NCBI GenBank assembly: GCA_965199495.1 | Contig: CBDASK010000003.1 | Coordinates: 4,192,001 to 4,256,000, forward strand | DNA length: 64,000 nucleotides | Direction of reading: 5' to 3' | Source of the DNA: Abditibacterium sp. | GTDB taxonomy: Bacteria; Armatimonadota; Abditibacteriia; Abditibacteriales; Abditibacteriaceae | In this document: piece after piece, positions 1 to 64,000 of the stretch | How the letters are laid out: the number at the start of each line of letters is the position of its first letter | Numbering within the stretch: the first letter of the stretch is position 1 | Made by a program: the position numbers and the translations under genes | The notes under the pieces: model-generated | What the model was told of the DNA's origin: nothing | What the model saw: only the letters and a program-made list of their open reading frames with translations | Databases searched by the model: none

Positions 1-670
1 TCAAAAGCGTTTCTCCAATCGTCGCATCGCCCAACTTTTCGTTTTTGGAATCGTAACCCAATGGCTCCAACAAACGGCGCGCGAGCGAATAACCGTTCGA
101 GTGCAAACCACTCGACGCCAAACCGATTAGGGCGTCGCCGACTTCGACATCGCGGCCATCAATGACGCGTGGCTTGTCCACGACGCCAACCGTAAACCCG
201 GCCAAATCGTATTCGCCGTCGGAGTAAAAACCGGGCAGTTCCGCCGTTTCGCCGCCGATCAAAGCGGCGCCCGCGTCAATGCAACCGTCGGCGATACCTT
301 TGACGACCGCTTCGGCCTGCGCGGGCGCCAATTTGCCGGTCGCGAAATAATCGAGGAAAAAGAGCGGACGCGCGCCCGAACAAATCAAATCGTTGACGCA
401 CATCGCCACCAAATCGCGCCCGACTGAATCGTGCTTATTCAGCTCGAACGCGATTTTCAGTTTGGTGCCGACGCCATCGGTCGCCGAAACCAACAAAGGC
501 TCGGAATACTGAGTGAAATCGTGTTGAAAGAGCGCGCCAAAGCTGCCCAGATTGGAGATAACTCCGTCGGTAAAAGTGCGCTTGGCGTGCGGTTTGATGC
601 GCGCGACAACTTCGTTGCCAGCTTCAATAGAAACGCCGGAATCGGCGTAAGTTGCGGGAGAATTAGTCAT
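1..670 (-). CDS. purM: Phosphoribosylformylglycinamidine cyclo-ligase (3' end outside window)
   Basis: Manual translation from ATG at 670: [18 protein letters not shown]...[12 protein letters not shown]...[10 protein letters not shown]...[16 protein letters not shown]; lies downstream of purF. Confidence 0.95.
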
Positions 671-694
671 TTTACAGAGCATTTAAGTTTTCAT

Positions 695-842
695 TTTCTC
701 ACAAAGAACACAAAGTTCTCGCAAAGGATACAAAGGGAATTAAGCGATTAGAATCGAAAGATCAGGCACTTCTGTTTTCTCATTTATATTTGCTTCATTC
801 TCTTTGTCTCCTTTGTGAGAACTTTGTGTTCTTTGTGAGAAA
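695..842. repeat. Long imperfect inverted repeat (REP/MITE-like) between purF and purM
   Basis: tttctcacaaagaacacaaagttctcgcaaaggatacaaag... is matched by its reverse complement ...ctttgtctcctttgtgagaactttgtgttctttgtgagaaa. Confidence 0.8.
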
Positions 843-851
843 CTAAAACGC

Positions 852-2429
852 CTAAACGATCGCGATTTCGCGGGCCTCGGTTTCTTGCGGCGTTTCGATT
901 TCGCCTTCTTTATTTAATCGGAAACCGCCTTCGCTTTCGGGGCCGGGGTCGCCGCTCTCGAAAATCAGTTTGGTGAATTTCACGTCGTGCGGAATGTCAA
1001 TCGGATACTCGCCGTCGAAACAGGCGCGGCAAAACTTGTCTTTGGGCGCTTCGACCGCTTCCATCAAATTCTCCATCGAAATATAGGCCAACGAATCGGC
1101 GCCGTTGTATTGGCGGATGCCCTCGACATCGCGCTGAAACGCGATCAAATCTTTGCGCGCGGCGGTGTCAATGCCATAAAAACACGGCCATTGATACGGC
1201 GGACTCGAAATGCGCAAGTGAACTTCGGTCGCGCCAGCGTCGCGGATCATCTGCACGATGCGTTTGGTCGTGGTGCCGCGCACAATCGAATCTTCGACGA
1301 CAACGACGCGTTTGCCCTTCAAAACATCATCCAATGGCGAAAGTTTCATGCGCACGCCCAGTTCGCGTTGGGTTTGGTCGGGCGCGATGAAAGTGCGTTG
1401 AATGTAGCGATTTTTGATCAAGCCTTCCTGATAGGGAATGCCGCTTCCGGTCGCGTAACCGATGGCGGCGGGCAAACCCGAATCGGGCACGCCGATGACG
1501 ACATCGGCTTCGCACGGCGCCTGTTTCGCGAGCATTTCTCCCATGCGGCGGCGCGTGGCATGAACGCCTTTGCCCATTAACTGTGAATCGGGCCGCGCCA
1601 AGTAAATGAACTCGAAAATGCACAGCGCCTCGCGCTTGGCGTGGCCGGGCGCGTCGCCCTTGAAGTGAACCGATTCGACGCCCTCGGCGCCAATGAACAA
1701 AATTTCGCCCGGCTCGACTTCGCGCACGAACTCGGCGCCGACTGGCCCCAATGCGCAAGTTTCCGACGCCACAACCCAGCCTTCGCCATCGGTCAGTTTG
1801 CCCAGACAAAGCGGGCGCAAACCGTTGGGATCGCGCATCGCGATGAGACCATCGCGCGTCATCATTACCAGAGAATAGGCGCCCGAAACGCGCTCCATCA
1901 TCTTAATCAGCGCTTCTTCCAATGGCAATTCGGCGCCCGCTTCGATGAGTTTGGCCAACACTTCGGTGTCCATCGTCGTCGCGAAGTGCGCGCCGTCGCG
2001 CTCCAACGCCTCGCGCAGTTCGCGCGCGTTGACCAAGTTGCCGTTGTGCGCGAGGGCCAAAACGCCGTCGCTGCTCTGGCAAATCATCGGCTGCGAGTTG
2101 CACGCCTGCGAACCGCCGGTCGTCGAATAGCGATTGTGGCCGACGGCGATGTCGCCGGGCAGAGCGACCAGATTTTCTTCGTTGAAAATTTGCGTGACCA
2201 AACCCATATCGCAGTGAACGCGGATTTTTTCGCCATCGGAAACCGCGATGCCCGCGCTTTCCTGACCGCGATGTTGCAGCGCGAAAATGCCGAAGAAGGT
2301 GCGCCGCGCCACATCCACGCCGGGCGCGTAGATGCCGAAAACGCCGCACTCTTCCTGCGGACGGTCGGTGTCGCGCAGTTCGTCGTAATCGCCGAGGAAA
2401 TCGGGGTTTTGAAATTCGGAAGTCGTCAT
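852..2429 (-). CDS. purF: Amidophosphoribosyltransferase
   Basis: EECGVFG propeptide/N-terminal Cys, QHRGQESAG, HNRYSTTG, HNGNLVN, VVVEDSIVRGTT PRPP motif; ATG 2429 preferred over GTG 2462. Confidence 0.97.
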   Translation of the reverse strand: MTTSEFQNPDFLGDYDELRDTDRPQEECGVFGIYAPGVDVARRTFFGIFALQHRGQESAGIAVSDGEKIRVHCDMGLVTQIFNEENLVALPGDIAVGHNRYSTTGGSQACNSQPMICQSSDGVLALAHNGNLVNARELREALERDGAHFATTMDTEVLAKLIEAGAELPLEEALIKMMERVSGAYSLVMMTRDGLIAMRDPNGLRPLCLGKLTDGEGWVVASETCALGPVGAEFVREVEPGEILFIGAEGVESVHFKGDAPGHAKREALCIFEFIYLARPDSQLMGKGVHATRRRMGEMLAKQAPCEADVVIGVPDSGLPAAIGYATGSGIPYQEGLIKNRYIQRTFIAPDQTQRELGVRMKLSPLDDVLKGKRVVVVEDSIVRGTTTKRIVQMIRDAGATEVHLRISSPPYQWPCFYGIDTAARKDLIAFQRDVEGIRQYNGADSLAYISMENLMEAVEAPKDKFCRACFDGEYPIDIPHDVKFTKLIFESGDPGPESEGGFRLNKEGEIETPQETEAREIAIV

Positions 2430-2605
2430 GGGGAAAGCGGGGTTGGAGGCGCGTGCGGACACATGAAAAACGGCCTCCGCAGGGTGAGCGGGGCCGTGAT
2501 GGATTTTTTGGGGTTGGAAGCGTGAGAACGCATGGCGGACAAACCTCCGGTTGCAAAGGAACGACTTTATTTTAACGCGAGATTAAGGTTTGGGGCAAGG
2601 GCACG

Positions 2606-4330
2606 TTAATTCTCGTCTTGCGATTTTTTGTCGGTGGAACGGAGCGATACATCGCGCAAAACCAGATTTTTTTCCGGGCCGCTCCACACGCGCTGAAAAA
2701 GCTGGAAGTTGCCGCCAAACTTTCGGCTGCTCTCATCGGGCGGCGACAAAATCATCGTAATTCGATCTTTTTCGTGTCCTTTCTCTGCTGGATCGCCCTC
2801 GTCGAAAGTGCTGCTCGAATTGTCAATTACGCCTTTTTCGTCATAAAAAATTTGTCGCTTCAGTTGCATATCATCTTGCGCCAAATATGCGCCGGGCGCC
2901 AAATCGAATGTCAGCATCAATGCTGCGCCGCCCGAAAACCGTAGATCGTCCTTCAAACTTTCATCGTCAATCCAGATGATGCGGCGCAAATACCAAACGC
3001 CATCGAAAATTTCTTTCGGCCCAAATTCAATCATATCGTTGCGTTTGGGCAACGGCACGAGCGGCAAAACGTGCGCGCTTAGAATGGTGCGCGCACGTTG
3101 CGCAGTTACGGTTACATCGGCTTTATCGGTCAGATTTTCGGGGCGACGAAGCGAGAATGACGACGAGGTTTCGCTCGCGTCCGTCAGCGAATTATCCGTG
3201 TGAAATACGCTATGCCAACCCCACGTTGATCCAAACAAATCGCGTGGTTGCCCATCTTTTTGCAATAACGTCGCATCTTTAGCTTTGAACGTCCAGATTT
3301 GGCCATCGGGCGCGGGCGCCAAATCGCGTAGCCAGAGCCGGACTTGCGGTTTCCCCTCAGGCTCCGAATCCCGCATTTCCCAGCTCGCCTCGAACGATTC
3401 GTTGCGCGCTTTCACCGCAGTCACGGCGGGCTGGTGAACTGACAAAGGCGCCATTTTCCACAACGCCGCGACGGGAATCTCGAACGAGACGCGCTGCGAC
3501 GCATCGTTGGCGCGCCAGCGCCGCGTGCTTTCGATCAGCTCGAATGTATAAGCCACACTGCGCGCCTCGTTTGGCACGTTGAGCAATTCAATCTCGATTT
3601 CGCCATTTCTGTCGGCATCAATGGAGGAGGTTGTTTCTTCGCCGATATTTTTGCCGCCAGCGCCCAAGTAATTTGCACGCACGTTCTCAAAATTTGCCTT
3701 AACTTCAGGCGCGTCAGTCGGAGGTAAAAATTTCCAATAGGCGACTAACTTCGAGCCAAGGCCAAACTTTTTGCGCGTCAGTTTTTCCAAACGCAATTGC
3801 GAACCCCGCACGGTTTTAAATTCGATGGGAAGTTGAATGATCGTTTCTTCGCCGTCGTTAGAAGGAATCGGCGGCAACTCCGTTATCTGAAACTTGCGGT
3901 GAGACAAGGCGCGGCCCGTGGCTGCAATCGGGCGCGCGGGATCGCGAATCTCAAACTCGGCGCTCACGTTTTTCCATAACGGCGAAACTTCGCTTGAATA
4001 GAGCCGTTTGCCTTGATGGTCGGTGTTCAGCAATGGCGTCCCATCGGGTGCGAATAAGCTAATTAAATCCACCGATTTGTTGAGGGTTTCTGCGTCCCAT
4101 TTCCCCGTGGGCGCAGTGACATCGTAAGAGAAGTAAAAACTACCGTCGCCTCTGACTTCGCCAAATCCGGCGTCGGTGATTTGCAATTGCAGACCGTTCA
4201 CTTCGCGCGCGGGTGGCAACAGCGCGGCGACTTTGGAAATGGGCGCCGCTTCTTGCGCATGGGTGACGCCACAAAAAATGAACAAAGCACCTACCGCAAT
4301 GGCGGCGCGCGAAATAGGAAAAGAAAACAT
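2606..4330 (-). CDS. Secreted hypothetical protein
   Basis: Long ORF with signal-peptide-like N-terminus (MFSFPISRAAIAVGALFIFCGVTHA). Confidence 0.7.
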   Translation of the reverse strand: MFSFPISRAAIAVGALFIFCGVTHAQEAAPISKVAALLPPAREVNGLQLQITDAGFGEVRGDGSFYFSYDVTAPTGKWDAETLNKSVDLISLFAPDGTPLLNTDHQGKRLYSSEVSPLWKNVSAEFEIRDPARPIAATGRALSHRKFQITELPPIPSNDGEETIIQLPIEFKTVRGSQLRLEKLTRKKFGLGSKLVAYWKFLPPTDAPEVKANFENVRANYLGAGGKNIGEETTSSIDADRNGEIEIELLNVPNEARSVAYTFELIESTRRWRANDASQRVSFEIPVAALWKMAPLSVHQPAVTAVKARNESFEASWEMRDSEPEGKPQVRLWLRDLAPAPDGQIWTFKAKDATLLQKDGQPRDLFGSTWGWHSVFHTDNSLTDASETSSSFSLRRPENLTDKADVTVTAQRARTILSAHVLPLVPLPKRNDMIEFGPKEIFDGVWYLRRIIWIDDESLKDDLRFSGGAALMLTFDLAPGAYLAQDDMQLKRQIFYDEKGVIDNSSSTFDEGDPAEKGHEKDRITMILSPPDESSRKFGGNFQLFQRVWSGPEKNLVLRDVSLRSTDKKSQDEN

Positions 4331-4358
4331 AGAGAAATATCGCTGACTATTGACACAA

Positions 4359-5039
4359 TTATTCGACGTCAGTTGCCGCGTATTCAACTTGCAAAAAGCC
4401 CAATCGCGCCGCGTCCTCAATCAACGTTTCACAATATGTCCGCAGAGCGGGCGCGCTTTCCAACGCGGGCAAATTTAGTTCGCGCACTTGATCGGTGCGA
4501 ATGCTATGTTCTTTCCATGCGCGCCCGCCCGTCGTGAAATTGAGCAGAATCGGTAGCAGCCGATCTAATCCGCGCACGAACTTCGCTTCGGGCGTTTGCA
4601 GCGACTCGAACTCGTCCCAACGCGCGCGAAATTGCGCGTTTTGATCTGCGGGCAATAATCCGAAAATTTCGTCCGCCGCCTGTTGTTCGCGCGCTTCTTG
4701 CGTTTCACGGCCCGCGTTGTCGTAAACGTAGGTGTCGCCCGCGCCGATTTCGGGCAAATCGTGCAATAGCGCCAATTCCAACGCGCGTTGCAAATCGAGA
4801 TTGCGCTCGCGCGCCAACGGCTCGAATAATAAGACAGCCACGGCGAGGTGCCACGAATGTTCGGCGCTGTTTTCGTGGCGCGAGCCGTCGGAAACAAAGG
4901 TGCGCCGCTCGATGTTTTTTAGCGCATCGGCGGCGATGATGAACTTCAGGCGGCGCGCTAAATCCTCGTTCTGCGCGGGCGGAAGCGGCGTCTTGTCGGG
5001 CGCCGTGGCTGCATCAGACGCGGAGTTGGTTGGATTCAT
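4359..5039 (-). CDS. HD-domain hydrolase (YfbR/HDDC2-like 5'-deoxynucleotidase)
   Basis: ENSAEHSWH, ALLHDLPEIGAGD, EAKFVRGLDRL motifs. Confidence 0.85.
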   Translation of the reverse strand: MNPTNSASDAATAPDKTPLPPAQNEDLARRLKFIIAADALKNIERRTFVSDGSRHENSAEHSWHLAVAVLLFEPLARERNLDLQRALELALLHDLPEIGAGDTYVYDNAGRETQEAREQQAADEIFGLLPADQNAQFRARWDEFESLQTPEAKFVRGLDRLLPILLNFTTGGRAWKEHSIRTDQVRELNLPALESAPALRTYCETLIEDAARLGFLQVEYAATDVE

Positions 5040-5109
5040 TGTCGAATTGTTTTGGATTTGCGGTTTTTTATTCAGAACGTAGAATCTCGTTGAAAGATGA
5101 AGCCCGATT

Positions 5110-7125
5110 TCACGGCGCGACCGTGTTGGGCAACGTCCGCGCCACAACCCACTGACAACTGTCGCTCAACACTTTTCCGTTCTGTGTCGCGCTGACTTCG
5201 ATGAGGTTCGCGCCGTTTTTTAGTTCAACTTTATCCCAGCGAAAGACTTTGACTTCGTCCGGTTTGGCGGTGCCAATGACGACGCCGTTGACTTTCAATT
5301 CGACTTGCGAAGCCGTCGAGAAAACCTTGATTTGCGTAATTGGACGCACGCGCGGCGTCATGCGGCGGGCGGCGATATAAATCATCGGTTCGGGATTCCA
5401 ATTGGCCTTGTAGAAGTAGAACGAATCTTTGCCGACGGCGCGGTCATCGGTCACCAAACCTTTATCGTTGATGTGCGGACGGTCGCCTTCGTCGCGGCCT
5501 TGCACGGCGAAATCGGACATATTCCACACGAAACTGCCCCAGATTTTTGGATTATTCTGGATCGCTGCCCAGGCTTCCTGGTGAACGAAAGTTTGCCATT
5601 CTTCGGGGTGAAATTCGCCGCGCGTTTCCACGGGCGCCAAGTCGCCTTCTTGATGCTGCACAACGCTGGCGCCCGCGCCATATTCGCTGAGCGCTATGGG
5701 TTTCCCGTCCATCTTTTGGGAATCGCCATCAATTGTTTTCGCGTAATCGCCGGGCTTGCCGCCATACCAACCCGGATACATATTGAAACCGATGACATCG
5801 GGCGCATGGTTGAGCGCCGTTAATTCGGAATGATTGGACGCGCCCGTCGTCGAGCGCGAACTATCCAACGTGTGCGCCAACTGATTCAAACTTTCGATGA
5901 GCGGAACTCCGTTCAAGTTCCCCTGTTCGTTGAACAAACCCCACACGAAAATCGAGGGATGATTGCCCGTTTGCTTGATCATTTCAGTCAACTGCAAACG
6001 CGCGTTTTCGGCGAAGTGTGGCGTTTGCTCGGTGGAGTTGACGAGAGGGATTTCTTCCCACAGCATCAAGCCGTCGCGGTCGGCGCCGTCGAGAAAAACG
6101 TGGCTTTGCGGATAGTGCGCCAGCCGCACCGCCGTCGCGCCAATTTCCTTAATCAATTGTAAATCGCGCTCATGGTCGGCGGGCGTTAGCGCCCAGCCTT
6201 TGCCCTTCCAATCCTGATGGCGATTGACGCCGTGAAGCGGATAGAGCGCACCGTTGAGCCGAAATTTGCCGTCGGCGCCAAACGCAACCGTGCGCACGCC
6301 CAACTTTTCTTCGACCGTGTCGGCAGCCACGGCGCCGACGCTGACCTGCACGCGATACAAATACGGATCGGTTTTGCCTTGCCACAAATGCGCGTTGGGA
6401 ATCGTCAACGTCTGCGCGACCGGCGTCGAAGCGTTGGCCGTGGCTGTCGCGTTGGCCATAGAATTGGCGACGCTTTTGTTGTTCGCATCGAGAATCGCAA
6501 CGCGAACCGGCACCTGAGCATTGGTTTTGCCGCCGTTAGAAAGCAGCGTTGTCACTTCGATTTGGGCGTTTGCGCCGTTCATTTTCTGCGCCAGAGAAAC
6601 GCCCGACGAACCGAAATCGAGCGGCGAAATGCAAACCGCGTCGGTCACGATCAGATGAACCGGGCGATAAATGCCACCATCGAAATTGAAATCCGCCGAA
6701 AGTGGCGCGATACCCTGATTGGAATTATCGGCGCGCACGCGCAGTTCGTTCTGGGCGCCGATTTTCAGATTCGGCGTGAGTTCAACGCAAAACGCCGTAA
6801 AGCCGCCTTCGTGGCGTGCGACTTTTTGGCCGTTGAGATAAACGTCGGCGCTCAGCGAAACCGCCTCGAAACGCGCGAAAACGCGTTTGTTGCGCCAACT
6901 CGCGGGCGCCTCGAAGGTTTTTGCATACCAACCCGCGCCGCGCCGATAGTTATCGGCATTCCACGTATGGGGAATCGTAACGGGCGCCCAGCTTTGATCA
7001 GCCACGTCGGGCGCGGCGTCTTCGTTGAGGAAGCGCCAGCCAGCGTTCCAATCGAGATTTTGGCGTTGCGCCTGCGCGGGAATTGTGACTAATAGAAGAG
7101 CGAGAAGAAGTAGATGTTTTTTCAT
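5110..7125 (-). CDS. Glycoside hydrolase family 2 (beta-galactosidase/glucuronidase-like), secreted
   Basis: Signal peptide; GGIYRPV, HGVNRHQD, VRLAHYP, WGLFNE, LSEYGA motifs. Confidence 0.9.
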   Translation of the reverse strand: MKKHLLLLALLLVTIPAQAQRQNLDWNAGWRFLNEDAAPDVADQSWAPVTIPHTWNADNYRRGAGWYAKTFEAPASWRNKRVFARFEAVSLSADVYLNGQKVARHEGGFTAFCVELTPNLKIGAQNELRVRADNSNQGIAPLSADFNFDGGIYRPVHLIVTDAVCISPLDFGSSGVSLAQKMNGANAQIEVTTLLSNGGKTNAQVPVRVAILDANNKSVANSMANATATANASTPVAQTLTIPNAHLWQGKTDPYLYRVQVSVGAVAADTVEEKLGVRTVAFGADGKFRLNGALYPLHGVNRHQDWKGKGWALTPADHERDLQLIKEIGATAVRLAHYPQSHVFLDGADRDGLMLWEEIPLVNSTEQTPHFAENARLQLTEMIKQTGNHPSIFVWGLFNEQGNLNGVPLIESLNQLAHTLDSSRSTTGASNHSELTALNHAPDVIGFNMYPGWYGGKPGDYAKTIDGDSQKMDGKPIALSEYGAGASVVQHQEGDLAPVETRGEFHPEEWQTFVHQEAWAAIQNNPKIWGSFVWNMSDFAVQGRDEGDRPHINDKGLVTDDRAVGKDSFYFYKANWNPEPMIYIAARRMTPRVRPITQIKVFSTASQVELKVNGVVIGTAKPDEVKVFRWDKVELKNGANLIEVSATQNGKVLSDSCQWVVARTLPNTVAP

Positions 7126-7140
7126 ATTAAGGGTTGCTCT

Positions 7141-7237
7141 CGTAGAGACACCGATTTATCGCGTCTAAAACGTGGATGAACTCGTTGAGTCTGCAGCAAT
7201 TTCTACGTTTTACACACGATAAATCGGCGTCTCTACG
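7141..7237. repeat. GTAG-type REP doublet (REPIN-like inverted repeat)
   Basis: cgtagagacaccgatttatcgcgtctaaaacgt (7141-7173) and inverted copy at 7205-7237, 3 mismatches in 33 bp. Confidence 0.75.
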
Positions 7238-7584
7238 GAGATTTAACTCCGAATTTCACCGGTTCTAACTTCGGCGACATCAACTGCAAACTCCGACGGC
7301 GGCGACATAAGCGAAGCCGCAAACCAAGACAATAAGTTGGGAGATGAAATGGGACAGGAATATTGTAACATCACCCAAGTTTTGAGAGTTGCACTAATTC
7401 GGGCGCGTTTTGCGACGCTCGAATTAGCTGTTTAAGACTTTTATTCGTTTTGCGGGGTTGACCTCTTGGCCCCAAATGGTAATCTTTTCCCCGGCGGAGA
7501 ACTTCTACTCTTCGCCTCTTACGCCTCTGGTGCTCGCAATTGTTTGAGCCACTCCCGGAGACCGCAAGCAAGCAAAGTGATTCT

Positions 7585-8703
7585 ATGGCTATCCGCATTT
7601 TTTCTTCGACCCCCAAATCAAACTCCGCCGATTGGACGCGCTCTTTCCGTCCCACGAGCGCCCAGCGCTGCGGCCAACTCACGATTTGGACGATGACCGC
7701 CTGTGCGCTGTTGTTGCCCGTGGCTTTCACCCAGAAAACCGAAGCCGAAACGGCCACGGCGCCCATCGTTTTGCCCTCGCAAAACGCGTCCCTCAACTCT
7801 CTCTCCACGCCGTTGCCGCCGGCTCCCGGCACCGTCGTTCCCGATAAAGCTCCTTTGAACGTGGCCGCGCCCCAAACGGCGACTTTGACCGCGATTGTTT
7901 CCGGCCAGACCCAGAGCGGAAACGTAACTCCCGAAAACGGCTTAACCGTCGGCGCGGCGTTGTCCCAATTGGGCATCACGCTGGCTTCGAGCGACAGAGC
8001 CACGCCCGATGCCTCCGAAACTTTTCGTTCTGGCATGACCGTGCGCGTGACGCGCGTTTCCATCAAAACCCAGACGCGCCGCGAATCCATCTCCGCCGAA
8101 GTGCGCTATCAACCCACGACCGCAATCAAAGCGGGCACCAGCCAAATTACCCAATATCCGCAGGCGGGCTACAAGGAAATCGTCGAGAAGGTTTGGACCA
8201 AAGACGGCAAAGAAACGCTGCGCAAAGAAATTTCTCGCAGCGTCGGGCGCGCGCCGCAACCCAAAATTATCGCGCTGGGCGTCACTTCGCGTTTCATGCC
8301 CGCCGCCATCGCGCCGCACAAGCGTTATGCTAACGCGCTTTCCTATCGCGGCGGCGGCCCGCGCGACCGTATGTTGGCTAATCGCGCCGAGGGCAAAAAG
8401 CCACTTTTGCGCGTCGCTCGCAAACTGACGATGCTCACCACCGGCTACAACGGCGCCGAAGCGGGCGGCGGCGGCGCGCGCACCGCGACCGGAATGCGCG
8501 TCGGCTATGGCGCCGTGGCTGTTGATCCGCGCGTGATTCCGCTCGGCTCCAAACTCTACATCGAAGGCTACGGCTATGGTTTCGCCTGCGATACCGGCGG
8601 CGCGATCAAGGGCAACCACATTGACCTCGCTTTCAATTCGGTGCGTCAGGCCAACGACCACGGTAAACAGCGCGGTGTCGCGGTTTACGTGTTGAGCGAT
8701 TAA
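7585..8703 (+). CDS. G5 + 3D domain cell-wall protein (YabE-like)
   Basis: VAVDPRVIPLGSKLYIEGYG and DTGGAIKGNHIDL 3D motifs; G5-like middle region; N-terminal hydrophobic segment. Confidence 0.88.
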   Translation: MAIRIFSSTPKSNSADWTRSFRPTSAQRCGQLTIWTMTACALLLPVAFTQKTEAETATAPIVLPSQNASLNSLSTPLPPAPGTVVPDKAPLNVAAPQTATLTAIVSGQTQSGNVTPENGLTVGAALSQLGITLASSDRATPDASETFRSGMTVRVTRVSIKTQTRRESISAEVRYQPTTAIKAGTSQITQYPQAGYKEIVEKVWTKDGKETLRKEISRSVGRAPQPKIIALGVTSRFMPAAIAPHKRYANALSYRGGGPRDRMLANRAEGKKPLLRVARKLTMLTTGYNGAEAGGGGARTATGMRVGYGAVAVDPRVIPLGSKLYIEGYGYGFACDTGGAIKGNHIDLAFNSVRQANDHGKQRGVAVYVLSD

Positions 8704-8803
8704 TCGTATAATCAGGTAAAATTAATGGGCACGCGGAGCAAATTTCCGCGTGCCCATCGTTTATTTTTGGCGCCTTTTTTGCAAAAGTCGCGTGGACTTT
8801 ATA

Positions 8804-9916
8804 ATGATCAAATCTCCCCTTTTTTTGGTAGGCGCCGCGCTGTTGACGGGCGCCGCCGCTCACGCCGATGTCGCGTGGCAACACACCGGGCGCGTTTCGA
8901 TGGGTTCGGGCCAATCCGCCCAAACGCTGCTGAAATTCGATTTCAACAATCAGTGGAGCGGCGCCAACCATCGCACTTTTCTCAAATATGACGCGACTGG
9001 CATAAACAACGATTCGGCGGAGATGGGTAGTCCAACGATGGCCGCCGAAAAAATGGCCAAGGGCGAACTGACTTTTATTGAACGCTTGGACGACGACCGT
9101 TTGATCGTCGCGATTCCCGGCGCCGAAAGTTATATTGATGAGCCTTACTCCACGCTCAAAGAACGCACGCGGTTGAACATCTGGGAAGGTTTGGATTCGA
9201 CGCTGGGCAACGGCCCGGTTCCCGAACTCAACAACGAACAGCGCGAGCGTTTGGGCCACGAAATCCGCGCTTCGCTGTCGCCGTTCACGCAGCGCCTGAC
9301 GCGCCTTTATTTTCGTGCTTTGCCCAAACGTCGCACCATCAAAGGTTTGGATTGTCGCGGCTATCGGTTGAGCTTTTTGGTCAATACCAGTGGCAAAGCC
9401 AAAGGCGGCGATTGGATGCGGATGAACGCCGAATGGTGGCTGGCCGACCAACTGCCGGGCGATCAGGAAATTCTGGACTTCACTCAGCGCGCCAACAAAA
9501 TTAAGGACGACGGTGGCCCGGCCTCGCAGTCCATGTGGATCAACGAATATTTCCCGGTTTTGTGGCAAGTCGCGCCGCCCGAATTGCATCAGGCGTTGCG
9601 CAGTATCGTTGGTTACGAGGGCAATTCGGATTACGGTTTTCAGGGCACGCCCGTGCAATTTTTCGTGACAGTGCAGGAACCCAAAGCGCCGAGCATGATG
9701 CCAATGATGAACGGCGAATCCATTCGTTTCGCGCTCGAACTGAAAGATCGCTCGACCGATGCGGTCGCGCCCGCGATTTTTGATGCGCCCAAAAAGTTGA
9801 AGAAACAACCGATTGAGCCGTTCTTGCAGATGACGAGAAATTACGTCAAGCAAGCGCGCGAGAAAATGGAGAAAGAACTGGACAAAGAGTTCGGCCCCAA
9901 ACAGGTCATGCGCTAA
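8804..9916 (+). CDS. Secreted hypothetical protein
   Basis: Signal peptide MIKSPLFLVGAALLTGAAAHA; long ORF. Confidence 0.7.
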   Translation: MIKSPLFLVGAALLTGAAAHADVAWQHTGRVSMGSGQSAQTLLKFDFNNQWSGANHRTFLKYDATGINNDSAEMGSPTMAAEKMAKGELTFIERLDDDRLIVAIPGAESYIDEPYSTLKERTRLNIWEGLDSTLGNGPVPELNNEQRERLGHEIRASLSPFTQRLTRLYFRALPKRRTIKGLDCRGYRLSFLVNTSGKAKGGDWMRMNAEWWLADQLPGDQEILDFTQRANKIKDDGGPASQSMWINEYFPVLWQVAPPELHQALRSIVGYEGNSDYGFQGTPVQFFVTVQEPKAPSMMPMMNGESIRFALELKDRSTDAVAPAIFDAPKKLKKQPIEPFLQMTRNYVKQAREKMEKELDKEFGPKQVMR

Positions 9917-10026
9917 AATCTAAGCGCCGTCGAACTGCTATTTTCGATGCGCGCTTTAGTCGGGTCGCGCATCCGTGTTAAAATATAAAGGCGTCCACGC
10001 CAAGCGTGGGCGCCTTTAATTTCGCC

Positions 10027-11307
10027 ATGAATTTCGATTTGCCCCATATTTCCGCGTTCGATCCCGAAGTCGCGGACGCCATGAAAAGCGAACTCAACCG
10101 CCAGCGCAACACGCTGGAAATGATCGCTTCCGAGAACTTCACTTCGCCCGCCGTTTTGGAAGCGCAGGGCAGCGTCTTGACCAACAAATACGCCGAAGGT
10201 TATCCGGCCAAACGTTATTACGGCGGCTGCGAATTCGTGGATGTCGTCGAAAATTTGGCCATCGAGCGCGCCAAAAGGTTGTTCGGCGCCGAACACGCCA
10301 ACGTGCAGCCGCACGCCGGAAGCCAGGCCAACGCGGGCGTTTATCTGGCGATGTTGCAGCCGGGCGACACGATTTTGGGCATGAACCTCGCGGCGGGCGG
10401 ACACCTGACGCACGGCCACAAAATGAGCTTCAGCGGCAAAATTTATAACGCCGTGGCCTACGGATTGAATAAAGAAACCGAGTTAATTGATTACGACGAA
10501 GTGCGCGCTCTGGCGCTGGAACATCGCCCGAAAATGTTGATCGCCGGGTTTTCGGCGTATCCGCGCACCATTGACTGGGCCAAATTCCGCGAAATCGCCG
10601 ATGAAGTCGGCGCCTATTTCATGGTGGACATGGCGCACGTCGCCGGTTTGGTGGCGACGGGCGAGTATCCGTCGCCGGTTCCGCACGCCGATTTCGTGAC
10701 GACGACGACTCACAAAACCTTGCGCGGCCCGCGTTCGGGCTTGATTTTGTGTCGCGCCCAATTCGCCGAAGCGATTGACAAAGCGATCATGCCGGGCATT
10801 CAGGGCGGCCCGCTCATGCACGCCGTGGCTGGTAAGGCCGTCTGCTTCGCCGAAGCGATGACCGATGGTTTCAAAACCTACACGCGGCAAATTCGCGCCA
10901 ACGCCGACGTTTTGGCGGCTGGCCTCATCGAAGGCGGTCTGCGTTTGGTGACCGGCGGCACCGAAAACCATTTGATGTTGGTGGATTTAACGCCCGCCGA
11001 CATCACCGGCAAAGACGGCGAACATCTGCTGGAATCCATCGGCGTGACCTGCAACAAAAACCAGATTCCCTTCGATCCACGCAGCCCGTTCGTAACCAGC
11101 GGCGTCCGTCTGGGCACGCCCGCACTGACCAGTCGCGGCATGAAAGAGCCGGAGTTCGTGGAAATTGCCGAGATTATCACCACGGCGTTCAAAGTGCGCG
11201 ACAATGAAGCCGAATTGGACAAACTGCGCGAACGCGTCGCCGATTTGTGCAACCGCTTTCCGCTCTACGAAAGCGGCTCAACGTTGTATGGTTCGCCAGT
11301 GAAATAA
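10027..11307 (+). CDS. glyA: Serine hydroxymethyltransferase
   Basis: [35 protein letters not shown] (PLP lysine). Confidence 0.98.
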
Positions 11308-11321
11308 AACGAAAAAGCCCC

Positions 11322-11558
11322 ACTAATTTACTCATCTTAGGCGGTCGGAGTATGGTAGCGGATTTAAATGCGCACATTTGTCATTCTGAGCGTAGAGAGG
11401 AACGAACGAAGTCGAAGAATCCATGACGTAGAATTTGTGATGAACGTCAAACTTCGTCGCAACCGGTGGATTCTTCGACTTCGTTCGTTCCTCTCTACGC
11501 TCAGAATGACAAAGCAAGGTGTTACCATACTCCAACCGCGTAAGGTGAGTAAATTAGT
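11322..11558. repeat. Nested inverted repeats (outer 38-bp imperfect arms; inner 47-bp perfect arms)
   Basis: Outer arms 11322-11359 and 11521-11558; inner arms 11377-11423 and 11467-11513, beginning tttgtcattctgagcg. Confidence 0.9.
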
Positions 11559-11573
11559 CAAGGCGTTTTTGTT

Positions 11574-12368
11574 TTATTTCTGTTTGGCGGGAATAGTCAG
11601 CTTATAATCCAGATGATACGTTTTTCCGGTCAGTGCTTCAATTGTCACAGATGGAAAATCCTTGAATTTTTGTGGCTTGCCGTCCAAGACCGCTTCTGTT
11701 TCGGGCATGACGCCGAACGGCCCTGCGATATACAGACGAATTGAACCCGGTGGAACGCGCGCCTCGTAATGACCGGTTTCATCGGAAATCGCTGCCGCCG
11801 CGCTATCACCGGTTTTGGGACGATGTGGCCCTTCGCTGGCCACGTAAATTCCAGCGAGCGGGCGCCCGTTTTGATCAGTGATTTGGCCCTCGATGAGAGC
11901 GCCGCGCGTCAAAACGATGTCGCTGGAGCGGCGGCGTGTTTCGCCTTCTTTGGCCCACACGCCCTGCGCGGCGGGCGCCGTCCATTGCGCGGGCATTCCC
12001 AGCAAATAATAAACGACGCCCGGTTTACCGGTAATTTTGATGTTGTAGGGTGCCGTAACAAGGCCTGTCAAACGAAAAGTGCCATCGTTTTGCGTCAGAG
12101 CCATCACGTTGTTCTGGGCCTGAATAAAATCGACGGCTTTTTTGGTGTAAACGCCGCCCGGTTTGCGAGCGATGGCGCCTTTTTGCACCAGTTGCCATTG
12201 AAACGCGCGCTGCATTTCGGCGGCGATGTGAACGCCAGATGCCGGTTTGCCATCAGGATAAACGACGCGTCCAACAATCGTGCCTGTGCCATATTTCGCG
12301 GGCAATTCTTGCGCGGCGCTGACAGAAGCGATGGCGCCGACCAAAATTGGAGTTAGAAATTTAATCAT
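11574..12368 (-). CDS. Secreted protein with carboxypeptidase regulatory-like (transthyretin-like) repeats
   Basis: Signal peptide; two repeats GRVVYPDGKPASG and GQITDQNGRPLAG. Confidence 0.7.
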   Translation of the reverse strand: MIKFLTPILVGAIASVSAAQELPAKYGTGTIVGRVVYPDGKPASGVHIAAEMQRAFQWQLVQKGAIARKPGGVYTKKAVDFIQAQNNVMALTQNDGTFRLTGLVTAPYNIKITGKPGVVYYLLGMPAQWTAPAAQGVWAKEGETRRRSSDIVLTRGALIEGQITDQNGRPLAGIYVASEGPHRPKTGDSAAAAISDETGHYEARVPPGSIRLYIAGPFGVMPETEAVLDGKPQKFKDFPSVTIEALTGKTYHLDYKLTIPAKQK

Positions 12369-12410
12369 AATTTCCCTGTCGAATTCAACGTTCGATATTA
12401 TAACTGAATT

Positions 12411-12941
12411 TTAGCGTCCTTTCCAATGGTTCCAGTTGAGCAAGCACATCGCGTAAAAACGCGCGAGTTCGCGGTCGTTACGCTTGAGCTTATTCCAATT
12501 GTCGAAAGCGTCGCGGGTTTGCTCGACGAGTTTCTCGGCTTCGCTTCGAGTGAAGGGACGGCTCAAATCGTAATCGGCGCGGTGGCGTTCTTGTTGAAGA
12601 ATAACGAAGGCTCTGGCCAGCTTTTGGAGTTCGATTGATGCAGCCACGTCGTATTTAGGCCACAGAGGTTTAAGTAGATCAATGGGCGTACCTTTCCCTA
12701 TTTCTGCGCTCGCGCTCCTCATTGCGGTGTGCGAAAATCCACGCCCAACAAGCTGGCGCAGTGGTTTGGCGGCGTTCGCTGTTCCAACCGTTAGCAACGT
12801 CGCTTCTTCGATGAGAAAGTGAAAAAGCGCGTAGTAAGCCGCTGAGACCGCGCGGCGCAAATTCGCTTGTTTTGGACGACGCGTGTCCAACTGTAACAGA
12901 AAGTTCGCCTGACCCAACAAATCGTCCGTGTATTGGCTCAT
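12411..12941 (-). CDS. HEPN-domain protein (putative toxin)
   Basis: RRAVSAAYYALFH and ERHRADY motifs typical of HEPN family; ATGA overlap with upstream gene. Confidence 0.75.
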   Translation of the reverse strand: MSQYTDDLLGQANFLLQLDTRRPKQANLRRAVSAAYYALFHFLIEEATLLTVGTANAAKPLRQLVGRGFSHTAMRSASAEIGKGTPIDLLKPLWPKYDVAASIELQKLARAFVILQQERHRADYDLSRPFTRSEAEKLVEQTRDAFDNWNKLKRNDRELARFYAMCLLNWNHWKGR

Positions 12942-13225
12942 GCGCGCGCCTCGACGATTTCCTGCCATTCCGCCACTCGGCGCTCGCGGACATAAGGAAA
13001 AAAGTCGGGATAAACCGCGCGCGTGTAACGAAACGCTTCTTCTTCGAGCGGCTCAATTTTTTTCCAACTTAAGTCAGCATCGCTCACCTTATCATCGAGC
13101 AACAGCCACACGAATAGTGAATCTTCGCCTGTCCAATCGGGCGCGCGTTCGATAATAATCTGCTCGACTTTGGTAAAGCCCAGTTCATGCAAATGCGCTT
13201 TTAATTGTTCGGCGAATTGTTCCAT
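12938..13225 (-). CDS. Small acidic protein, possible degenerate MNT-like antitoxin
   Basis: 95 aa, translationally coupled to the HEPN gene; DWTGEDSLFVWLLL segment. Confidence 0.5.
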   Translation of the reverse strand: MEQFAEQLKAHLHELGFTKVEQIIIERAPDWTGEDSLFVWLLLDDKVSDADLSWKKIEPLEEEAFRYTRAVYPDFFPYVRERRVAEWQEIVEARA

Positions 13226-13289
13226 CCTTTAAGTATAAACTCCGCCCCAATCCGCCGCTTTGGGCGCGCGTCGTTCATACTATGGCGCG

Positions 13290-14708
13290 ATGTCCAATTC
13301 ACTCATCGAAGAGTTCCGCACGGCGGGACAACCACAGGTTTTCGCCTTTTATGATTCGCTCAACGACGCGCAAAAAGCGCGACTTATTCAGCAATCGCGC
13401 GAAATTGATTTAGACGAACTCGCCCAACTCAATCGCACTTTGGTCGCCGGACAGAGCGGCGCTAAATTCGATTATTCGATTTTAATTCCTGCACCGTTTG
13501 AACTTTTACCCAGCCACGGCGGCGACGCGCAAAAGTGGCAAAGCGCGCGTCAAACCGGCGAAGACGCTTTGCGCGCCGGGCGCGTGGCTGCTTTCACCGT
13601 CGCGGGCGGGCAGGGTACACGCTTGGGTTACGACGGGCCAAAAGGCACCTTTCCCGTGACGCCGGTTCAAAATCATACGTTGTTTCAGGTCTTCGCCGAA
13701 AAACTATTGGCGGCGGGCGCGCGTTATGGCAAACCGCTGCACTGGTTCGTCATGACGAGCGAGCAAAACCATGCGCAGACCGAAGCGTTTTTTCGTGAAC
13801 ACGATTATTTCGGATTGAGCGAAGATCACGTTCATCTGTTTCAGCAGGGCCGCATGCCCGCCGTTGACCACGATGGCAAAATTCTGCTTTCGGCGCCCGA
13901 CGAAATCGTTTTATCGGCCAACGGCCACGGCGGCTCATTGCGCGCTTTAGATCGCAGCGGTTCGCTCGACATTATGGAGCGCGCGGGCATTGACGTAATT
14001 TCGTATTTTCAGGTGGACAATCCGCTCGTTCACGTCATTGACGCGGCGTTCATCGGATTTCACGTTCAGGCCCAATCCGAGATGTCGAGCCGCGCTCTGC
14101 CCAAGGCCTACGCGGGCGAAAAAGTCGGCCATTTCTGTCTGGACGCGCACGGGCGTTTGATGGTCGTCGAATACTCCGATTTGCCGACCGAAATGCAGGA
14201 ACAGCGCGACGAAAACGGTAATTTGAAATTCGTCGCGGGCAGCATCGCGATTCATTTGCTCGACCGCGAATTTGTGCGGCGCATGGCGAGCGGTGAAGGT
14301 CAATTGCCGTTTCATCGCGCCGATAAGAAAATCCCGACGATTGATGCGCAGGGCAACGAAATCAAGCCCGATAAACCCAACGGCATCAAATTCGAGCTGT
14401 TCGTTTTCGACGCGCTACCGTTTGCGAAAAATCCGGTCGTCATCGAAACCAGTCGCGAATCCGAATTTTCGCCGGTCAAAAACGCCGAAGGCGTGGATTC
14501 GCCGCAAAGTTGCCGCGACGATCAAGTGCGCCAGTTCGCGCGCTGGGCCAACGCGGCGGGCGCGAACGTTGAAGTTGACGAAAGTGGCTTGCCCGCGTTT
14601 GCGTTCGAGGTTTCGCCGCTCTTCGCGACCGACGAAGAATCGTTTGCGCAAAGTTGGGCGAAGTTGGAGCCGAAACCCCAGATTGAGCAAGGAACGGTTT
14701 TGGCGTAA
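13290..14708 (+). CDS. UDPGP type 1 family (UDP-N-acetylglucosamine pyrophosphorylase-like)
   Basis: VAGGQGTRLGYDGPKG, NGHGG, FQVDNPL, KFELFVFD, EFSPVKNA motifs. Confidence 0.9.
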   Translation: MSNSLIEEFRTAGQPQVFAFYDSLNDAQKARLIQQSREIDLDELAQLNRTLVAGQSGAKFDYSILIPAPFELLPSHGGDAQKWQSARQTGEDALRAGRVAAFTVAGGQGTRLGYDGPKGTFPVTPVQNHTLFQVFAEKLLAAGARYGKPLHWFVMTSEQNHAQTEAFFREHDYFGLSEDHVHLFQQGRMPAVDHDGKILLSAPDEIVLSANGHGGSLRALDRSGSLDIMERAGIDVISYFQVDNPLVHVIDAAFIGFHVQAQSEMSSRALPKAYAGEKVGHFCLDAHGRLMVVEYSDLPTEMQEQRDENGNLKFVAGSIAIHLLDREFVRRMASGEGQLPFHRADKKIPTIDAQGNEIKPDKPNGIKFELFVFDALPFAKNPVVIETSRESEFSPVKNAEGVDSPQSCRDDQVRQFARWANAAGANVEVDESGLPAFAFEVSPLFATDEESFAQSWAKLEPKPQIEQGTVLA

Positions 14709-14765
14709 AACAGCGCGACACTCGTGTGCTTGAAACTCGCGCGCGCACGCGCTAAACCGCGTGCG

Positions 14766-15053
14766 ATGTTTTCTTGGATCAATCGAATCGTCGGCGCGCT
14801 ATTCTTTGGCGGTGGCTTGTGGGCGACTGGCGTTAGCGCCTATTACGTTTTTGCGGATTGGGGCACGCTCAACGCGTTTTATGCGCGCTTCGAGACGCTC
14901 ATCGCGGCCAACGCGCCGCTTCGCTCGCTCTACATCGTCGGGACGGAGCAGCAGGCGTTTCGCATCAACTGTTTCGCTGATGGCGTCGGCGTTTTGTTGG
15001 GCGCCATCGTCGCCGCGTTGGGCTGGATGATCTTGACGCGCGGGCCAAAATGA
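14766..15053 (+). CDS. Small membrane protein
   Basis: Two hydrophobic segments; overlaps the start of the next gene. Confidence 0.6.
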   Translation: MFSWINRIVGALFFGGGLWATGVSAYYVFADWGTLNAFYARFETLIAANAPLRSLYIVGTEQQAFRINCFADGVGVLLGAIVAALGWMILTRGPK

Positions 15054-15379
15054 ACATTCTTTATGTCGAAAATCACGCGCGTTTCGCGCGCATCGCCATC
15101 GCTGCGTTTTTAAGCGCGCACGAGGTCGAAGTGCAGCCGAGCATTGCGGCGGCGTTGGAAACTTTGCAAAACCAAGTTTTTGACGCGATTCTGGTGGATT
15201 ACGATCTGGACGATGGCAAAGGCGATTGTATCGTTCGAGTCGCCGCGCAGTTGCAGCCACGGCCACGCATCATCGCGGTTTCGGCGCACGATGAAGGCAA
15301 TAACGCGCTCGTTGCGGTGGGCGCCGATGCGGTTTGTTCCAAGTTGAATTTCGCTTCGATTGGCCAGTTTCTGGAGTGA
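15050..15379 (+). CDS. Single-domain response regulator receiver
   Basis: MNILYVEN..FDAILVDYDL..IIAVSA..GADAVCSK receiver pattern. Confidence 0.85.
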   Translation: MNILYVENHARFARIAIAAFLSAHEVEVQPSIAAALETLQNQVFDAILVDYDLDDGKGDCIVRVAAQLQPRPRIIAVSAHDEGNNALVAVGADAVCSKLNFASIGQFLE

Positions 15380-15487
15380 ACGAGCGTTTGTTGTGCGCTT
15401 GAGTTGTCGTTTCTCGGCTTCGCTTGAAAGGACACGCAAGCGAAATTGCGACTCGTGTAGTGCTTCCTACTGAAGAGGTTATATATT

Positions 15488-15565
15488 CAGCGGGGCTGAC
15501 GCCCTCTTCCAATCGGCGGAGTTCCGCGAAAGCATGCCGATTGGAAGAGGGCGTCAGCCCCGCTG
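15488..15565. repeat. Perfect 30-bp inverted repeat (REP-like)
   Basis: cagcggggctgacgccctcttccaatcggc at 15488-15517; exact reverse complement at 15536-15565. Confidence 0.85.
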
Positions 15566-15622
15566 GTGTAGCTTGCTGATGAGGAAGGGCGATAACTTCC
15601 AAGAAGAACAATTTGCGAAAAC

Positions 15623-15660
15623 AAAAAGGCGCGCCTCCCACCGGGAAGCGCGCTTTTTTT
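15623..15660. terminator. Bidirectional intrinsic terminator
   Basis: aaaaaggcgcgcctccc-acc-gggaagcgcgcttttttt between convergent genes. Confidence 0.75.
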
Positions 15661-15670
15661 GTCGCAACAT

Positions 15671-18319
15671 TTACTTTACCGAAACCAGTCCGGCGTCTAT
15701 GTATTTGTCGCCGCCACTGTCGTGGACGTGAATCGCCATCACGTTTGCGCCGGGTTTGAGCGCGGCGATGGCTTCCTTAGACATTGGAAACTCTTCGTAA
15801 CCTCCGTTGGCGCCCGGCGCTCTGGTCGCTTGCACGCCGTTGAGATAAACCTCGGCATCGTCGTCATGATAGAGCATCAGTTGCAACGCGTTGCGGTCGG
15901 CGAGTTGAGCCGCAGTCAGGTTGAAGGTGCGGCGCACCCATAAATCGGATGTCGTCCACGGCGTGCCGATGACGGCGGCGCTGACATCGCGCTGCATGCC
16001 AAAACCGCCGGGGCCGGATTGCCATGTCGAATCGTCGAACTCGGATTTGAACCAACCATCCGCCGGTTGCGCGTCGGTATATTTCCAGATCACGTTGGTC
16101 TTGTCCGAAGTCGGCGCCAACATCGTCACGATTGGCGGCGCGGGAATCGGCGCCCAGTTCTCGTTGACGTTTTTCGAGGCCGCGATGTCGCGCTGCGCCC
16201 ACTTGTTCCAGATCGCCTTGTTGTTCAGCATCGGCATGAACACGCCGCCAATCGCTGAGCGCGCCTTAAAGCCGCGTTGCGTGCCTTCGATGGTGTTATA
16301 CCAATCGGTCATCGGCACGCGCGAAGGCGATTCGTTCAAGAAATCGTAAATCGGCCCGGCGAACGCCTCGACATCCGCTTTGTTGTCGGTCAGCGCCGCG
16401 CTCCACAACGTCCAATCGAGTTTGGTATACGTCGCGCGACTATCCAAAGGCACACCGTAACGGTTGAGTTTGGTCTTGTAATATGCGACTTCGGCTTCGT
16501 CCACGCTGGCGGGAAACAGGTCAATGCCCAGAATTTTATCCCACACGATATTATATTTCTGGCTCCAGGTGCCCGATTTATCGAACGCCAATTTGTAGTG
16601 ATCTCCGTCTTTGGCCGCGTCCTGCCACTGCTGGCTCATGCCCTGCGCGATTTTGCGCACGCGCGTGGCCTCAGCGTTATCGCCGCGCATTTTCGCCATC
16701 ATCGCATAAGCGCCGATGGCCTCAATGCTCTTGCCCGACAAATTCACGCTATGCGCCATGTGCCCGGCGAAATCGTCGGTCGAAAGCTGATTGTCCAGAT
16801 CGTAACCTTTGCTCATCAGGAAATTTGCCCATTTGGTCAGCGTGGGCCAATAACGGTCAGCGTATTTGGTGTTGCCCTCGACCTGGCTTAGCGCGCCCAT
16901 CAAAATCAGCATATTGCCCGATTCCTCGACCGGCATTTTGCCGCTCACGTCACCGTTAGCCGGAATGTTTTCGCCGCCGCCATAAGTCATGCCGGTGGCT
17001 TTGGGGTAGGTGCCGAGATCGTGCGGCGCGAAATCGAACGGCCAGCGCGAACTGCTCGAATAGAGCATCGTCGGCTCCATCGTCGCTTTGAGTAGGGTTG
17101 GCGAGAGCAGCAACATCTGCGGACTGGCCGGATACATCAAATCCACCGTGCCCGCCGAGCCGTTGGAGTTGTTCTCTTTAGAAACCGAGAGCGGCGCGCC
17201 GTTGGCATCGGCCACGATTTTCTGCGCCGCCAGCGCCTGACGATGCGCCAAGACCACCAAACGCTCATATTTTTCGCCGCCGACGGTGCGCAAATCGGCC
17301 ATCAACTCGTTGTCGAAAGCAATGCAGCGCGTATTCAAACTCGCATAATCTTTGGCCGCGACATCCAGCAGACCGAGCGCATCCATGCCGTTGCGGCGCC
17401 AATACGGACGCAACTGCTTGCCCATCCAGTTGAGCGAATATTCGTCGTCATACGCCACCATCATGGTGCGCGAAACCGGTTTGGCGCCGACGCTTCCGAC
17501 GTTGAACGACAGAGCAGCCACCGGCGCGCGGTCGGCCATCGTCGGCGTGGCTGCTACGTCGCGGGTGGGCAAATTGCCCGACCGGCCCCACGCCATTTGC
17601 GCATCTTCGCGCTGCGCCAAAACGCTTTGCAGACCGCTCTGGTTGGGCGCGGCGAGATAAAGATAGCCCCAGTCAATGCGCAAATCGTCGCCTTTTTTGG
17701 CCAAAACCGGCTGGTCAACCGAACCAATCTTGAGCGCCGTGATGTCGCCTTTGGATGCGCGTTCCCAGCTCACCTGTTGTTGGTTCGCTTCGTTGACAGT
17801 CAAGTTAGCAGCGGCGTCGGCATAGAATTGCACGTCGTGGCTTTTGCCGTCGAGCGAGCGCACCAAAAACGAAACGTAGGTTACGGGCCGCGCCAAAACT
17901 TCCAAATCGGATGGAATCGCGGGCGTCATGAAAACCAGTTGCACCTGCACTTTTTCGTTCTGGAACGTGTAAATCGTGCGCGTGGGCGTGACTGTAACGC
18001 TCTTTTGCGGGAGCGACGCCGATTCTTCGGGTTGCGTGCCCATCAGGCGAAAGGTCTGGCCGTCCACGCGCGCCATCGCGTTCAAACTGTTCTCGCGGCC
18101 CGTCCAATGGCGCGTCGAGTCGCTGTAAAGTTTGTTGCTGTTCGACCACACCGAAAAATACGGATCGTGCGTCACGAGCGGCACCGAAGGCGGACGAAAC
18201 GGCGCCAGTTCGGCGCTCGCATTCATTTGTTGCGCCTGCGATTGGGGCGCCGCGAGCGCAACCAAGGTCAACAGACCAACGGGCGCCAACACTTGCAAGG
18301 AAAGATGGGATGTCTTCAT
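15671..18319 (-). CDS. GtaA-like (DUF5127/DUF4965) secreted protein with C-terminal sugar-binding domain
   Basis: PLVTHDPYFSVWS, KENNSNG, APHDLGTYP, MPVEESGNM, TDDFAG, WSQKYN motifs. Confidence 0.85.
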   Translation of the reverse strand: MKTSHLSLQVLAPVGLLTLVALAAPQSQAQQMNASAELAPFRPPSVPLVTHDPYFSVWSNSNKLYSDSTRHWTGRENSLNAMARVDGQTFRLMGTQPEESASLPQKSVTVTPTRTIYTFQNEKVQVQLVFMTPAIPSDLEVLARPVTYVSFLVRSLDGKSHDVQFYADAAANLTVNEANQQQVSWERASKGDITALKIGSVDQPVLAKKGDDLRIDWGYLYLAAPNQSGLQSVLAQREDAQMAWGRSGNLPTRDVAATPTMADRAPVAALSFNVGSVGAKPVSRTMMVAYDDEYSLNWMGKQLRPYWRRNGMDALGLLDVAAKDYASLNTRCIAFDNELMADLRTVGGEKYERLVVLAHRQALAAQKIVADANGAPLSVSKENNSNGSAGTVDLMYPASPQMLLLSPTLLKATMEPTMLYSSSSRWPFDFAPHDLGTYPKATGMTYGGGENIPANGDVSGKMPVEESGNMLILMGALSQVEGNTKYADRYWPTLTKWANFLMSKGYDLDNQLSTDDFAGHMAHSVNLSGKSIEAIGAYAMMAKMRGDNAEATRVRKIAQGMSQQWQDAAKDGDHYKLAFDKSGTWSQKYNIVWDKILGIDLFPASVDEAEVAYYKTKLNRYGVPLDSRATYTKLDWTLWSAALTDNKADVEAFAGPIYDFLNESPSRVPMTDWYNTIEGTQRGFKARSAIGGVFMPMLNNKAIWNKWAQRDIAASKNVNENWAPIPAPPIVTMLAPTSDKTNVIWKYTDAQPADGWFKSEFDDSTWQSGPGGFGMQRDVSAAVIGTPWTTSDLWVRRTFNLTAAQLADRNALQLMLYHDDDAEVYLNGVQATRAPGANGGYEEFPMSKEAIAALKPGANVMAIHVHDSGGDKYIDAGLVSVK

Positions 18320-18394
18320 AAATTGGGGTGCCCAACAGTTTAATGGATAGAAGTCGCGCCGTTGCGCTTGCCGTGAAATGACGATTTGAAATTT

Positions 18395-18964
18395 CTACTT
18401 TTTCATTTCGCTATCGCCCTGCAACTTCGAGCCGACCGGGCCTTGCTGCCCGGCATATTTGCCTTTGTAGGGCCGCGACGATGGCGACGAAATGCGCTCG
18501 AACGTCATCGAACAGATGCGCATGCCGGGATAGAGAGCCACCGGCATCGGGCCGATGTTGCCCAACTCCATCACGCAACGCCCGGCGAAACCGGGGAAAA
18601 ACATCGGCGCCGTGCCGTGAACAATAATGCCCAAACGCCCCAGCGACGAGCGGCCTTCCAAACGCCCCAACATATCGGCGGGCAGCGAAATCTCTTCAAT
18701 TGTCGCGGCCAAAACCAATTCCTGCGGGTGCATAATAAACGGTTCGTCGGCGGGCACGGTGACGATGCGCGTGAACGCGTCCCAGTTGATGCCTTCGCGC
18801 GGGTCAATGAACGCGGTGCGCGCGCGCTCGAAAACGCGGAATTCGTCGCCCAATCGCAAATCGAGCGAACAGGCGCCCAATTGCGTTTCCATATCGGGCG
18901 CGGGATTAATCGTGATGTCGCCGCGTTCGAGGGCGGCTAATAAATCGGTGTCGGATAAAACCAT
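18395..18964 (-). CDS. dcd: dCTP deaminase
   Basis: MVLSDTD, SLDLRLG, EGRSSLGRLG, LYPGMRIC, PYKGKY. Confidence 0.93.
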   Translation of the reverse strand: MVLSDTDLLAALERGDITINPAPDMETQLGACSLDLRLGDEFRVFERARTAFIDPREGINWDAFTRIVTVPADEPFIMHPQELVLAATIEEISLPADMLGRLEGRSSLGRLGIIVHGTAPMFFPGFAGRCVMELGNIGPMPVALYPGMRICSMTFERISSPSSRPYKGKYAGQQGPVGSKLQGDSEMKK

Positions 18965-19070
18965 AATGACGGCATTGGGCCGCCCTTGAATTTTAACGCA
19001 GTAGGCGAATGACGCGCCAGAAGTGAATTACAATGATGTGGCTTGGATTATTGAGAACGGATTTTTTCTC

Positions 19071-19175
19071 TTTCAACGACAAGCTCACCCGCCGCCGGAA
19101 GCGCAGTGAGTGAAGGGAGCTTGCGACCGAAACGAACGGAGCTGTAGGCGGTCGGGTGCAGCGCCTTGTTCTGCC
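19071..19175 (-). mobile_element. Integron attC site
   Basis: Minus strand: R'' GGCAGAAC, aaggcgctgcacccgaccgcc...ggcggcgggtgagcttgtc (imperfect hairpin), R' GTTGAAA; directly after the cassette ORF. Confidence 0.85.
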
Positions 19176-19192
19176 GGTGTTAGGTTGCTTGG

Positions 19193-19690
19193 CTATAAGT
19201 TCTTGTGTCTTGTCTCAGCACGCCGGAGAACCTTGACGACCTGCGGTAATTTCATCTCTTGAGCATATTGTAACGCAGTTTGACCGCCTTCATTCTGCAA
19301 TAGAGGATTTGCGCCAGCATCAAGTAATAGCTGTGCCGCTTGGGGCGTGGGGGCGAGCATCAAGGCTGTGAACTCACGACCAATTCTTTTATTTACGTCA
19401 GCTCCACCTGTTATTAACACCTTCATAATCTTGAGGTCTGACTTTTCAGTGGCCCAAATCAGAGGAGTGCCTCCAACAAGTCCTCCGGCTCCAATGCGAT
19501 TGGGATTGGCTCCCCTTTGCAAGAGGTTATTTACTTCGGAAGCGTTTCCCGCTTCAATAGCATGGTAAACGTCGGCACTCAAGTATAATTCCCAAATAGC
19601 TCGCCTCACAGGTGTCAAAACGAGCGATAGAAATGCCAATAGCACAATGCCGATAAAAACGGGCCACTTTCGTTTTGATATAGCTTTCAT
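19193..19690 (-). CDS. Ankyrin-repeat protein (integron gene cassette)
   Basis: GGTPLIWA..GADVN, TALMLA, GQTALQYA; N-terminal TM segment; lower GC; flanked by attI and attC. Confidence 0.88.
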   Translation of the reverse strand: MKAISKRKWPVFIGIVLLAFLSLVLTPVRRAIWELYLSADVYHAIEAGNASEVNNLLQRGANPNRIGAGGLVGGTPLIWATEKSDLKIMKVLITGGADVNKRIGREFTALMLAPTPQAAQLLLDAGANPLLQNEGGQTALQYAQEMKLPQVVKVLRRAETRHKNL

Positions 19691-19762
19691 CTTTTTTACA
19701 CCTCCAACAGCGCATTTGTAATTTCATTATAACTTCCGGCATTCGTCCACGCCACGCGCACC

Positions 19763-19800
19763 GGTAGAACAATGTTATTATGCCGCAAATTTACACTTAT
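19763..19800 (-). mobile_element. Integron attI site (crossover G|TTCTACC at about 19770)
   Basis: Minus strand AACATTG|TTCTACC; GTTCTACC is near-complementary to the cassette R'' GGCAGAAC; lies between the cassette and divergent intI. Confidence 0.65.
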
Positions 19801-19968
19801 CTGCGGTATAACTCCGTGCAACGCCGGTTATTTTACCGCCAATTCCCTCGCATCGCAAAAAGCGGTATAATACCGTCTATCATGGCTTATCTCCGCAACG
19901 ATGGGCATCGCTCGATGTAACATAACGCGAAATCCATCACTGAATTTATCGAGGCTTGTCGAGCCTAT

Positions 19969-20883
19969 ATGCGCATACGGCGGTTGAGTTTGCAGACCGA
20001 AAAATCGTATCTGGCTTATATCCGGCGTTACCTTGAATTTCACCGGCGCAAGCCGCACGAAATGGGAGAAGCTGAAGTCGAAGAATTCCTGACGCATCTG
20101 GTGATGAGCGACCGTATCGCCAAAGCAACACAAAATGTGGCTTTTAGCGCGCTGCTCACTCTTTACCGCGAGATTTTGGGACTCGAACTCGAAAACGTGA
20201 ATGCGCTTCGGTCACAGCGGCCACGGCGCGCGCCTGTTGTCTTATCCAAAAGCGAAATCCAACGGGTTTTTGCCCGACTCCCGCCGCAGCAATGGTTAAT
20301 TGCTGCGGTGATCTACGGCGCTGGTCTGCGTTTGTTCGAGTGCCAGCGCTTGCGCGTCAAAGATGTAGATTTCGAGAACGGTTTGTTGATGATTCGCGCG
20401 GGCAAAGGCAACAAAGACCGGCCCGCCGTATTTCCGCAATCTTTATACCGCGCGCTCTACGATCATCTGAGCGAAGCCAGGGCGGCGTGGCTGCTCGCGC
20501 AAGCGGCGCAACCCTTGCCGGTTTCAATGCCCGACGCGTTGGCGCGCAAATATCCGGGCGCGCCGTTTGAGTGGAGCTGGCAATATGTCTTCTCCGCTCC
20601 CAAACCTTCGATTGACCCGCTCGATGGAACGCTCAAGCGCCATCATTTTCTGGAAGACACTTTTCAACGCGCGCTCAAAAAGGCGACCGCCCAAACCAAC
20701 GTCAATAAGAAAGTTTCGCCCCACACGCTGCGCCATTCGTTCGCCACGCACCTGCTCGAAAGCGGCTACGACATTCGCACCGTGCAAGATTTGCTGGGCC
20801 ACAAAGATATTCGCACCACGCAAATTTATCTGCACACCATGAATCGGCCCGGATTGGGCGTTAAAAGCCCGCTCGATGCTTAA
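19969..20883 (+). CDS. intI: Integron integrase (tyrosine recombinase)
   Basis: YGAGLRLFEC, GKGNKDR, integron-specific patch MPDALARKYPGAPFEWSWQYVF, HTLRHSFATHLL, LLGHKDIRTTQIY; possible N-terminal nonsense codon at 19918. Confidence 0.93.
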   Translation: MRIRRLSLQTEKSYLAYIRRYLEFHRRKPHEMGEAEVEEFLTHLVMSDRIAKATQNVAFSALLTLYREILGLELENVNALRSQRPRRAPVVLSKSEIQRVFARLPPQQWLIAAVIYGAGLRLFECQRLRVKDVDFENGLLMIRAGKGNKDRPAVFPQSLYRALYDHLSEARAAWLLAQAAQPLPVSMPDALARKYPGAPFEWSWQYVFSAPKPSIDPLDGTLKRHHFLEDTFQRALKKATAQTNVNKKVSPHTLRHSFATHLLESGYDIRTVQDLLGHKDIRTTQIYLHTMNRPGLGVKSPLDA

Positions 20884-20940
20884 ACTGCGCGGCGCCGTCG
20901 CGTGATTGGTGCAAACTGTGGCGGACATCCGGCGCTTTTT

Positions 20941-21813
20941 ATGTTATTGACTCCCGCTCAACTCAAAACTCTCGACGTTTTAGCTTTGCACGCGCGCAAG
21001 GCGTTTACCGGCGCCAGCAAAGGCGAGAAACGTTCGACCCGGCGCGGCAGTTCGGTCGAGTTCGCCGATTTTCGCTCTTACAATTCGGGCGACGATATTC
21101 GCCGCGTGGATTGGAATGCTTATGCGCGCACCGACAAACTCTATATGAAAATGTTCCTCGAAGAAGAGGATTTGGACGTGTCTTTTTTGATTGACGCGTC
21201 GGCTTCGATGAGTTGGGGCGAGCCGACCAAACTGCGCGCCGCCTGCGAAATCGCCGGAGCATTGGGCTACATCGGCCTCGTCAATTACGACCGCGTTTCG
21301 GCTTCAACGTTCGGCGAAAAATTGCGCGACCGCTTTCCTCCGGCGCGCGGCAAAGGCGCGGCGGGGCAACTGTTTAACTTTCTGGAAAAACCGCAAGCCG
21401 ACGGCGTGGCTGACTTTAGTGAGGCGACACGATTGCTTTCATTGCAATCGCGCCGTTCGGGTCTGGCGATGGTGATTTCGGATTTCTTGTTTCCCGAAGG
21501 CTACGAAACCGGCCTCAAAACTTTGGCCGCGCGCGGCTTCGAGACGACGTGCATACAAGTGTTGGCGCGCGAAGAGTTGGAGCCGACCCTACGCGGCGAT
21601 TTGAAGTTGGTGGATGCTGAAGATGGTTCGATTAAAGAAATCACCATGTCGGCTTCGTTGCTGAAAAATTACAAAATTAATCTCGATAATTATACTGGCG
21701 GGTTGCGCGCGTTCTGTTTGCGATACGGCATGAATTACGTTTTGGCGGGCAACGATACGCCAATTGAAGAAACAGTTTCCAATCTTCTGCGCAAAGCCGG
21801 TGTCGTGCGGTAG
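20941..21813 (+). CDS. DUF58 (VWA-like, MoxR-associated) protein
   Basis: GSSVEFADFRSYNSGDDIRRVDWNAYARTD, LIDASASM, VISDFL. Confidence 0.92.
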   Translation: MLLTPAQLKTLDVLALHARKAFTGASKGEKRSTRRGSSVEFADFRSYNSGDDIRRVDWNAYARTDKLYMKMFLEEEDLDVSFLIDASASMSWGEPTKLRAACEIAGALGYIGLVNYDRVSASTFGEKLRDRFPPARGKGAAGQLFNFLEKPQADGVADFSEATRLLSLQSRRSGLAMVISDFLFPEGYETGLKTLAARGFETTCIQVLAREELEPTLRGDLKLVDAEDGSIKEITMSASLLKNYKINLDNYTGGLRAFCLRYGMNYVLAGNDTPIEETVSNLLRKAGVVR

Positions 21814-22085
21814 TTTTCACGCGTGCCAAGGTCGCTATTTTCATTGATGGTGACTTTTGGCACGGTTACGACTTCGATTCTTGGAAACACAAATTACAAC
21901 CGAAGTGGAGAGAAAAGATAGAAGCCAATATCAATCGGGACGAGCGCAACTTCGCCCAGTTGAAAGAATTGGGTTGGATCGTCACGAGAATTTGGGGACA
22001 CGAAATCAAAGCAGACACAAACGAATGTATTGAGAGAATCGAACGAGTGTTGAAAGCGCAATTCGAAATTACTGAAAGCGATTGA
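21810..22085 (+). pseudogene. vsr: 5'-truncated very-short-patch-repair endonuclease
   Basis: Manual translation VVFTRAKVAIFIDGDFWHG...KIEANINRDERNFAQLKELGWIVTRIWGHEI; N-terminal part and start codon absent. Confidence 0.8.
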
Positions 22086-22092
22086 GCCTCAT

Positions 22093-22953
22093 ATGCCCCA
22101 CGATTTCTCCGATGAAATCCAAGTCGCCTTTGATCGCTACGAAGCCGAGCGCGATGCCCGCGTCGAGTTGCCACCGCTCCGCTTCGTAGGCGGCCCCTAC
22201 TTTCCGGCGCGCGTCAAAAAAGGCGACATCCTCCAATGCGCGCGTCTGGGCGAGATGCGCGTCGTTGGCTGGAGTGACGGGCCGTTGCCGTGGCCCAAAG
22301 GCGTGCGAGGACGAGGTGGGCCACCCTCGCTAATTCTTTTCGCCGATCTGGAGAAGGCAGTGCGCGTCGAGAGCGCGGTCGCCGTGGCCTTGGCGTGGGG
22401 CGTGTCGCGCAACTCCGTCCGCGACTGGCGCGCGGCTCTGGGGGTTGGGCCTATTACGCAAGGCACGGCAGCGCGCCATAAACAGAACAAGCCCGCGATT
22501 TGCGCTGGCATAGATTACGAAGCGATTTCTCGCATATGCCACACGCCCGAAAAGACTGAAAAAGCGCGTTTGACGCGTCTCGCTAATGGTCACAAAAAGC
22601 GGCAGTGGAGCGCCGAAGAAGTCGCTTGGATGGGACAATTGAGCGACGCCGAAATCGCCGAACGCCTTGGTTGCAACAAGCTCACCGTCGCCCGCGAGCG
22701 CAATCGGCGCGGCATTGCCGGGCGTTTCACCGGATGTAGCGCCGATTTACCTCCGGTTGATCCATCCAAGATTCGGGCGCGACGTTTGGCCCTTGGCCTG
22801 ACTCAGCAAGAGGTCGGCGCTCGAATGGGGAAGGCGAAAGACCGGGTTATTCAACTGGAAGCCGCGATTTCAAAGCGAGCCAAACCCGAAACTCTCGAAC
22901 ACCTCGCTCAAGCTCTCGAATGTGAAAAGCGCGATTTGCAACCGGATTGGTAG
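22093..22953 (+). CDS. Multi-HTH DNA-binding protein with C-terminal XRE HTH
   Basis: VALAWGVSRNSV, DAEIAERLGCNKLTV, IRARRLALGLTQQEVGARMG. Confidence 0.7.
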   Translation: MPHDFSDEIQVAFDRYEAERDARVELPPLRFVGGPYFPARVKKGDILQCARLGEMRVVGWSDGPLPWPKGVRGRGGPPSLILFADLEKAVRVESAVAVALAWGVSRNSVRDWRAALGVGPITQGTAARHKQNKPAICAGIDYEAISRICHTPEKTEKARLTRLANGHKKRQWSAEEVAWMGQLSDAEIAERLGCNKLTVARERNRRGIAGRFTGCSADLPPVDPSKIRARRLALGLTQQEVGARMGKAKDRVIQLEAAISKRAKPETLEHLAQALECEKRDLQPDW

Positions 22954-22971
22954 GTCATCGCCTCAAATGGA

Positions 22972-25900
22972 TCAACTGACGACCGGTTCGGCGCGCATCG
23001 GAAACGGCAACACGCGCGGCACCGTGGTTTGCGAAGTCGCGATGGCGCCCTGCGCTTCCGACAAAGCGCTGCGTTGATAGACGAACAAAACGCCGCTTTG
23101 CCGCGTGCCAACGAGCAAACGTTCATCGCGCTGCGCCACCGGCTCCGCGTCGCCTTCCCCCGCCAAAGCTGGCAGATCGAGCGCGAACAATTCGAGCGCA
23201 CTCACGCCTTCCACGGTTTTATCAGCCAGATCGAGAGGTAACGTCAATTCGACTTCATCGAACCACGCGCCGTTTTGTCGCTGCCCACTGAGCCAATCGC
23301 CCGCGCCGCCCGCCACGCCGCGCGGTGGCCATGCGCCCGCCGCTTCGCCAATCGCGCCCCCGCTCCACGTCGCGACGCCGCCAATCGCGCCGTCGCGCGT
23401 CAGTGTGCGCGTATATTCAGTCGCCCCGCTTTTCCAAACTTCGCCGTTTTCCAAGCCCACGAAGTCGCTCGACGCCGCCGTAACCGCCGCGCCAAAAGTG
23501 TGCGTCAGCGACGGCGCCGCCACGCCGTCCGCCGAAGTCCATAACGCGCCCGCCGTGGCGACCGCCAAACCGGCGCCGACCGGCGCGCAAAACGTCACCG
23601 CGTCGGCTAACTCCCACACCAAACGCGGCGCGCCAAAGCTCAAATCGTAGCAACGTGTGGACGGCGTTTGTGTCGCGTCCACGTAAAGCGCCAGTGCGCG
23701 CGTGCCCACGACATCGACAAAACGGGGCGCCCGCGTTTCGCCGCGCACGGTGTAGGCCAGCGCCACTTGCCCGGCATCAGTGTCGAACGCGAACAGTTCA
23801 CCGGGCCGCACGACAAACAATTTATCGCCCAACAGCGCGGCGTCGGAGGCGTCGCCAGCGACGTTATCCGCGCCAACGAAAATCGGCGTCAACTGGCCAT
23901 CGTAAATGAACGCCTTCGCCGGATCGGTGCCCCACACCAGATGTTTCCCCGGCTCGATTTGGCGCAGTTTTATAACCGTCGCGGTGCCCGTCGAGAAAGC
24001 CGACAAAACCCACTGCTTCGTCCATTTTTCGCGCATTCGTATCTCTGCCAGATGCGGCAAGTTCAACGTGACCGGCGCGCCATACTGGGCGCGCGCGATG
24101 CGGTTGCCCTGCGCGCTTTGCGTCTCGCCGCGTTGCAGCACAATCGGCTGATGCTTGAGCCAATCTTCGTGCTGATACGGCCCATCCAAAGCGGTGCCAC
24201 TGCGCACGCCATGCTGCACCCAGAAATTGCGCGCCGTATTTTCAGCCGTCGGCCACACCTCGATGCCGACGTTGGCGCGCCCGATGACCTGACCGGCGGG
24301 CGCATCGAAACGGTAAACGTCGCGATAGAAGACGTTGCCGTGTAGCGAGTTTTCGACGACAACCGCGCGCGACATTTCGGCAAAGCAGCAATCGCTTCCA
24401 CGCGCGCGCACGCGCAAACTTTTGGCACCAGAACTATAATCAAGCGGCGAAAAATAGAAGGCGTAAACGCCGTTGCGCGGCGTGCCCGACGTGCGCGATA
24501 ACTGCACGACCGGCAACAGATAATCGCCCAGATACAACTCGATTTGCGCATCTGCGGTATCGAGCGACGCGCACGCATCGTCGGGCAAGAGCGGCACGCC
24601 GCATTCGTTCACGGTTTCGCCCGTATCGGCGAGCGAAAAGCGCAGCCACGTCGGGCGCGAAATAACTGCGTTTTCGTCGGGCGCAATCCACGCGATTTGC
24701 AGCGCTTCGGACGCCAGCGTAACCGTCGCGCTCCACGGCCCCCATGCGCCCGCGCCCACATCGTTGACGCCGCGCGCGCGATATTTGCGCGCGCTTTGTC
24801 CCGCGTCTGCATCGTCAAACGTCGCGGTCGCGATGACGAGATTGGGCGCATCGTCGCGCGCGAGTTCGAGCGAAGTCGCGCGCGGCGGCAAAGCGGGCGC
24901 GGTGACGACGATTTTATCCTGTTCGCAGTTTTTGGTCGCCGTGGGCGCGACGGGCGCATCCGGCGCCATCGGCGCGCCAGTCGGAACCGGAATACACGGC
25001 CCGCCTTCGACCTCACGATAAAAACCCGGCTCACAACAGTCGCAATCTTCGCCCGAACCGCTCCCCGAACCGCTCCCCGAACCGCTCCCCGAACCGCCCC
25101 CCGAACCGCTCCCCGAACCGCTCCCCGAACCGGATTCGATGCTTTCGGAAATCTGAGACTGGTCACTCAAATGACAATCATTCGCGTCTAAAAGCGCGAG
25201 GTTAAATGTCAAAAGTCGCGGCTCATCAAACTCGCTATACGCGGAACCAGAAAACGAATAGCGTTTGTAAACGTGGATGCCGACTTGCCCCGTGGAATCG
25301 TTGCCAAATTCGTCTTTGACGGTTTCCACAACCGCGCTCGTGGAAACGTCCCCTTGTTCACAGGAAAACGTTTCAACGGCCAATGGGCCACGCGCGATTA
25401 TCCTGCGACTAAATGTAAAGTGATTGCCGTAACTAAAATTACCCGAACTCGAAGGCGAATCTACGCTGCCTATCTCATTAAAATTGTAATTGCTAACATC
25501 TATTCGGACAATGCACGCTTCAATATATCGTTTAAAGCCGTCAACGTCCGGGCCGACACCTCCGCGCGTGGTGAAATAAATCTCTCCATTGAGCGCGCCT
25601 TCAAGGTCATCAAACTCGTAAATCTGACCGGTGAAATCGGCGGGGGGAGTGTTGGTTTTATACCAATCAATAGATTTGCCGTCGAATTCGCCTTCGACAA
25701 GCTCAACCGCCGTGGCTGTGTAACGCCGCGTCTCTAAATCAAACCTCAGTTTGATGCGCGGCGATGATTCGTAATTATCGGAGCCGGAGCCACTACCAGA
25801 ACCCGAACCGGAACCCGAACCGGAACCCGAACCCGAACCAGAGCCGGAACCCGAACCAGAGCCGGAACCGCTACCAGAGCCGGAACCGCTACCAGAGCCG

Positions 25901-26127
25901 GAACCGCTACCAGAGCCGGAACCGCTACCAGAGCCGGAACCGCTACCAGAGCCGGAACCGCTACCAGAGCCGGTGCCGCTACCAGAGCCGGTGCCGGTGC
26001 CGGTGCCAGAAGGCGTGCCGATTGGAACGCACTCGCCCGTTCCATCCTGTCGAAAATATCCAGGCGGACATTCGCCCGTTCCAAAACCTGAACTGCTACC
26101 AGAACCTGAACCGCTATTATTTTGCAT
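22972..26127 (-). CDS. Large phage tail/fibre-like protein with Gly-Ser repeats
   Basis: 1051 aa; (GS)n tracts, Cys-rich repeats, fibronectin-like [14 protein letters not shown] segment; end of the tail operon. Confidence 0.65.
25053..25133. repeat. 12-bp tandem repeat (gaaccgctcccc)n encoding a GS linker
   Basis: Direct observation. Confidence 0.9.
25781..26010. repeat. Tandem repeats (18-bp gagccggaaccgctacca plus 6/12-bp units) encoding a long GS tract
   Basis: Direct observation. Confidence 0.9.
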
Positions 26128-26956
26128 TATTTAGAACCTCTTTTAAAACTGTCTCTGGCGAAATCGAACTGAGCGCACTGCACCCTCTATCGCACGCATC
26201 CGAATAGCTTTTCTCGCGTTGCCAGCCGCAAAACCGACACTTCGTATCAGGCGTAACCGCGCGAACTTCGCTGCAACTCCACAAAATTTGCGGCGCTAAC
26301 TGCGCGTGAATCGCCACCGTCGGCGCGCCCAAAAGCCCCGCGTAATGTGCGATGCCGGAATCGTTGCCCACAACGCAGCGCGCGGCTAAAATCGCATCGC
26401 CAACCCACGCCGCATCGTGCCCGTAAACCCAACTCATCCAACTTCCCAGATAGCCAAATTCGACCTGCGCGCGCGCCGCGTCCGCCGCCGTGACCAGCGC
26501 CACCACGTCGAAACCGCCCGCGTGCAGCAGTTCCGCCAGCCGCGCGAAATGCGGCGACGGCCATTCGCGCGCGCGCCACGCCGAAAACGGCGATAACAAA
26601 ACCACGTTCGTTTTGCCGCGAACACCGTGCGTCGCCGCACGGTGTTCGCGATTGATTTTCGCTGGCGCGGCGGGCGCAAACGGTTCGATGCCCGCGCCGC
26701 GCGCGATGGAATCGCAGTAGTAACGTTTGCGGTCAGAGCCGCTTCGGATATGAGCTTCATAATCGCTGTTACAGTTAATGCCAGTTTCGGCATGAGCCAA
26801 AAGCGTGAGGTTCGGATGCGAAACGCGCGCGAACCAATCGTGATGGCGCGCGTGGTAAATCACCTCATGTCCGGCGTTAGCGGCGCCGCACGCGGCATAG
26901 AGCGCGCACACGCTGTCGCCGATTCCGCCCGCCGAATTGTAGAGATTAAGCTGCAT
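26117..26956 (-). CDS. Glycosyltransferase family 9 (heptosyltransferase-like)
   Basis: [44 protein letters not shown]-terminal Cys cluster. Confidence 0.85.
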
Positions 26957-27020
26957 GAGACACCCCGATTTGTTCGGCGATTACGTCCATATAAGATCTG
27001 AGTTATACCGATCGCGTTTT

Positions 27021-27269
27021 TTAAATTTCTGCGCCCGTCTCGTCGTCCAATTGCGCGATTTTCTCGGCGCGTATCTGCGCGAGATAGGGCGCGCACAGCG
27101 TTTCGCATAATTTTCGCGCGCCAAAATCTGCGCGCGAAATCGGATTTGGCGACGTTGTGCCGTCAGCGTTGAGAATGAGTTCTTGATACCCTGCGCTGTC
27201 AGCATAAGCGTCCACCGCATCTTTCTGTTTTTGGTTCGATGTTTTGATGTTGATTTGAAGTTTTGACAT
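27021..27269 (-). CDS. Small phage protein (possible tail-fibre chaperone)
   Basis: 82 aa ORF directly downstream of the fibre-like gene. Confidence 0.5.
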   Translation of the reverse strand: MSKLQINIKTSNQKQKDAVDAYADSAGYQELILNADGTTSPNPISRADFGARKLCETLCAPYLAQIRAEKIAQLDDETGAEI

Positions 27270-27279
27270 GATTTTGATG

Positions 27280-28470
27280 TTAGTTCTTGGATTCGACGCG
27301 CCAAAAAGTGCCCTCGCTGACAAGGACGACGCACGCGAATTGCGCTGTTAATACCACGTCGCCGCCCGCGAGATTTGTGACCGTTAGCGTGTTTGATGCG
27401 ACTGTTTTCCATATCGAATAACGCCGACCGGGACACGTTGACGCGGCGGGCAATGACTGAGAAATGCTCGCGTTTGTCGTATCGAATCCGATGCTGTGAT
27501 GTTGTTCTGATAACGTCACAGCGTCGGTTGAGACAATGTGCGAACCTAATGCGACACTGCCGTTGCCGTGCAAATGCGAGTGAGGCGCCGTCACTCCCGC
27601 AAAACCTACTTTATTTAGAGCAATTGTGAGCGGATAATAAACGACCCCATCACCATAATTCTCCGTTAAAAATCTGTGATATGGTTCATAACGCCCGTTA
27701 TAAACCATGCCATTATTCCGTTGAATTGACATGTTCACACCGCCCCAAAAAATTAAATTTGGCCCCATATTCAAAGACGGCATTGACTCAATTCCCGTTA
27801 CCCCGCCAAAATTTGCGGTGTAGTCCTTTTGTGCAGGGTCTCCGAAATAGATTCTGCGCGAACCTGTGTTGCTACTGATAAAAATAGCGTCAACGGCAGG
27901 ATTGGCGGGGTCGGGTCGTAACTCAATTTTCGCTCCAGCGCTACCGGGCAGGTTCGCGATTTTGTTGAGGTCTAAACGATTCGCTGAAAATGGTGCGTTA
28001 AGATTCGTAAATCTCCCGTCATCGCCCGCCGCCGCGCCGATATTGCCCCGCGCCGTCGCCTGTTCCGCCGTCGTCAATCCGCCCAACAGACGCGCCGCCT
28101 TGCCCTGAATCGCTGTCCAAAGATTCGCGAGAACATTGCGCAAAAACGACGACGCGCCCTCGTTGGTAACATCGAGCGTGGGGAGACCGCTGTCGTCAAT
28201 CGCATCAATCGCGGCTTGCAGTGATTCAAAATCATCCGCGCTCGCAGCCTCAATCGCATTACGTCCCGCTTCTGCGTCTGACGACGTGAGCAACGCGCGC
28301 CCGGTGCCGGTTGCGTCGCTGATTTTGTCTGAGGTGACATCGCCGACGCCGTCGCTGACATCGCCGCCCTGCACAATGCTATGCGTGGCCGGATCGTAAG
28401 CCAGGGAGACCGCGCCAAGCGCCGCTTGAAAGGGCGCGGTGTCAACAGTAATAAATCGTGGAAGTCGCAT
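27280..28470 (-). CDS. Putative tail fibre protein
   Basis: ISDATGTGRALLT..AGRNAI and EQATARGNIGA fibre-type repeats; C-terminal LPAASTCPGRRYSI motif. Confidence 0.65.
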   Translation of the reverse strand: MRLPRFITVDTAPFQAALGAVSLAYDPATHSIVQGGDVSDGVGDVTSDKISDATGTGRALLTSSDAEAGRNAIEAASADDFESLQAAIDAIDDSGLPTLDVTNEGASSFLRNVLANLWTAIQGKAARLLGGLTTAEQATARGNIGAAAGDDGRFTNLNAPFSANRLDLNKIANLPGSAGAKIELRPDPANPAVDAIFISSNTGSRRIYFGDPAQKDYTANFGGVTGIESMPSLNMGPNLIFWGGVNMSIQRNNGMVYNGRYEPYHRFLTENYGDGVVYYPLTIALNKVGFAGVTAPHSHLHGNGSVALGSHIVSTDAVTLSEQHHSIGFDTTNASISQSLPAASTCPGRRYSIWKTVASNTLTVTNLAGGDVVLTAQFACVVLVSEGTFWRVESKN

Positions 28471-28478
28471 GATGAAAA

Positions 28479-30866
28479 TTAAGCCCGGCGCATGAGTTCA
28501 GGCAGTTCATCCAGCCGCACTGGCTGGTTTGTCGGCGTCACCAACACCACGGCTTCGATGCGCGCCGTGGCTGGCGTTGCGGGCACGATCAGGCGCCCGT
28601 AGTGCGCTAAGTGCGTGTAAGTCGTCAAATCGCCGCGCGACGCATCGCTATTTATCCGATACCACAGACACGGATAGGCATCTCGCTCATCGCTCAGCCG
28701 CTTTTCGTCGCTTGTATCGTTGATTTGAAAAGCCGACATCGGAGCTGCTGCGTCGGGTGTCATCCGTTCGAGACAGCGAAAACCAGAACCATCGGGCAAA
28801 CTGTCGATCACGCATTGCGCATTACCGCACGCCGGTTCGATGAACGGCCCTTCGACGCTGCCATCGCTGAGTATGTCGAAACAGAGTTTGCCCCAAAAAA
28901 GATTTGGATCGTAGGGCAAAGTGCCGTTGGGTCGCGCGTTGAAGAACATCGTCGTCGGATTGACGAAGAGCGACAGCCAGAAGCCAGTCGTCGGCATCGT
29001 CGCGCTCGCGCGCCACACGCCGCCGCCGTCGCGTCCCGCTTGCTCTATCCAAACGAAATACGCCGCCAACTTCGCCACGTCGCCGCCCGCCGCCTCGAAC
29101 TCCGCGCGGCTCAGCGTAAACGATTCCAGTTCCTCATTCCAAAACGAGCAGATATGAGTTCCGCCGCCGCCCGCGTTGAGAATCTCGACCACGCGATTGG
29201 CCGGGCCGATGCCATCGTCGCCATCGCGCGCCGTCACGAACAAACGCGCGTCTTCGCCCGCATTGCAAACCGTCGCGCGCCGAATGAAATAGGGAAACGC
29301 CGCATCGCGCAGCGTGCGACCATCGGCCACGGCGCAGATCGGCGCATCGTTTACATGGGGTCGCGCGCCTTCGCTGGCACCGGGCGCTTCGTCCACTGCG
29401 TCGGGCGCATCTTCGGGCTTTTGCTCCGACGGCGCGTGCGCGGGTTCGTCCGGCGGCGCTTGGCCGTCGCCGGGCGCATAGCCCCACAAATAGAGCCGAC
29501 TGCCGACCGCGCGCAGCCGTTGCCAGAAGTGCGTCGCGGTCGGGCGCTTCATGCCCGCAAATCCCTGCCAGCGCCCGCTTTCCATCCAGTCGAGATAAAG
29601 CGTCTCCGGCTCGTCGGAGCGCACCGCCCAGTAGCGCCCCAGATACAACTCCGCGCAGTTGGTGCCGTGCCACAGTGTTGACGGCCCGCTCAAATCGCGC
29701 CCGCCCACGCGCCGCACCATGCGATTGTAGTGCGCCGTGCCATCGCTGACGCCGCCGAAGTTCTCCGTCCAGAAAATCATTTCATTGGCTGATGGAAAGC
29801 GTAGACAGTTGCCGCCGGGATGCCCGTGGCTGCGGTCGGGGTAGCCGGGTAGCGCCTCGCGCACATCGGGCGCGTCGGGGTCGTAGCGAAACAAAGCGCA
29901 CTCGGTCAGGAAATAGAGCGTGCCATCGGGCGCCTGCACCAAATCGCTACAAAAATGATTGGTCTTGGCGCACTCGCACACGCCATCGGTGAAGCTGGTT
30001 TGCAATCCCAACAACTTCGCCGTGCCGTCGGCGCGCAGCAGCCACAACGCGGATTGCGGGCCATTTTCCGACGCCCGCAACCCGCCGATCAAAAGCGCAC
30101 CGGCGGGCGCGATGAACTGCCCGTCGTTGGTGCGAAGCGACTGCGTTAGCTCGCAGGACGCTGACACCGCGCGTGCCAAGGGGTCGAAGACAACGCGATA
30201 CTGCGCCGCGTTGGCGGGCGTGACAATCGCTTCGGTTTCGTCGTCGTTTTTGGCGTAAAGCGCCGCGCCCGGAGAAGGACAAACGCCCGCCGCGACGCTC
30301 CACTCGCCATCCCCTACGACAACGCGAAGCGCGCTCCACTCGCCGTCTTTGATACGCGCCGGGCCAAAGGGCGTCTCGAACACGGCGCCCGCGAAGGTGC
30401 GCGCCCACAGCAGATAGGCGCCATCGGGCACAATTCCCAACGCGCCATCGGCGCCCGACTGCGCGACCATCGCGCCGGTGGCACACGAGTAAAGTCGGGC
30501 GTCGGCCACGCCTTCGGGCACGCCCATCCCGTAATAATTGGCGCGGTAAAGCGTGATGCCCCTCGCCACGAGCGGCGCGCCCGACGCCACGCGGTCGAGC
30601 GGTTCGGGGAAACCGTTTGGGTTGAAGGTTTCGCGCGCCGCATCCAGGACGCGCAGATCGCCGACGACTTCGCGCGCGGGCATTGGGATAACGCCCGCCC
30701 ATGCGCCTTTGCGCTCGCTCCAGTAATGCTCGTCGTATTGCCACAACCCGTTTTGCACGCCCGCGAAAACTTGACCCGCGTGAGCGAGTGATTCCATCGT
30801 GCGAATTGAGGGTAGCGCCGTAAAATCGAAATGGGCGTGCGTTGGTATCAGTAAAGGGGCGGGCAT
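28479..30866 (-). CDS. Phage tail-region hypothetical protein
   Basis: 795 aa ORF tightly packed in the tail operon. Confidence 0.6.
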   Translation of the reverse strand: MPAPLLIPTHAHFDFTALPSIRTMESLAHAGQVFAGVQNGLWQYDEHYWSERKGAWAGVIPMPAREVVGDLRVLDAARETFNPNGFPEPLDRVASGAPLVARGITLYRANYYGMGVPEGVADARLYSCATGAMVAQSGADGALGIVPDGAYLLWARTFAGAVFETPFGPARIKDGEWSALRVVVGDGEWSVAAGVCPSPGAALYAKNDDETEAIVTPANAAQYRVVFDPLARAVSASCELTQSLRTNDGQFIAPAGALLIGGLRASENGPQSALWLLRADGTAKLLGLQTSFTDGVCECAKTNHFCSDLVQAPDGTLYFLTECALFRYDPDAPDVREALPGYPDRSHGHPGGNCLRFPSANEMIFWTENFGGVSDGTAHYNRMVRRVGGRDLSGPSTLWHGTNCAELYLGRYWAVRSDEPETLYLDWMESGRWQGFAGMKRPTATHFWQRLRAVGSRLYLWGYAPGDGQAPPDEPAHAPSEQKPEDAPDAVDEAPGASEGARPHVNDAPICAVADGRTLRDAAFPYFIRRATVCNAGEDARLFVTARDGDDGIGPANRVVEILNAGGGGTHICSFWNEELESFTLSRAEFEAAGGDVAKLAAYFVWIEQAGRDGGGVWRASATMPTTGFWLSLFVNPTTMFFNARPNGTLPYDPNLFWGKLCFDILSDGSVEGPFIEPACGNAQCVIDSLPDGSGFRCLERMTPDAAAPMSAFQINDTSDEKRLSDERDAYPCLWYRINSDASRGDLTTYTHLAHYGRLIVPATPATARIEAVVLVTPTNQPVRLDELPELMRRA

Positions 30867-30869
30867 AAT

Positions 30870-31748
30870 TTAGGGGCCGACGGAGCCGAGGTCGGGATGG
30901 AAGGGCATTTCGAGCGGGGCATTGGTGTCGGGCGTGAAATCTGGTGTCGAGTTTTGCCCGTGCCCAAAATTGGCGCCCACGGCGGAAATTTGCAATCGCT
31001 CGATGGCGGGCGGGTTGACTTCGCCAAGGCCCACAGCGAGGGCGCCGATGGCCTCGCCCAGCAGATCGAACGGTTGCGGGAAAATGTCGTTGCCCTGCTG
31101 CAAGAGGGCGATTTGCGCCGCTAATGCGGCGATGGTGTTTTCGTTTTGTGCAATGCGGTTTTGGAGCGCGATGAAAGCAACCTGCGCGTTAAAATCAGCG
31201 TTGGGATCGGTTGGGTCGGCGGCTTCAAATTGCGCTAATCGCTCGTTGACGGTGCCTTTTTCGCGCGCTTCATCATCGTAACCGATGTCGGCCTGCAACT
31301 CTTCTAACAATGCAATTTTGCTGCGCGGTCGCCTGTCAACCCACTGTGTTTCAACCCATTGCGCCAATAGAAGTGCATCTGGCTCTTCTTCGTCTTCCGA
31401 CACGCGCAGTGTCGGCAACGCTCCGCGCGCCGAGTTGGTGCCCTGCGTGTCCTCGAATTCAGGGACGCGCAGAACCAAATGCAGATACTCGCCATCGCCG
31501 CGCGCAGGAATGGGAAGAGTATCAGGCACGCGAACGTAAATCGGCACGCCCGATTCGGTGCGAATAATCGCGCCGCCTGGCGCCACGGTGGATGTTCCCG
31601 CGAGCAGATCGGAGGCGCGCAAAACGCCGACGCCCAACGCCTCAAAAGCGCCGGGCAACTGTGCCTGCAAAATATCGCCGCGCAGATTGAGATCGTCTTC
31701 ATCAATTATGCTGTCAAAAGCGTAATCGGTCTTGATGTTATAGCTCAT
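30870..31748 (-). CDS. Phage tail-region protein with coiled-coil segment
   Basis: Operonic; ALQNRIAQNENTIAALAAQIALLQQ heptads. Confidence 0.6.
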   Translation of the reverse strand: MSYNIKTDYAFDSIIDEDDLNLRGDILQAQLPGAFEALGVGVLRASDLLAGTSTVAPGGAIIRTESGVPIYVRVPDTLPIPARGDGEYLHLVLRVPEFEDTQGTNSARGALPTLRVSEDEEEPDALLLAQWVETQWVDRRPRSKIALLEELQADIGYDDEAREKGTVNERLAQFEAADPTDPNADFNAQVAFIALQNRIAQNENTIAALAAQIALLQQGNDIFPQPFDLLGEAIGALAVGLGEVNPPAIERLQISAVGANFGHGQNSTPDFTPDTNAPLEMPFHPDLGSVGP

Positions 31749-31945
31749 CCCAATTTCCCCTCGTTAAGTGGCACTGTGCCGCAACGCAATGTGCGCCGCC
31801 CCAACGCGCGCGGTGTGGCTAACGCTCCATCAGTTGCGTCGGAGCGTTGGGCGTCGCGCATAATGGTGTTACGAAGCGGCGTTTGTTCGCTGGCTTTTGT
31901 GACCGCGCGCTCGACAATTTTGTTTTGAGATTCCCGAAGATGCAT
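31745..31945 (-). CDS. Small phage tail-region protein
   Basis: ATG 3 nt after the upstream stop; its stop overlaps the next start. Confidence 0.45.
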   Translation of the reverse strand: MHLRESQNKIVERAVTKASEQTPLRNTIMRDAQRSDATDGALATPRALGRRTLRCGTVPLNEGKLG

Positions 31946-31947
31946 TT

Positions 31948-34533
31948 TTATAATCCTGTTGCCGACAGTGCGCGCGCTGTGACCTGGGTGGAGCGTTCGG
32001 CGTTTGGCCCAAACTTCCACGTTTTTTTTGAGCGCAATACGCGCAGTTCTTCGCCTCGCCACAGCAGCTTTTCTCCCCAGCGTGCGGGCAAAATTTGATC
32101 GTTCAATGTGAAATCAAAGCGACGCGGCGCGCGCCCCTCGAACTCGCGCCAGATCGTCTGGGCCAGAGATTGGGCGTAGGCATCGAAGGCCATTGAGCCG
32201 ATGAACTCTTGGCGAACCAACAACCAGCGCGGCCACGACGCGATTTCCGAAAGTGGATCGGTGGCTGGAAGCGGCGTCGTCGCCAGCCCGGTGAATATTG
32301 ACGGCACATAATTCTCATAGCTGCCTTCGGGCGCTTTCCCCCAAACCGCTACTCTTGTGTATGCGTGCTCAAGTAACCCCTGTGCCGAATACGCTGAAAG
32401 TATCGGCCACGCGCTCAAGCGGTCGTCCTGCGTTACGTCTATGCCCGACGTCGTTTCGTGCAACGTGTGGATTTTTTGACCACGCTCTGCGAAGATTAAA
32501 TTTGAGTGCCCGTAAACGAACGCGCCTCGCCCGCCCTCGGTCGGCCCCATCGCCGGATCGTAGAACCACGCTGCATAATCGGCCTCGCCCAGCGTATCGG
32601 CCCATTTCTCCACGTCCGAGCCAAACGGCGGCGCCAAATCGAATCCGGCTTTCGTCGGTTGATTGGTGCTGCGGAAATAGTCGTTTCCCGAACTGGATTT
32701 GAGCGGATAATGGTTGCGCGGCAAGTAGCGCGACCAATCACCGTTCCCATTGAGTGCGCCCGCCCAATCGCTGCCCAACTCGTAGCCGATTAACTTTTGA
32801 AAACATTGTCCTCCGTAGAGATTGCCTCCGTGTTCGTGCAAATCCAAATCGAGCGGCGCATACCGTTCGTTGACCAGCGCCGCTGGCGCGCGCAGCCGAA
32901 TGCGTGGATCGAGAGCCGTGATCGAGAAATGTTGGTTATTGAAACCGTCGCTGCTTCCACCATCGGGCAACAAGTATCCGAAAAAGTCGCGCGCCCAGTT
33001 GCCGTCGTTGTTGACATCAGATTCGATGAGAATGGGACGAAACGGCAAAATTGCGGCTTCCCAACCGGGCACATGACGCTTCAGCATCTCAACTGAAACT
33101 TCGAGCTTGGCCTGCGCGCTGGGCAGCGATTCGGGATCGCCCGATTCGACTTCCAGACTGTCCATCGCCATGCGAAAATTAACCGGCGCGGGCGGAGGCG
33201 TGGGCGCCGTCGGTGGAAACTGCGCGGCGAAGCACATCAAAACGGGCGCTATCTCTCGCGTGCCGCGCAGCTTCACGCTGTAGTCAATGCGCCCAATACC
33301 ATTTTCAGACTCGTGCCACTTCGCGTTGATACTGGTTCTTTCCAAATCGGTGCCCAACATCTGCGCCTTGCCTTTAGCCAGCAACGCGTTGATGACCTCA
33401 TCGAAGAACGAAATACCAGTAGTAACGGACGTTTCATTGGGAAGGGGAATTCGCGTAATTTCGTCGCTTTTGCACTCCCACTCGACTGCGCTTGACGGCG
33501 GCGCGGCGGCAGGCACTTCGCGGTCGAAATTGACCTCACGATCAAACGACAACTTTGCGAATTGGATCACGACATCGGCGCCAAAAATTGAGACGCGCAA
33601 AGGCGACGCACGCCATGTCACGGGCGAAAACGTCGGCGAGTTGTTGGCGCCCTTTTTAGCCTGTCCAACCCACCATGTTTCACCATCGATCTCGACTATG
33701 AGCAAACCCGCTTGGATGTAGACCGTCACCACATGACGAGACTTCCACCATTTCTCATCCAGCGCGCCCGCGTCGTCGAAACGCCTGATCAATCTCCATC
33801 GTAACTGGGCGTTTTTATCAGCGCCTTTGCGTTCGAGTTGGACGCGCGCGGTTTTGCCGATGCCGCGAAATACCAGACTCCAACTATTGCCCCACTCCAA
33901 TCGAATCGCAGGCTCACTGGCATGTCCCCACGCCACGCCGTCACAATCGAGCGACCAACTCACGCCTTCATCGGCGCCCCACTGCTCACTGCGAACCTTG
34001 ACCGTGCGATTGGCGGGCGCGGCGCGGTGGTGCAGCCCCGCCCACTGCGGGAAGCGAAGCGGAATCACGCACTCCCATTTGTCGCCCTGTTGGGTGAACC
34101 AATGAAGCACTATCTCACCTTGAGGCAGACGTGGGCGCAGATCGTAATCGGGACTGCCGGGCGGTTTCGCAGGGTCTTCAATCGTCGAATGAACGCGCTG
34201 AAACGCGGGGCGAACCGTCCATCCGCAAAGTTCTTTTTGAGGGTTGGAAGCGGCGGCGGCGCGAACGCCGCGTTCGATGCGGCCACTGCGGTCGCCACCG
34301 ACAAAGCGCACCCATTCCATCGGGCCACTCACATTCTTGATGTATTGTTGGCCTTGCCATTCAAGCGCCTCGAAACCTGTCGCAGAGTTACCTTCGCCGC
34401 CCTCACCTCTATCGGGCAAAATCAGCCCCGAATAGGAATCGTGGAGAGCTACCGGCGTGCGGTAAGCCGCGTCGGGATCGAGCGGCCACACCCACACGCG
34501 CACCTCGGAGTGGACTTCCTGAAGTTGGGGCAT
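31948..34533 (-). CDS. Putative tail tip/hub-like protein
   Basis: About 860 aa, second gene of the distal tail block; function inferred from position. Confidence 0.55.
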   Translation of the reverse strand: MPQLQEVHSEVRVWVWPLDPDAAYRTPVALHDSYSGLILPDRGEGGEGNSATGFEALEWQGQQYIKNVSGPMEWVRFVGGDRSGRIERGVRAAAASNPQKELCGWTVRPAFQRVHSTIEDPAKPPGSPDYDLRPRLPQGEIVLHWFTQQGDKWECVIPLRFPQWAGLHHRAAPANRTVKVRSEQWGADEGVSWSLDCDGVAWGHASEPAIRLEWGNSWSLVFRGIGKTARVQLERKGADKNAQLRWRLIRRFDDAGALDEKWWKSRHVVTVYIQAGLLIVEIDGETWWVGQAKKGANNSPTFSPVTWRASPLRVSIFGADVVIQFAKLSFDREVNFDREVPAAAPPSSAVEWECKSDEITRIPLPNETSVTTGISFFDEVINALLAKGKAQMLGTDLERTSINAKWHESENGIGRIDYSVKLRGTREIAPVLMCFAAQFPPTAPTPPPAPVNFRMAMDSLEVESGDPESLPSAQAKLEVSVEMLKRHVPGWEAAILPFRPILIESDVNNDGNWARDFFGYLLPDGGSSDGFNNQHFSITALDPRIRLRAPAALVNERYAPLDLDLHEHGGNLYGGQCFQKLIGYELGSDWAGALNGNGDWSRYLPRNHYPLKSSSGNDYFRSTNQPTKAGFDLAPPFGSDVEKWADTLGEADYAAWFYDPAMGPTEGGRGAFVYGHSNLIFAERGQKIHTLHETTSGIDVTQDDRLSAWPILSAYSAQGLLEHAYTRVAVWGKAPEGSYENYVPSIFTGLATTPLPATDPLSEIASWPRWLLVRQEFIGSMAFDAYAQSLAQTIWREFEGRAPRRFDFTLNDQILPARWGEKLLWRGEELRVLRSKKTWKFGPNAERSTQVTARALSATGL

Positions 34534-35891
34534 CAGTTCACGTCCTCCTTCGCCCATCGCGCGCCCTCGTTATCGGTTCGCCACACAAACAGAGTTCCCG
34601 AACTGGACTCGCGCGCAAACAATCGAATCGCGCCGCCTTCGCCCGCTTCGAGGCTGACGCCGCCCTTGAGCGGCAAAGTCGAACCATCCGTCGTCTCGGC
34701 ACGCCCCGTTTTGGTCACGCTAAATCCGTCGTCGCCACGTTCCAACAACGCGTAAGCGGGCTTTTTTTCGTCGTCGGTGCCATAGAACAAAACTTTGGTT
34801 TGACCAGACAAAACGCAGTTGCAAATCGGCGTGATAGGAAGTGGTTGATTCATGAAACGATTCCAGTCTTCGCCTCGATTGACGGAGAGAAAAGCGCGCA
34901 GTTGGGACGGGTTGCCGCCGGTTGCGCCCACGCACACACGCGCATTGCCTTCGAGCCGGAGCAGTTGCAGGCCACGCAAGCGCGAATCGCGCTCAATGGT
35001 GCCGTTGTCGCCCTCATCTATTTTATCAGTTTCGAGCGTGATGCCGTGCCCATACTCAATTTGTCCTTCGAGCAGAGTCCCTCGCGTCTGGCGCGTGCGA
35101 CGACAGACAACTTTTGGCTTGCTTGCGCTTCGATCAACAAAGACGTGCAGACGTTCACCGGTGCGCGCATCGAGCAAAAACGCTTCGCCCGCCGCGCCTT
35201 CGCGCCCTGAAACCGTGTAGCGCGCCTCGGTAAGAATCGAGCTTTGCCACGAGTCCATCACTGTATCGAGCACCGCGCCTTCGGGAACCTCGACGCGGTA
35301 ATAAGACGATTGCCAGACCGCATGGAAGGTATAGCCTCCGACAGTGGCGGCGCCTTCGGGCATGAATATTGAAAAACCACGCTCGACATCGTATTTCTGG
35401 CGCGGCGTCGCGTTAGGCAAAAACGAAACGGTGTCAATGAATCGCCATGCGCCAGATTGACCGTAAATGTTGAGCGCGTCCACCTGAGCCGGATCATTGA
35501 CATTTTCGACGATAGCGCAGGCTTGCCCATCCACGATGCTGGTTTGCTGCGCGCCGCTACCGCCGTCCCCCAAAGGTTGCCACGTCACCAAGGCCAGCCC
35601 GCCGCCCAGTGAAAGCGCGATTACGCGCGCCGTCCAGGTGATGGTTTGCTCGAACAGAACGCTTGCCGTCAATTTGCCCTGCGCATCGCGAGAACCATCT
35701 TCGCGCAAGCGCACTTTCCACTGCCCTTTCAAATCAACTTGAGAAATGCCAAAATCGCCCGGATTGATAAAAACCTGCACTTCGAGCGCCTTGCGGTAAG
35801 CAAACGCATCCCAGATGTCCTCTACGGGAAGCTCGCCCTTGACGGTGCCGTTTTGTCCGCCCTTGACGTTCTCGAAATCGGTGTAAGCCAC
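34533..35891 (-). CDS. Phage tail protein (distal-tail position)
   Basis: First minus-strand structural-type ORF after tape measure once the inserted module is skipped. Confidence 0.55.
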   Translation of the reverse strand: MAYTDFENVKGGQNGTVKGELPVEDIWDAFAYRKALEVQVFINPGDFGISQVDLKGQWKVRLREDGSRDAQGKLTASVLFEQTITWTARVIALSLGGGLALVTWQPLGDGGSGAQQTSIVDGQACAIVENVNDPAQVDALNIYGQSGAWRFIDTVSFLPNATPRQKYDVERGFSIFMPEGAATVGGYTFHAVWQSSYYRVEVPEGAVLDTVMDSWQSSILTEARYTVSGREGAAGEAFLLDARTGERLHVFVDRSASKPKVVCRRTRQTRGTLLEGQIEYGHGITLETDKIDEGDNGTIERDSRLRGLQLLRLEGNARVCVGATGGNPSQLRAFLSVNRGEDWNRFMNQPLPITPICNCVLSGQTKVLFYGTDDEKKPAYALLERGDDGFSVTKTGRAETTDGSTLPLKGGVSLEAGEGGAIRLFARESSSGTLFVWRTDNEGARWAKEDVN

Positions 35892-36007
35892 TAATTAACT
35901 TCCTCTCTTGCGATTTGCTTGATCGCATCGGCAGGAAAGCGGCGAGGGAAGTTTCGCTTTTGACCTGGCTTCTCTGGTAAAGGACATGATTCAACCGAGA
36001 TGATTAC

Positions 36008-36232
36008 TCAGGACGCGTGATATTCAATCAGGTCGCTGATACTGGAAACAGAAAAGTAGGCGCAGAGCGTGTCAAGTGTTGCAAGGCGAACGCCGTCGAT
36101 TTTGCCCGATGACACTCGATGGATTGTTGCCAGTGCAAGCCCGGTTTCAGAGGCTATTGTCCGCAGGGGTAAATCTCGTTGTTCCTCAAAAGCCTTGCGG
36201 CGCCGTAAATCTTGAAAGTGCGATTTCATCAT
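36008..36232 (-). CDS. XRE/Cro-like HTH transcriptional regulator
   Basis: LRTIASETGLALATIHRV..VRLATLDTLCAYF..ISDLIEY. Confidence 0.85.
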   Translation of the reverse strand: MMKSHFQDLRRRKAFEEQRDLPLRTIASETGLALATIHRVSSGKIDGVRLATLDTLCAYFSVSSISDLIEYHAS

Positions 36233-36312
36233 TCTGCCTTGAATTTTCACGCATAGGAAAGACTGTGTGTGCATTGTCCCTTATTTTATCACAAATTAAA
36301 TCTTTTTAGATT

Positions 36313-36350
36313 TTTTTGTTCTTGTATTCTATAACAAAAAGACTTAAACT
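36313..36350 (+). promoter_or_regulatory. Sigma70-like promoter with overlapping inverted-repeat operator
   Basis: TTGTAT(36322)-N17-TAAACT(36345); tttttgtt/aacaaaaa inverted repeat spanning the -35 box. Confidence 0.55.
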
Positions 36351-36443
36351 GTCGCCGTCCGGCGAAAAGGACGCCGATAAACAGAAACGCCCCGCTTGAA
36401 TCTTGGTAGGACGAAAAGCGGGGCGTTGGTAGGAATAAACCCA

Positions 36444-36977
36444 ATGGAAAATATACCACAAAACGCGGGCGATTTCAACGCCCCCAGTGAGAACGCCACC
36501 CCTGCCGTTTCTCCCACTCCTAACCAAGACCTGCTAAAGGTCGGACTTTTCTCGTCCGTTGACCTGATGGCTCTAAGAAGCTTTGGGGATACGCCGATGC
36601 AACTGGCGACGGCGGCGCAAGAGTTAATCGCCGCTACGGAAACTAAGCCTCGCAATGAGTGGGGCAACTACGGACGCTTTGATTTTTCGAGCCAAGCCGA
36701 TAGTGCCCGTAACGCTTATGCGGCGATTCGCATCTGTCGAACCGCCCTCGATTTCCTCGAAGCGGACTTGGCAAAATCGGTCGATTTTGAGAGCTACAAT
36801 TACCGGCAACAGGTATTGCTTTTCACCAAATGGTCGCCTCCAAAGTCAAGGGTAGAGAGTGCCGAGGATGCTTACTGGGAGTTAATGGAGCGGTTGAATG
36901 AGGCGGGCCTGTCTTACGATGAGTTCAAGGAAATCATGGACGAAGAGGCGGGCGACGATGGGGAGGTGGAAGCCTAG
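36444..36977 (+). CDS. Acidic hypothetical protein
   Basis: ATG after aggaat RBS; first gene of the plus-strand module. Confidence 0.65.
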   Translation: MENIPQNAGDFNAPSENATPAVSPTPNQDLLKVGLFSSVDLMALRSFGDTPMQLATAAQELIAATETKPRNEWGNYGRFDFSSQADSARNAYAAIRICRTALDFLEADLAKSVDFESYNYRQQVLLFTKWSPPKSRVESAEDAYWELMERLNEAGLSYDEFKEIMDEEAGDDGEVEA

Positions 36978-36979
36978 TC

Positions 36980-37017
36980 GGGCGACGTGGCTGCTGTTGA
37001 TAGCAGCCACGTCGCCC
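36980..37017. other. Perfect 16-bp intergenic hairpin
   Basis: gggcgacgtggctgct-gttgat-agcagccacgtcgccc. Confidence 0.75.
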
Positions 37018-37028
37018 TTGGCCTTGAC

Positions 37029-37376
37029 ATGAAACTACAAGCCAAAGGAGACAGCAAACAAAAGCGAGTGACTCGAATTGTCCTCGAAGCCGAAACGCGA
37101 GCCGACGAAGCGGTTTTATATGCGAAGTATTTGGAGTTGAAGGAAGAGACTCCTAAGCTCGCGTCAATCTACCAAGACGTGCTCGACCTGGTCGAAGAGG
37201 GCATCGGCCTCGCCTCCGAAATTTCCGATGCTCTCGACGTTCCTCTGACCGCAATGAACAACCGTCTGGCTCACCTCAAGAAGATGGGCCTCATAGAGCG
37301 CGAAAAGGTTGCCGCCCCTGCTGGCGGGCGCCGCTTCATTTATCGAATTAGTTCGACGGAACAAGGAGATGCTTGA
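37029..37376 (+). CDS. Winged-HTH (ArsR/MarR-like) protein
   Basis: ASEISDALDVPLTAMNNRLAHLKKMGLIER..GGRRFIY. Confidence 0.75.
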   Translation: MKLQAKGDSKQKRVTRIVLEAETRADEAVLYAKYLELKEETPKLASIYQDVLDLVEEGIGLASEISDALDVPLTAMNNRLAHLKKMGLIEREKVAAPAGGRRFIYRISSTEQGDA

Positions 37377-38005
37377 TGAGCGATAAAACTTTCGGCGCAC
37401 GACTGCGCCAGATGCGCGAGGCAGTCGGCATCAGTCGGCGTGACTTGGCGGCGCGCGCGCAACTTTCCGAAACGTATATCGAGAAGGTGGAGCGCGGATA
37501 CAATGCGCCGCCGTCGGCTTTAGCGATTGCCGACATTGCGCGCGCGCTCCGAGTTGACGGCGATGAGCTTTTCGCCCTTGCGGGCAAGCTGGCGCCCGAC
37601 TTGGAGCGCCGCTTACGTTCGGAGCCGTTATTAGTGCTGGCCTGTCGTGCAGCCACGGCGATGTCGTCTTCTGACTTGCGAGCCTTCTTGATCACGCAGG
37701 GAGTGAGCGGGGAGAAGATGGATTGGCAGGGCGCCGAGGTGACGATGAACGACGAAAGGCGGGTGCGGCGGGAGATTATCACTTCGGAAATGAAGCGCGC
37801 AGTCTTTCATCTTGACAGTCACGAGTGCGTTTATTGTTCGTCGGCGAAGTTGCTTGAAGTTGATCATGTTCAGCCGTTTTCATCGGGCGGCACCAATGAC
37901 ATTGAAAATCTGGTGACGGCTTGCGAGAGGTGTAACAAGAAGAAGTCGAATCGTGCCACGCCGTTTGTTATGGTGTTTGGGCGATTTCGGGGGGAGGTAA
38001 AATAA
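37373..38005 (+). CDS. XRE HTH - HNH endonuclease fusion
   Basis: N-terminal FGARLRQMREAVGISRRDLA; C-terminal CVYC..LEVDHVQPFSSGG..NLVTACERCNKKK. Confidence 0.85.
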   Translation: MMSDKTFGARLRQMREAVGISRRDLAARAQLSETYIEKVERGYNAPPSALAIADIARALRVDGDELFALAGKLAPDLERRLRSEPLLVLACRAATAMSSSDLRAFLITQGVSGEKMDWQGAEVTMNDERRVRREIITSEMKRAVFHLDSHECVYCSSAKLLEVDHVQPFSSGGTNDIENLVTACERCNKKKSNRATPFVMVFGRFRGEVK

Positions 38006-38007
38006 TT

Positions 38008-39345
38008 ATGAAACGAATGCGCGCCTACAAAGTGGAGCTTGCTCCGAATAATACTCAGAAAACCGCACTGCTTCGTCATTGCGGTGCGGCGCGATTCGTT
38101 TACAATTGGGGACTAAACGCCAAGATCGAAGCTCGCAAAGGCGGCGAAAAGCCTCTGTCCGCCCAAAAGCTGGACGGAGTTTTGCGCTCGATCATGGACG
38201 AAGAATTCCCTTGGATGCGAGAGGTTTCGTCCCAATGCCGCCAGGGGGCGCTCGCCAATCTTGAAGCGGCTTACAAGAATTTTTTCACTCGCTGCAAGAA
38301 AGGCAAAAAGGGGCGCGCAACTGGCTTTCCCAAATTCAAAAGTCGCAAGAATGGACTCGGAGGGTTCGTCGTCTTTGGATATACCATCACGAATGACTCG
38401 GTAAAAATCTCTCGCGTCGGCACCGTTCGACTCAAAGAAAAGGGCTATTTACCGATTGGAGGCTATGGAAAAAATTCTGATACCGTGCGCTTTTATGGTG
38501 CGAGAGTGAGTGAGCGGGCGGGTCGATGGTTCCTTTCTGTTCAAGTTGAGGTCGAAGCGCCCGAACCTGATCAGAAGTCGGAGAGGATTGTTGGCATAGA
38601 TTTCGGCGTGAAAACGTTAGCGGTTTGCAGCGATGGCACCACGTTTCAAAGCCCCAAGGCGCTCAAGGCCAATCTGAAGCGGCTGGCGCGCGCGCAACGT
38701 TCGATGAGCCGTAAGATTGAAGCGGCTAAGAAGTCTGGCCGCGCCTTGCGCGAGTGCAAAAACTTTCAGAAGTCAAAGACGCGCGTGGCGAAAATCCACG
38801 CGCGAGTGGCCGATTTGCGGCGCCATAATCTGCACCACGTTTCTCATGTGCTGACGCGAAAATCAAGCGTTTTGTGCATCGAAGATTTGAACGTGGCGGG
38901 CATGGTGAAAAATCGGCATTTGGCGCGCGCGATTAGCGATTTAGGCTTTGGAGAGTTACGCCGTCAAATCGAATATAAATCGGAGTGGCGCGGCGTTGAA
39001 GTCGTGATTGCAAATCGTTGGTTTCCCAGTTCAAAAACGTGTAATGCGTGCGGACTGGTGAATCAGGAATTACAGTTGAAGGATCGAGAATGGAAGTGTG
39101 AGTGTGGCGAGCGGCATGACCGCGATTTGAACGCCGCTTATAATTTGAGAGATTTGGCCGCGAATCGCGCGGTGTCTGACTGTGGAGGGAAAAGCTCTGG
39201 CGATGCGCTTGCGCGTCGTGAAACTATTCCCTGTGAAGCAGTAAGCGGGCTTGAAACTCTGGTTTCTATCAGCCCCGCACCTACTGAGAACAGTAGCATC
39301 CCTGTGTGGGCGGTCGGGAAAAACGGACAATTACGATGGTGTTAA
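38008..39345 (+). CDS. tnpB: TnpB / Cas12-like RNA-guided endonuclease, CRISPR-associated
   Basis: RAYKVEL..RFVYNWGL, GFPKFKSRK, RuvC-I VGIDFG, RuvC-II CIEDL, zinc finger CNAC/CECG, RuvC-III DRDLNAA; no tnpA nearby. Confidence 0.93.
   Translation: MKRMRAYKVELAPNNTQKTALLRHCGAARFVYNWGLNAKIEARKGGEKPLSAQKLDGVLRSIMDEEFPWMREVSSQCRQGALANLEAAYKNFFTRCKKGKKGRATGFPKFKSRKNGLGGFVVFGYTITNDSVKISRVGTVRLKEKGYLPIGGYGKNSDTVRFYGARVSERAGRWFLSVQVEVEAPEPDQKSERIVGIDFGVKTLAVCSDGTTFQSPKALKANLKRLARAQRSMSRKIEAAKKSGRALRECKNFQKSKTRVAKIHARVADLRRHNLHHVSHVLTRKSSVLCIEDLNVAGMVKNRHLARAISDLGFGELRRQIEYKSEWRGVEVVIANRWFPSSKTCNACGLVNQELQLKDREWKCECGERHDRDLNAAYNLRDLAANRAVSDCGGKSSGDALARRETIPCEAVSGLETLVSISPAPTENSSIPVWAVGKNGQLRWC
39180..39345 (+). 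ncRNA. Putative omegaRNA/tracrRNA-like scaffold with anti-repeat
   Basis: Hairpins gcgggcttga..tcagccccgc and ctactg-agaa-cagtag; anti-repeat catccctgtg-N9-gggaaaaac at 39297-39324; boundaries approximate. Confidence 0.6.
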
Positions 39346-39363
39346 ATCCTATCTGTCATGTGT

Positions 39364-39514
39364 GTTTTTCCCACACGCACAGGGATGGATGGAATACCTC
39401 AAGGCGACCGGCGAACTGCTCGATGTTTTTCCCACACGCACAGGGATGGATGGATTGTTTTCCGACCAACTACACCGAAGCGGGCGTTTTTCCCACACGC
39501 ACGGGGATGGATGG
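39364..39514 (+). CRISPR. CRISPR mini-array: 3 x 29-bp repeats, 2 x 32-bp spacers (type I-E-like)
   Basis: GTTTTTCCCACACGCAC(A/G)GGGATGGATGG at 39364, 39425 and 39486; spacers 39393-39424 and 39454-39485. Confidence 0.92.
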
Positions 39515-39723
39515 CCTTGGGAGGGGCCGGTTGCCTGATGCGTCATTATTGGTGTGGGGTGAAGGCACAATGGCTATATGTGGACTTTCTGCGCGGGTGG
39601 CGCCGCGCTTGCACAAAAGTCGCTTGGCATTTATATGGCGACGCGACAATCTCCCTCGAAAGAAATATGAGTAAGGCAATAGTAGCATTAGCGACCTCAT
39701 CGAATACTCGCCGCCATCATGAA

Positions 39724-39752
39724 GTGTTCCCCGCGAGTGCGGGGATGAACCG
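39724..39752 (+). CRISPR. Solitary canonical type I-E repeat
   Basis: GTGTTCCCCGCGAGTGCGGGGATGAACCG; no repeat 61 bp up- or downstream. Confidence 0.8.
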
Positions 39753-39834
39753 ACTGAGTGAGTTAGCTTTCGCAACGAAGCGATGGCAAAAGCGTCGTAT
39801 AAAGTCCCGCAAAGTGAATCTCTTCTTTTGACCC

Positions 39835-39862
39835 TTGTCAAAGGCATTAAATTCGCTAAAAT
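39835..39862 (+). promoter_or_regulatory. Sigma70-like promoter
   Basis: TTGTCA-N16-TAAAAT, then aggagg RBS before ATG 39903. Confidence 0.5.
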
Positions 39863-39902
39863 TAAGTGAGTGATTCATTCACTCACAGGAGGCAAAACAT
39901 CA

Positions 39903-40124
39903 ATGGCAATAAAATCACGGTCAAGGACGTTCACTGTCGAGCCGTCTTACACAGAACTGGTTAATCCCGCACTTTTTTTGAAGATGTGCAAAAGTAGCAG
40001 AGAAAACATCGAGTTCGTTCGCATAGTCCCGCCGCGCCTCGGCAGCAAAACGGTTGGCGGACGAATTTTGGTCAGGCGCAAAAAACCCATCTATCGGATG
40101 CCATTTCGGAGTCCGATTAAATGA
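39903..40124 (+). CDS. Small basic hypothetical protein (moron)
   Basis: Strong RBS; overlaps the next gene; low GC. Confidence 0.65.
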   Translation: MAIKSRSRTFTVEPSYTELVNPALFLKMCKSSRENIEFVRIVPPRLGSKTVGGRILVRRKKPIYRMPFRSPIK

Positions 40125-40588
40125 TGAATCTGCCTGAAAACAACAACTCAGCGTCAGAGCCACAATCCCTGATTCAAAACCCAGAAATTTTGGCTGTGAT
40201 GCTGAAAAACCAAGAGTCTGAAATTCGAGTCCGCAGCGAAGACATCAAGTTTAAAGACAAAGAGCTTGGCTTACGTGAACGAGAAATAGATAAAGCTCAC
40301 GAGTTCGCAATGAAGTCGCTTGATGTGCAGGCATCAGATAGAGTCGATGAAAGGAAGTTTCAAAGGTCTCTTACGACCAAAATATTTTTGTTTCTTGGGA
40401 TTGCCTTAAGCATGATTGTTTTGGGGTTCTGCTATGCCATTCATCTTGGTAAAGATGCAATCGTGATGGAAATTGTCAAAGCGATGATTTATCTGGGTGC
40501 TGGCGGTCTTGGTGGCTACTCTGCAAAATCCACCAAAGATAAAAAGAAAAATGATGATGAAAGCTGGGCAGAAGAAGACGAGGATTGA
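40121..40588 (+). CDS. Coiled-coil, two-TM membrane protein (DUF2335-like, moron)
   Basis: N-terminal coiled coil, two TM helices, GLGGY motif; low GC. Confidence 0.65.
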   Translation: MMNLPENNNSASEPQSLIQNPEILAVMLKNQESEIRVRSEDIKFKDKELGLREREIDKAHEFAMKSLDVQASDRVDERKFQRSLTTKIFLFLGIALSMIVLGFCYAIHLGKDAIVMEIVKAMIYLGAGGLGGYSAKSTKDKKKNDDESWAEEDED

Positions 40589-40597
40589 ATAATGAAT

Positions 40598-40630
40598 AAA
40601 AGGGACTGGCGAATTCGCCAGTCCCTTTTT
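40598..40630. terminator. Bidirectional intrinsic terminator
   Basis: aaaagggactggcgaattcgccagtcccttttt. Confidence 0.85.
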
Positions 40631-40667
40631 GCTTTTTCGAGAGTTTTGATTTAAAATTGAGGGCACT

Positions 40668-41471
40668 ATGCAATGCCCCTTCTGCTCTTACCAATTATCT
40701 GACTTCGAGGATGCCGCTCACTGCCCTAAATGTCATGGCAAAGGCATCCCGAAACCTACTATTGTGCCGCCACAGTCGCCACCCCATGTTCCCTATAATC
40801 CGACGATTCCCCACGCCCTAACTCCCATCAAACGCGGCCCCAACGCGTGGCTGATCTTGGCGATTGCCGGAGGCGTCTTCGCCTTCATCCTGGCGCTGCC
40901 CCTTCTGTTGGTTGGCGGATTGGTCGGAGTTGGCAGCCAAATCAAAGGGCAAATCGAGGCCGATAACAACGCCGCACTCTCCGCAAACTCGGCATTGCCC
41001 GCGCCGACCATAGCTCCAGTTGGGGCACCAGTCTTTGTCCCAACGCCGTTTTCAACTCCAACGAGTGCACTACCCAAAGCGCGGACTGTGGCACCTGCCG
41101 CCGATGAATCGTCGGGACTGCCTCAATTTGAGGCGGCGAGCGGCTGGGTTGTTTACGCGCGAAAGAGCATGGATGCCATTCGCTCGGCTCCCTCGTCGCA
41201 GATCGCATCGCTGCAGTATCTGGAATTGCTGAGTTTGGAACGCGACCTCGAAACCGAGAAGCAACGAGCCATTGCCGCGCGCCAGCCGGGTCGCGCCACA
41301 ACATTCGGTATCGTCGCCGAAGTGCCGCGCGCTCTGGCTGAAGCCGCCGATACCCGCGCCAAATTCCTGCGCGGAACCTTGGGCGAACGCGAATACCGCG
41401 CTTACATGAGCGGCTCAGACACCACGACCGACTTTGTGGCGCGTCAGGCCGATGGCCGAGCATCACGTTAG
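40668..41471 (+). CDS. Zinc-ribbon, single-TM membrane protein
   Basis: CPFC..CPKC, Pro-rich linker, TM helix. Confidence 0.65.
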   Translation: MQCPFCSYQLSDFEDAAHCPKCHGKGIPKPTIVPPQSPPHVPYNPTIPHALTPIKRGPNAWLILAIAGGVFAFILALPLLLVGGLVGVGSQIKGQIEADNNAALSANSALPAPTIAPVGAPVFVPTPFSTPTSALPKARTVAPAADESSGLPQFEAASGWVVYARKSMDAIRSAPSSQIASLQYLELLSLERDLETEKQRAIAARQPGRATTFGIVAEVPRALAEAADTRAKFLRGTLGEREYRAYMSGSDTTTDFVARQADGRASR

Positions 41472-41483
41472 AACCCAAAAAAA

Positions 41484-43325
41484 TCATCGCGCCGCCGCCT
41501 CGAACGATTTGCGACCAATGCTCTCTTCGAGCAGACCCAGCACATTGCTGCTCGACGCGCGCGCTTTTGCGGCATCTTCGACCTTGCGTAAAGCGCCCAC
41601 GATGTCCTTATTCCCCTTCTTCTGTTCCACAAGCAAATCTTTCATCGCCGCCGTGAATTCCGCTTCGCGCTGGTCTTTTGGCCCCAGCCATTGCTCGATC
41701 TCATCCAGCGCGCCACGGGCGCCACTGAACTTCGGGTCGGTAAACGCGCGCGCCTGTTTCAACCGATCTTCCATCGCGTCCGCAATTTTTCCGGCCTGTC
41801 CGCTTTTGCGAAAGGTCTCGATCTGGTCGGCAAAGTGCGTGGCCGGAAACGCCAGATAGCCCTTTTTCGCCTCGTTCATCGGGTCTTCGTAGGTGCGCGG
41901 CGCCAGCCCCATGATTTTACGCTCGGCAATGTCAACGGGGTTATACATTGCCAGGTTGTTCATCAGAGCCTTCACATACATTGCGCCAACAGCGAAGGTC
42001 TGCACGCCGCCCGTCAGCATATCGATGCCACGCCCGACGATGACGAAGAAATTCATAAAGCTGCTTTGGCCCGCCTCAAACGCGCGAAGGCCGTTCACGA
42101 TGCCGTCGCCGATAGAGTAGATGCCGTTCACGAACATCTCCGCCGCACTCAAACCCACCCGCGCGGCCCGCAAAAGCAAAAACGGAAATTCGACGTAGAG
42201 CCAGCGCGTTCCCGCCTGAATCGCGTTCGCAATTTTGCCCGAATTGGCTTCGAGATACGCCGTAGCTTTGTCCAATCCCTGTTCCATGGCCGGAAGCATC
42301 GAAGAGAGAAAACGCATCTTCACGGTCTCGGTGAACATCGAGACGCGGTTTTGCAGCAACGGGTATTCATCCGACAGGCGCCGAATCGCTTCGGGCGTGA
42401 CGCCCAGCGCGCCCTGAATGCGGCTCTGATACTTTTGCTCGCGCTCGATGATTTCGGGCCGCGTGTTTTGCAGTTGCAGCAGTTCGGGCGATGCCTGACC
42501 GCCCGACAGAGCATCGGCCATCGCGCGCCGCTGGAAGATGCTCATACTCTGCGACTTGCGAGCGAACTGGGCGGCAAACCGAGGATCAAGAGGATCGGGT
42601 AAGCCAAAGCTGCCCGCGATTTGCCGACCTATAGGGCCGCGCATAGAATCCGAACCCAGAAACGCGCTCGCGCCTTCTCCGCTCAGTCCGGCGGCGCGTA
42701 GCGACAGATAACCGCCCATCGCCTTACCTGTCGAGGCGCCGGTATTGTTGCGAATTGAGGTGATTTCGCGCGCGATGCGCGTCATCTCGCGCGTCAGACT
42801 GCTCATCACCTTCACGAACCCGAAAAGCACGCCCGAAACGAGCGCCAGCCCGCCCAGCAGAATGCCTCCGCCCAGCTTGACCGCCCCGCCGATGGCGCCG
42901 ATAACGCCACCCACCACGCGCGCAGCGACGCCCACGACAGCGACGCCCGCGCGCGCGACGCCGCCAGCCGCCATCGCGCCGACGCCGACGATGCCGCGCG
43001 AAGCGACTGCGTTGCGCAAAGCGGTGAGTGGATTGAGACTGCCAGTGGCGCCCTGACCGAACAACCGTTGGCGAATTGTCTGACGTGGCGGCGGAGGCGG
43101 TGGCGCAGGTGGAGGAAAAACGGTTTGATAATAACGAAGAAGCGAATTGAATCTCGCGCTTTCGACAGTATCGGCGGGGCGGTCGAACAACCTGCCACTG
43201 GGCAAACGAACGGTGACGATCCAGCGCCCCGACTGGTAGCGCCACGTATTATTGACGGTCTGGCGCCGCACCTCGCGCGTCGCAGCAGCGATGGCCTGGG
43301 GCGTCGGTTGCGAAGCGGGAGGCAT
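41484..43325 (-). CDS. Tape measure protein
   Basis: Ala/Gly-rich helical protein with hydrophobic stretches, directly after the tail chaperones. Confidence 0.7.
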   Translation of the reverse strand: MPPASQPTPQAIAAATREVRRQTVNNTWRYQSGRWIVTVRLPSGRLFDRPADTVESARFNSLLRYYQTVFPPPAPPPPPPRQTIRQRLFGQGATGSLNPLTALRNAVASRGIVGVGAMAAGGVARAGVAVVGVAARVVGGVIGAIGGAVKLGGGILLGGLALVSGVLFGFVKVMSSLTREMTRIAREITSIRNNTGASTGKAMGGYLSLRAAGLSGEGASAFLGSDSMRGPIGRQIAGSFGLPDPLDPRFAAQFARKSQSMSIFQRRAMADALSGGQASPELLQLQNTRPEIIEREQKYQSRIQGALGVTPEAIRRLSDEYPLLQNRVSMFTETVKMRFLSSMLPAMEQGLDKATAYLEANSGKIANAIQAGTRWLYVEFPFLLLRAARVGLSAAEMFVNGIYSIGDGIVNGLRAFEAGQSSFMNFFVIVGRGIDMLTGGVQTFAVGAMYVKALMNNLAMYNPVDIAERKIMGLAPRTYEDPMNEAKKGYLAFPATHFADQIETFRKSGQAGKIADAMEDRLKQARAFTDPKFSGARGALDEIEQWLGPKDQREAEFTAAMKDLLVEQKKGNKDIVGALRKVEDAAKARASSSNVLGLLEESIGRKSFEAAAR

Positions 43326-43571
43326 TTACGGTTTTCTCCAGATGTCAATTTGCGCTTTTTGGAGCGCGAGTTCGTAAGCGGCGCGGCTGGACGCGAAGAT
43401 CGCCATGCCCTCGCGCCAGCGCCGACTCTTGTTTTTGCCGTCAACGCTCGACTGCACGGCCTGAGCGCTCCAATAATCGCGCCACAGTTCGGCGAAAAAC
43501 GCTTCCTGTTCCGGCGTTCCGGTGGGGCCGCTCTCGCCTCTTAGAGCGCGAGCAAATCGTCGACTAAAAAA
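43326..43571 (-). CDS. Tail assembly chaperone -1 frameshift extension (gpT-like)
   Basis: Open -1 frame (FFSRRFARALRG...DIWRKP) entered at T TTT TTA, 43565-43571. Confidence 0.7.
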   Translation of the reverse strand, partial: FFSRRFARALRGESGPTGTPEQEAFFAELWRDYWSAQAVQSSVDGKNKSRRWREGMAIFASSRAAYELALQKAQIDIWRKP

Positions 43572-44131
43572 TCCGCGTCCTCGCGCCCGATGCCCGATTT
43601 CTCGATCACCCTCAGCATCACGAGCTGCTGGTCGTCGCCGTTGAGTTGGCCAAACGCTTTGACCGAAAATGGGCGCTCGTAATCCCATCCGGCGAGGGTC
43701 TTCTCGAACACCCAGCGCGCGATCATCGCGTTTTCTTGCTGAGCGTTGCGATAACCCTGCTGCAATCGCTGGCGCAGCGCCACGGCCTCGTCGTGTTTGC
43801 CTTCTGTATCAAGCTCCTGCGCGCGTGGCTCTTCCAGAGCGGGCGCGCGCATGGCGGCGACGACGGCCTTGCAACGAGTCACAAACTCGCCGTATGTCTC
43901 GTCATCCATCTCGCGCGCATAAACCACGCCGCCGGTCGTCGGCACCTCAAAGGTGTAAACATTCGCGCCCTGCTCATCACGAAAAGCGGCTCTACGCAAA
44001 CCGGCGGGGACAAACGTTTGTTCGACGAGAGTGCCATCAGCAGTGAGTTCGGCTTCGGGCACTTCGGTTGGGGCTTTCGCCACGGGGGCTTTGCGAGTTC
44101 TGGGATTGGAATTAGGTTTGGACATGATCAA
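43541..44131 (-). CDS. Tail assembly chaperone (gpG-like)
   Basis: Between tail tube and tape measure; LAGWD motif; slippery site near the 3' end. Confidence 0.72.
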   Translation of the reverse strand: MIMSKPNSNPRTRKAPVAKAPTEVPEAELTADGTLVEQTFVPAGLRRAAFRDEQGANVYTFEVPTTGGVVYAREMDDETYGEFVTRCKAVVAAMRAPALEEPRAQELDTEGKHDEAVALRQRLQQGYRNAQQENAMIARWVFEKTLAGWDYERPFSVKAFGQLNGDDQQLVMLRVIEKSGIGREDADFLVDDLLAL

Positions 44132-45075
44132 ATCAAAGTGAGTTCGAGCGAATCGGCAGTAAAAGGCACGGAAAAATCGAGTTCGCCGTTGCTTTCAACG
44201 CCCTGCATCGTTTCGTCAGAAGGAAACGGGCCGTGAATCGTCAACTCGAAACCTTTGTTTGCTTCGACATCGCTGCATCCGACGACGATGCTCTCCCAAT
44301 CCTGCGCTAAAACAGAACCATCAAACAGCGCCTTGGCCAAGCGCGCATGAAGCGACATTTCGCCGTCAACTTTTTGCTGATGATCCATCAGTTCAAACGC
44401 AGTGATAGAAGACGGCGCGTTGTCGCCGTAAAAAGGCGTGTTACTTTTGGCCTCGACGGAATAATCTGCCTTAGCTGTAAGGTTAATCAGATAGCGGCGG
44501 TAATTTTTGACCGCGCCAGTGCTGTCGGTCAAGTTGCACTTTTTCACGTCGTGCCACATCAAAGGCGTGCCCAGCGCGCGCAATTGGGCCGGAGTGACAA
44601 CCAGAGCACCTATCTCCTGCCGCTCAATCGCCATGAAGTTGGCGGTGACGTTGAGTTCGCCGCCGCCATCGGCGCTCCCGCCAAAATTGAAATCAACCGA
44701 ACCGGGCTTGCAGTGACGGTAAACGATGGTATATTGGCCTTTGACGACGACGAAAATCGCCAGATAAGGCAACTTGCCATTGGCATCTGGGAACAACTGC
44801 GCCAGAGCAGCCACGTTGCCGGGCCGAACGGCGACCGTGATCGTCGGCTTGCGCATCCCGCGCTTATTATAGGCCGCACCCTGTTGGCCGACGGCGTAAC
44901 CCTTGGAGTTGTTGAGTCCGCGATTGTTTTGCGGAGAATCGGTATAGCCCAGCACGACTGGCGACGAAGGCACCGACGGATAGGCCGCCATCGTGCCGTC
45001 GTCGAGCAGGTCGGGCGGCGGCGCGGTTTCAATCGCGTAAAGCACAGCAACGTCGTGCGCAGGAATAAATGGCAT
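44128..45075 (-). CDS. Major tail tube protein
   Basis: Size, beta-rich composition and position; C-terminal ELDFSVPFTA. Confidence 0.65.
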   Translation of the reverse strand: MPFIPAHDVAVLYAIETAPPPDLLDDGTMAAYPSVPSSPVVLGYTDSPQNNRGLNNSKGYAVGQQGAAYNKRGMRKPTITVAVRPGNVAALAQLFPDANGKLPYLAIFVVVKGQYTIVYRHCKPGSVDFNFGGSADGGGELNVTANFMAIERQEIGALVVTPAQLRALGTPLMWHDVKKCNLTDSTGAVKNYRRYLINLTAKADYSVEAKSNTPFYGDNAPSSITAFELMDHQQKVDGEMSLHARLAKALFDGSVLAQDWESIVVGCSDVEANKGFELTIHGPFPSDETMQGVESNGELDFSVPFTADSLELTLI

Positions 45076-45080
45076 AAAAG

Positions 45081-45644
45081 TTAGTCCTCAAGTTCGTTCA
45101 TTGACGGCGATTGAATCATCCGAAAAGTGGCAACGGTGCAACTGTAGTTTTTGAAGCGGTCGCCCTTGTCAATCGAAATGCCCGTCGGCACCAGCGACTT
45201 CCAAACACTCTGATCGTTCTCGTCGGTGCATCCGCTCAGAAATGGATACAGACATTGCCGAATGACCTCAGCTTTAGCCCAACTCTGGCGCACCTGTTGA
45301 TTGCCGATGATGCGCCCGTCCACACAGAACACGCGAACCGTGACCCTGTTGCGAAACACGCCGCCAATGCCTTCGGATTCGGTCATGACCTCGAAATCCA
45401 CCAACACCGCGCCGATATGGTCATTGCTCAAATCGGCGGGCGCGATGTCGATTTCTTTGGCATTCGCTGGCGCAATCGCCCGATTGCCCGTCCAGCCTTT
45501 GCGCGTGTTTTTGTCGGCGATGGCACCGGGCAACATCTCGCGCAAACGAGCGACGAGTTCGTCTTGCGCGGCGCCGGTATCACCGTTGACGAGTTCATCG
45601 GCTTCGCGTAATTCTTCGAGGGTGGGCGTAGGTGTGCGTGGCAT
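45081..45644 (-). CDS. Putative tail terminator/completion protein
   Basis: Position upstream of the tail tube gene. Confidence 0.5.
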   Translation of the reverse strand: MPRTPTPTLEELREADELVNGDTGAAQDELVARLREMLPGAIADKNTRKGWTGNRAIAPANAKEIDIAPADLSNDHIGAVLVDFEVMTESEGIGGVFRNRVTVRVFCVDGRIIGNQQVRQSWAKAEVIRQCLYPFLSGCTDENDQSVWKSLVPTGISIDKGDRFKNYSCTVATFRMIQSPSMNELED

Positions 45645-45814
45645 CAGTCAGATTTCGCGCCCTTGCGCGGCGTTTTCTTTTCGACTTCCTCTTCGTCGTT
45701 GTCGGGTTTGGGCGGTTTGGGTTGCAGTTCGTCGGGCACTTTGACAACAGCGCCACCCAGTTCGGTGTCGAAGTCGATTTCTTGCGAGCCGACTTTACGT
45801 TTTTCAATAGCCAT
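45644..45814 (-). CDS. Small phage protein (56 aa, not in ORF track)
   Basis: Manual translation MAIEKRKVGSQEIDFDTELGGAVVKVPDELQPKPP...GAKSD; TGATG overlap with the next gene. Confidence 0.6.
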   Translation of the reverse strand: MAIEKRKVGSQEIDFDTELGGAVVKVPDELQPKPPKPDNDEEEVEKKTPRKGAKSD

Positions 45815-45816
45815 AA

Positions 45817-46110
45817 TTATTTGCTCAGGTGCTGCGAAATCGTTGGATATTCGCTGTGCGCGTCGAAGTCAACTCCGCGCCATTTGTCCAACATCTGATG
45901 GAAGGTTGGTTGAGGAAGAGAGTTGAGGAGATTGAGATACGGAGATGAGCCGTCGCCATTCATGATTTGCCTATCTATTTCGGCGTAATGGGATTCGAGG
46001 GCGATACATAGTCGCTCGTTTATATAGTCACGAACGAGGTCGCCTATTTCAACATCATCGTCAAAAATATTTATTTCGGCGCCAGAAAAAGGTAAAAGCA
46101 TTTTCGTCAT
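45817..46110 (-). CDS. Hypothetical protein (lower GC)
   Basis: 97 aa ORF coupled to its neighbours. Confidence 0.5.
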   Translation of the reverse strand: MTKMLLPFSGAEINIFDDDVEIGDLVRDYINERLCIALESHYAEIDRQIMNGDGSSPYLNLLNSLPQPTFHQMLDKWRGVDFDAHSEYPTISQHLSK

Positions 46111-46769
46111 GATTTGCGATTCTCCAGAGTCAAAATGCCGCGTTGCGGTAGCCGTTTTTCATCCGAACCAAACGGTGGCGTTTTATCAGAAATATCCAAA
46201 AATACGAATTGAGGATGGCGACGATAAGTAATGCGACACAGAAGCGGCGGGGCGCCGATCCATCGCACAAAAGAGCGTCCGTCGTCTTCGACTTCGAGCG
46301 TTGCCTCTCCCTCACTGACCGAAAGCAGTTCGACTGCGCGAAAATAATCCAACTCATCGCGATGCTCGCCTGATGGAATGAAAGCTTTGCGCGCCAACAC
46401 GCGCCGATCAATCAAGATCACGCGATCACCGCGCGCCAGCTCGACTTCATCGGGCAGACAGGCGATGCTGGTCTGCCCCTGCGAAATCAAACCGAACTCG
46501 GCATCGAAAACGGCGCGCTCAGTTGAACTAATCGCTACGCGCACGCTCTCGCCCAACTCGCTCTCGACATACAAATTGCCATCGCGCTCGACAGTCTCGC
46601 TATTTGGCCCCACCATCTCTTCGGGTGCGTTCGGGAAACAGGCGAAGTGCCGGATGCGCTCGCAGTGCTGACCGAACTGCTCACGATAATCCTCCGAGGT
46701 GATGCCCGCCGCTTCTGGCGTTTCTGCGTAGGGCAACGCGGCCAATTGTGCTTCGGTGAGATTCGTCAT
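46107..46769 (-). CDS. Putative head closure/stopper protein
   Basis: Position after the connector; ATGA overlap. Confidence 0.55.
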   Translation of the reverse strand: MTNLTEAQLAALPYAETPEAAGITSEDYREQFGQHCERIRHFACFPNAPEEMVGPNSETVERDGNLYVESELGESVRVAISSTERAVFDAEFGLISQGQTSIACLPDEVELARGDRVILIDRRVLARKAFIPSGEHRDELDYFRAVELLSVSEGEATLEVEDDGRSFVRWIGAPPLLCRITYRRHPQFVFLDISDKTPPFGSDEKRLPQRGILTLENRKS

Positions 46770-47425
46770 TGCGCGCTCGTCCTCGTATAAAGCTCCGCCA
46801 TCGTCTTGAAATTTTTCCCCCACTCCGACAATAAATTTTGCTGTGTGATCGTTCCAACGGTATCGAAGGCTTTGGAAAATCCGTCAATCGAAAGCGACGC
46901 GATGTTTTGCAGATTTTCGACGCTGGTGAGCGCCACCAACTTCGCCGCCGACAGGATCGTGTTGTAAACGTCGTCGGGCAATTCCGAACAAAAGCCCCAT
47001 CGCCCGCTCACCATGATCTGGCCGGGCAGGGAACTATGGGGCAGGGGCCGCACAAAGCGAATCGCTGTGTAAGGCGGCTCATAGGCCAGATCATCGGGGT
47101 CGGCACTCGCCAGCAAAAAGTAATCTTTGCCCGCGACCAATTCTCTCACGCCGTAACCGATGCTCGTTAATTCCTGAGCCGCTGCGCGCAAGTCCAAGAT
47201 GCCGTCCAAATCGGTGCGATTGAATGGACGCGCTTGAATCGGCGCGTTAGGCGGCATCAGGAACGGTTTCCAGCCGGTGCGCTTCTCCCACTCGGCGACC
47301 GCTCCCGCCGCGCCGATCTGCGCCTGAGACTGCGCCAGCATCTGGGCGTTTTCATCGCTTGGCCAGAACTTGCTCGAACGAAGCGAGACTTCGACAGAGA
47401 GCGCGGTCGGATAGGTGAGTGCCAT
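46766..47425 (-). CDS. Head-tail connector/adaptor protein
   Basis: EWEKRTGW, IMVSGRWGF..LPDDV pattern typical of adaptors. Confidence 0.65.
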   Translation of the reverse strand: MALTYPTALSVEVSLRSSKFWPSDENAQMLAQSQAQIGAAGAVAEWEKRTGWKPFLMPPNAPIQARPFNRTDLDGILDLRAAAQELTSIGYGVRELVAGKDYFLLASADPDDLAYEPPYTAIRFVRPLPHSSLPGQIMVSGRWGFCSELPDDVYNTILSAAKLVALTSVENLQNIASLSIDGFSKAFDTVGTITQQNLLSEWGKNFKTMAELYTRTSAQ

Positions 47426-47460
47426 AGCTTGCTGAGATCGCGGGTAAATTGCGAAAACCT

Positions 47461-47547
47461 TCAGTCTGCGATTTTTCGCAGACTGACCAGAATGCTTGAG
47501 CGGATCAGTGTCTAACTGAATTGGCCTTCAATTCAGTTAGACACTGA
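47461..47547. other. Two perfect hairpins (11-bp and 19-bp stems)
   Basis: 47461-47486 and 47505-47547. Confidence 0.75.
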
Positions 47548-47551
47548 AAGA

Positions 47552-48154
47552 TTACTCCACGGGTTCGGTCTTCCCCAAGAAGTCCCGAATCTCTTTGATG
47601 GTGGTTTCGCCGATGCCAGCGATGGCGTCGAGTTCGGTGTCGGTTTTGGTCGCCAGAATGTCGCGCGAGACGATGCCCGCGCCAAACAACTTGTCGGCCA
47701 CGCCCTTGCCCAATCCAACGGACAGAAGCTGCTGTTCGGGCGAAAGCACGGACGGTTCGTCGCCGTTTAGTAGCGGCGGAGGTGGAGGTGGAGGTGGAGG
47801 TGGCGAGCCGGGAACGTTCGGAGCGGTAGCGTCCAATCCGGTGGCGCCGAGTTCGGCGAGAGTTTTGGCGCCCGCCGAGGTGGCAATTGCGCCACGTTCT
47901 GGCACAACGCCCGCCGCGCGCAAACGCGCCAATTTCTCTTCGGGCGATTCTTCGTCGTCGGGCGATATTGGCACGGCCACGCCATCAACCGAAAGGTGAG
48001 CCATGCCGTCCACGAAGTAGGGATCGCGCGCGGCGCGGGCGCGCACGCTCTCGATGAACTTCTCGTAGCCTTCTTCGGCGTCGTCCACCGTATAGGCCAC
48101 GCCGGGCGCATCGCGGTCAACGAGTTGACCGTCCTTGGTAAGTCCTTTGATCAT
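47552..48154 (-). CDS. Phage protein with C-terminal helix-hairpin-helix domain
   Basis: GLGKGVADKLFGAG..ELDAIAGIGETTIKEI; poly-Pro linker. Confidence 0.7.
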   Translation of the reverse strand: MIKGLTKDGQLVDRDAPGVAYTVDDAEEGYEKFIESVRARAARDPYFVDGMAHLSVDGVAVPISPDDEESPEEKLARLRAAGVVPERGAIATSAGAKTLAELGATGLDATAPNVPGSPPPPPPPPPPLLNGDEPSVLSPEQQLLSVGLGKGVADKLFGAGIVSRDILATKTDTELDAIAGIGETTIKEIRDFLGKTEPVE

Positions 48155-48163
48155 GATGATTCC

Positions 48164-48376
48164 TTAACTGTCGTCTTCGTCATCGTCTTCTTCGTCCTCC
48201 GAGGCGAAGTGCGGGTTCTCTTTGGCCAATTTCTCGGCTCCGTTACGAATCACTTCGGTGAACTGTTCGTTGGTCGGATCGCCGGGCGAGACCTGATACA
48301 GGCTGCCCGGCGCATGCGCCTTGACTTCGTTGCCCCGAATGTCGAGGCCGTGCGGAATTTTGTCTCTTTTTGCCAT
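48164..48376 (-). CDS. Small acidic phage protein
   Basis: ORF after the capsid gene. Confidence 0.55.
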   Translation of the reverse strand: MAKRDKIPHGLDIRGNEVKAHAPGSLYQVSPGDPTNEQFTEVIRNGAEKLAKENPHFASEDEEDDDEDDS

Positions 48377-48404
48377 AGAAATGAAAGTTGTGTCGAGTAA
48401 CAGA

Positions 48405-48436
48405 TCATACCCGGTCAGAATTCTGACCGGGTATGA
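48405..48436. other. Perfect 32-bp palindrome after the capsid gene
   Basis: tcatacccggtcagaattctgaccgggtatga. Confidence 0.8.
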
Positions 48437-48445
48437 CACGTTAGG

Positions 48446-49855
48446 TTAGTTGGTGCCGACAAAGGCGATTTTGGAAATCGCTTGTGGCCTATAAACTGGA
48501 AACGCAAATCGCTCTTCAGCCCTGACTGTCACCAAATTTCGCACGTAATCGTCGTCGTTGGTATTGGTCATATCGACCGAGATGCCCTTGCGACGGAAAA
48601 TCTGGCACGCCAGGTTCCATGCCGCCACGACGCCAACGTTGAGGCCAACGCGCGTGGTCGGCACGAGCGGGTAGCCCCACAACGAAGTCGGGCCGTTGTT
48701 ATCGGTCGGACTGCCCAGCAGATACAACCCGCGCCCCACGCCACCGGCGGCGTCGCCGGTATTGGTGCGCAGCAAGCGCATGTTCATCCACTTGAACGCG
48801 TTGAGCACAACGCCCGTGGGCTCGAAGAACGACTCGAACTGCACGCGCGTTCCGGCGCGCAGAATCGCGTCGATGGCGCTGTCGTTGGCGATGGCCGTCG
48901 TCTCGTCCACGTCGAAGCCCTGCGTGTGCGTCAGGATGCCGGTCGTGTTGAGCACGCCGCGAATGTTGGCGCCAACGCCCGTGCCGTTGAGCAACTGGTT
49001 GTCTTCCTCGATCTCAACCATGAAGGGCAGACGCTGGTTGATGTAATCGCGCATCGCCGGAAAGTCCTCCATCAACTCCTCGGTCATCTTGGTAAAGACC
49101 GCGATTTTCTTCACCTGCGCGTCGGCTTCCAGCACGCTCCACGAAGCTTCGGGCTTGAGCGCGCCCTCGGCGGTCGCGGCGGCGGCGGGCGTGAACGCGA
49201 CTTCGCGCACGTAGCGGATCGTCGGCATCGAAGTTTCGCCCTGCGGAATCAGATCGGCGACGCGCGGAATCTGCACGCCCTGCAAAACGATGCCGGGCAC
49301 GCGGTCGTAACCGGTCAGGCCCGCCGAAGCGAAGACCGCTTTGATCTCGTTCTCGCTCATGCCGTCGAACGCCTCGCGGACTTGGCCCTGGCCACGAGTG
49401 TTCAAGAAGCCTTCTTTGAGCGACTTGAATTCGTCGAACTGCATGCCGACGCTTTTCTTTTTGTTGCCGTCGTCGCCCGGCTCCAAAAACGTTTTGACGG
49501 CTTCGTTGCCCGCGATCATTTCGCCCAGCGCGCGGCGGTGGCCCAAATCAATCTGGTTGCCCAGAGGCGAGTTGGCGGCGTCGCGCATCGAGAACGGCAC
49601 GGACGAACGGGGCGCGTTGAGCGCCTTGAGTTCTTCTTCGTTGGCGAGTTCGGCCTGCACCAAAACTTCTTCGGTCTTGACTTCCTCGTGCAGCTTGACC
49701 ATGTCCGGCTCGGCCTTTTTGATGGCTTCGAGGATGTCGTGTTTGGCGCTATCGTCGATCTGGGGATTGCGCGCTTTCTTGAAGCGCACGTCCTGCTCCT
49801 GACGGAGATCGAACAGCTTGCGCTTTTTTTCTTGGAGGGATGCGGTAATTGGCAT
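48446..49855 (-). CDS. Major capsid protein, HK97 family
   Basis: N-terminal coiled-coil delta domain, AEGALKPE, KKIAVF..MTEELMED, EDNQLLNGTG, RNLVTVRAEER. Confidence 0.95.
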   Translation of the reverse strand: MPITASLQEKKRKLFDLRQEQDVRFKKARNPQIDDSAKHDILEAIKKAEPDMVKLHEEVKTEEVLVQAELANEEELKALNAPRSSVPFSMRDAANSPLGNQIDLGHRRALGEMIAGNEAVKTFLEPGDDGNKKKSVGMQFDEFKSLKEGFLNTRGQGQVREAFDGMSENEIKAVFASAGLTGYDRVPGIVLQGVQIPRVADLIPQGETSMPTIRYVREVAFTPAAAATAEGALKPEASWSVLEADAQVKKIAVFTKMTEELMEDFPAMRDYINQRLPFMVEIEEDNQLLNGTGVGANIRGVLNTTGILTHTQGFDVDETTAIANDSAIDAILRAGTRVQFESFFEPTGVVLNAFKWMNMRLLRTNTGDAAGGVGRGLYLLGSPTDNNGPTSLWGYPLVPTTRVGLNVGVVAAWNLACQIFRRKGISVDMTNTNDDDYVRNLVTVRAEERFAFPVYRPQAISKIAFVGTN

Positions 49856-49918
49856 GTGCTTGAATATTGAGTGCCACTCCTGGCACGGGTCGGATGCAGT
49901 CGCGTTGGTCGGTTGACG

Positions 49919-51982
49919 TTAGTCGGCGGCGGCAATCAGGGCGGAATCGTCCATCTCGGCAAAGCGGCGCTCTGCCTCGGCGAGTTCGAGTTCCGCCAGT
50001 TCGTCGGCGAGAGATTTCATCTCGGCGGGCGCGTCGGCTTCGGTTCGCACCGTGTCGGGTGCGGTCGCGTCATCGAGGGCGTGCGTTTCGAGCAGATCGG
50101 CCATTTCGTCTTCCAACTCCTTCAAGCGAGAGTGGTAGGTCGTCAGGCGTTCCACGTTCAATTTGCTCAAGACCCGTCCGGCTTTGCGCGAGCCAGCGCG
50201 CAGTTCGATCAGGTCTTCGACACGCTCTTGATACTCTCCGATGGCCGCCACGATCTTCTCGGAGTGGGAACCAAAGGTGGTGTGTTGGAACTCGGTGCCC
50301 AAAGTCGCCGCTTCGTTACGTAACGATTTCGCGGCCTCTTCGGGCGTCTCGTCGGCGCGCATCTCCAAAACGAAATCAACCATCTTGGAAACCATCGCCG
50401 TGAAGCCCTGCAAGTTGGCTTGCAAGAAAGCGAGGCGCTCTTCTTTGGTCGGCGGCACGAGCGTGGTCAGGCCCAACTGCTGCGATTCCGTCGTCGGATC
50501 AAGCACCGACGGCAGCACGCTATAACAAAGTTGATCCATCGCATCGCGCAGGGCACCACCGAGCATCATCTGGCCATCGAACTGCCATCGCTGTTCGGCG
50601 GCGGGGTTGAGAAAAGCCTTGGTTTCGTCTTTGGCGTCCTCTTCATCGCTTTGGGCGAGGTAGACCTTGATTTCGTCAACGCGCTCGTCGGTCGGAATAT
50701 CGTCCCACGATTTGTGACTGCCCAGCAACGCAGATCGGAACTTACCATCATTCTTGGCGCCTTTTCCATCACGGTTGATGATGGTATGCACCTCGCCGAC
50801 ACTGCCTTCCGATTTGTTGATCGCGTTCAGCACCTTCGACATATCCACGATGTTGGCGATGTAACCCTTTTTGACGGCCTCGGTCACGACGTTGGAGATC
50901 ACGCTGTTCTCGTTGTGACCGGCTTGCTTGAGCAGCGACGAAGTGTCCTTTTTGCTTAGCGGCTTCTCGGCATCGCTGGATTTGGGCTTCTCGCCCTTTT
51001 CGTTTTTGCCCTTGCCCTTGTCTGTGGGTTTGTCCGCAAAGCTGGAGAATTTGCCATCGCCGCTACCGTGTTCGTTGATATGTTTGCTCAACTTCTTTTC
51101 GTCGTGACTATCATTGGCGCTGTTGGAAAGCACGTTGTGGAGATCGGCCACCGAGTTAATGTGGCCTTTCTCATACGCTTCCGTCACCACGCTCATCGCC
51201 ACACTATTGGGCTTCACTCCATATTGCTTGGCAATCGCCTCTACTCGTTCAGGCTTGAGTTTTGACGGAGCCTTTGCTCCTGAGCCGGACGACGAACCGC
51301 CCGAACCCCCGGATGAACCGCCAGAGCCGAACTTACCATCGTCGGCGCGCGGGTGCTTCGATTCTTCCCAGTCGGCTTTGGTTTCTTCGCTCTCGTCTTC
51401 CCTGGGCGTCAGGTCGCTCAGCACGCGAACGGCCTTGGCGTAGGAGACGTTGCCCAACCAGTCTTCGGGAACGCTTTTGGCTTCCTCCAGACTGCGAATT
51501 CCGGTCATGCGGAACTCGGCGGGCGTGGGCGTGAACGAAAACTCGAAGATCGGCCACTGGATGATTTCGCCGCACTTCACACCGTCGCGGCGCTTGACCG
51601 CGCGCGTGATCGCGCCGCTCGACCAACTCAGCGCCTCTTCCTCGGTCAACTCATATATTTTGCGCTCGTAGGCGTTGCGCCGGTCGAGGATCGTCGCCAC
51701 CAGCAAACCGTGTTCGTCTGGATGCGCTTTCACCGTCGGCGGCAGCAGAATACCCGAATACGATTTGAGTGCGGGCGTGAGCGGGATCGCATGGTGAAGC
51801 AGGCAATTGACGCCGACGCCACGACTCGCGCCCAGATTGGTATCGGGCGTGAACCAGTCGCCGCCCAGATCGGTGTTCTGCGCGTCGCCCCATAGCAATC
51901 CGTAATCGCCGACAGTCACAAAGTCGCCGTTGGTTTCGAGCGATTTGAGTGAGCCACCAGTGTTGATGAGAAGTTCGTTCAT
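49919..51982 (-). CDS. Prohead protease with inserted HPR-motif cargo domain and scaffold-like C-terminus
   Basis: DLGGDWFT, LLHH, LSWSSGA, WPIFEFSFTPTPAE; internal WEESKHPRADDGKF. Confidence 0.8.
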   Translation of the reverse strand: MNELLINTGGSLKSLETNGDFVTVGDYGLLWGDAQNTDLGGDWFTPDTNLGASRGVGVNCLLHHAIPLTPALKSYSGILLPPTVKAHPDEHGLLVATILDRRNAYERKIYELTEEEALSWSSGAITRAVKRRDGVKCGEIIQWPIFEFSFTPTPAEFRMTGIRSLEEAKSVPEDWLGNVSYAKAVRVLSDLTPREDESEETKADWEESKHPRADDGKFGSGGSSGGSGGSSSGSGAKAPSKLKPERVEAIAKQYGVKPNSVAMSVVTEAYEKGHINSVADLHNVLSNSANDSHDEKKLSKHINEHGSGDGKFSSFADKPTDKGKGKNEKGEKPKSSDAEKPLSKKDTSSLLKQAGHNENSVISNVVTEAVKKGYIANIVDMSKVLNAINKSEGSVGEVHTIINRDGKGAKNDGKFRSALLGSHKSWDDIPTDERVDEIKVYLAQSDEEDAKDETKAFLNPAAEQRWQFDGQMMLGGALRDAMDQLCYSVLPSVLDPTTESQQLGLTTLVPPTKEERLAFLQANLQGFTAMVSKMVDFVLEMRADETPEEAAKSLRNEAATLGTEFQHTTFGSHSEKIVAAIGEYQERVEDLIELRAGSRKAGRVLSKLNVERLTTYHSRLKELEDEMADLLETHALDDATAPDTVRTEADAPAEMKSLADELAELELAEAERRFAEMDDSALIAAAD

Positions 51983-52170
51983 AGGAACCGATTTCGGTAA
52001 ACCGCGTGACAAACGCAAAAACGCCAGCCTCGCAAAAATGGAGGCTGACGTTCGGGACGTTCGGCTCTATGAAGAAAAGCGCATCACGCGAATTCGCGGG
52101 CGTTCAAGGACGCTCAGGATGAGCGCGCATTTCGTTACGTAACTAATTGTAAGCGCCCGCGCGGGCCGTG

Positions 52171-52425
52171 TCAACTCCCTAAAGCCACGATCACTTTCGT
52201 CAATGCGTCCGCCGTTTCAGAAAACGCGCGCCACTTACCGTCACGATAACCGATTTCGTATTCCATCGTGATCCGTTCGGACTCGCTCATGGAATCCGTG
52301 ATTTCATCGCGCAGGGATTGCGCGCTTTCCAGCGCATGATTGGCGGATGCAGTGAAGACAGCGACCTGCGTTTTGAGAAGCTCGATTTCAACAGCGCTCA
52401 CCTGGGTTCTCCCTTGACATTGCAT
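52171..52425 (-). CDS. Small hypothetical protein
   Basis: ORF in the chain of small head-module genes. Confidence 0.45.
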   Translation of the reverse strand: MQCQGRTQVSAVEIELLKTQVAVFTASANHALESAQSLRDEITDSMSESERITMEYEIGYRDGKWRAFSETADALTKVIVALGS

Positions 52426-52712
52426 TTGACGAAGCGGCCATCATAAAACTCCGATGCTGGCCTCACCCAGACGATCCCGTCGAGATTAGATTTATAAATC
52501 ACGACCTTTTGTAAATCCGCTTCTACTTGACCTTCCGCGATGACGCTATAAATGCCTCCGCTCTTGGTGTGCCGATAAAAATCATAGTCCAGTTCGTCAC
52601 GGAGGAATTTGCCAATTGACCAAAGGGGAGCCATTAGCAAAAAACGAGCAGAGTTCCGCAATCGAAGAGAAACTTCCGCAAAAATTGAATCACTTTCAAC
52701 GGCTTGCTCCAA
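52398..52712 (-). CDS. DUF1653-like protein
   Basis: YRHTKSGGIYSVI..VVIYKS..VWVRPASEF..RF. Confidence 0.75.
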   Translation of the reverse strand: MEQAVESDSIFAEVSLRLRNSARFLLMAPLWSIGKFLRDELDYDFYRHTKSGGIYSVIAEGQVEADLQKVVIYKSNLDGIVWVRPASEFYDGRFVKCNVKGEPR

Positions 52713-52893
52713 CGTTTGTGCTTAGATGAGCGCGCAGACGCTTTTCGCGCTCGCAGTTCACGTCCACGACCGTCGTCAGGTCGCGCCGCCGAATGCGAAT
52801 GGCTCCCGTCACCAGTGAAAGCTCGAAGAGCAAGCGTCCGTTAGCGTCGTGAATAGGTTCCCATTCTTTGGGGAGCATTTGGGTTTGATTCAT
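52696..52893 (-). CDS. Small hypothetical protein
   Basis: ATG 5 nt after the SMI1 gene stop. Confidence 0.5.
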   Translation of the reverse strand: MNQTQMLPKEWEPIHDANGRLLFELSLVTGAIRIRRRDLTTVVDVNCEREKRLRAHLSTNVGASR

Positions 52894-52897
52894 AGGC

Positions 52898-53377
52898 TTA
52901 TTCTTCGTCCTCTGCTTCCCAACTTTCAAGCCATTCGCTCAAATTGTCAGCGATGACGGCCAGATCGGAAACTTTCGCGTTTTCGGGCGCGGTCTCGTGA
53001 TCCCAGAACAGTATCGCACCACTCCCAGCGTCGAGACAGGCGAAGTTACCGCCCGCATCAATGGCGAGCGGCACACAGCCTTTGGGCAAGCGGTCGCCCA
53101 GCAACCCGACGGTCGTTTCGACATCGTAAGCGCCACCGACAAAACCAAGCGTGGCCGTCAGTTCGGTTTGGCCCTCGTCAACGGGGAACGTGACTTCGCT
53201 CCATCCGTGGCCACCGCACACGCGCAGAAAATCGCGAACCTCGGTGGCCAACTCGCCATTGATCTGTTCGTCGAGTCGGTCACAGGCCGCATCGAAATCG
53301 TCGCCCTTTGGTTGCGGTTTGCCAAGTTTGTAGGCACCATATTTTTCGAGCAGGGCGGAGAAACCTTCGGAGTTCAT
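52898..53377 (-). CDS. SMI1/KNR4 (SUKH) immunity protein
   Basis: LATEVRDFLRVCGG, LPKGCVPLAIDAGGNFACL, ILFWDHE, IADNLSEWL. Confidence 0.88.
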   Translation of the reverse strand: MNSEGFSALLEKYGAYKLGKPQPKGDDFDAACDRLDEQINGELATEVRDFLRVCGGHGWSEVTFPVDEGQTELTATLGFVGGAYDVETTVGLLGDRLPKGCVPLAIDAGGNFACLDAGSGAILFWDHETAPENAKVSDLAVIADNLSEWLESWEAEDEE

Positions 53378-53395
53378 AGAGAATAAAAGTATCGG

Positions 53396-53884
53396 TTATT
53401 TGGAAGCGCACAGACTGTGCCCACCGGTGTGGTGCGCGGCGTTGTGGATAATGGTCGGCACCAAGATCATCTTCTGGCGATTGCAATCTTCGAGATGATG
53501 CCAGGTCAACTCTTTCTCGGTGCGCAACCGTTTGACGCGCGCGACATCGGGCTTGCCGTTCTTCTTTTTCCAACCCAGCTTCTCGGCATAGGCCGCGTCG
53601 GCTTCTTTAAAATCTTCGTTGCGGTCGCCATGAAATTCAAGGTAAATGCGGCTCGAAATCGGGCGCCCTCTCTCTCCCCGCTCGCGCGCGATGAACGGCT
53701 CCAATCGAGGGAAACCGCGCCTATACTGCACGCCGCGTTGCCCAGTCGCTTCAAGCGCTGTTCGCACGGAATCGGCTCCGAACAAGCCATCGGGCGGGCG
53801 CCACAGCGAGTTGCCGCGCTCGCCCTCGAACCCCTCGCGCGGCATCTGGTGCCCGCTTACGACTTTGTAAGAGAGTTTTTTTTT
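53396..53884 (-). CDS. HNH/EndoVII-fold nuclease toxin (WHH type)
   Basis: GFEGERGNS, GVQYRRGFP, LTWHH..MILVP..IH..AHHTGG; frame open back to the A9 run at 53876-53884. Confidence 0.85.
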   Translation of the reverse strand, partial: KKKLSYKVVSGHQMPREGFEGERGNSLWRPPDGLFGADSVRTALEATGQRGVQYRRGFPRLEPFIARERGERGRPISSRIYLEFHGDRNEDFKEADAAYAEKLGWKKKNGKPDVARVKRLRTEKELTWHHLEDCNRQKMILVPTIIHNAAHHTGGHSLCASK

Positions 53885-54096
53885 GCTCCAGAGCCAAACT
53901 CGCCGTTGTCGGCGCGCGGATGATCGTCTTCGTGCCAGTCGGCTTTGATTTCGTCTTCGTCATCAACGCAAACGCAGTCGGCATATTCTATCCAATCTTC
54001 GCGCGTGAGCGGAGGCTCTTTACAAGGCGTAACGTTGAGAGTTTCACCTTTCCATTTGAAAGCGCCTATGGGTGGATTCGCAGTGACTTGATTCAT
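53857..54096 (-). CDS. HPR-motif leader peptide of the toxin
   Basis: EIKADWHEDDHPRADNGEFGSG followed by A AAA AAC. Confidence 0.7.
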   Translation of the reverse strand: MNQVTANPPIGAFKWKGETLNVTPCKEPPLTREDWIEYADCVCVDDEDEIKADWHEDDHPRADNGEFGSGAKKNSLTKS

Positions 54097-54140
54097 AGTT
54101 TTTCTCTCTTAAGTTTACCAGAAATCACGGTGAATTGCCT

Positions 54141-56408
54141 CTATTTCGGAGCAATCCACCCGTGTCGTTCGAACAATTCGTCCAAGGCTTTGGCGATGGG
54201 TTCAAACTCGTCGGGATCCCAAAATTCGGGGTAGTGCAAATCGTGTTTAGTCAAACCCCCAAAGGCAGTTCTTTGACTAAAGGACATATGATGCGCCAAC
54301 TGTTTTCGTAAAGTAGGGCTGCCGCTTCGGGTAACGATGTATTGAGTATAGGCGCGGGCAAAAACTTCTTCCGGCGCCAGCAAATAGGCCACATGCTTTC
54401 TGTCGATTTGGTATTCAACCTCGATGGGATCGTGCCGTGTCAACCCCTTTTCTGTCAAAGTTTTGGCTTCTTTAATTTCCATTAAAAATTGAAATGCGCG
54501 AGTGCTGGTTACCGCCGCGTGGAACTGCGTCCACTGCTCGTCATATTCTTGCTGCTCGTCCCCACTCCAATCCAGATGAAGTCTGTGAGTCGAAAAAACT
54601 TCACGCGCCTCCTTGTCTTCGCCCATCCCTTTATGATCCAAAAAATGACCTATCTCGTGAATCACTGTCAGATACGGCGTTGGATTCCTCGGAGTGACAC
54701 TAAGAGAAAGAGTCTCACCCTTTGGAGAATATTCGTATTTACCCTGTTCACCTCTTTCTTCTGCGGGTTTGCGGGAAAGAGGAACGGTTGGTAGCTCTCC
54801 ATCTCCATGCAATTTGTCGATGACTTTGAGAATAGGCGCCAAATTTTTAGCGTTGGCTTGCAGTTGCAACCCTTTGCTGACAGAACGACCTTGGGGCGTG
54901 AATGGATGGGGTGTGGCCCGAACGAGCGTGCTGACCAAACCGGGCGTGATTTCGTTCCACGAAACTGTGGGTTTGTTTATGCTGGAAGATAAACTCCCAT
55001 CTCCGAATTGCCCGTTGTCAGCGCGTGGGTGTTTGACTTCGTCCCAATTAGCATCAGCAGATTTGGCTTCGTTTTCCTCAACAGATTCTTCTTCTGCTTC
55101 TGCTTCCTCCAACGCGGGCAACTTCGCTTTCTCGCGCGCCTCGTTGGGCTGCATCCAGCCGCCTGCAACGGCTTTGGTCACGCGGTCATAAAGCGCGCCT
55201 TCATCGTCTTGCAGCGCCGCGATCTGTGAGCGGTCAAAGCCGATGCGCCATTCCGATTTGTCCATTCCGAAGAGCGGGAACAGTTGCGCTTCGAGTTCGC
55301 CGCCTTTGCGGTTTTGCAGGGGAATAATGTTGCGTTGCCAGAAATCATCGATGGCCTCGCCGTAGTTGGCGTAAGTCTTGGTGCCGTCGCCCGCCGAGAA
55401 TCCCAGAACCATCGGCGGCGTTTTGATGGCCGCGCAGATGCGCGCTTCATAATGCGCGGGCAACTTATCCAGCGCTAACTCATCGGGCGAAAAGCTGATT
55501 TTATGAAAGTCCACTGGCAGGTTCGATCCAGCCACGCGCCCGGCGCCCTCGCGCCGCAGTCGCCGTTCCGTCTGCGAGAGAACCGTTTCCATCTCTCGCG
55601 TCGTGAGGGTCGCGCCCTCTTTGGCCGTGAGGAAGAACGAGGCGCCCGCGCCATTTTTGAGAACGGCTGTTTGATAAGTCGCGGCGATGTTGTCGCCCGC
55701 GATTTCACGATAGACGCTGAGGAGCGGCGATTCGCCAAAACGCGGGTTGCGCCGGTTCAAACGATAGCGAAAATGCAGCGCGTGATCGACGCGCGCATTC
55801 CTCATCGGGTCGTCGGGATTGCCATAGAGCGCCGAAGCCGCGAGCGGGTAGGGCCGACCATCCACGAAGATGCGGTAGGAGCCGATGAAGTGATGCAGAT
55901 CGAAGACCGGCGCGATCAGGCTTTCGTGCCACAGTTCGACCGGCTGGGTGCGCGCGCGATTCCAGACCGCGCGCATATAGCCGTTGCCGGTAATCAGTTC
56001 ACCCGCGATCTCGGCTTCCCACAACTGGTCACGGCCATAGTGCGGGTTGGGATTGTGCAGCAGTTCGATCAACGGGTGCATCTCGACGCGGTTCCAGTTG
56101 TCGCCCGAACGTTGCTCCAAAACAAACGGCGCCGCGCAGAACGCTTCGGCGATGGCCGACACTGCCGCGCTCACCACGCCGTTGAGTGAAACTTCGCCCA
56201 CATCCGAGGAATAATCGTCGCGGCTGCCCGCAGCGTCTGACGCGCCAAAATCGGCGTTGCCCGATACCGCGCCCGCCGGCAAATAGCCCGACGCCGAAGA
56301 CGAACCGGATAAACCGGTGCCCCAGTTGGAAAACGGCGTGGTGCCCGACGGCGCAAGCGATGCCGCCACGGCTTTAACGCCCGCACCGACCGATTCAAAA
56401 AGGTTCAT
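54141..56408 (-). CDS. Phage portal protein with C-terminal zincin-like extension
   Basis: LLHNPNP, ITGNGY, FGESPL, ICAAIKTPPMVLG, TYANY, MQPNEAREK; then WDEVKHPRADNGQF, HEIGH and EEVFAR. Confidence 0.92.
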   Translation of the reverse strand: MNLFESVGAGVKAVAASLAPSGTTPFSNWGTGLSGSSSASGYLPAGAVSGNADFGASDAAGSRDDYSSDVGEVSLNGVVSAAVSAIAEAFCAAPFVLEQRSGDNWNRVEMHPLIELLHNPNPHYGRDQLWEAEIAGELITGNGYMRAVWNRARTQPVELWHESLIAPVFDLHHFIGSYRIFVDGRPYPLAASALYGNPDDPMRNARVDHALHFRYRLNRRNPRFGESPLLSVYREIAGDNIAATYQTAVLKNGAGASFFLTAKEGATLTTREMETVLSQTERRLRREGAGRVAGSNLPVDFHKISFSPDELALDKLPAHYEARICAAIKTPPMVLGFSAGDGTKTYANYGEAIDDFWQRNIIPLQNRKGGELEAQLFPLFGMDKSEWRIGFDRSQIAALQDDEGALYDRVTKAVAGGWMQPNEAREKAKLPALEEAEAEEESVEENEAKSADANWDEVKHPRADNGQFGDGSLSSSINKPTVSWNEITPGLVSTLVRATPHPFTPQGRSVSKGLQLQANAKNLAPILKVIDKLHGDGELPTVPLSRKPAEERGEQGKYEYSPKGETLSLSVTPRNPTPYLTVIHEIGHFLDHKGMGEDKEAREVFSTHRLHLDWSGDEQQEYDEQWTQFHAAVTSTRAFQFLMEIKEAKTLTEKGLTRHDPIEVEYQIDRKHVAYLLAPEEVFARAYTQYIVTRSGSPTLRKQLAHHMSFSQRTAFGGLTKHDLHYPEFWDPDEFEPIAKALDELFERHGWIAPK

Positions 56409-56890
56409 TGGGTTTCTCCCTCGAATAACGGAGGCTCGCCCGAATCGGTCGCGCTCAGCAAGTTGGCAAAGTCGAGGCGCGCCAACAGTTCGCGCGCGGC
56501 GCCGTTTTGCGCCCGCACGACGCCATCTGGGAGCGTGTCGTAGATCATCAAATTCAAAACTCCGCCCGCTTGAAGCAATCGCGGAATGGGTTCCAGTGAA
56601 ATGCCGCGCAGTGAAAATCCTTTTTGCGCGACCTCTTGCCGCGTCTCCATGTGCAGCTTCAATTTTTCGTAGAAGCGCGCGCAGAGCGCGAACTGCGGCA
56701 CGCCTTTTTCCTCCAAAATCGGTTCGTGCGCGCTTCCGCCACGAACTTGCTGGTGCAATCGCTTAAGAGCACCATCCACGCCGCCGCCCGCGCCACTGAT
56801 GCCGCGCGATGAGGGCGACTGCGAACCGGACTGGGCCACAGCGCGGCTGAGCCAGTCGTCGAACTCGTCTTCGGGGAAAACTGTTGACAT
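56405..56890 (-). CDS. Hypothetical protein
   Basis: Stop overlaps the portal start (ATGA). Confidence 0.55.
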   Translation of the reverse strand: MSTVFPEDEFDDWLSRAVAQSGSQSPSSRGISGAGGGVDGALKRLHQQVRGGSAHEPILEEKGVPQFALCARFYEKLKLHMETRQEVAQKGFSLRGISLEPIPRLLQAGGVLNLMIYDTLPDGVVRAQNGAARELLARLDFANLLSATDSGEPPLFEGETQ

Positions 56891-56892
56891 CG

Positions 56893-57075
56893 TTAAAATC
56901 CTCCCAGCATCCAGTGCCACGCGCGCGCCATGACGCCGACGTTCGCGCACCAGAGCGCCACAGCGAGAGGGACGAAAACGACGAAAAGCACGCACGCGCC
57001 CGCGCCCACCCATTTGTTTGAGATTTCAATATCATCGGGCGTGATGCTGACGTTCTCTTTGATTTTATCGCTCAT
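56893..57075 (-). CDS. Small membrane protein
   Basis: One hydrophobic helix. Confidence 0.5.
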   Translation of the reverse strand: MSDKIKENVSITPDDIEISNKWVGAGACVLFVVFVPLAVALWCANVGVMARAWHWMLGGF

Positions 57076-57925
57076 TTTCGACCTCACTCTCCATTTCAAT
57101 TAATTCAATCGGACTTTTGACAACGCAACCGCTCGCGTTTTTGTGTCCGCCGCCACCGTGCAATTTGGCTATCACGCTCACATCGAAGTTACCGACGCTA
57201 CGAAAGTTATAGCGAAAGCCGCCGTCCACTGGCTCGACGTTGAACGCGAAATTAATCTCAGGATGTTGCTGGCAGATCAGGCTCAATGCGTCACTCACCA
57301 GCGCGCCCTGACTCGTCCAAATCGCGCCCGCTTTGTAGCCGTCCATTTCAACGATCTGCGCGCCCGCTGCAATTTCGGCGACGTCCGCATTGCGTTGCTC
57401 CAGCAACGGCGAACCAACGGCAAACATGAATCCGACATAATCTTCGAGGTTACACAGCGCACTGTAAATCTCAAAGTTCTGTGGGAACAGCGCAAGCGCC
57501 AAATGAATGGCCTCCGTGCCGGGCAGTTCCTTGCGCCACAAATCGCGGTCTGCGACGTAATCGATGAGCGCGGGGCGCTTTTGATGAGGGCGAAACTCAT
57601 CCCACGCCATCTGCGCGCCACTGCGGTTCATGTCGAAATAGGCGTAAGGCAATCCTTTCAATTCCGCCTCTGCCGTTTTGTGATGGTCGAGCACGAGCAA
57701 ACTCGCGCGCTCCGCCCACGTTTCGAGCGTCTCACGCGAGTAACTAAAATCAAGCAAGAAAACTCTGTCGCCGTCATTGATCTGCGGCGGCTCCCGCCCA
57801 TAAACGACTGGAATATAATCGGCAGTGTCGCCGAACTCAAGCCACGCGCACCACGCGGCTGCAAAACCGTCAGCGCAATGTCTGGTGCCGTCTATTGAGT
57901 GGAAGAGAATCTTGATCTTGTTCAT
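57065..57925 (-). CDS. DHH/DHHA1 phosphoesterase
   Basis: CADGF, LDFS, LDHHKTA, DRDLW, GGGGHKNASG. Confidence 0.9.
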   Translation of the reverse strand: MNKIKILFHSIDGTRHCADGFAAAWCAWLEFGDTADYIPVVYGREPPQINDGDRVFLLDFSYSRETLETWAERASLLVLDHHKTAEAELKGLPYAYFDMNRSGAQMAWDEFRPHQKRPALIDYVADRDLWRKELPGTEAIHLALALFPQNFEIYSALCNLEDYVGFMFAVGSPLLEQRNADVAEIAAGAQIVEMDGYKAGAIWTSQGALVSDALSLICQQHPEINFAFNVEPVDGGFRYNFRSVGNFDVSVIAKLHGGGGHKNASGCVVKSPIELIEMESEVENER

Positions 57926-57930
57926 CGGCC

Positions 57931-58143
57931 TTATTTAGAGTTGTCTTTGGCTTCAATCAACGTGCCACAACCCGGCGTCGCGCAGTAAAAGCACGTCGCG
58001 CCCTGAGGAGACAGCGCAGCAGATGCGGGACGGTCGGTCGCGCGCAATTTGAACTGCGCGCTGCATTTCGGGCACTCGATGGTTTGCCCGACCCAGAACG
58101 GTTTTTTGGGCGCGTTCAAATCGCCCTTTTTGATGGTTTCCAT
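57931..58143 (-). CDS. Small zinc-finger protein
   Basis: CPKC and CATPGC. Confidence 0.55.
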   Translation of the reverse strand: METIKKGDLNAPKKPFWVGQTIECPKCSAQFKLRATDRPASAALSPQGATCFYCATPGCGTLIEAKDNSK

Positions 58144-58594
58144 TATTGGTTTTCCTCCTTTTTTCCACGCGCGAGCAATTGATGACGACGCACGTTGCGC
58201 GCCCTATCGTCATCGCATCTCGATAATTCTTCATGCGCGTAGGCAAGTGACGTGCTCATTCGATAGCATGAATCGAAGTAGGTATGCCACTTCACAAATG
58301 GCGCATTACAAAAGAAAAACGGCGTGTAAAGTATCCAATGCTTTGCGCAAGACAGAAAGTATTTCATAACGAAATTATTCGCCTTTGTGCGGCGACGCAA
58401 GTGGTGGCGCTGGTGGCGCTACTGGTCGGCGCGGCAAAATGCCGCCTTTGGGCACGTTCCAACCGAGCGCGCGTAGTCGCCGCCAATCGCCAATGAACGC
58501 GCGGCCCTCTCGCTCCGCTCGACGTTTCGCCCGCGCGTCTTCGCGACGTTCGCGCTCTTTTCGCCGTTTGCGCCATGAGAAAAAGTGCAACACG

Positions 58595-59254
58595 TTAATC
58601 GTTTACCGGCTCCCACTGCAATGTGTCGGTGTCCAGAACAGCGCTTTCCAAAATATCGAGGCACCGAAAATGAGTCCCGCTCACTTTGCCCTGCCACGCT
58701 TGGTGATGGTGGCCAAACACCCATAATTCCGGCGTATGCTCTTCGAGCATCAGTGCCATCGCTTGCGTAGTGCGGGTCAAGATCGTTCGCTTCGAGAGTT
58801 TAGAACTATCGGGCATCGCCTCGAAGACTGCGGGCGGGCAATCGTGACTTATTACCAGTCGCGGTTTGACCTCCAAATACAGATCATAGGCGTCCTGCAA
58901 TTGGGCGAGGCTCAATTGTTCCTCTCGCCACCAATCCACACCTTCAGTTCGCCAAGGCCGATCAATGCTCCACGCCCCGCTTAGGAAAAACGCGTCTGCT
59001 TCGGGCCAGTATCCGAAATCGCCCAAATAACCGGGAAGAGCATGAGCCAACGAAGGATTATCGTGATTACCGCGCAAAAACTGCATATGTGTCGGCAATT
59101 CGGATTCTTCGATACCACGAAAACCCAAGCCTAAATCGCCGACCTGAACCACGCGGTGTCCAGCAGAAGCGCCGCCCGCGTGTTTCGAGTTTGCGCACAG
59201 CGCGTCCAATTCTTGAAGGCGTCCGTGAACGTCGCCGATGAGTAGCAGTTTCAT
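58595..59254 (-). CDS. Calcineurin-like metallophosphoesterase
   Basis: GDVHG, VGDLG, GNHD, SHDCP, FGHHH. Confidence 0.9.
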   Translation of the reverse strand: MKLLLIGDVHGRLQELDALCANSKHAGGASAGHRVVQVGDLGLGFRGIEESELPTHMQFLRGNHDNPSLAHALPGYLGDFGYWPEADAFFLSGAWSIDRPWRTEGVDWWREEQLSLAQLQDAYDLYLEVKPRLVISHDCPPAVFEAMPDSSKLSKRTILTRTTQAMALMLEEHTPELWVFGHHHQAWQGKVSGTHFRCLDILESAVLDTDTLQWEPVND

Positions 59255-59259
59255 GTTGA

Positions 59260-60852
59260 TTACACCGCGAAATAACTCATGCCGCGTTGCCAGTGCGCCA
59301 GACACACCGCGTCGCCCTTGTCCGGCGAACGCCCCAACCTTTGCGACACGCTTTTATTCGCCACACCCGGTTGCGAATACTTCGGTTCCAGCATAATTCC
59401 CTGGGCCGAAACGTGGTAACGCGGCGCGCACAGATCGGCTTTGAGTTCGGGATCATCGGGCAAACACAATCCCTCGCCGTGAACCGGATCGAGCGCCTCG
59501 CGGAGCGTCCAATACATCGCCGCTCGCACGTTGCCCAAACGATATTTGCCGCTCTTGTCTCGCAGTTTACAGGCATTGGAGGCGTTGACGGCGACGACAT
59601 CCATCCACATTTTGCCCGCCGTTTCGTCGCTCATCCGGTCGGCTCTCTCGCGCAGCGAATCGAAAACGCTGGTGCCAACGCCGGTCAAGTCGATATTAAT
59701 CGTCGCGCCCAGCCCCCACTGCTCCATTACCAGAACTGCGCCTTTGGGCCCGTCGTTGGTCGAAATGCCCTGATGCGTTACGACCGGTGCGAACCAGTGG
59801 TCGTAACGCGGCGCAATCGCAAACGCCGCCTGTCCGCCGCGCGACGGGTCAACGCCCAGACACGAAAGCGGGATCGGCGCCCCATCCGCGCGCACCGGAC
59901 GAGGCTGGCGGCGCCCGCGCTCCATCGCAGCCTCGACCCACGCCGTCGGGATGCACTGCCACGCGTCGTCCATCACGCCCGCCGTGAAGTCGCCACTGCG
60001 CAACTGCGAGCGCAGCGGCTCCGGCAACATCGAGAGCGTCTGGTCGTAGTTGGTCGCCGCTAAGACCGGGTTATCGCTCAGCTTGGCCGGAATAAAGGTG
60101 CGGCTCTGCGGAAAGATGAACTGCGGCGTGCCGTCCGGCTTGAGAACGGGTTGGCCTTGCGCGTCGGTTTCGGGGATCGGCGAGCCGTCCGGAACTTCGC
60201 GCTCTTTGTTACCGATGCGCGCGAACCAGCGCACCTCGCCCGCGCGCGCCGGATTAGGATGCTTGGGATCAAGCCACGGCGCGAAGAACTCAAGCACCCA
60301 CATTCCTTCGGCGGAAGTCGGCGGGTTAAAAGTGAGAATGACTCGCGTGCGCTGGCTGGCATCGGGCGAACGCACCCAACCGATGAGCGCCTCAATCATT
60401 GAGCGCGGCCATTCGGTCGCTTCGTCTATCCCCAAAAAGTCGCGCGTGCGACCGCGCCACTTCTTGAGCAGGTCGGCCTCGCGCTGCACGGCGGCAAAGC
60501 GGATTTTATGACGGCGCGTTTTGCCGCCGGTCGTTTTCCACTGGCCGTGCCACACGCGCGTCGAACCGTTGTAATCGCCGACATCATCGAGAATCTCGTG
60601 CGAGCGATCAATGATGTCGTCCAACTGCGGATACTCGCGCCGGAAGATGTCGGCCTTGCGGTGCAGCGTGGCCGCTGCACCCAGCAAGAGGTCAGTTTTG
60701 CCTCCACCGGCTTGGCCGCCAAATCCGACGACGAAAGCCGGGCTTTCAATCGCCATCTGCTGCGGCGAATTGGGGTAGGGCGTCCACTCAATCTTCGTCG
60801 TTGTCGTCTTCTTCGCTCGCGTTTTCCCACGGCGCTTCGACCGTTGCTCCAT
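59260..60852 (-). CDS. terL: Terminase large subunit
   Basis: Walker A GGQAGGGKT, Walker B GIDEA, TFNPP, LSDNP, GVDPSRGG, RSPDKGDA; start uncertain. Confidence 0.93.
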   Translation of the reverse strand: MEQRSKRRGKTRAKKTTTTKIEWTPYPNSPQQMAIESPAFVVGFGGQAGGGKTDLLLGAAATLHRKADIFRREYPQLDDIIDRSHEILDDVGDYNGSTRVWHGQWKTTGGKTRRHKIRFAAVQREADLLKKWRGRTRDFLGIDEATEWPRSMIEALIGWVRSPDASQRTRVILTFNPPTSAEGMWVLEFFAPWLDPKHPNPARAGEVRWFARIGNKEREVPDGSPIPETDAQGQPVLKPDGTPQFIFPQSRTFIPAKLSDNPVLAATNYDQTLSMLPEPLRSQLRSGDFTAGVMDDAWQCIPTAWVEAAMERGRRQPRPVRADGAPIPLSCLGVDPSRGGQAAFAIAPRYDHWFAPVVTHQGISTNDGPKGAVLVMEQWGLGATINIDLTGVGTSVFDSLRERADRMSDETAGKMWMDVVAVNASNACKLRDKSGKYRLGNVRAAMYWTLREALDPVHGEGLCLPDDPELKADLCAPRYHVSAQGIMLEPKYSQPGVANKSVSQRLGRSPDKGDAVCLAHWQRGMSYFAV

Positions 60853-61426
60853 TTTTGCGGAGAGTCTCAGTGAGTTGGGCGAGAATGTCTTCATCGGGAA
60901 CTTCGTCCAATTTTAGCGAATTGCGAAAGCCCCACAACTCGCACCAGGCTTTGGCGCTACTCACGGCTGCGACATCGTAGCGCGCGCTCGTGTTGCGATC
61001 CCATTTGGCGGGCACTAAGATGAACTCGCCGTTTGGGCCGGTTCCGCCCGACTCCATCAATGGTAACGCGTCGAGCTTGCCACTGATCTCTAACTTGCGC
61101 AGCGCCGCCTGACTGAGCGCGGTTCGCATTTTGTCCAACGTGTCCAGCGCTGAGTCTCGGTCTTTGGCCAGTTGCTCTCGGTCCCACGCGCCCGCTCTCT
61201 CTCTCCAACTCCATCTGATCGCGGTCGTTTTCCATGTTGCTGAAAGCTGGGGCTTTTTGGGGCTTTTTGAGGCCTTTGCGTAAAAAATTTTATACGCCGT
61301 GCGCAGTGACCGACGCGGCCCCAAAACCAGATACGCGTTGAACCACGCGAAATGGGTGACGGGTTCTTCCGGTTGCTGCTCGTAAAGCGGAGCGTCTTCG
61401 GAGAGAGCTTTGATTTCATCGGACAC
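60788..61426 (-). CDS. terS: Putative terminase small subunit
   Basis: Directly upstream of terL; QPEEP..FAWFNAYL..RSL..WSWRERAGAWD pattern. Confidence 0.65.
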   Translation of the reverse strand: MSDEIKALSEDAPLYEQQPEEPVTHFAWFNAYLVLGPRRSLRTAYKIFYAKASKSPKKPQLSATWKTTAIRWSWRERAGAWDREQLAKDRDSALDTLDKMRTALSQAALRKLEISGKLDALPLMESGGTGPNGEFILVPAKWDRNTSARYDVAAVSSAKAWCELWGFRNSLKLDEVPDEDILAQLTETLRKNGATVEAPWENASEEDDNDED

Positions 61427-61496
61427 GGCACAAAGTTAGACGCAAATTAACCATAAAGGACACAAAGAACACACGAATAAACATAGAGAGTCGCGC

Positions 61497-62225
61497 CTAT
61501 GGCCCAGCTAAGAACTCAGCGGCCAGCAGTTCCACGACCTGACCGTGCAAAAGCGGCCCGTCGCCCGGCAACTCCAATCCGTCGGCTTGCAAACGCGCGC
61601 GCACTCGCTCAATGGCATCCACGTAGACGGCGTGGCTGGACTGCGGCATGGTCGCCGTGAACGATTGCATTGCCTCGGTTTCGCCCGACGCCTCGCCGCT
61701 CTCTCCCGCGCTCTCGCTCGTGGCCTTCACCGATTCCCAATCGAACTCGGCCAATCGCAGCAGTTCCGCCAGTTCTTCGTCGGAGTAGGGCAACCCAATC
61801 GCCAGTTCCGCGCCGCCGGTCGTCTCGCCGATTTCGGCCAAGAGCGCCGCCAGGTCAACCGTATTGGCGCGCCCGCGCGTTTCGTTCAGGATGATCGTCA
61901 GCTTCTTGGCGTCGGCATCGCTCAATGCGCCCAGATTGACGACCGGCAGTTCGTTCTTCTCGAAGAGCGTCTCCAACGACGGATGATATTCGCCGCAATC
62001 GCCCGCTTTCCAATTCTCGCGCAGTTCGCCAAACGCGCGCCAGCGATGTTCCCCGTCAATGATCATCACGCCGTTCTCGCCCTCGATTTCGCGCACGGTG
62101 ATCGGGTCGATGAAGCCAAAGCGCGCGATGGACTCCAACTCGGCGCGATAAACGCGGTCGGGCATCACGTTGGGGTTGTAAGCATTGGGTGCGATCTGAG
62201 CGTAAGGCAAGGTTTGATGATTCAT
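61497..62225 (-). CDS. ParB/sulfiredoxin N-terminal domain protein
   Basis: NAYNPNVM, SIARFGFIDPI, IIDGEHRW. Confidence 0.88.
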   Translation of the reverse strand: MNHQTLPYAQIAPNAYNPNVMPDRVYRAELESIARFGFIDPITVREIEGENGVMIIDGEHRWRAFGELRENWKAGDCGEYHPSLETLFEKNELPVVNLGALSDADAKKLTIILNETRGRANTVDLAALLAEIGETTGGAELAIGLPYSDEELAELLRLAEFDWESVKATSESAGESGEASGETEAMQSFTATMPQSSHAVYVDAIERVRARLQADGLELPGDGPLLHGQVVELLAAEFLAGP

Positions 62226-62671
62226 TTGCGTCGTTTCTTCTTCGAGGCTTTAGCTTCCTTTTGCGGTGGTTCGATGTTCAATTCCCACCTGTCGAAGTCA
62301 TCGTTGAACGCAAACCCCATTTTGAGAAGCCACGGCAAAGAAAATTCGGTCGCTCGCCCGGTGACGACCTGGCGTGTTTCTGGGAAGCGTCTCAACAATT
62401 CTTTGAACATTGCGGTCATGATGCCGCAACGTCGCAAATAGCTGGGAACAAAGCACTGCGCGATGGCAAGAACCCGCCCTGTGTCTTCTCGATACCAAAG
62501 CCAACCGTAAGGCGCTCTCGCCGCGAAGCTTTTGGCCTCGATAGCCTCTACACCCTCGCATCCAGAAAAAGATTGTGCGAACGTCAATTTTGTGCCGCCG
62601 TTTTGGATGCTCTCGCGTAGCGGCGCCCAACTCTCAAGACTTTGCATGGCTCGTTTTAATTTTTTGTTCAT
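62222..62671 (-). CDS. GNAT-family acetyltransferase
   Basis: FVPSYLRRCGIMTAM acetyl-CoA motif A; WLLKMGF. Confidence 0.7.
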   Translation of the reverse strand: MNKKLKRAMQSLESWAPLRESIQNGGTKLTFAQSFSGCEGVEAIEAKSFAARAPYGWLWYREDTGRVLAIAQCFVPSYLRRCGIMTAMFKELLRRFPETRQVVTGRATEFSLPWLLKMGFAFNDDFDRWELNIEPPQKEAKASKKKRRK

Positions 62672-62684
62672 GTGCTTTTCTCAC

Positions 62685-63509
62685 TTAATCCACCCATACG
62701 ACGCCGCGCCTCTCCCACAGATCGGTCATCGTCTCTTCCAACTTCAACAGATTGCGGATGCTGCGGCGGCAGATCAGTTCCAGTCCCGCCTGCGAGCGCG
62801 ACGACGGTAACGCGCCCGATCCGACGATGTCGCCGTTGCGCCCGTTCTCCATCACCATTTTGCCGTAGCGAAAGCAGTTCACCCACGACGACGAATCGGC
62901 GGAGTAAAACGGAAACGCTTCGAGCATCGCCTGGCCGGTCGCCGCCAATCCGTGGAAGCGCGGCAGACCTTTCACGCCATGCGCGCGCACCAGATGTCCC
63001 AGCACCTCGCGCAGCCACGCGCACCGTTTGGCGGTCGACAAATCGTTGCGCGGCGAGAGGCCGATCACGGCTTTCGTATCGGGACGGCGCGCGATCAGTT
63101 CGTCCAGAAAACTCCATGGCTCGTTCTGGTGAAAGACTTCCACTGTGCACAATCCCGCGCCCCGCAAAGCATCGGCGTTACAAAGGCTCTGCTTCATGCC
63201 CTGCGCGATCTCGCTCGCCGTGGCTGTGCGCCCGGCCTCTCCCGGAATTACGTCCAGATTGATGATGTGGGCGATGGGCCACTTCTCCTGCACGCGGCGC
63301 GCAATCGGCAAATACTGCGTAAGCGTCACCGGCACGCCCGCGTTCCACGCCGAAAACGCGCCCGAATCCAGCAGCAGATAACCGGGCATATAAGGCAACT
63401 GTTCCAACCCACCCATGTAAATCTGCGAACACAGGATGTTGGGCGGCGCCTCCGAGGCGATGATGTGTTGAGCATTGCCGTTGCTCGACACGGCGAAAAC
63501 CATCTTCAT
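62685..63509 (-). CDS. TGT-fold protein, putative DNA 7-deazaguanine transglycosylase (DpdA-like)
   Basis: LLDSGAFS, NLDVI, VFH, FHGLA, SADSSSW; adjacent to queF. Confidence 0.75.
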   Translation of the reverse strand: MKMVFAVSSNGNAQHIIASEAPPNILCSQIYMGGLEQLPYMPGYLLLDSGAFSAWNAGVPVTLTQYLPIARRVQEKWPIAHIINLDVIPGEAGRTATASEIAQGMKQSLCNADALRGAGLCTVEVFHQNEPWSFLDELIARRPDTKAVIGLSPRNDLSTAKRCAWLREVLGHLVRAHGVKGLPRFHGLAATGQAMLEAFPFYSADSSSWVNCFRYGKMVMENGRNGDIVGSGALPSSRSQAGLELICRRSIRNLLKLEETMTDLWERRGVVWVD

Positions 63510-63982
63510 AGCGGTTTATATCCCGGTGGCTTCGCGTCGTTTCCGTCAATGCCGGATGCTTTAAGAAAATCAATGGACAAACTTGAGCCAGAACCATCCA
63601 CGCGATCATCGTTTTCCATCGCCGTGCGATGAGCCGTCACGACAAGGCCAATGCCGCCGCGCCGGTTCTGGGTGACTGTGACGCAGCATGAACTCGGCTC
63701 AATCGCAGCCATCACGTCGGCGGCGATGCGCGCGGCCAACTGCTCGCAGAACATTCCCTCATCGCGAAACGCCCACAGATAGAACTTGAGCGCCTTCGAT
63801 TCGAGCGCCCACTCGCCCGGTTCGCAGGAGATCGAAACCGTGCCGAAGTCGGGTTGGCCAGAGCGCGGGCAAACGCTGGTGAATTCCTCGCACGCGAAGC
63901 GAATCTGACTCACATCAGGCGCTTCGATGCGTTCGTTACGTAACGAAATCGCTGCTTCGTCCAGCGAGTTCGGGCGTGGCAA
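63506..63982 (-). CDS. queF: preQ0 reductase (frame open to window edge)
   Basis: EFTSVCPRSGQPDFG, QueF motif ESKALKFY, RRGGI. Confidence 0.88.
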   Translation of the reverse strand: MPRPNSLDEAAISLRNERIEAPDVSQIRFACEEFTSVCPRSGQPDFGTVSISCEPGEWALESKALKFYLWAFRDEGMFCEQLAARIAADVMAAIEPSSCCVTVTQNRRGGIGLVVTAHRTAMENDDRVDGSGSSLSIDFLKASGIDGNDAKPPGYKPL

Positions 63983-64000
63983 TGGACCGCTTTTGGGCAG

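Follow-up and report, generated by a model that had tools for sequence, protein, structure and literature searches.

A prophage IS607-type TnpB beside type I-E-like CRISPR repeats: a probable TranC-like split-guide system aimed at related temperate phages

A prophage in the genome of an Abditibacterium species very probably encodes a TranC-like system, in which a TnpB nuclease is aimed at related temperate phages by a guide split into a tracrRNA and crRNAs. The locus was analysed within a stretch of 64,000 nucleotides, called here the window, and this reading is drawn from sequence comparison, RNA folding and covariation. The features concerned, with their positions in the window, are as follows.

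19969..60894, no strand assigned: surrounding prophage, at least from integrase to terminase, with major head protein and portal between them
37373-38005: HTH-HNH fusion gene, 2 nt 5' of tnpB
38008..39345, + strand: tnpB, 445 aa, read as IS607-type; core of about 385 aa and a tail read through the RNA region
39157..39173, + strand: 5' hairpin of the omegaRNA/tracrRNA, loop 39163-39167 (AAUCG); PK2 of ISFba1
39158..39279, + strand: IS607-type omegaRNA scaffold, model positions 5-131 of 137, 46.5 bits
39245..39278, + strand: terminal stem of the ancestral scaffold, from the covariance model
39281..39296, + strand: added hairpin, 6 bp with an AGAA loop, enclosing the old element end GAGAACAG at 39286-39293
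39297..39324, + strand: anti-repeat, an inverted and degenerate repeat copy located where the ancestral guide lay
39325..39363, + strand: leader or linker, 39 nt, containing the last codons (QLRWC) and the stop codon of tnpB
39364..39392, + strand: repeat 1, 29 nt, type I-E-like, with a weakened hairpin (-5.9) and the 3' end ACCG changed to ATGG
39393..39424, + strand: spacer 1, 32 nt, target not found
39425..39453, + strand: repeat 2, without differences from repeat 1
39454..39485, + strand: spacer 2, 32 nt, matching a prophage virion gene in genome G003 at 27 of 32 bases
39486..39514, + strand: repeat 3, terminal; its single A to G substitution still allows G-U pairing to the anti-repeat
39724..39752, + strand: lone canonical type I-E repeat with a full hairpin (-14.4), 210 nt 3' of the array

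The small tnpB cassette lies inside the virion genes of the prophage, on the strand opposite to them; the integrase is encoded at 19969-20883, the major head protein at 48446-49855, the portal at 54141-56408 and the terminase at 59260-60894. The upstream neighbour of tnpB is the HTH-HNH gene, and the two probably share one operon. What marks an active IS607 element is missing: neither tnpA nor any other serine transposase gene stands beside tnpB, the old element end now reads AG with the GG lost, and no second tnpB copy was found in the 4.8-Mb genome. The RuvC residues D198, E292 and D373 are all intact. The protein scores 291 bits with NF038280 (cut-off 350) and is also below the cut-off of NF038281, and its reading as IS607-type rests on the fit of its RNA to GG-ended relatives and on an ISFba1-type pseudoknot.

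The tnpB frame crosses the RNA region and stops within the leader, and because it extends through to a tail motif, the anti-repeat region is read both as RNA and as protein. The tail ends (39331-39342) in a QLxL(W/F)-type motif, which, by sequence likeness, we take to resemble a sliding-clamp-binding motif. In the wider clade, 11 of 21 proteins end in a motif of this type, as compared with nine weaker cases in 204 others; the proteins listed with it are the window TnpB, P0002-P0007, P0011-P0013, P0018 and P0027. The accessible text of PMC3971601 mentions a motif of the sliding-clamp-binding type for cyanobacterial IS200/IS605 OrfB only. Eight proteins of 62–81% identity form a clade with the window TnpB, and five of them have a similar in-frame tail leading to a final QLxL(W/F)-type motif. 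This conservation was not counted as RNA evidence, since part of it may be protein-driven. The covariation described below rests on loci of 39–51% identity, as the seven closest other proteins, P0002-P0007 and P0009, are represented by protein only, which counts against the reading.

The scaffold was delimited with a covariance model built from 54 ordinary, array-less relatives; no relevant family was matched in Rfam. The RNA stops at a GAGAACGG-type motif, with unconserved flank after it, in 115 of the 123 distant TnpB loci with enough downstream DNA, the end pattern having been written after inspection of the loci. Those distant loci that were scored for arrays had none behind them, L038 and L073 giving four stray word hits and one, respectively. 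The hairpin that encloses the old end in the window has compensatory changes in its stem in the related locus L105. Both hairpins named in a preliminary description of this DNA (39245-39278 and 39281-39296) are present in the sequence as described. The anti-repeat itself, which that description had embedded in the omegaRNA region, sits just past the end of the ancestral scaffold, where relatives have their guide.

The predicted duplex of anti-repeat and repeat comprises 23 pairs in blocks of 12, 2 and 9 (-33.3 kcal/mol) and leaves the last five repeat bases unpaired. The complementarity reported earlier is real, and its blocks are longer than the 10 and 9 pairs first given. When every 28-nt stretch of the + strand of the window was paired with the repeat, 39297-39324 came out as the most stable (runner-up -29.7; mean -10.9, sd 3.4). 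None of 300 dinucleotide shuffles of the 100 nt 5' of repeat 1 matched the native pairing; folded in cis, the segment 39240-39424 reaches z = -3.2 (1 of 200 shuffles). With repeat 3, the single variant base of which retains a G-U pair, the duplex reaches -32.6.

The array consists of three repeats of 29 nt and two spacers of 32 nt, with a period of 61 nt, and its repeats look type I-E-derived by sequence. Repeats of the I-E type occur in 6 of 30 relatives; those of four relatives differ from the window repeat at 9–13 of 29 positions. The leader has CTAT at -15..-12 and GT at -2..-1, in common with two I-E leaders in relatives, a likeness observed post hoc. The repeat pattern was found in the host's own genome alone among 31 genomes, and in this genome and G221 alone among 401. 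Exact-pattern scans of viral contigs with the repeat, spacer 1, spacer 2 and a two-repeat consensus gave no matches each, and a scan for promoters and terminators gave no signal above chance. Contigs from sequencing runs matched the region in the probable source sample only, and the region was without variants; no RNA data set was among the runs listed for it.

The strongest link between the array and TnpB is provided by a pseudoknot. The solved structure of ISFba1 has the loop of its 5' hairpin paired with bases -6..-2 of the scaffold, which precede the guide, and the complex requires this contact (PMC11061315). Loop positions 2–5 pair with bases -3..-6 in all 54 ordinary relatives; position 2 with base -3 is always G-C (54/54), and six compensatory cases occur at positions 3 and 5. 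The window loop, AAUCG, makes three pairs with repeat bases -5..-3 and one with the old end. Because the loop fits the repeat tail, the window RNA would expect the repeat, not the old end, before the guide. In the array-bearing loci, loop position 2 forms A-U with repeat base -3 (9/9), and position 3 pairs with repeat base -4, also in 9/9, as U-A in two, A-U in five and G-C in two. The summed Watson-Crick runs are 30 with the loci's own repeats versus 13 with the ancestral tail (permutation p = 0.003, a value inflated by related loci). These nine loci leave out the near-copy L391, and the loops of L389 and L270 (4 and 6 bases) were read from their central five. Among the close relatives known as proteins, P0002 and P0007 have Asn-Arg at the loop codons, for which arrays ending in GAU(GG) would be predicted, and P0004 and P0006 have Ser-Arg, for which the predicted end is GAC(GG). 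It counts against this re-wiring that the window pseudoknot has three pairs versus four in ordinary relatives, and that L369, L378 and L399 have two in that register. An earlier pseudoknot candidate, 39171-39175 with 39277-39281, was dropped in favour of the covarying one. The preliminary description had tied the array to TnpB, rather than to a host Cascade, through the anti-repeat pairing. The tie itself holds, since the scaffold loop covaries with the last repeat bases; pairing alone is compatible with Cascade, the anti-repeat pairing with a true I-E repeat at -30.9.

Similar arrangements were found elsewhere. A search of 401 genomes gave five matches, including G221, in which a TnpB of 39% identity precedes 29 repeats, likewise of 29 nt and similar in kind (L230:11250-13000); the 27 leader-side repeats end in TGG and the two oldest in TCG. 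Neither Cas1 nor Cas6e was found in the G221 genome, which is 93% complete. Two viral scans yielded 158 loci, including one genome locus, with the protein end present in 154 and at least 600 nt behind it in 146. Repeats were flagged in 14 loci: in ten, I-E-like repeats stand right behind the RNA (L258, L259, L270, L369, L378, L389-L392 and L399), and four have more distant repeats. The compared set also numbers ten, namely the window, G221 and eight viral-scan loci, with L390 and L392 left out as near-copies of L389. All ten proteins keep D/E/D, and all ten TnpB-linked repeats have lost the ACCG end (seven TGG, three TCG).

In eight of the ten compared loci, the predicted fold places a hairpin no more than 2 nt 5' of an anti-repeat that pairs with the locus's own repeat; the exceptions are L259 and L270. 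Covariation in homologues, proposed earlier as a check, is thereby borne out, since these repeats differ among the loci and the pseudoknot loop changes along with the repeat tail. In shuffling, the number as good as the native duplex was, of 300, 0 for the window, 1 for L369, 4 for L391, 5 for L399, 7 for L258 and 10 for L378. Against the reading count the four loci in which the duplex is not significant (L259, 32; G221, 44; L389, 65; L270, 90 of 300), as does the finding that only in five of the ten does the upstream region pair best with the locus's own repeat. The earlier interpretation, in which the anti-repeat would pair with repeat 1 in cis and with the other repeats in trans, is supported in so far as it ties the array to TnpB.

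In a FastTree phylogeny of 437 proteins, the array-bearing loci fall in five places among array-less ones. Although the tree separates the window and G221 lineages, their independent origin was not retained, as a common origin of the two groups stands in an AU test of 44 proteins (p = 0.157). The scattered arrays may reflect repeated origin, a single origin followed by losses, or transfer of the RNA module between loci.

Among the close relatives, only L105 (65% identity) is accompanied by DNA, and it is without an array, which counts against the reading. Scans for the DNA of the closest relatives gave none in viral data and L105 only in genomes; among the matches listed from the metagenome scan were distant TnpBs (40–49%), and close relatives were not found in the phage and plasmid collections. 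In L105 the old end is retained, as is the added hairpin, the stem of which carries compensatory changes; a short anti-repeat stub closed on a repeat-like end in GG comes next. Its loop makes three pairs with this second end and two with the first, and its sister protein P0007 has the long tail. The stub and the repeat end appear to be fused (RNA region L105:6117-6284), and we read L105, from its sequence, as a re-fused single guide. Its presumed guide gave, in five genomes, 2-mismatch hits only, at chance level.

The spacers indicate possible targets. Spacer 2 matches 27 of 32 bases at L224:1501-1532 in G003, within a virion gene of a related prophage; about 0.001 such matches are expected by chance in some 150 Mb, and four of the five mismatches are synonymous. 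The G003 gene is homologous to window 44128-45075 (34%, E 4e-37), and the two have a neighbour in common; no family was matched in PHROGs, and from its position the G003 gene was called a tail-tube-like virion gene. The prophage's own copy differs from spacer 2 at 14 positions. Against a working guide count the flank of the G003 target, which is GCG and not AAG, the divergence of this copy, and the fact that only one of the two window spacers has a target. Neither spacer 1 nor the 24 nt that follow repeat 3 matched a target in 31 genomes or in the host's own genome. Of three matches made by spacers from other loci, two are preceded by AAG, which is the I-E PAM according to the accessible text of 10.64898/2026.04.20.719267: a G221 spacer matches a recombinase gene of G166, and an L399 spacer matches its own phage. 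The latter target (L399:4557) is the gene just downstream, with one mismatch, at the first position.

In the mechanism we propose, the prophage would retain an immobile but catalytically intact IS607-type TnpB, and a single transcript would cover tnpB, the old omegaRNA and the array. With its old end folded into the added hairpin and the anti-repeat appended, this RNA would serve as a tracrRNA, pairing with repeat 1 in cis, which would give spacer 1 a natural single guide, and with the remaining repeats in trans. Processing of the RNA is presumed; TnpB is reported to trim its own RNA. The free 3' tail of the repeat, GAUGG, replaces the ancestral GAACGG, completing the pseudoknot with the 5' loop and ending in GG, as covariation shows, and the spacer after it would act as the guide. 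Spacer 2 and the intact RuvC residues suggest that TnpB may cut related temperate phages. The repeats would be borrowed from type I-E systems, and new 32-nt spacers may be written by I-E Cas1-Cas2 of other hosts. In the present host the array may be frozen, since I-E Cas6 (Cas6e) was not found in its genome (G000, 95% complete); it was found in G006.

A locus of the same ancestry that has decayed and no longer works, having two spacers in a host without an adaptation module, seems improbable. The presence of only three repeats, the failure to find Cas6e in the host genome and the spacer 1 result would agree with decay, but the frame is open with D/E/D intact, repeats 1 and 2 are identical, the sole repeat variant still pairs and every helix is intact. 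Still more doubtful is a phage mini-array serving a type I-E Cascade of the host, with TnpB as an unrelated neighbour and the anti-repeat as a relic or regulator. Virus-borne mini-arrays are known from the portion of the literature available, and the 29-nt I-E-like repeats, the 32-nt spacers, the leader likeness, the lone canonical repeat 210 nt downstream and the pairing of the anti-repeat with a true I-E repeat would all suit it. However, a Cascade-type I-E repeat has a strong hairpin and an ACCG handle end, and the window repeat has neither (-5.9, as compared with -10.0 to -14.4 in four relatives; ATGG). The ACCG end is lost throughout the TnpB-linked repeats, the loop of the TnpB RNA covaries with the repeat tail, and in G221, where TnpB has an array of 29 repeats next to it, the 93% complete genome gave neither Cas1 nor Cas6e.

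Since the anti-repeat occupies the former guide position, it may itself be considered the guide: the omegaRNA would then end at the ancestral site, and TnpB, as an anti-CRISPR nuclease, would target I-E repeats of the host. The anti-repeat does stand where ordinary relatives have their guide, and it is complementary to the I-E repeats of relatives (-20.1 to -30.9). Yet the first three bases past the old end lie within the covarying hairpin, the old end lacks GG and pairs with the loop at one position, and a guide of this kind would be mismatched with the repeats at its first bases; we consider this the least probable of the alternatives. The split-guide TnpB aimed at related temperate phages is by far the best account of the locus.

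The comparisons with known systems draw on the accessible portions of the cited publications. TranCs were derived from IS605 and IS607 TnpBs several times (PMC13639567, PMC13565253, 10.64898/2026.03.27.714800, on Jin et al. 2025 Cell), and the window system resembles them in its small TnpB-like nuclease, IS605-/IS607-type derivation, lack of cas1 and omegaRNA split into tracrRNA and crRNA. CauTranC9, in particular, is phage-borne and unexpanded, like the window system, and targets phages, as the latter is proposed to do. Repeats of TranC clades 3, 9, 11 and 20 measure 32–38 bp, whereas those of the window are 29 bp and I-E-derived; the window tracrRNA comprises the complete old scaffold and continues beyond where that ended, in contrast to the cut terminal stem of TranC. 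LaTranC matches residues 248-387 of the window TnpB only (E 2e-23), as compared with 1e-61 for a solved TnpB. Like a TranC, the window has a TnpB-like RuvC protein beside an array and no adaptation genes of its own; structure and covariation add an omegaRNA-derived tracrRNA with an anti-repeat and a crRNA supplying the 3' end of the scaffold. By these described features, and not by a named clade, the window system would work like a TranC.

Other relatives differ more. Cas12n (V-U4) shares the tracrRNA and anti-repeat located in an unstructured C-terminal read-through of the gene (10.64898/2026.03.27.714800), but is larger, with expanded REC/WED, and its 540-aa chain 9j09 matches window residues 133-383 only (E 1e-30). 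The window core of about 385 aa, against the 500-aa class, and its far closer match to TnpB than to 9j09 place it outside Cas12n. Cas12r of Thermus Lalka phages is likewise a phage-borne TnpB-like nuclease with a short array, 29-bp I-E-like repeats, 32–33-nt spacers, proposed I-E adaptation and rival elements as targets (10.64898/2026.04.20.719267); as described, it has 564 aa and no tracrRNA, which sets it apart from the 385-aa core and full omegaRNA-derived tracrRNA of the window. IS607 TnpBs with a one-piece omegaRNA (ISFba1, PMC11061315; CboIStron, 10.1101/2023.11.20.567912) share the protein family, the RNA core, the pseudoknot of the 5' loop with scaffold bases -6..-2 and a scaffold end in G/GG; the window differs in having no transposase, a single copy and last scaffold bases that come from a CRISPR repeat. 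In the RpoE-linked TnpB (PMC10691335), half a repeat and the tracrRNA are re-fused into one RNA, as appears to be the case for L105, although that protein is nuclease-dead and Cas12f-derived and the L105 protein keeps D/E/D.

The literature covered contained no IS607-type TnpB whose repeats derive from type I-E, whose anti-repeat lies past the old end and whose pseudoknot has been re-wired; the TranC sequence supplements, which lie outside it, may list these loci. The chances seem about even that IS607-type TnpBs have repeatedly become CRISPR effectors by capturing host I-E repeats, appending a hairpin and an inverted repeat copy and re-wiring the pseudoknot, so that a phage gains adaptive targeting from host Cas1-Cas2 with an unexpanded 385-aa nuclease, in a reversible manner (L105). 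Such a capture route for the transition from TnpB to CRISPR is absent from the parts of the literature examined. Two origins for type V arrays, the duplication of an omegaRNA piece and the capture of an existing array, are weighed in PMC10691335, which, as far as its available text goes, does not decide between them but leans towards duplication. The present loci point to capture, given their I-E-like repeats, and the RNA contact that changed can be specified to the single base. The relatives include ordinary, split and re-fused states, which makes the transition testable with few point mutants. The loci also supply candidate programmable nucleases of very small size, for which guide RNAs are predicted, as well as a candidate for phage-against-phage targeting that would borrow the spacer-writing enzymes of hosts. 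They may represent one route by which CRISPR immunity arises from a jumping gene, with the cutting of rival viruses as the most likely role.

Several minor observations concern repeats outside the arrays and the host. The lone I-E repeat at 39724-39752, in a host without a detected I-E Cas6, may act as an RNA anti-CRISPR or as a regulator guided by Cascade. Stray repeats occur elsewhere too, three behind the G221 array and one lone degenerate repeat in G003. In G221, the two oldest repeats pair better with the anti-repeat, one spacer is present twice, and one spacer matches the own genome beside a gene which we take to be IscB-like. The host's own CRISPR, read as type I-B from gene order and repeat, has a different 30-nt repeat in 131 copies with spacers of 32–38 nt, mostly 35–36; one of its 130 spacers matches the prophage at about 28110-28147, on the minus strand, with four mismatches. 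Finally, genes for a ParB-like and a queuine tRNA-ribosyltransferase-like protein (61497-63509) adjoin the terminase gene, a hint of phage DNA modification.

Follow-up and report, generated by a model that had tools for sequence, protein, structure and literature searches.

A phage-borne IS607-type TnpB that may draw its guides from a type I-E-derived CRISPR mini-array

TnpB has given rise to type V CRISPR on many occasions, and few cases show how the guide RNA and the array were joined. Does a locus in Abditibacterium sp. preserve such a case? We studied a 64,000-nt stretch of its genome (GCA_965199495.1 CBDASK010000003.1:4192001-4256000), which we call the window and whose positions we use throughout. 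It contains a tnpB gene with a short CRISPR array just behind it. We think it quite probable, from the sequence and from comparison with relatives, that this is a functional array-guided TnpB nuclease that acts against rival phages, with a single guide that carries spacer 1 and a split RNA that carries spacer 2.

The gene (38008-39345, + strand) encodes a protein of 445 amino acids in which the Pfam families HTH_OrfB_IS605, OrfB_IS605, and Cas12f1-like_TNB all score above their cut-offs. In an alignment, the RuvC residues D198, E292, and D373 and the zinc-finger cysteines C345/C348/C364/C366 are kept across the 9 closest proteins. An earlier reading of this DNA from the sequence alone (the sequence-only reading) had described a 445-aa TnpB with all three RuvC acidic motifs and a zinc finger, and that description holds. 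Our AlphaFold model has a mean pLDDT of 88.7 and is confident up to residue 390, the end of the folded core. The pLDDT is below 50 across most of residues 393-445, which are predicted to be disordered and to be the guide-RNA scaffold read as protein. The top structural match of the model is the IS607 TnpB of ISFba1 (Z 32.4, rmsd 3.3, 370 aligned residues, 35% identity), and ISDra2 TnpB has Z 30.6. The NCBIfam scores are under their cut-offs, at 291 bits for IS607_TnpB (cut-off 350) and 299 bits for IS200_TnpB (cut-off 425).

The ancestor of this TnpB was an IS607 element, given two features of its relatives at about 40-49% identity: 106 of their 128 distinct tails have an RNA end like GAGAACGG (counting the window and the close homologue L002, where the match is internal), and, among array-less relatives, 14 of 30 have a resolvase just upstream, versus 0 of 5 among array-bearing ones. 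The window does not have what a mobile IS607 element would have, namely a serine-recombinase tnpA or a left end, and several copies: tnpB is single-copy in the 4.8-Mb genome, save for one fragment that is 25% identical. A gene for a fused XRE-HTH and HNH endonuclease (37373-38005, + strand) stops 2 nt before the TnpB start codon, so no transposon left end remains. In agreement with the reported absence of tnpA and cas1/2, there is no cas1, Y1 transposase, or resolvase within the window, and the genome's matches to these are all elsewhere. Both genes belong to a + strand cassette (about 36400-41470) among minus-strand virion genes. The prophage setting that had been claimed also stands, with a capsid gene identified by Pfam and terminase- and portal-like ORFs recognized by eye. 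Elsewhere in the window (49919-56408), the protease/scaffold-like and portal-like genes each have a similar short motif (DWEESKHPRADDGKFG, NWDEVKHPRADNGQFG) that opens an extra domain, and between these genes we see, by eye, a small SMI1/KNR4-like immunity gene, as well as a possible nuclease gene.

What became of the right end? An IS607-type right-end RNA scaffold (reRNA or omegaRNA) lies at 39155-39286 (+ strand) and overlaps the 3' end of the gene. It matches the whole (1-143) of a covariance model built from 30 RNAs of relatives without arrays (57.4 bits, E ~1e-15); an Rfam search of the locus gave no match. A hairpin at 39281-39296 (+ strand), which recurs in L002 with changed pairs, holds the decayed right end of the ancestral element (GAGAACAG at 39286-39293). 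This end is still visible, and the RNA appears to have been prolonged past 39293, by an anti-repeat and then by the first repeat of the array. The sequence-only reading had proposed that the right end was replaced by the array, which would give an intermediate between TnpB and Cas12. The intermediate is favored by the retained scaffold and by the anti-repeat duplex and the pseudoknot compensation described below, but the old end seems to have been extended, not deleted. Just 5' of the scaffold is a promoter-like site (39116-39144, + strand, 10/12), which is a consensus match alone from a scan that gave 5 sites in 5 kb versus 3.9 expected by chance. We discarded an inverted match between 39269-39292 and a solitary repeat further downstream: it probably belongs to the scaffold, as most of it is also present in L002.

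The array is as the sequence-only reading had placed it, with three repeats and two spacers at 39364-39514 (+ strand), starting 18 nt past the stop codon. Repeat 1 (R1, 39364-39392) and repeat 2 (R2, 39425-39453) are identical; repeat 3 (R3, 39486-39514) has one substitution, which keeps the anti-repeat pairing as G-U. The repeats are 29 nt and the spacers (39393-39424 and 39454-39485) are 32 nt, giving a period of 61. Contigs from the source run cover 37894-40627 with zero differing letters; they break at the repeats, and none spans the whole array. Two further runs give no informative coverage. R1-R3 are absent elsewhere from the 4.8-Mb genome even when 6 mismatches are allowed, and IMG/VR has no match to the repeat.

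The anti-repeat that had been claimed inside the 3' end of the gene is also there: it is a tracrRNA-like stretch of 28 nt (39297-39324, + strand) that is read in frame as IPVWAVGKN in the TnpB tail. The duplex of R1 with the anti-repeat has a predicted energy of -33.3 kcal/mol, versus -24.9 for the best other site in the ORF, and 0 of 500 shuffled repeats pair as well as R1 with the gene's last 196 nt. R1-R3 share 19-20 of 29 positions with the type I-E repeats found in G006 (same genus) and in G016 and G019 (same family). These three genomes carry Cas6e and I-E arrays with a period of 61, and their repeat and spacer lengths equal the window's (59 of their 62 I-E spacers are 32 nt). In two respects R1-R3 have departed from this type. 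R1 folds on itself with just -5.9 kcal/mol, versus -10.0 to -14.4 for the I-E repeats of the host's lineage, and the 3' end is ATGGATGG in R1-R3, versus ATGAACCG in the three genomes and in the solitary repeat. As substrates for type I-E crRNA, R1-R3 thus have neither a stable hairpin nor the canonical 3' end. Canonical I-E repeats pair with the anti-repeat as well (-23 to -31 kcal/mol); R1 fits it better than they do, but not exclusively. We suggest that I-E-derived repeats exchanged their own hairpin for pairing with the anti-repeat.

The repeat also seems to fit the scaffold. The activity of IS607 TnpB requires a pseudoknot between a stem-loop and the bases that precede the guide (according to the accessible text of PMC10711439). 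In the window, the loop of scaffold stem-loop 1 (39158-39172, + strand; loop AATCG at 39163-39167) is the predicted partner of the last bases of R1 (GATGG, 39388-39392, + strand). We surveyed 259 distinct tails, of which 113 had the stem and an IS607-like end, 94 lacked the stem, and 52 lacked the end. In 111 of the 113, G at loop position 2 is opposite C at -3 (our search pattern forced the C in this set), and positions 3 and 5 of the pseudoknot covary. All 9 of the repeat-ended loci, including the window, have A opposite T at this position (their registers were placed by eye), while the array-less L002 has G-C. The predicted pseudoknot has 3 bp in the window versus 4 in most relatives. So the loop is predicted to show a compensatory change that fits the borrowed I-E repeat. 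Since the repeat's last bases fit the loop, each spacer would begin where a TnpB guide begins.

At 39724-39752 (+ strand), 209 nt after R3, there is a solitary canonical type I-E repeat (R4) with an intact hairpin (-14.4 kcal/mol, z -3.4). This repeat, like the I-E origin of R1-R3 and the IS607 lineage of the TnpB, had escaped the sequence-only reading. Like solitary repeat units (SRUs), it is intergenic and has no similar repeat within 100 nt. It is a candidate for an RNA anti-CRISPR or a leader-repeat unit, and its function is probably separate from the TnpB array. As described in the accessible part of PMC10651486, solitary repeat units or RNA anti-CRISPRs are likewise canonical host-type repeats in intergenic regions of prophages, isolated by more than 100 nt and without cas genes; the difference is that the present host of the window has type I-B, not I-E. 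The sequence that follows R4 has 2 non-self matches, versus 5 for the control. There is a weak promoter-like stretch about 100 nt upstream of R4, below our scan threshold. Directly after R4 is a gene pair (39903-40588) that matches PHROGs 2711 and 2720 (hypothetical), followed by a perfect two-way terminator (40598-40629).

What would the array target? Spacer 2 matches, at 27 of 32 positions, a tail-tube-like gene that belongs to a prophage of a same-genus genome (G003:C107). The mismatches are at positions 2, 5, 8, 26, and 27, of which the first three fall on the third positions of codons. The chance of such a match over the 201 genomes is roughly 0.005, assuming uniform base frequencies. The other 3 prefix matches of spacer 2 have 20-24/32; a reversed control gave 6 prefix matches, so only the extended match counts. 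There was no match to spacer 2 in IMG/VR. Because the mismatches at 2, 5, and 8 are in the seed, we take the G003 prophage to be a relative of the target rather than the target itself. The G003 gene is a homologue of the window gene at 44128-45075 (35% and 31% identity, in two pieces that flank an assembly gap). The window gene has no match in PHROGs; its neighbors are tail genes, and it is similar to tail-tube clusters of the ESM Atlas (0.97; PF18906 on 53% of members), a recognition that is under the usual threshold. The phage's own copy of the spacer 2 site matches at 15/32, and nine related tail-tube genes match at 9-18/32. The 5' flank of the G003 site ends in GGGCG, in which the -2 base falls on the third position of a codon. 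The TAMs reported for IS607 are GGG, AGGAG, and GAGGG. The target motif here is probably G-rich like these, and a single flank defines no TAM.

For spacer 1 we found no convincing target. Its 15 non-self 22-nt matches in 201 genomes of the phylum (best 25/32), its best match in 33 loci and the window (22/32), and the matches to its degenerate codon patterns, both in 31 genomes of the class (1 match, 22/32) and in IMG/VR (5 matches, 17-22/32), are all taken as chance. The sequence-only reading had suggested that the phage could use the nuclease against competing elements or against the host. The match of spacer 2 to a related prophage supports the former. As to the latter, neither spacer matches the chromosome of the present host with up to 8 mismatches.

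The present host is also an unlikely source of the spacers. It has one type I-B system (Cas1b above cut-off), whose 131 repeats are 30 nt long and whose spacers are 32-38 nt, and its genome, which is 95% complete, has no match to Cas6e. Given this, and judging from the geometry of the array, the mini-array was probably extended in another host that had type I-E. The 62 I-E spacers of the relatives gave 3 partial matches and yielded no PAM. The host's I-B spacer 69 (G000:C3:2766475-2775027) matches the tail region of the window's prophage (28112-28147) at 24 of the first 25 positions, with 4 mismatches over its full length, which implies that the host has met a relative of this phage. Also, spacer 37 of the host's I-B system is identical (36/36) to a site on the host chromosome (G000:C3:593120-593155), so it is self-targeting.

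Is the arrangement conserved? There are 8 proteins that are 59-79% identical to the window TnpB. Seven of them are known as proteins only, and whether they have arrays can be inferred only from the residues of their tails. The motif that encodes the anti-repeat is present in 4 of the 8 (P0002, P0003, P0005, and P0006), which are the only ones among 121 proteins to have it; it is partial in P0004, while P0008 is a truncated protein and P0009 a diverged one. A protein search with the TnpB tail alone returned the query as its single match. The remaining homologue, P0007, is 65% identical, and its locus (L002, in a phage-like region of genome G002) is the only locus of a close homologue among 31 genomes of the class and the assembled genome contigs. 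IMG/VR has no DNA of close homologues, a metagenome scan gave, among the matches listed, relatives at 40-49% only, and annotated phages have only relatives below 44% identity. L002 keeps the scaffold and has neither anti-repeat nor array: its RNA ends with a short hairpin and then GACGG. Array linkage in the window's subclade is therefore seen in 1 of the 2 loci with DNA. In trees, the array-less P0007 is sister to P0005, which has the tail motif, so it is likelier that an array was lost in L002 than that the window's array was newly gained. The sequence-only reading would count homologues that have normal IS ends and no arrays against its idea, and here the outcome is mixed: L002 has no array, and a neighboring clade has arrays. 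In L002 we also noticed, by eye, that the RNA end and the next bases are duplicated (about 1380-1485, minus strand; 51-nt period, 22/28 alike), and there is a second IS-end-like motif about 190 nt beyond the repeated RNA end.

The neighboring clade contains 38 proteins (support 0.999), mostly IS607-type TnpBs of phages, and 11 loci with DNA. In 9 of these 11 (8 distinct), the scaffold ends in a 28-29-nt I-E-like repeat; of the other 2, one is truncated and one has no repeats. The repeat-ended loci, with repeats 3' of the TnpB genes, are L029, L051, L032, L348/L270, L351, L364, L394, and L396 (the repeats at the contig ends of L029, L051, and L032 were identified by eye), and each has a matching change in its pseudoknot loop. 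The number of repeats ranges from 1 to 7, with three arrays cut by contig ends. In five loci tested, no anti-repeat rose above shuffled sequences, and the repeats of this clade mostly keep their own hairpin. Across 131 distinct viral loci, 6 have an array within 1.2 kb, and 5 of those 6 are in this clade. The two clades are sisters in a tree of 230 rows (0.943) and, with 48 chosen rows, in IQ-TREE (94/98, not starred), but not in FastTree with 293 rows. These trees neither show nor reject a single origin of the two.

Several other loci deserve mention. A viral contig (L269, about 3850-4030) has one repeat of this clade's type after a structured-looking RNA that by eye weakly resembles the scaffold; the IS607 scaffold model gave no match to L269. 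Genome G019, which has type I-E, contains matches to the IS607-type scaffold at L444 (G019:C107:15752-15873) and L446 (G019:C61:2146-2255), and no TnpB match is listed on the L444 contig. In L026 and L113, the right-end RNA is interrupted just past its first stems by what, judging from its start, looks like a group II intron. Finally, a distant phage TnpB (L288, 36% identity) has an AT-rich array about 370 nt after RuvC-III, with repeats of about 40 nt and a period of 74-76. This is a further pairing of TnpB with CRISPR that involves a different type of repeat.

If our preferred reading of an array-guided nuclease is correct, then an IS607-type TnpB, immobilized within an accessory cassette that a temperate phage carries, would have had its guide RNA rewired so as to read a CRISPR mini-array. 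The transcript would fold in cis to give a single guide with spacer 1, and, once divided into a tracrRNA-like part and separate repeat-spacer units, it could load spacer 2 too. The complex would cut DNA beside a G-rich 5' motif. Spacers would have been added in trans by the type I-E Cas1-Cas2 of an earlier host of the same genus or family, and the targets would be rival phages that infect the same hosts, which would amount to superinfection exclusion.

A narrower account, which we consider unlikely, is that the RNA is only ever a single guide: R1 and spacer 1 would form an ordinary reRNA end in cis, R2, R3, and spacer 2 would be passengers of spacer insertion, and the RNA would not be functionally split. 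When folded in cis, the anti-repeat and R1 do form a single long stem (-43 kcal/mol, z -4.5), and the RNA of L002 is single-ended. However, R1 and R2 are the same and the sole change in R3 keeps the pairing, the spacer that matches a phage is spacer 2, which could be loaded in trans only, and arrays in the related clade reach 7 repeats. It is also conceivable, though very unlikely in our judgment, that a formerly functional module is now inert or is an RNA-guided repressor. No perfect protospacer was found, the present host lacks I-E adaptation, and the module resides in a prophage that may be inactive, all of which would suit decay. But nothing interrupts the ORF, and every catalytic and zinc residue is present; the confident model has a core like that of active TnpBs; the RNA stems are intact; and the site that spacer 2 matches is deep within a coding region and not at a promoter.

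We give the least credence to the idea that by chance a phage mini-array, dependent on the Cascade of the host's type I-E system, ended up behind an orphan TnpB. Phage mini-arrays are known (accessible part of PMC11656645), the resemblance to the I-E repeats of the host's lineage extends to the geometry of the array, and a canonical I-E repeat lies a short way further on. The state of R1-R3 points the other way, as they lack the I-E hairpin and 3' end. Both are required by Cas6e and Cascade. Furthermore, the anti-repeat and the pseudoknot fit link the repeats to TnpB, and the same adjacency recurs at 8 distinct loci of the related clade.

Returning to the array-guided nuclease, how might it have evolved? 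A broader scenario, which we offer tentatively and rather doubt, is a wide and so far undescribed radiation of phage IS607 TnpBs that plugged into the spacer acquisition of host I-E systems in stages: repeats whose retained hairpin serves as the guide RNA's last stem (the related clade), then repeats that are re-paired to a new in-gene tracrRNA (the window), and then loss back to a single-ended RNA (L002). If this were true, the window would show a tracrRNA that arose after array capture while the protein was still a plain TnpB, and next to the TnpB module there would be an RNA that acts as a decoy for that I-E system of the host. In any case, the window appears to hold a base-level record, with a visible ancestral right end, a compensatory change in the pseudoknot, and a hairpin traded for an anti-repeat. 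Together with the related clade without anti-repeats and the array-less L002, it forms a series on which the order of events can be tested. The locus also points to phage-phage competition and to spacer acquisition in trans, and it would provide a nuclease with a core of about 390 amino acids and, probably, a G-rich target motif.

How does the locus compare with known systems? TranC systems were reportedly described by Jin et al. (Cell, 2025) as transposon-CRISPR intermediates. The window has their traits: a TnpB-like nuclease with intact RuvC, an array directly downstream without cas1 or cas2, and, by prediction, a scaffold derived from reRNA with an anti-repeat that pairs with the repeat. 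What follows rests on the accessible parts of the papers cited. TranC intermediates arose several times from the TnpBs of IS605 and IS607 (PMC13565253, PMC13639567). Like the window, they have a TnpB-sized nuclease of IS605 or IS607 lineage by a short array without cas genes, and their reRNA is split, as we propose for the window, into a tracrRNA-like part and crRNA (PMC13565253, PMC13639567, bioRxiv 10.64898/2026.03.27.714800). CauTranC9 is also phage-borne and TnpB-sized with phage-targeting spacers. On the other hand, the repeats of TranC clades 3, 9, 11, and 20 are 32-38 nt, versus the I-E-derived 29 nt in the window; LaTranC is only 23% identical to the window TnpB in a structural alignment (Z 22.1); and the TranC subtypes described in bioRxiv 10.64898/2026.03.27.714800 lack an unstructured tail that codes for tracrRNA, which the window TnpB has. 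In that respect the window is more like Cas12n (type V-U4), whose tracrRNA lies in an unstructured C-terminal tail and ends in an anti-repeat:repeat stem. Unlike the window's TnpB, with its core of about 390 amino acids, Cas12n proteins average 544 aa, and their REC and WED domains are enlarged (same preprint). RdCas12n matches the TnpB with E 1.4e-30 over residues 133-383 and structurally with Z 16.1 over 177 residues, well below the TnpBs.

Cas12r from the Lalka phages of Thermus resembles the window in other ways: it is a phage-encoded descendant of TnpB with 29-nt I-E-like repeats, spacers of 31-33 nt against competing mobile elements, and no adaptation genes, and its authors propose the host's I-E Cas1-Cas2 as the source of its spacers (bioRxiv 10.64898/2026.04.20.719267). 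But Cas12r as described there has 564 aa, belongs to a TnpB branch of thermophiles, and uses crRNA only, with no tracrRNA and an ARG PAM. The window's system is set apart from that description by its 445 aa, its full reRNA scaffold, and its anti-repeat. As for the TnpBs of IS607 (ISFba1, ISXfa1), they share the reRNA scaffold, the pseudoknot, and the GG end, and ISFba1 is the best structural match. The window's TnpB differs from them in having neither serine-recombinase TnpA nor left end, in being present in one copy, and in its guide, which would come from the array and not from flanking DNA. In a search of openly accessible literature, we found no paper that describes an IS607 TnpB whose repeats derive from type I-E and whose gene contains an anti-repeat. 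The window's clade may already be catalogued, as 40 V-U branches are listed in PMC10691335 (accessible text). The type of system is already described, in TranC, Cas12n, and Cas12r, and as far as the sequence can tell, the window's locus is a TranC-type TnpB-CRISPR intermediate.

Follow-up and report, generated by a model that had tools for sequence, protein, structure and literature searches.

The window, by which we mean the whole 64,000-nucleotide stretch of Abditibacterium DNA analysed here, contains a prophage with a 5.5-kb accessory cassette (36008–41471) inserted between two genes of its tail module; portal, terminase, capsid and integrase genes lie nearby. The cassette holds HTH genes, an HTH-HNH fusion gene (37373–38005), tnpB directly behind it (38008–39345), a short repeat array, a lone repeat and small ORFs; tnpB and the RNA and repeat features described below are all on the plus strand. 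Four related prophage regions (G012a, G010, G002 C91 and G002 C162) have the orthologs of these tail-module genes side by side, with no match to a cassette gene between them.

The TnpB protein (445 aa), recognized by Pfam and NCBIfam models, retains the catalytic RuvC residues D198, E292 and D373 and all four zinc-finger cysteines. It aligns with TnpB structures at E about 1e-61, far closer than with LaTranC (about 1e-23) or Cas12f, and scores 291 bits against the NCBIfam model IS607_TnpB, under the 350-bit cut-off of that model. All six upstream ORFs chosen for testing in relatives (40–49% identity) encode a resolvase-type TnpA, which places the protein in the IS607 lineage, and the features of both TnpB and its omegaRNA agree with this assignment. 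Those of a mobile IS607 element are missing: the gene is present in a single copy, its upstream neighbor is the HTH-HNH gene and not a serine-recombinase tnpA, and its right end is decayed. The HTH-HNH gene has a 52% ortholog in G002, in the prophage with the sister TnpB. For the target-adjacent motif (TAM), a comparison of paired IS copies yielded no more than G-rich left boundaries.

The repeat array and the lone repeat

The array starts 18 nt past the tnpB stop codon and comprises three 29-nt repeats (39364–39392, 39425–39453 and 39486–39514) and two 32-nt spacers (39393–39424 and 39454–39485), with a period of 61. Repeat 3 differs from the other two by a single base, one nearer the type I-E consensus. 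The 32 bp behind it (39515–39546) could be a third guide and are followed by a weak half-repeat remnant (39552–39563), a marginal fourth repeat whose score is equalled by 86 of 1976 random stretches. In the 4.8-Mb genome, the array repeat occurs nowhere else at up to seven mismatches, save for one stretch with seven. A 14-mer past the array (39546–39559) is identical to one beside an HTH gene in a G002 prophage cassette (L093, 16619–16632).

At 209 nt past the array, a canonical type I-E repeat stands alone (39724–39752). It is the sole genome copy within five mismatches, is two mismatches from the array repeat of G016, and differs from the array repeat at 11 of 29 positions. The predicted folding energy is −5.9/−6.4 kcal/mol for the array repeat, −14.4 kcal/mol for the lone repeat and −10.0 to −14.4 kcal/mol for type I-E repeats of the same taxonomic family. 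The original prediction had described a 29-bp repeat with 32-bp spacers, unlike the canonical copy at 39724 and with a weaker stem, and these measurements bear it out on each point.

The array repeat is probably derived from type I-E, as that prediction also proposed. The 29-nt repeat and 32-nt spacer are the geometry of a type I-E array (spacers of 32 nt make up 140 of 144 in family I-E arrays), and the array repeat has nine mismatches (repeat 3 has eight) to the I-E repeat of a genome of the same genus (G006), i.e., 20–21 of 29 bases are identical, including the unusual TTTCCCAC common to both. Against family I-E repeats, the array repeat differs at 9–14 bases and the lone repeat at 2–7. By computation, the array repeat lacks the stable palindromic hairpin and canonical 3′ end of a type I-E repeat suited to Cas6e.

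The lone repeat is a candidate for either a Racr-like unit or a relic of the donor array. The available text on Racr solitary repeat units (PMC10651486) would cover a lone canonical I-E repeat carried by a prophage, whereas the host here has no matching subtype; the likeness covers the lone repeat only. In G003, where Cas6e gave no match, a mini-array of two I-E-like repeats and one more such repeat on its own are seen at L245 ~8842 (minus) and L246 ~5773 (minus).

A predicted two-part guide RNA

The 3′ part of tnpB overlaps a predicted omegaRNA-derived scaffold (39155–39293), which resembles the 5′ part of a tracrRNA. A covariance model built from 30 related omegaRNAs matches 39155–39286 with 55 bits (E about 1e-14), and the stretch 39130–39425 folds with a z-score of −4.5; Rfam gave no match at E ≤ 1 over 38800–40200. 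Just upstream is a possible, weak, internal sigma-70-like promoter (39116–39144, 10 of 12 positions matching), one of two such sites found against 1.1 expected in shuffles.

The RNA of this omegaRNA family ends in a GAGAACGG-like motif, the GAAC of which forms a pseudoknot with the first hairpin's loop. IS607 TnpB proteins need a pseudoknot of this kind to be active, according to the text available of PMC10711439 and PMC11061315. All four pairs are kept in 41 of 42 family loci, a count from which 12 loci without an anchor were dropped and for which right ends were located by motif pattern. Across the 30 aligned sequences this helix is fully (100%) paired, and two of its four pairs show two-sided changes, which stem from few, partly related sequences. 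In the window, the loop (39163–39167) of the pseudoknot hairpin (39158–39172) is altered from the family consensus. It forms just one of the four pairs with the old right end (39286–39293), which aligns with the family end, has decayed and is closed in a 6-bp hairpin (39281–39296) that is part of the minimum-free-energy fold. With the 3′ end of the array repeat, which has been remodelled to end in GG like a scaffold, the loop forms three of four pairs, including two matched changes.

Directly behind the old end, the ancestral guide slot is occupied by a 28-nt anti-repeat (39297–39324), which the original prediction overlooked. The duplex between anti-repeat and array repeat is predicted at −35.2 kcal/mol, against a mean of −12.4 and a best value of −32.1 kcal/mol for about 2000 random stretches of the window. 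Duplexes with the lone repeat (−27.2 kcal/mol) and with four canonical family I-E repeats (−25.3 to −32.1 kcal/mol) are weaker. In the predicted cofold, the anti-repeat also pairs in trans with repeat 2. Together with the pseudoknot fit, this duplex lends support to the earlier suggestion that the repeat has drifted to suit the TnpB scaffold.

The DNA that overlaps the RNA encodes TnpB residues 388–445, for which AlphaFold confidence (pLDDT) is below 50 at residues 388–437 and 439–445. Five other close proteins (P0002–P0006) have the same peptide tail as the one that the window's anti-repeat DNA encodes, and since the tail is of low confidence in the model, its conservation is better explained by the RNA. 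From the peptide tails alone, arrays are predicted beside P0002–P0006. Covariation at the amino-acid level over the small hairpin was set aside, its constraints being too loose.

Among the entries checked for an array, L074 (in G002) is the only close relative with readable DNA. Its TnpB is 65–67% identical, is also prophage-borne, has HTH and HTH-HNH genes as neighbors like the window TnpB, and lacks an array. The L074 loop forms two of four pairs with its old end and three of four with a new end 22 nt further on, and the new end equals the repeat end of the window at eight of nine bases. At ~1414–1497 (minus), L074 also contains a degenerate second unit of scaffold end and guide, 51 nt after the first and with similar guides; these guides have no convincing target in the fetched loci or the host genome (G000). 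A tree computed with the tails removed places the L074 protein next to P0005 as its sister, within a 100/99 clade of nine proteins; six of the nine have the tail that the window's anti-repeat DNA encodes. The clade ancestor would thus have had the anti-repeat, and L074 would have collapsed to a one-piece guide.

Array association in this clade stands at one locus with an array, one close locus without, and five proteins that carry the tail, judged from protein sequence. No array lies beside other full-length TnpBs with at least 500 nt of downstream DNA (122 entries, two of which are the same G002 locus). The clade motif is found in G000 and G002 only among 401 genomes of the phylum, and viral contigs gave no match to the repeat and clade motifs; two distant loci were all that a further search yielded. 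Metagenome relatives are 40–49% identical among the matches listed, which leaves room for closer loci. No RNA run is listed among the sequencing runs. Contigs of the sequencing run X1, possibly the source sample, contain no array variant, and X2 and X3 gave scattered pieces only.

Spacer targets, host systems and the proposed mechanism

Spacer 2 matches contig C107 of G003, a genome of the same genus, at 27 of 32 positions and in frame. The gene hit is a structural one in a related prophage and is orthologous to window gene 44128–45075; gene order suggests that it is probably the tail tube gene (no PHROG match). Four of the five mismatches are synonymous third positions, and a match of this grade is expected about 0.002 times by chance across 27 genomes. 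The phage's own ortholog has at best 13 mismatches to spacer 2, and it and ten other orthologs have best values of 12–15. The first 8 nt contain three of the five mismatches, which makes the G003 prophage a relative of the actual target. Of the coding character that the original prediction gave both spacers, that of spacer 2 is thus confirmed.

For spacer 1, no target was found: viral contigs gave no match, its degenerate pattern is absent from all 26 family genomes, three-mismatch matches number four against three for controls, and BLAST against phages and plasmids returned only hits of E ≥ 0.8. A 22/32 stretch in a G002 prophage was judged a chance match. Viral contigs do not contain the degenerate pattern of spacer 2 either, and the possible third guide (39515–39546) has no target in the window, the host genome, the fetched prophages or further searches. 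In the window and the host genome, the best match to a spacer has 9 of 32 mismatches, in line with the earlier failure to find one in the window by eye.

The 5′ flank of the spacer 2 protospacer, a single diverged site, ends in GGGCG and not in the AAG of a type I-E PAM, and the base immediately 5′ of the protospacer is G, like the last base of the repeat. Type I-E acquisition keeps the last G of the PAM as the final repeat base. The last G of the flank would fit both I-E acquisition and the G-rich TAMs of IS607 TnpBs, between which one diverged site decides nothing. Those TAMs include GGG, AGGAG and GAGGG (PMC10711439 and PMC11061315, in the text available).

The host genome has one cas1 gene, scored as Cas1b, in a type I-B locus (Cas6-Cas7b-Cas5b-Cas3-Cas4-Cas1-Cas2), and one other CRISPR array genome-wide, of 131 repeats. 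Cas6e, Cse1 and Cas7e were not found in this genome (95% complete, in three contigs) by a search of imperfect sensitivity, its controls being positive in Thermus but not in E. coli. The repeat is probably I-E-derived, but the host, with only a type I-B system, has no visible means to feed or read the repeat as type I-E. The proposal that the host's own I-E Cas1-Cas2 supplied the spacers is thus unsupported for the present host, and the case weighed against it, an identical repeat in a host I-E array with Cascade loading these crRNAs, is not found either. Any I-E adaptation must have occurred in another host, which is possible given that 5 of the 26 other family genomes (1 of 12 within the genus) encode Cas6e. 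We regard acquisition in a former host or an alternative one, through its I-E Cas1-Cas2, as the likeliest route, with about even confidence. None of the 144 family I-E spacers matches this phage, its own genome or the fetched prophages within six mismatches, and no family I-E PAM could be derived. As for the I-B array, its spacer 69 matches the prophage at window ~28148 (G000:C3:4220148) with 4 of 38 mismatches, so the host lineage had met a relative of this prophage; spacer 37 is a perfect self-match within a chromosomal gene (G000:C3:593119, L250).

We consider it likely, on sequence evidence, that the locus is a nascent tracrRNA-type (TranC-like) type V system for phage–phage conflict, as opposed to a plain mini-array for Cascade. 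In this reading, a temperate phage would have domesticated an IS607-type TnpB, whose single omegaRNA would have been converted into a two-part guide. The old scaffold and the anti-repeat would play the tracrRNA role, whereas each I-E-derived repeat would pair with the anti-repeat, provide the 3′ strand of the pseudoknot and end in GG; the first 16–20 nt of the next spacer would be the guide, and the nuclease would cut the DNA of competing phages beside a G-rich TAM. The anatomy, the scaffold homology, the complementarity, the phage-derived spacer and the lack of detectable I-E genes in the host are observed, and from them we infer expression, processing, cleavage and the TAM. This system is favored by the scaffold homology, the best fit of the anti-repeat to the array repeat, the matched changes of loop and repeat end, and the intact RuvC domain; by the match of spacer 2 to a related prophage while the phage's own ortholog has diverged; by the same end shift in L074 and the tail kept by P0002–P0006; and by the precedents of TranC systems from IS605/IS607 lineages (PMC13639567) and of Cas12r. 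We count against it the single readable array locus, the one protospacer, the full pairing of the loop with an alternative end (see below), the 144 family I-E spacers without a match in phage or prophages, and the lack of I-E adaptation genes in the present host.

More tentatively, the tracrRNA may have arisen by insertion and not by splitting. An IS607 element would have landed on the GG that ends a reversed I-E repeat, so that the old guide slot became the anti-repeat, and a sense I-E mini-array would then have taken over the pseudoknot. The PAM-derived terminal G left by I-E Cas1-Cas2 would double as the last base of the scaffold, and this small phage clade would have a functional type V system whose spacers come from class 1 adaptation, L074 having collapsed back to a one-piece guide.

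The same effector could instead have gained its spacers free of Cas1-Cas2, by recombination or duplication of omegaRNA ends or as repair scars, the I-E likeness being a relic of the origin of the repeat. The absence of an I-E Cas1 from the host, the strongly remodelled 3′ end of the repeat, the degenerate second guide unit of L074 and the omegaRNA arrays and serial duplication discussed in the available text of PMC10691335 would all agree with such a gain. It would leave to coincidence that both spacers are exactly 32 nt, like nearly all family I-E spacers, that the repeats hardly differ and the copy closer to type I-E is the distal one, that the base just 5′ of the protospacer is G like the one that ends the repeat and, weakly, that the leader ends in GT as in three of four family I-E leaders; we hold this account to be possible but somewhat doubtful.

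A one-piece omegaRNA ending at 39339, with 39340–39359 as its guide and the array vestigial, is unlikely. The alternative end (39334–39339) forms all four pairs with the loop, more than the repeat end does, but is predicted to be paired in the cis fold and is unlike the L074 end, which instead resembles the repeat end. Furthermore, the peptide tails of P0002–P0006 do not suggest its conservation, its guide has no target among the fetched prophages, and the anti-repeat would be left unexplained. Still less probable is that the array is next to tnpB by chance and serves as an ordinary phage mini-array for the Cascade of a host I-E system, or as a decoy RNA directed at that Cascade: the geometry, the canonical repeat downstream and the I-E systems of the family would suit it, but the array repeat is without the hairpin strength and 3′ end of type I-E, Cascade genes were not found in the host, and the anti-repeat inside the TnpB RNA fits the array repeat best. 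Supply by the present host's I-B Cas1-Cas2-Cas4, although the sole adaptation module found in the genome, is scarcely tenable, as the repeat sequence is unrelated and none of the 130 I-B spacers is 32 nt long (range 33–39 nt).

Comparison with known systems

The descriptions of known systems that follow are those of the available text of each source. Candidate groups V-U6 to V-U45 (PMC10691335), like the window, have a short array downstream of tnpB and no adaptation genes, and about 50 independent TnpB-to-Cas12 events are counted in PMC12669027; insertion near a pre-existing array is named as a possible route (PMC10691335/PMC12669027). The origin of array, tracrRNA and adaptation for TnpB is open between de novo duplication of the omegaRNA end and array capture (PMC10691335). 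The capture route is directly testable here, since the window preserves in legible form the anti-repeat and the old right end, as well as the re-coupled pseudoknot and the family of the donor repeat, and L074 seems to record the step in reverse. The literature searched describes no IS607 TnpB that combines I-E-derived repeats with an anti-repeat; those results did not include Jin et al. 2025, and supplementary clade lists may include this clade.

With the TnpB and reRNA of IS607 elements ISXfa1 (PMC10711439) and ISFba1 (PMC11061315), the window shares the serine-recombinase TnpA of its relatives, the scaffold ending in GG, the pseudoknot and the G-rich element ends. It differs in having no TnpA, a single copy, a decayed right end and an attached CRISPR-like array.

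A phage TnpB with I-E-like repeats and proposed host I-E adaptation is already known from Cas12r of the Thermus Lalka phages (10.64898/2026.04.20.719267), a TnpB-like nuclease with degenerate 29-bp I-E-like repeats. Both are temperate phages with a TnpB-like effector followed by a short array, no cas1 or cas2, and spacers against other mobile elements (31–33 nt in Cas12r, 32 nt in the window). In Cas12r, the stretch past the last repeat is made into a guide, and by analogy a third guide after repeat 3 is plausible. Cas12r (564 aa against 445) has no significant BLASTP similarity to the window TnpB (best E 1.2), is described without a tracrRNA, in contrast to the predicted omegaRNA-derived scaffold and anti-repeat, and uses an ARG PAM, whereas the single flank available here is G-rich and the host lacks I-E. 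GTCATGT occurs shortly before the first repeat of both arrays (Lalka, L202 8519–8525; window, 39355–39361), which may be chance. The idea of the original prediction has thus already been published for another system.

TranC effectors are TnpB-sized and of IS605/IS607 descent, with the reRNA divided into tracrRNA and crRNA (PMC13639567, 10.1101/2025.09.28.678669 and 10.64898/2026.03.27.714800). The window TnpB likewise has an intact RuvC domain, a downstream array and a predicted reRNA-derived tracrRNA that pairs with the repeat, and CauTranC9 is similarly phage-borne and TnpB-sized. However, TranC repeats are 32–38 bp and of unknown subtype (10.64898/2026.03.27.714800), against 29 bp and I-E-derived in the window; the predicted repeat:anti-repeat stem stands behind the still visible old right end and does not split an internal stem; and LaTranC is only distantly similar to the window TnpB (E about 1e-23 over residues 248–387). 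In sum, the system would work like a TranC, and we do not assign it to a numbered clade. If true, it would be a roughly 390-aa multiplexable nuclease and would add a second instance, independent of Cas12r, in which a phage TnpB converged on type I-E repeats.
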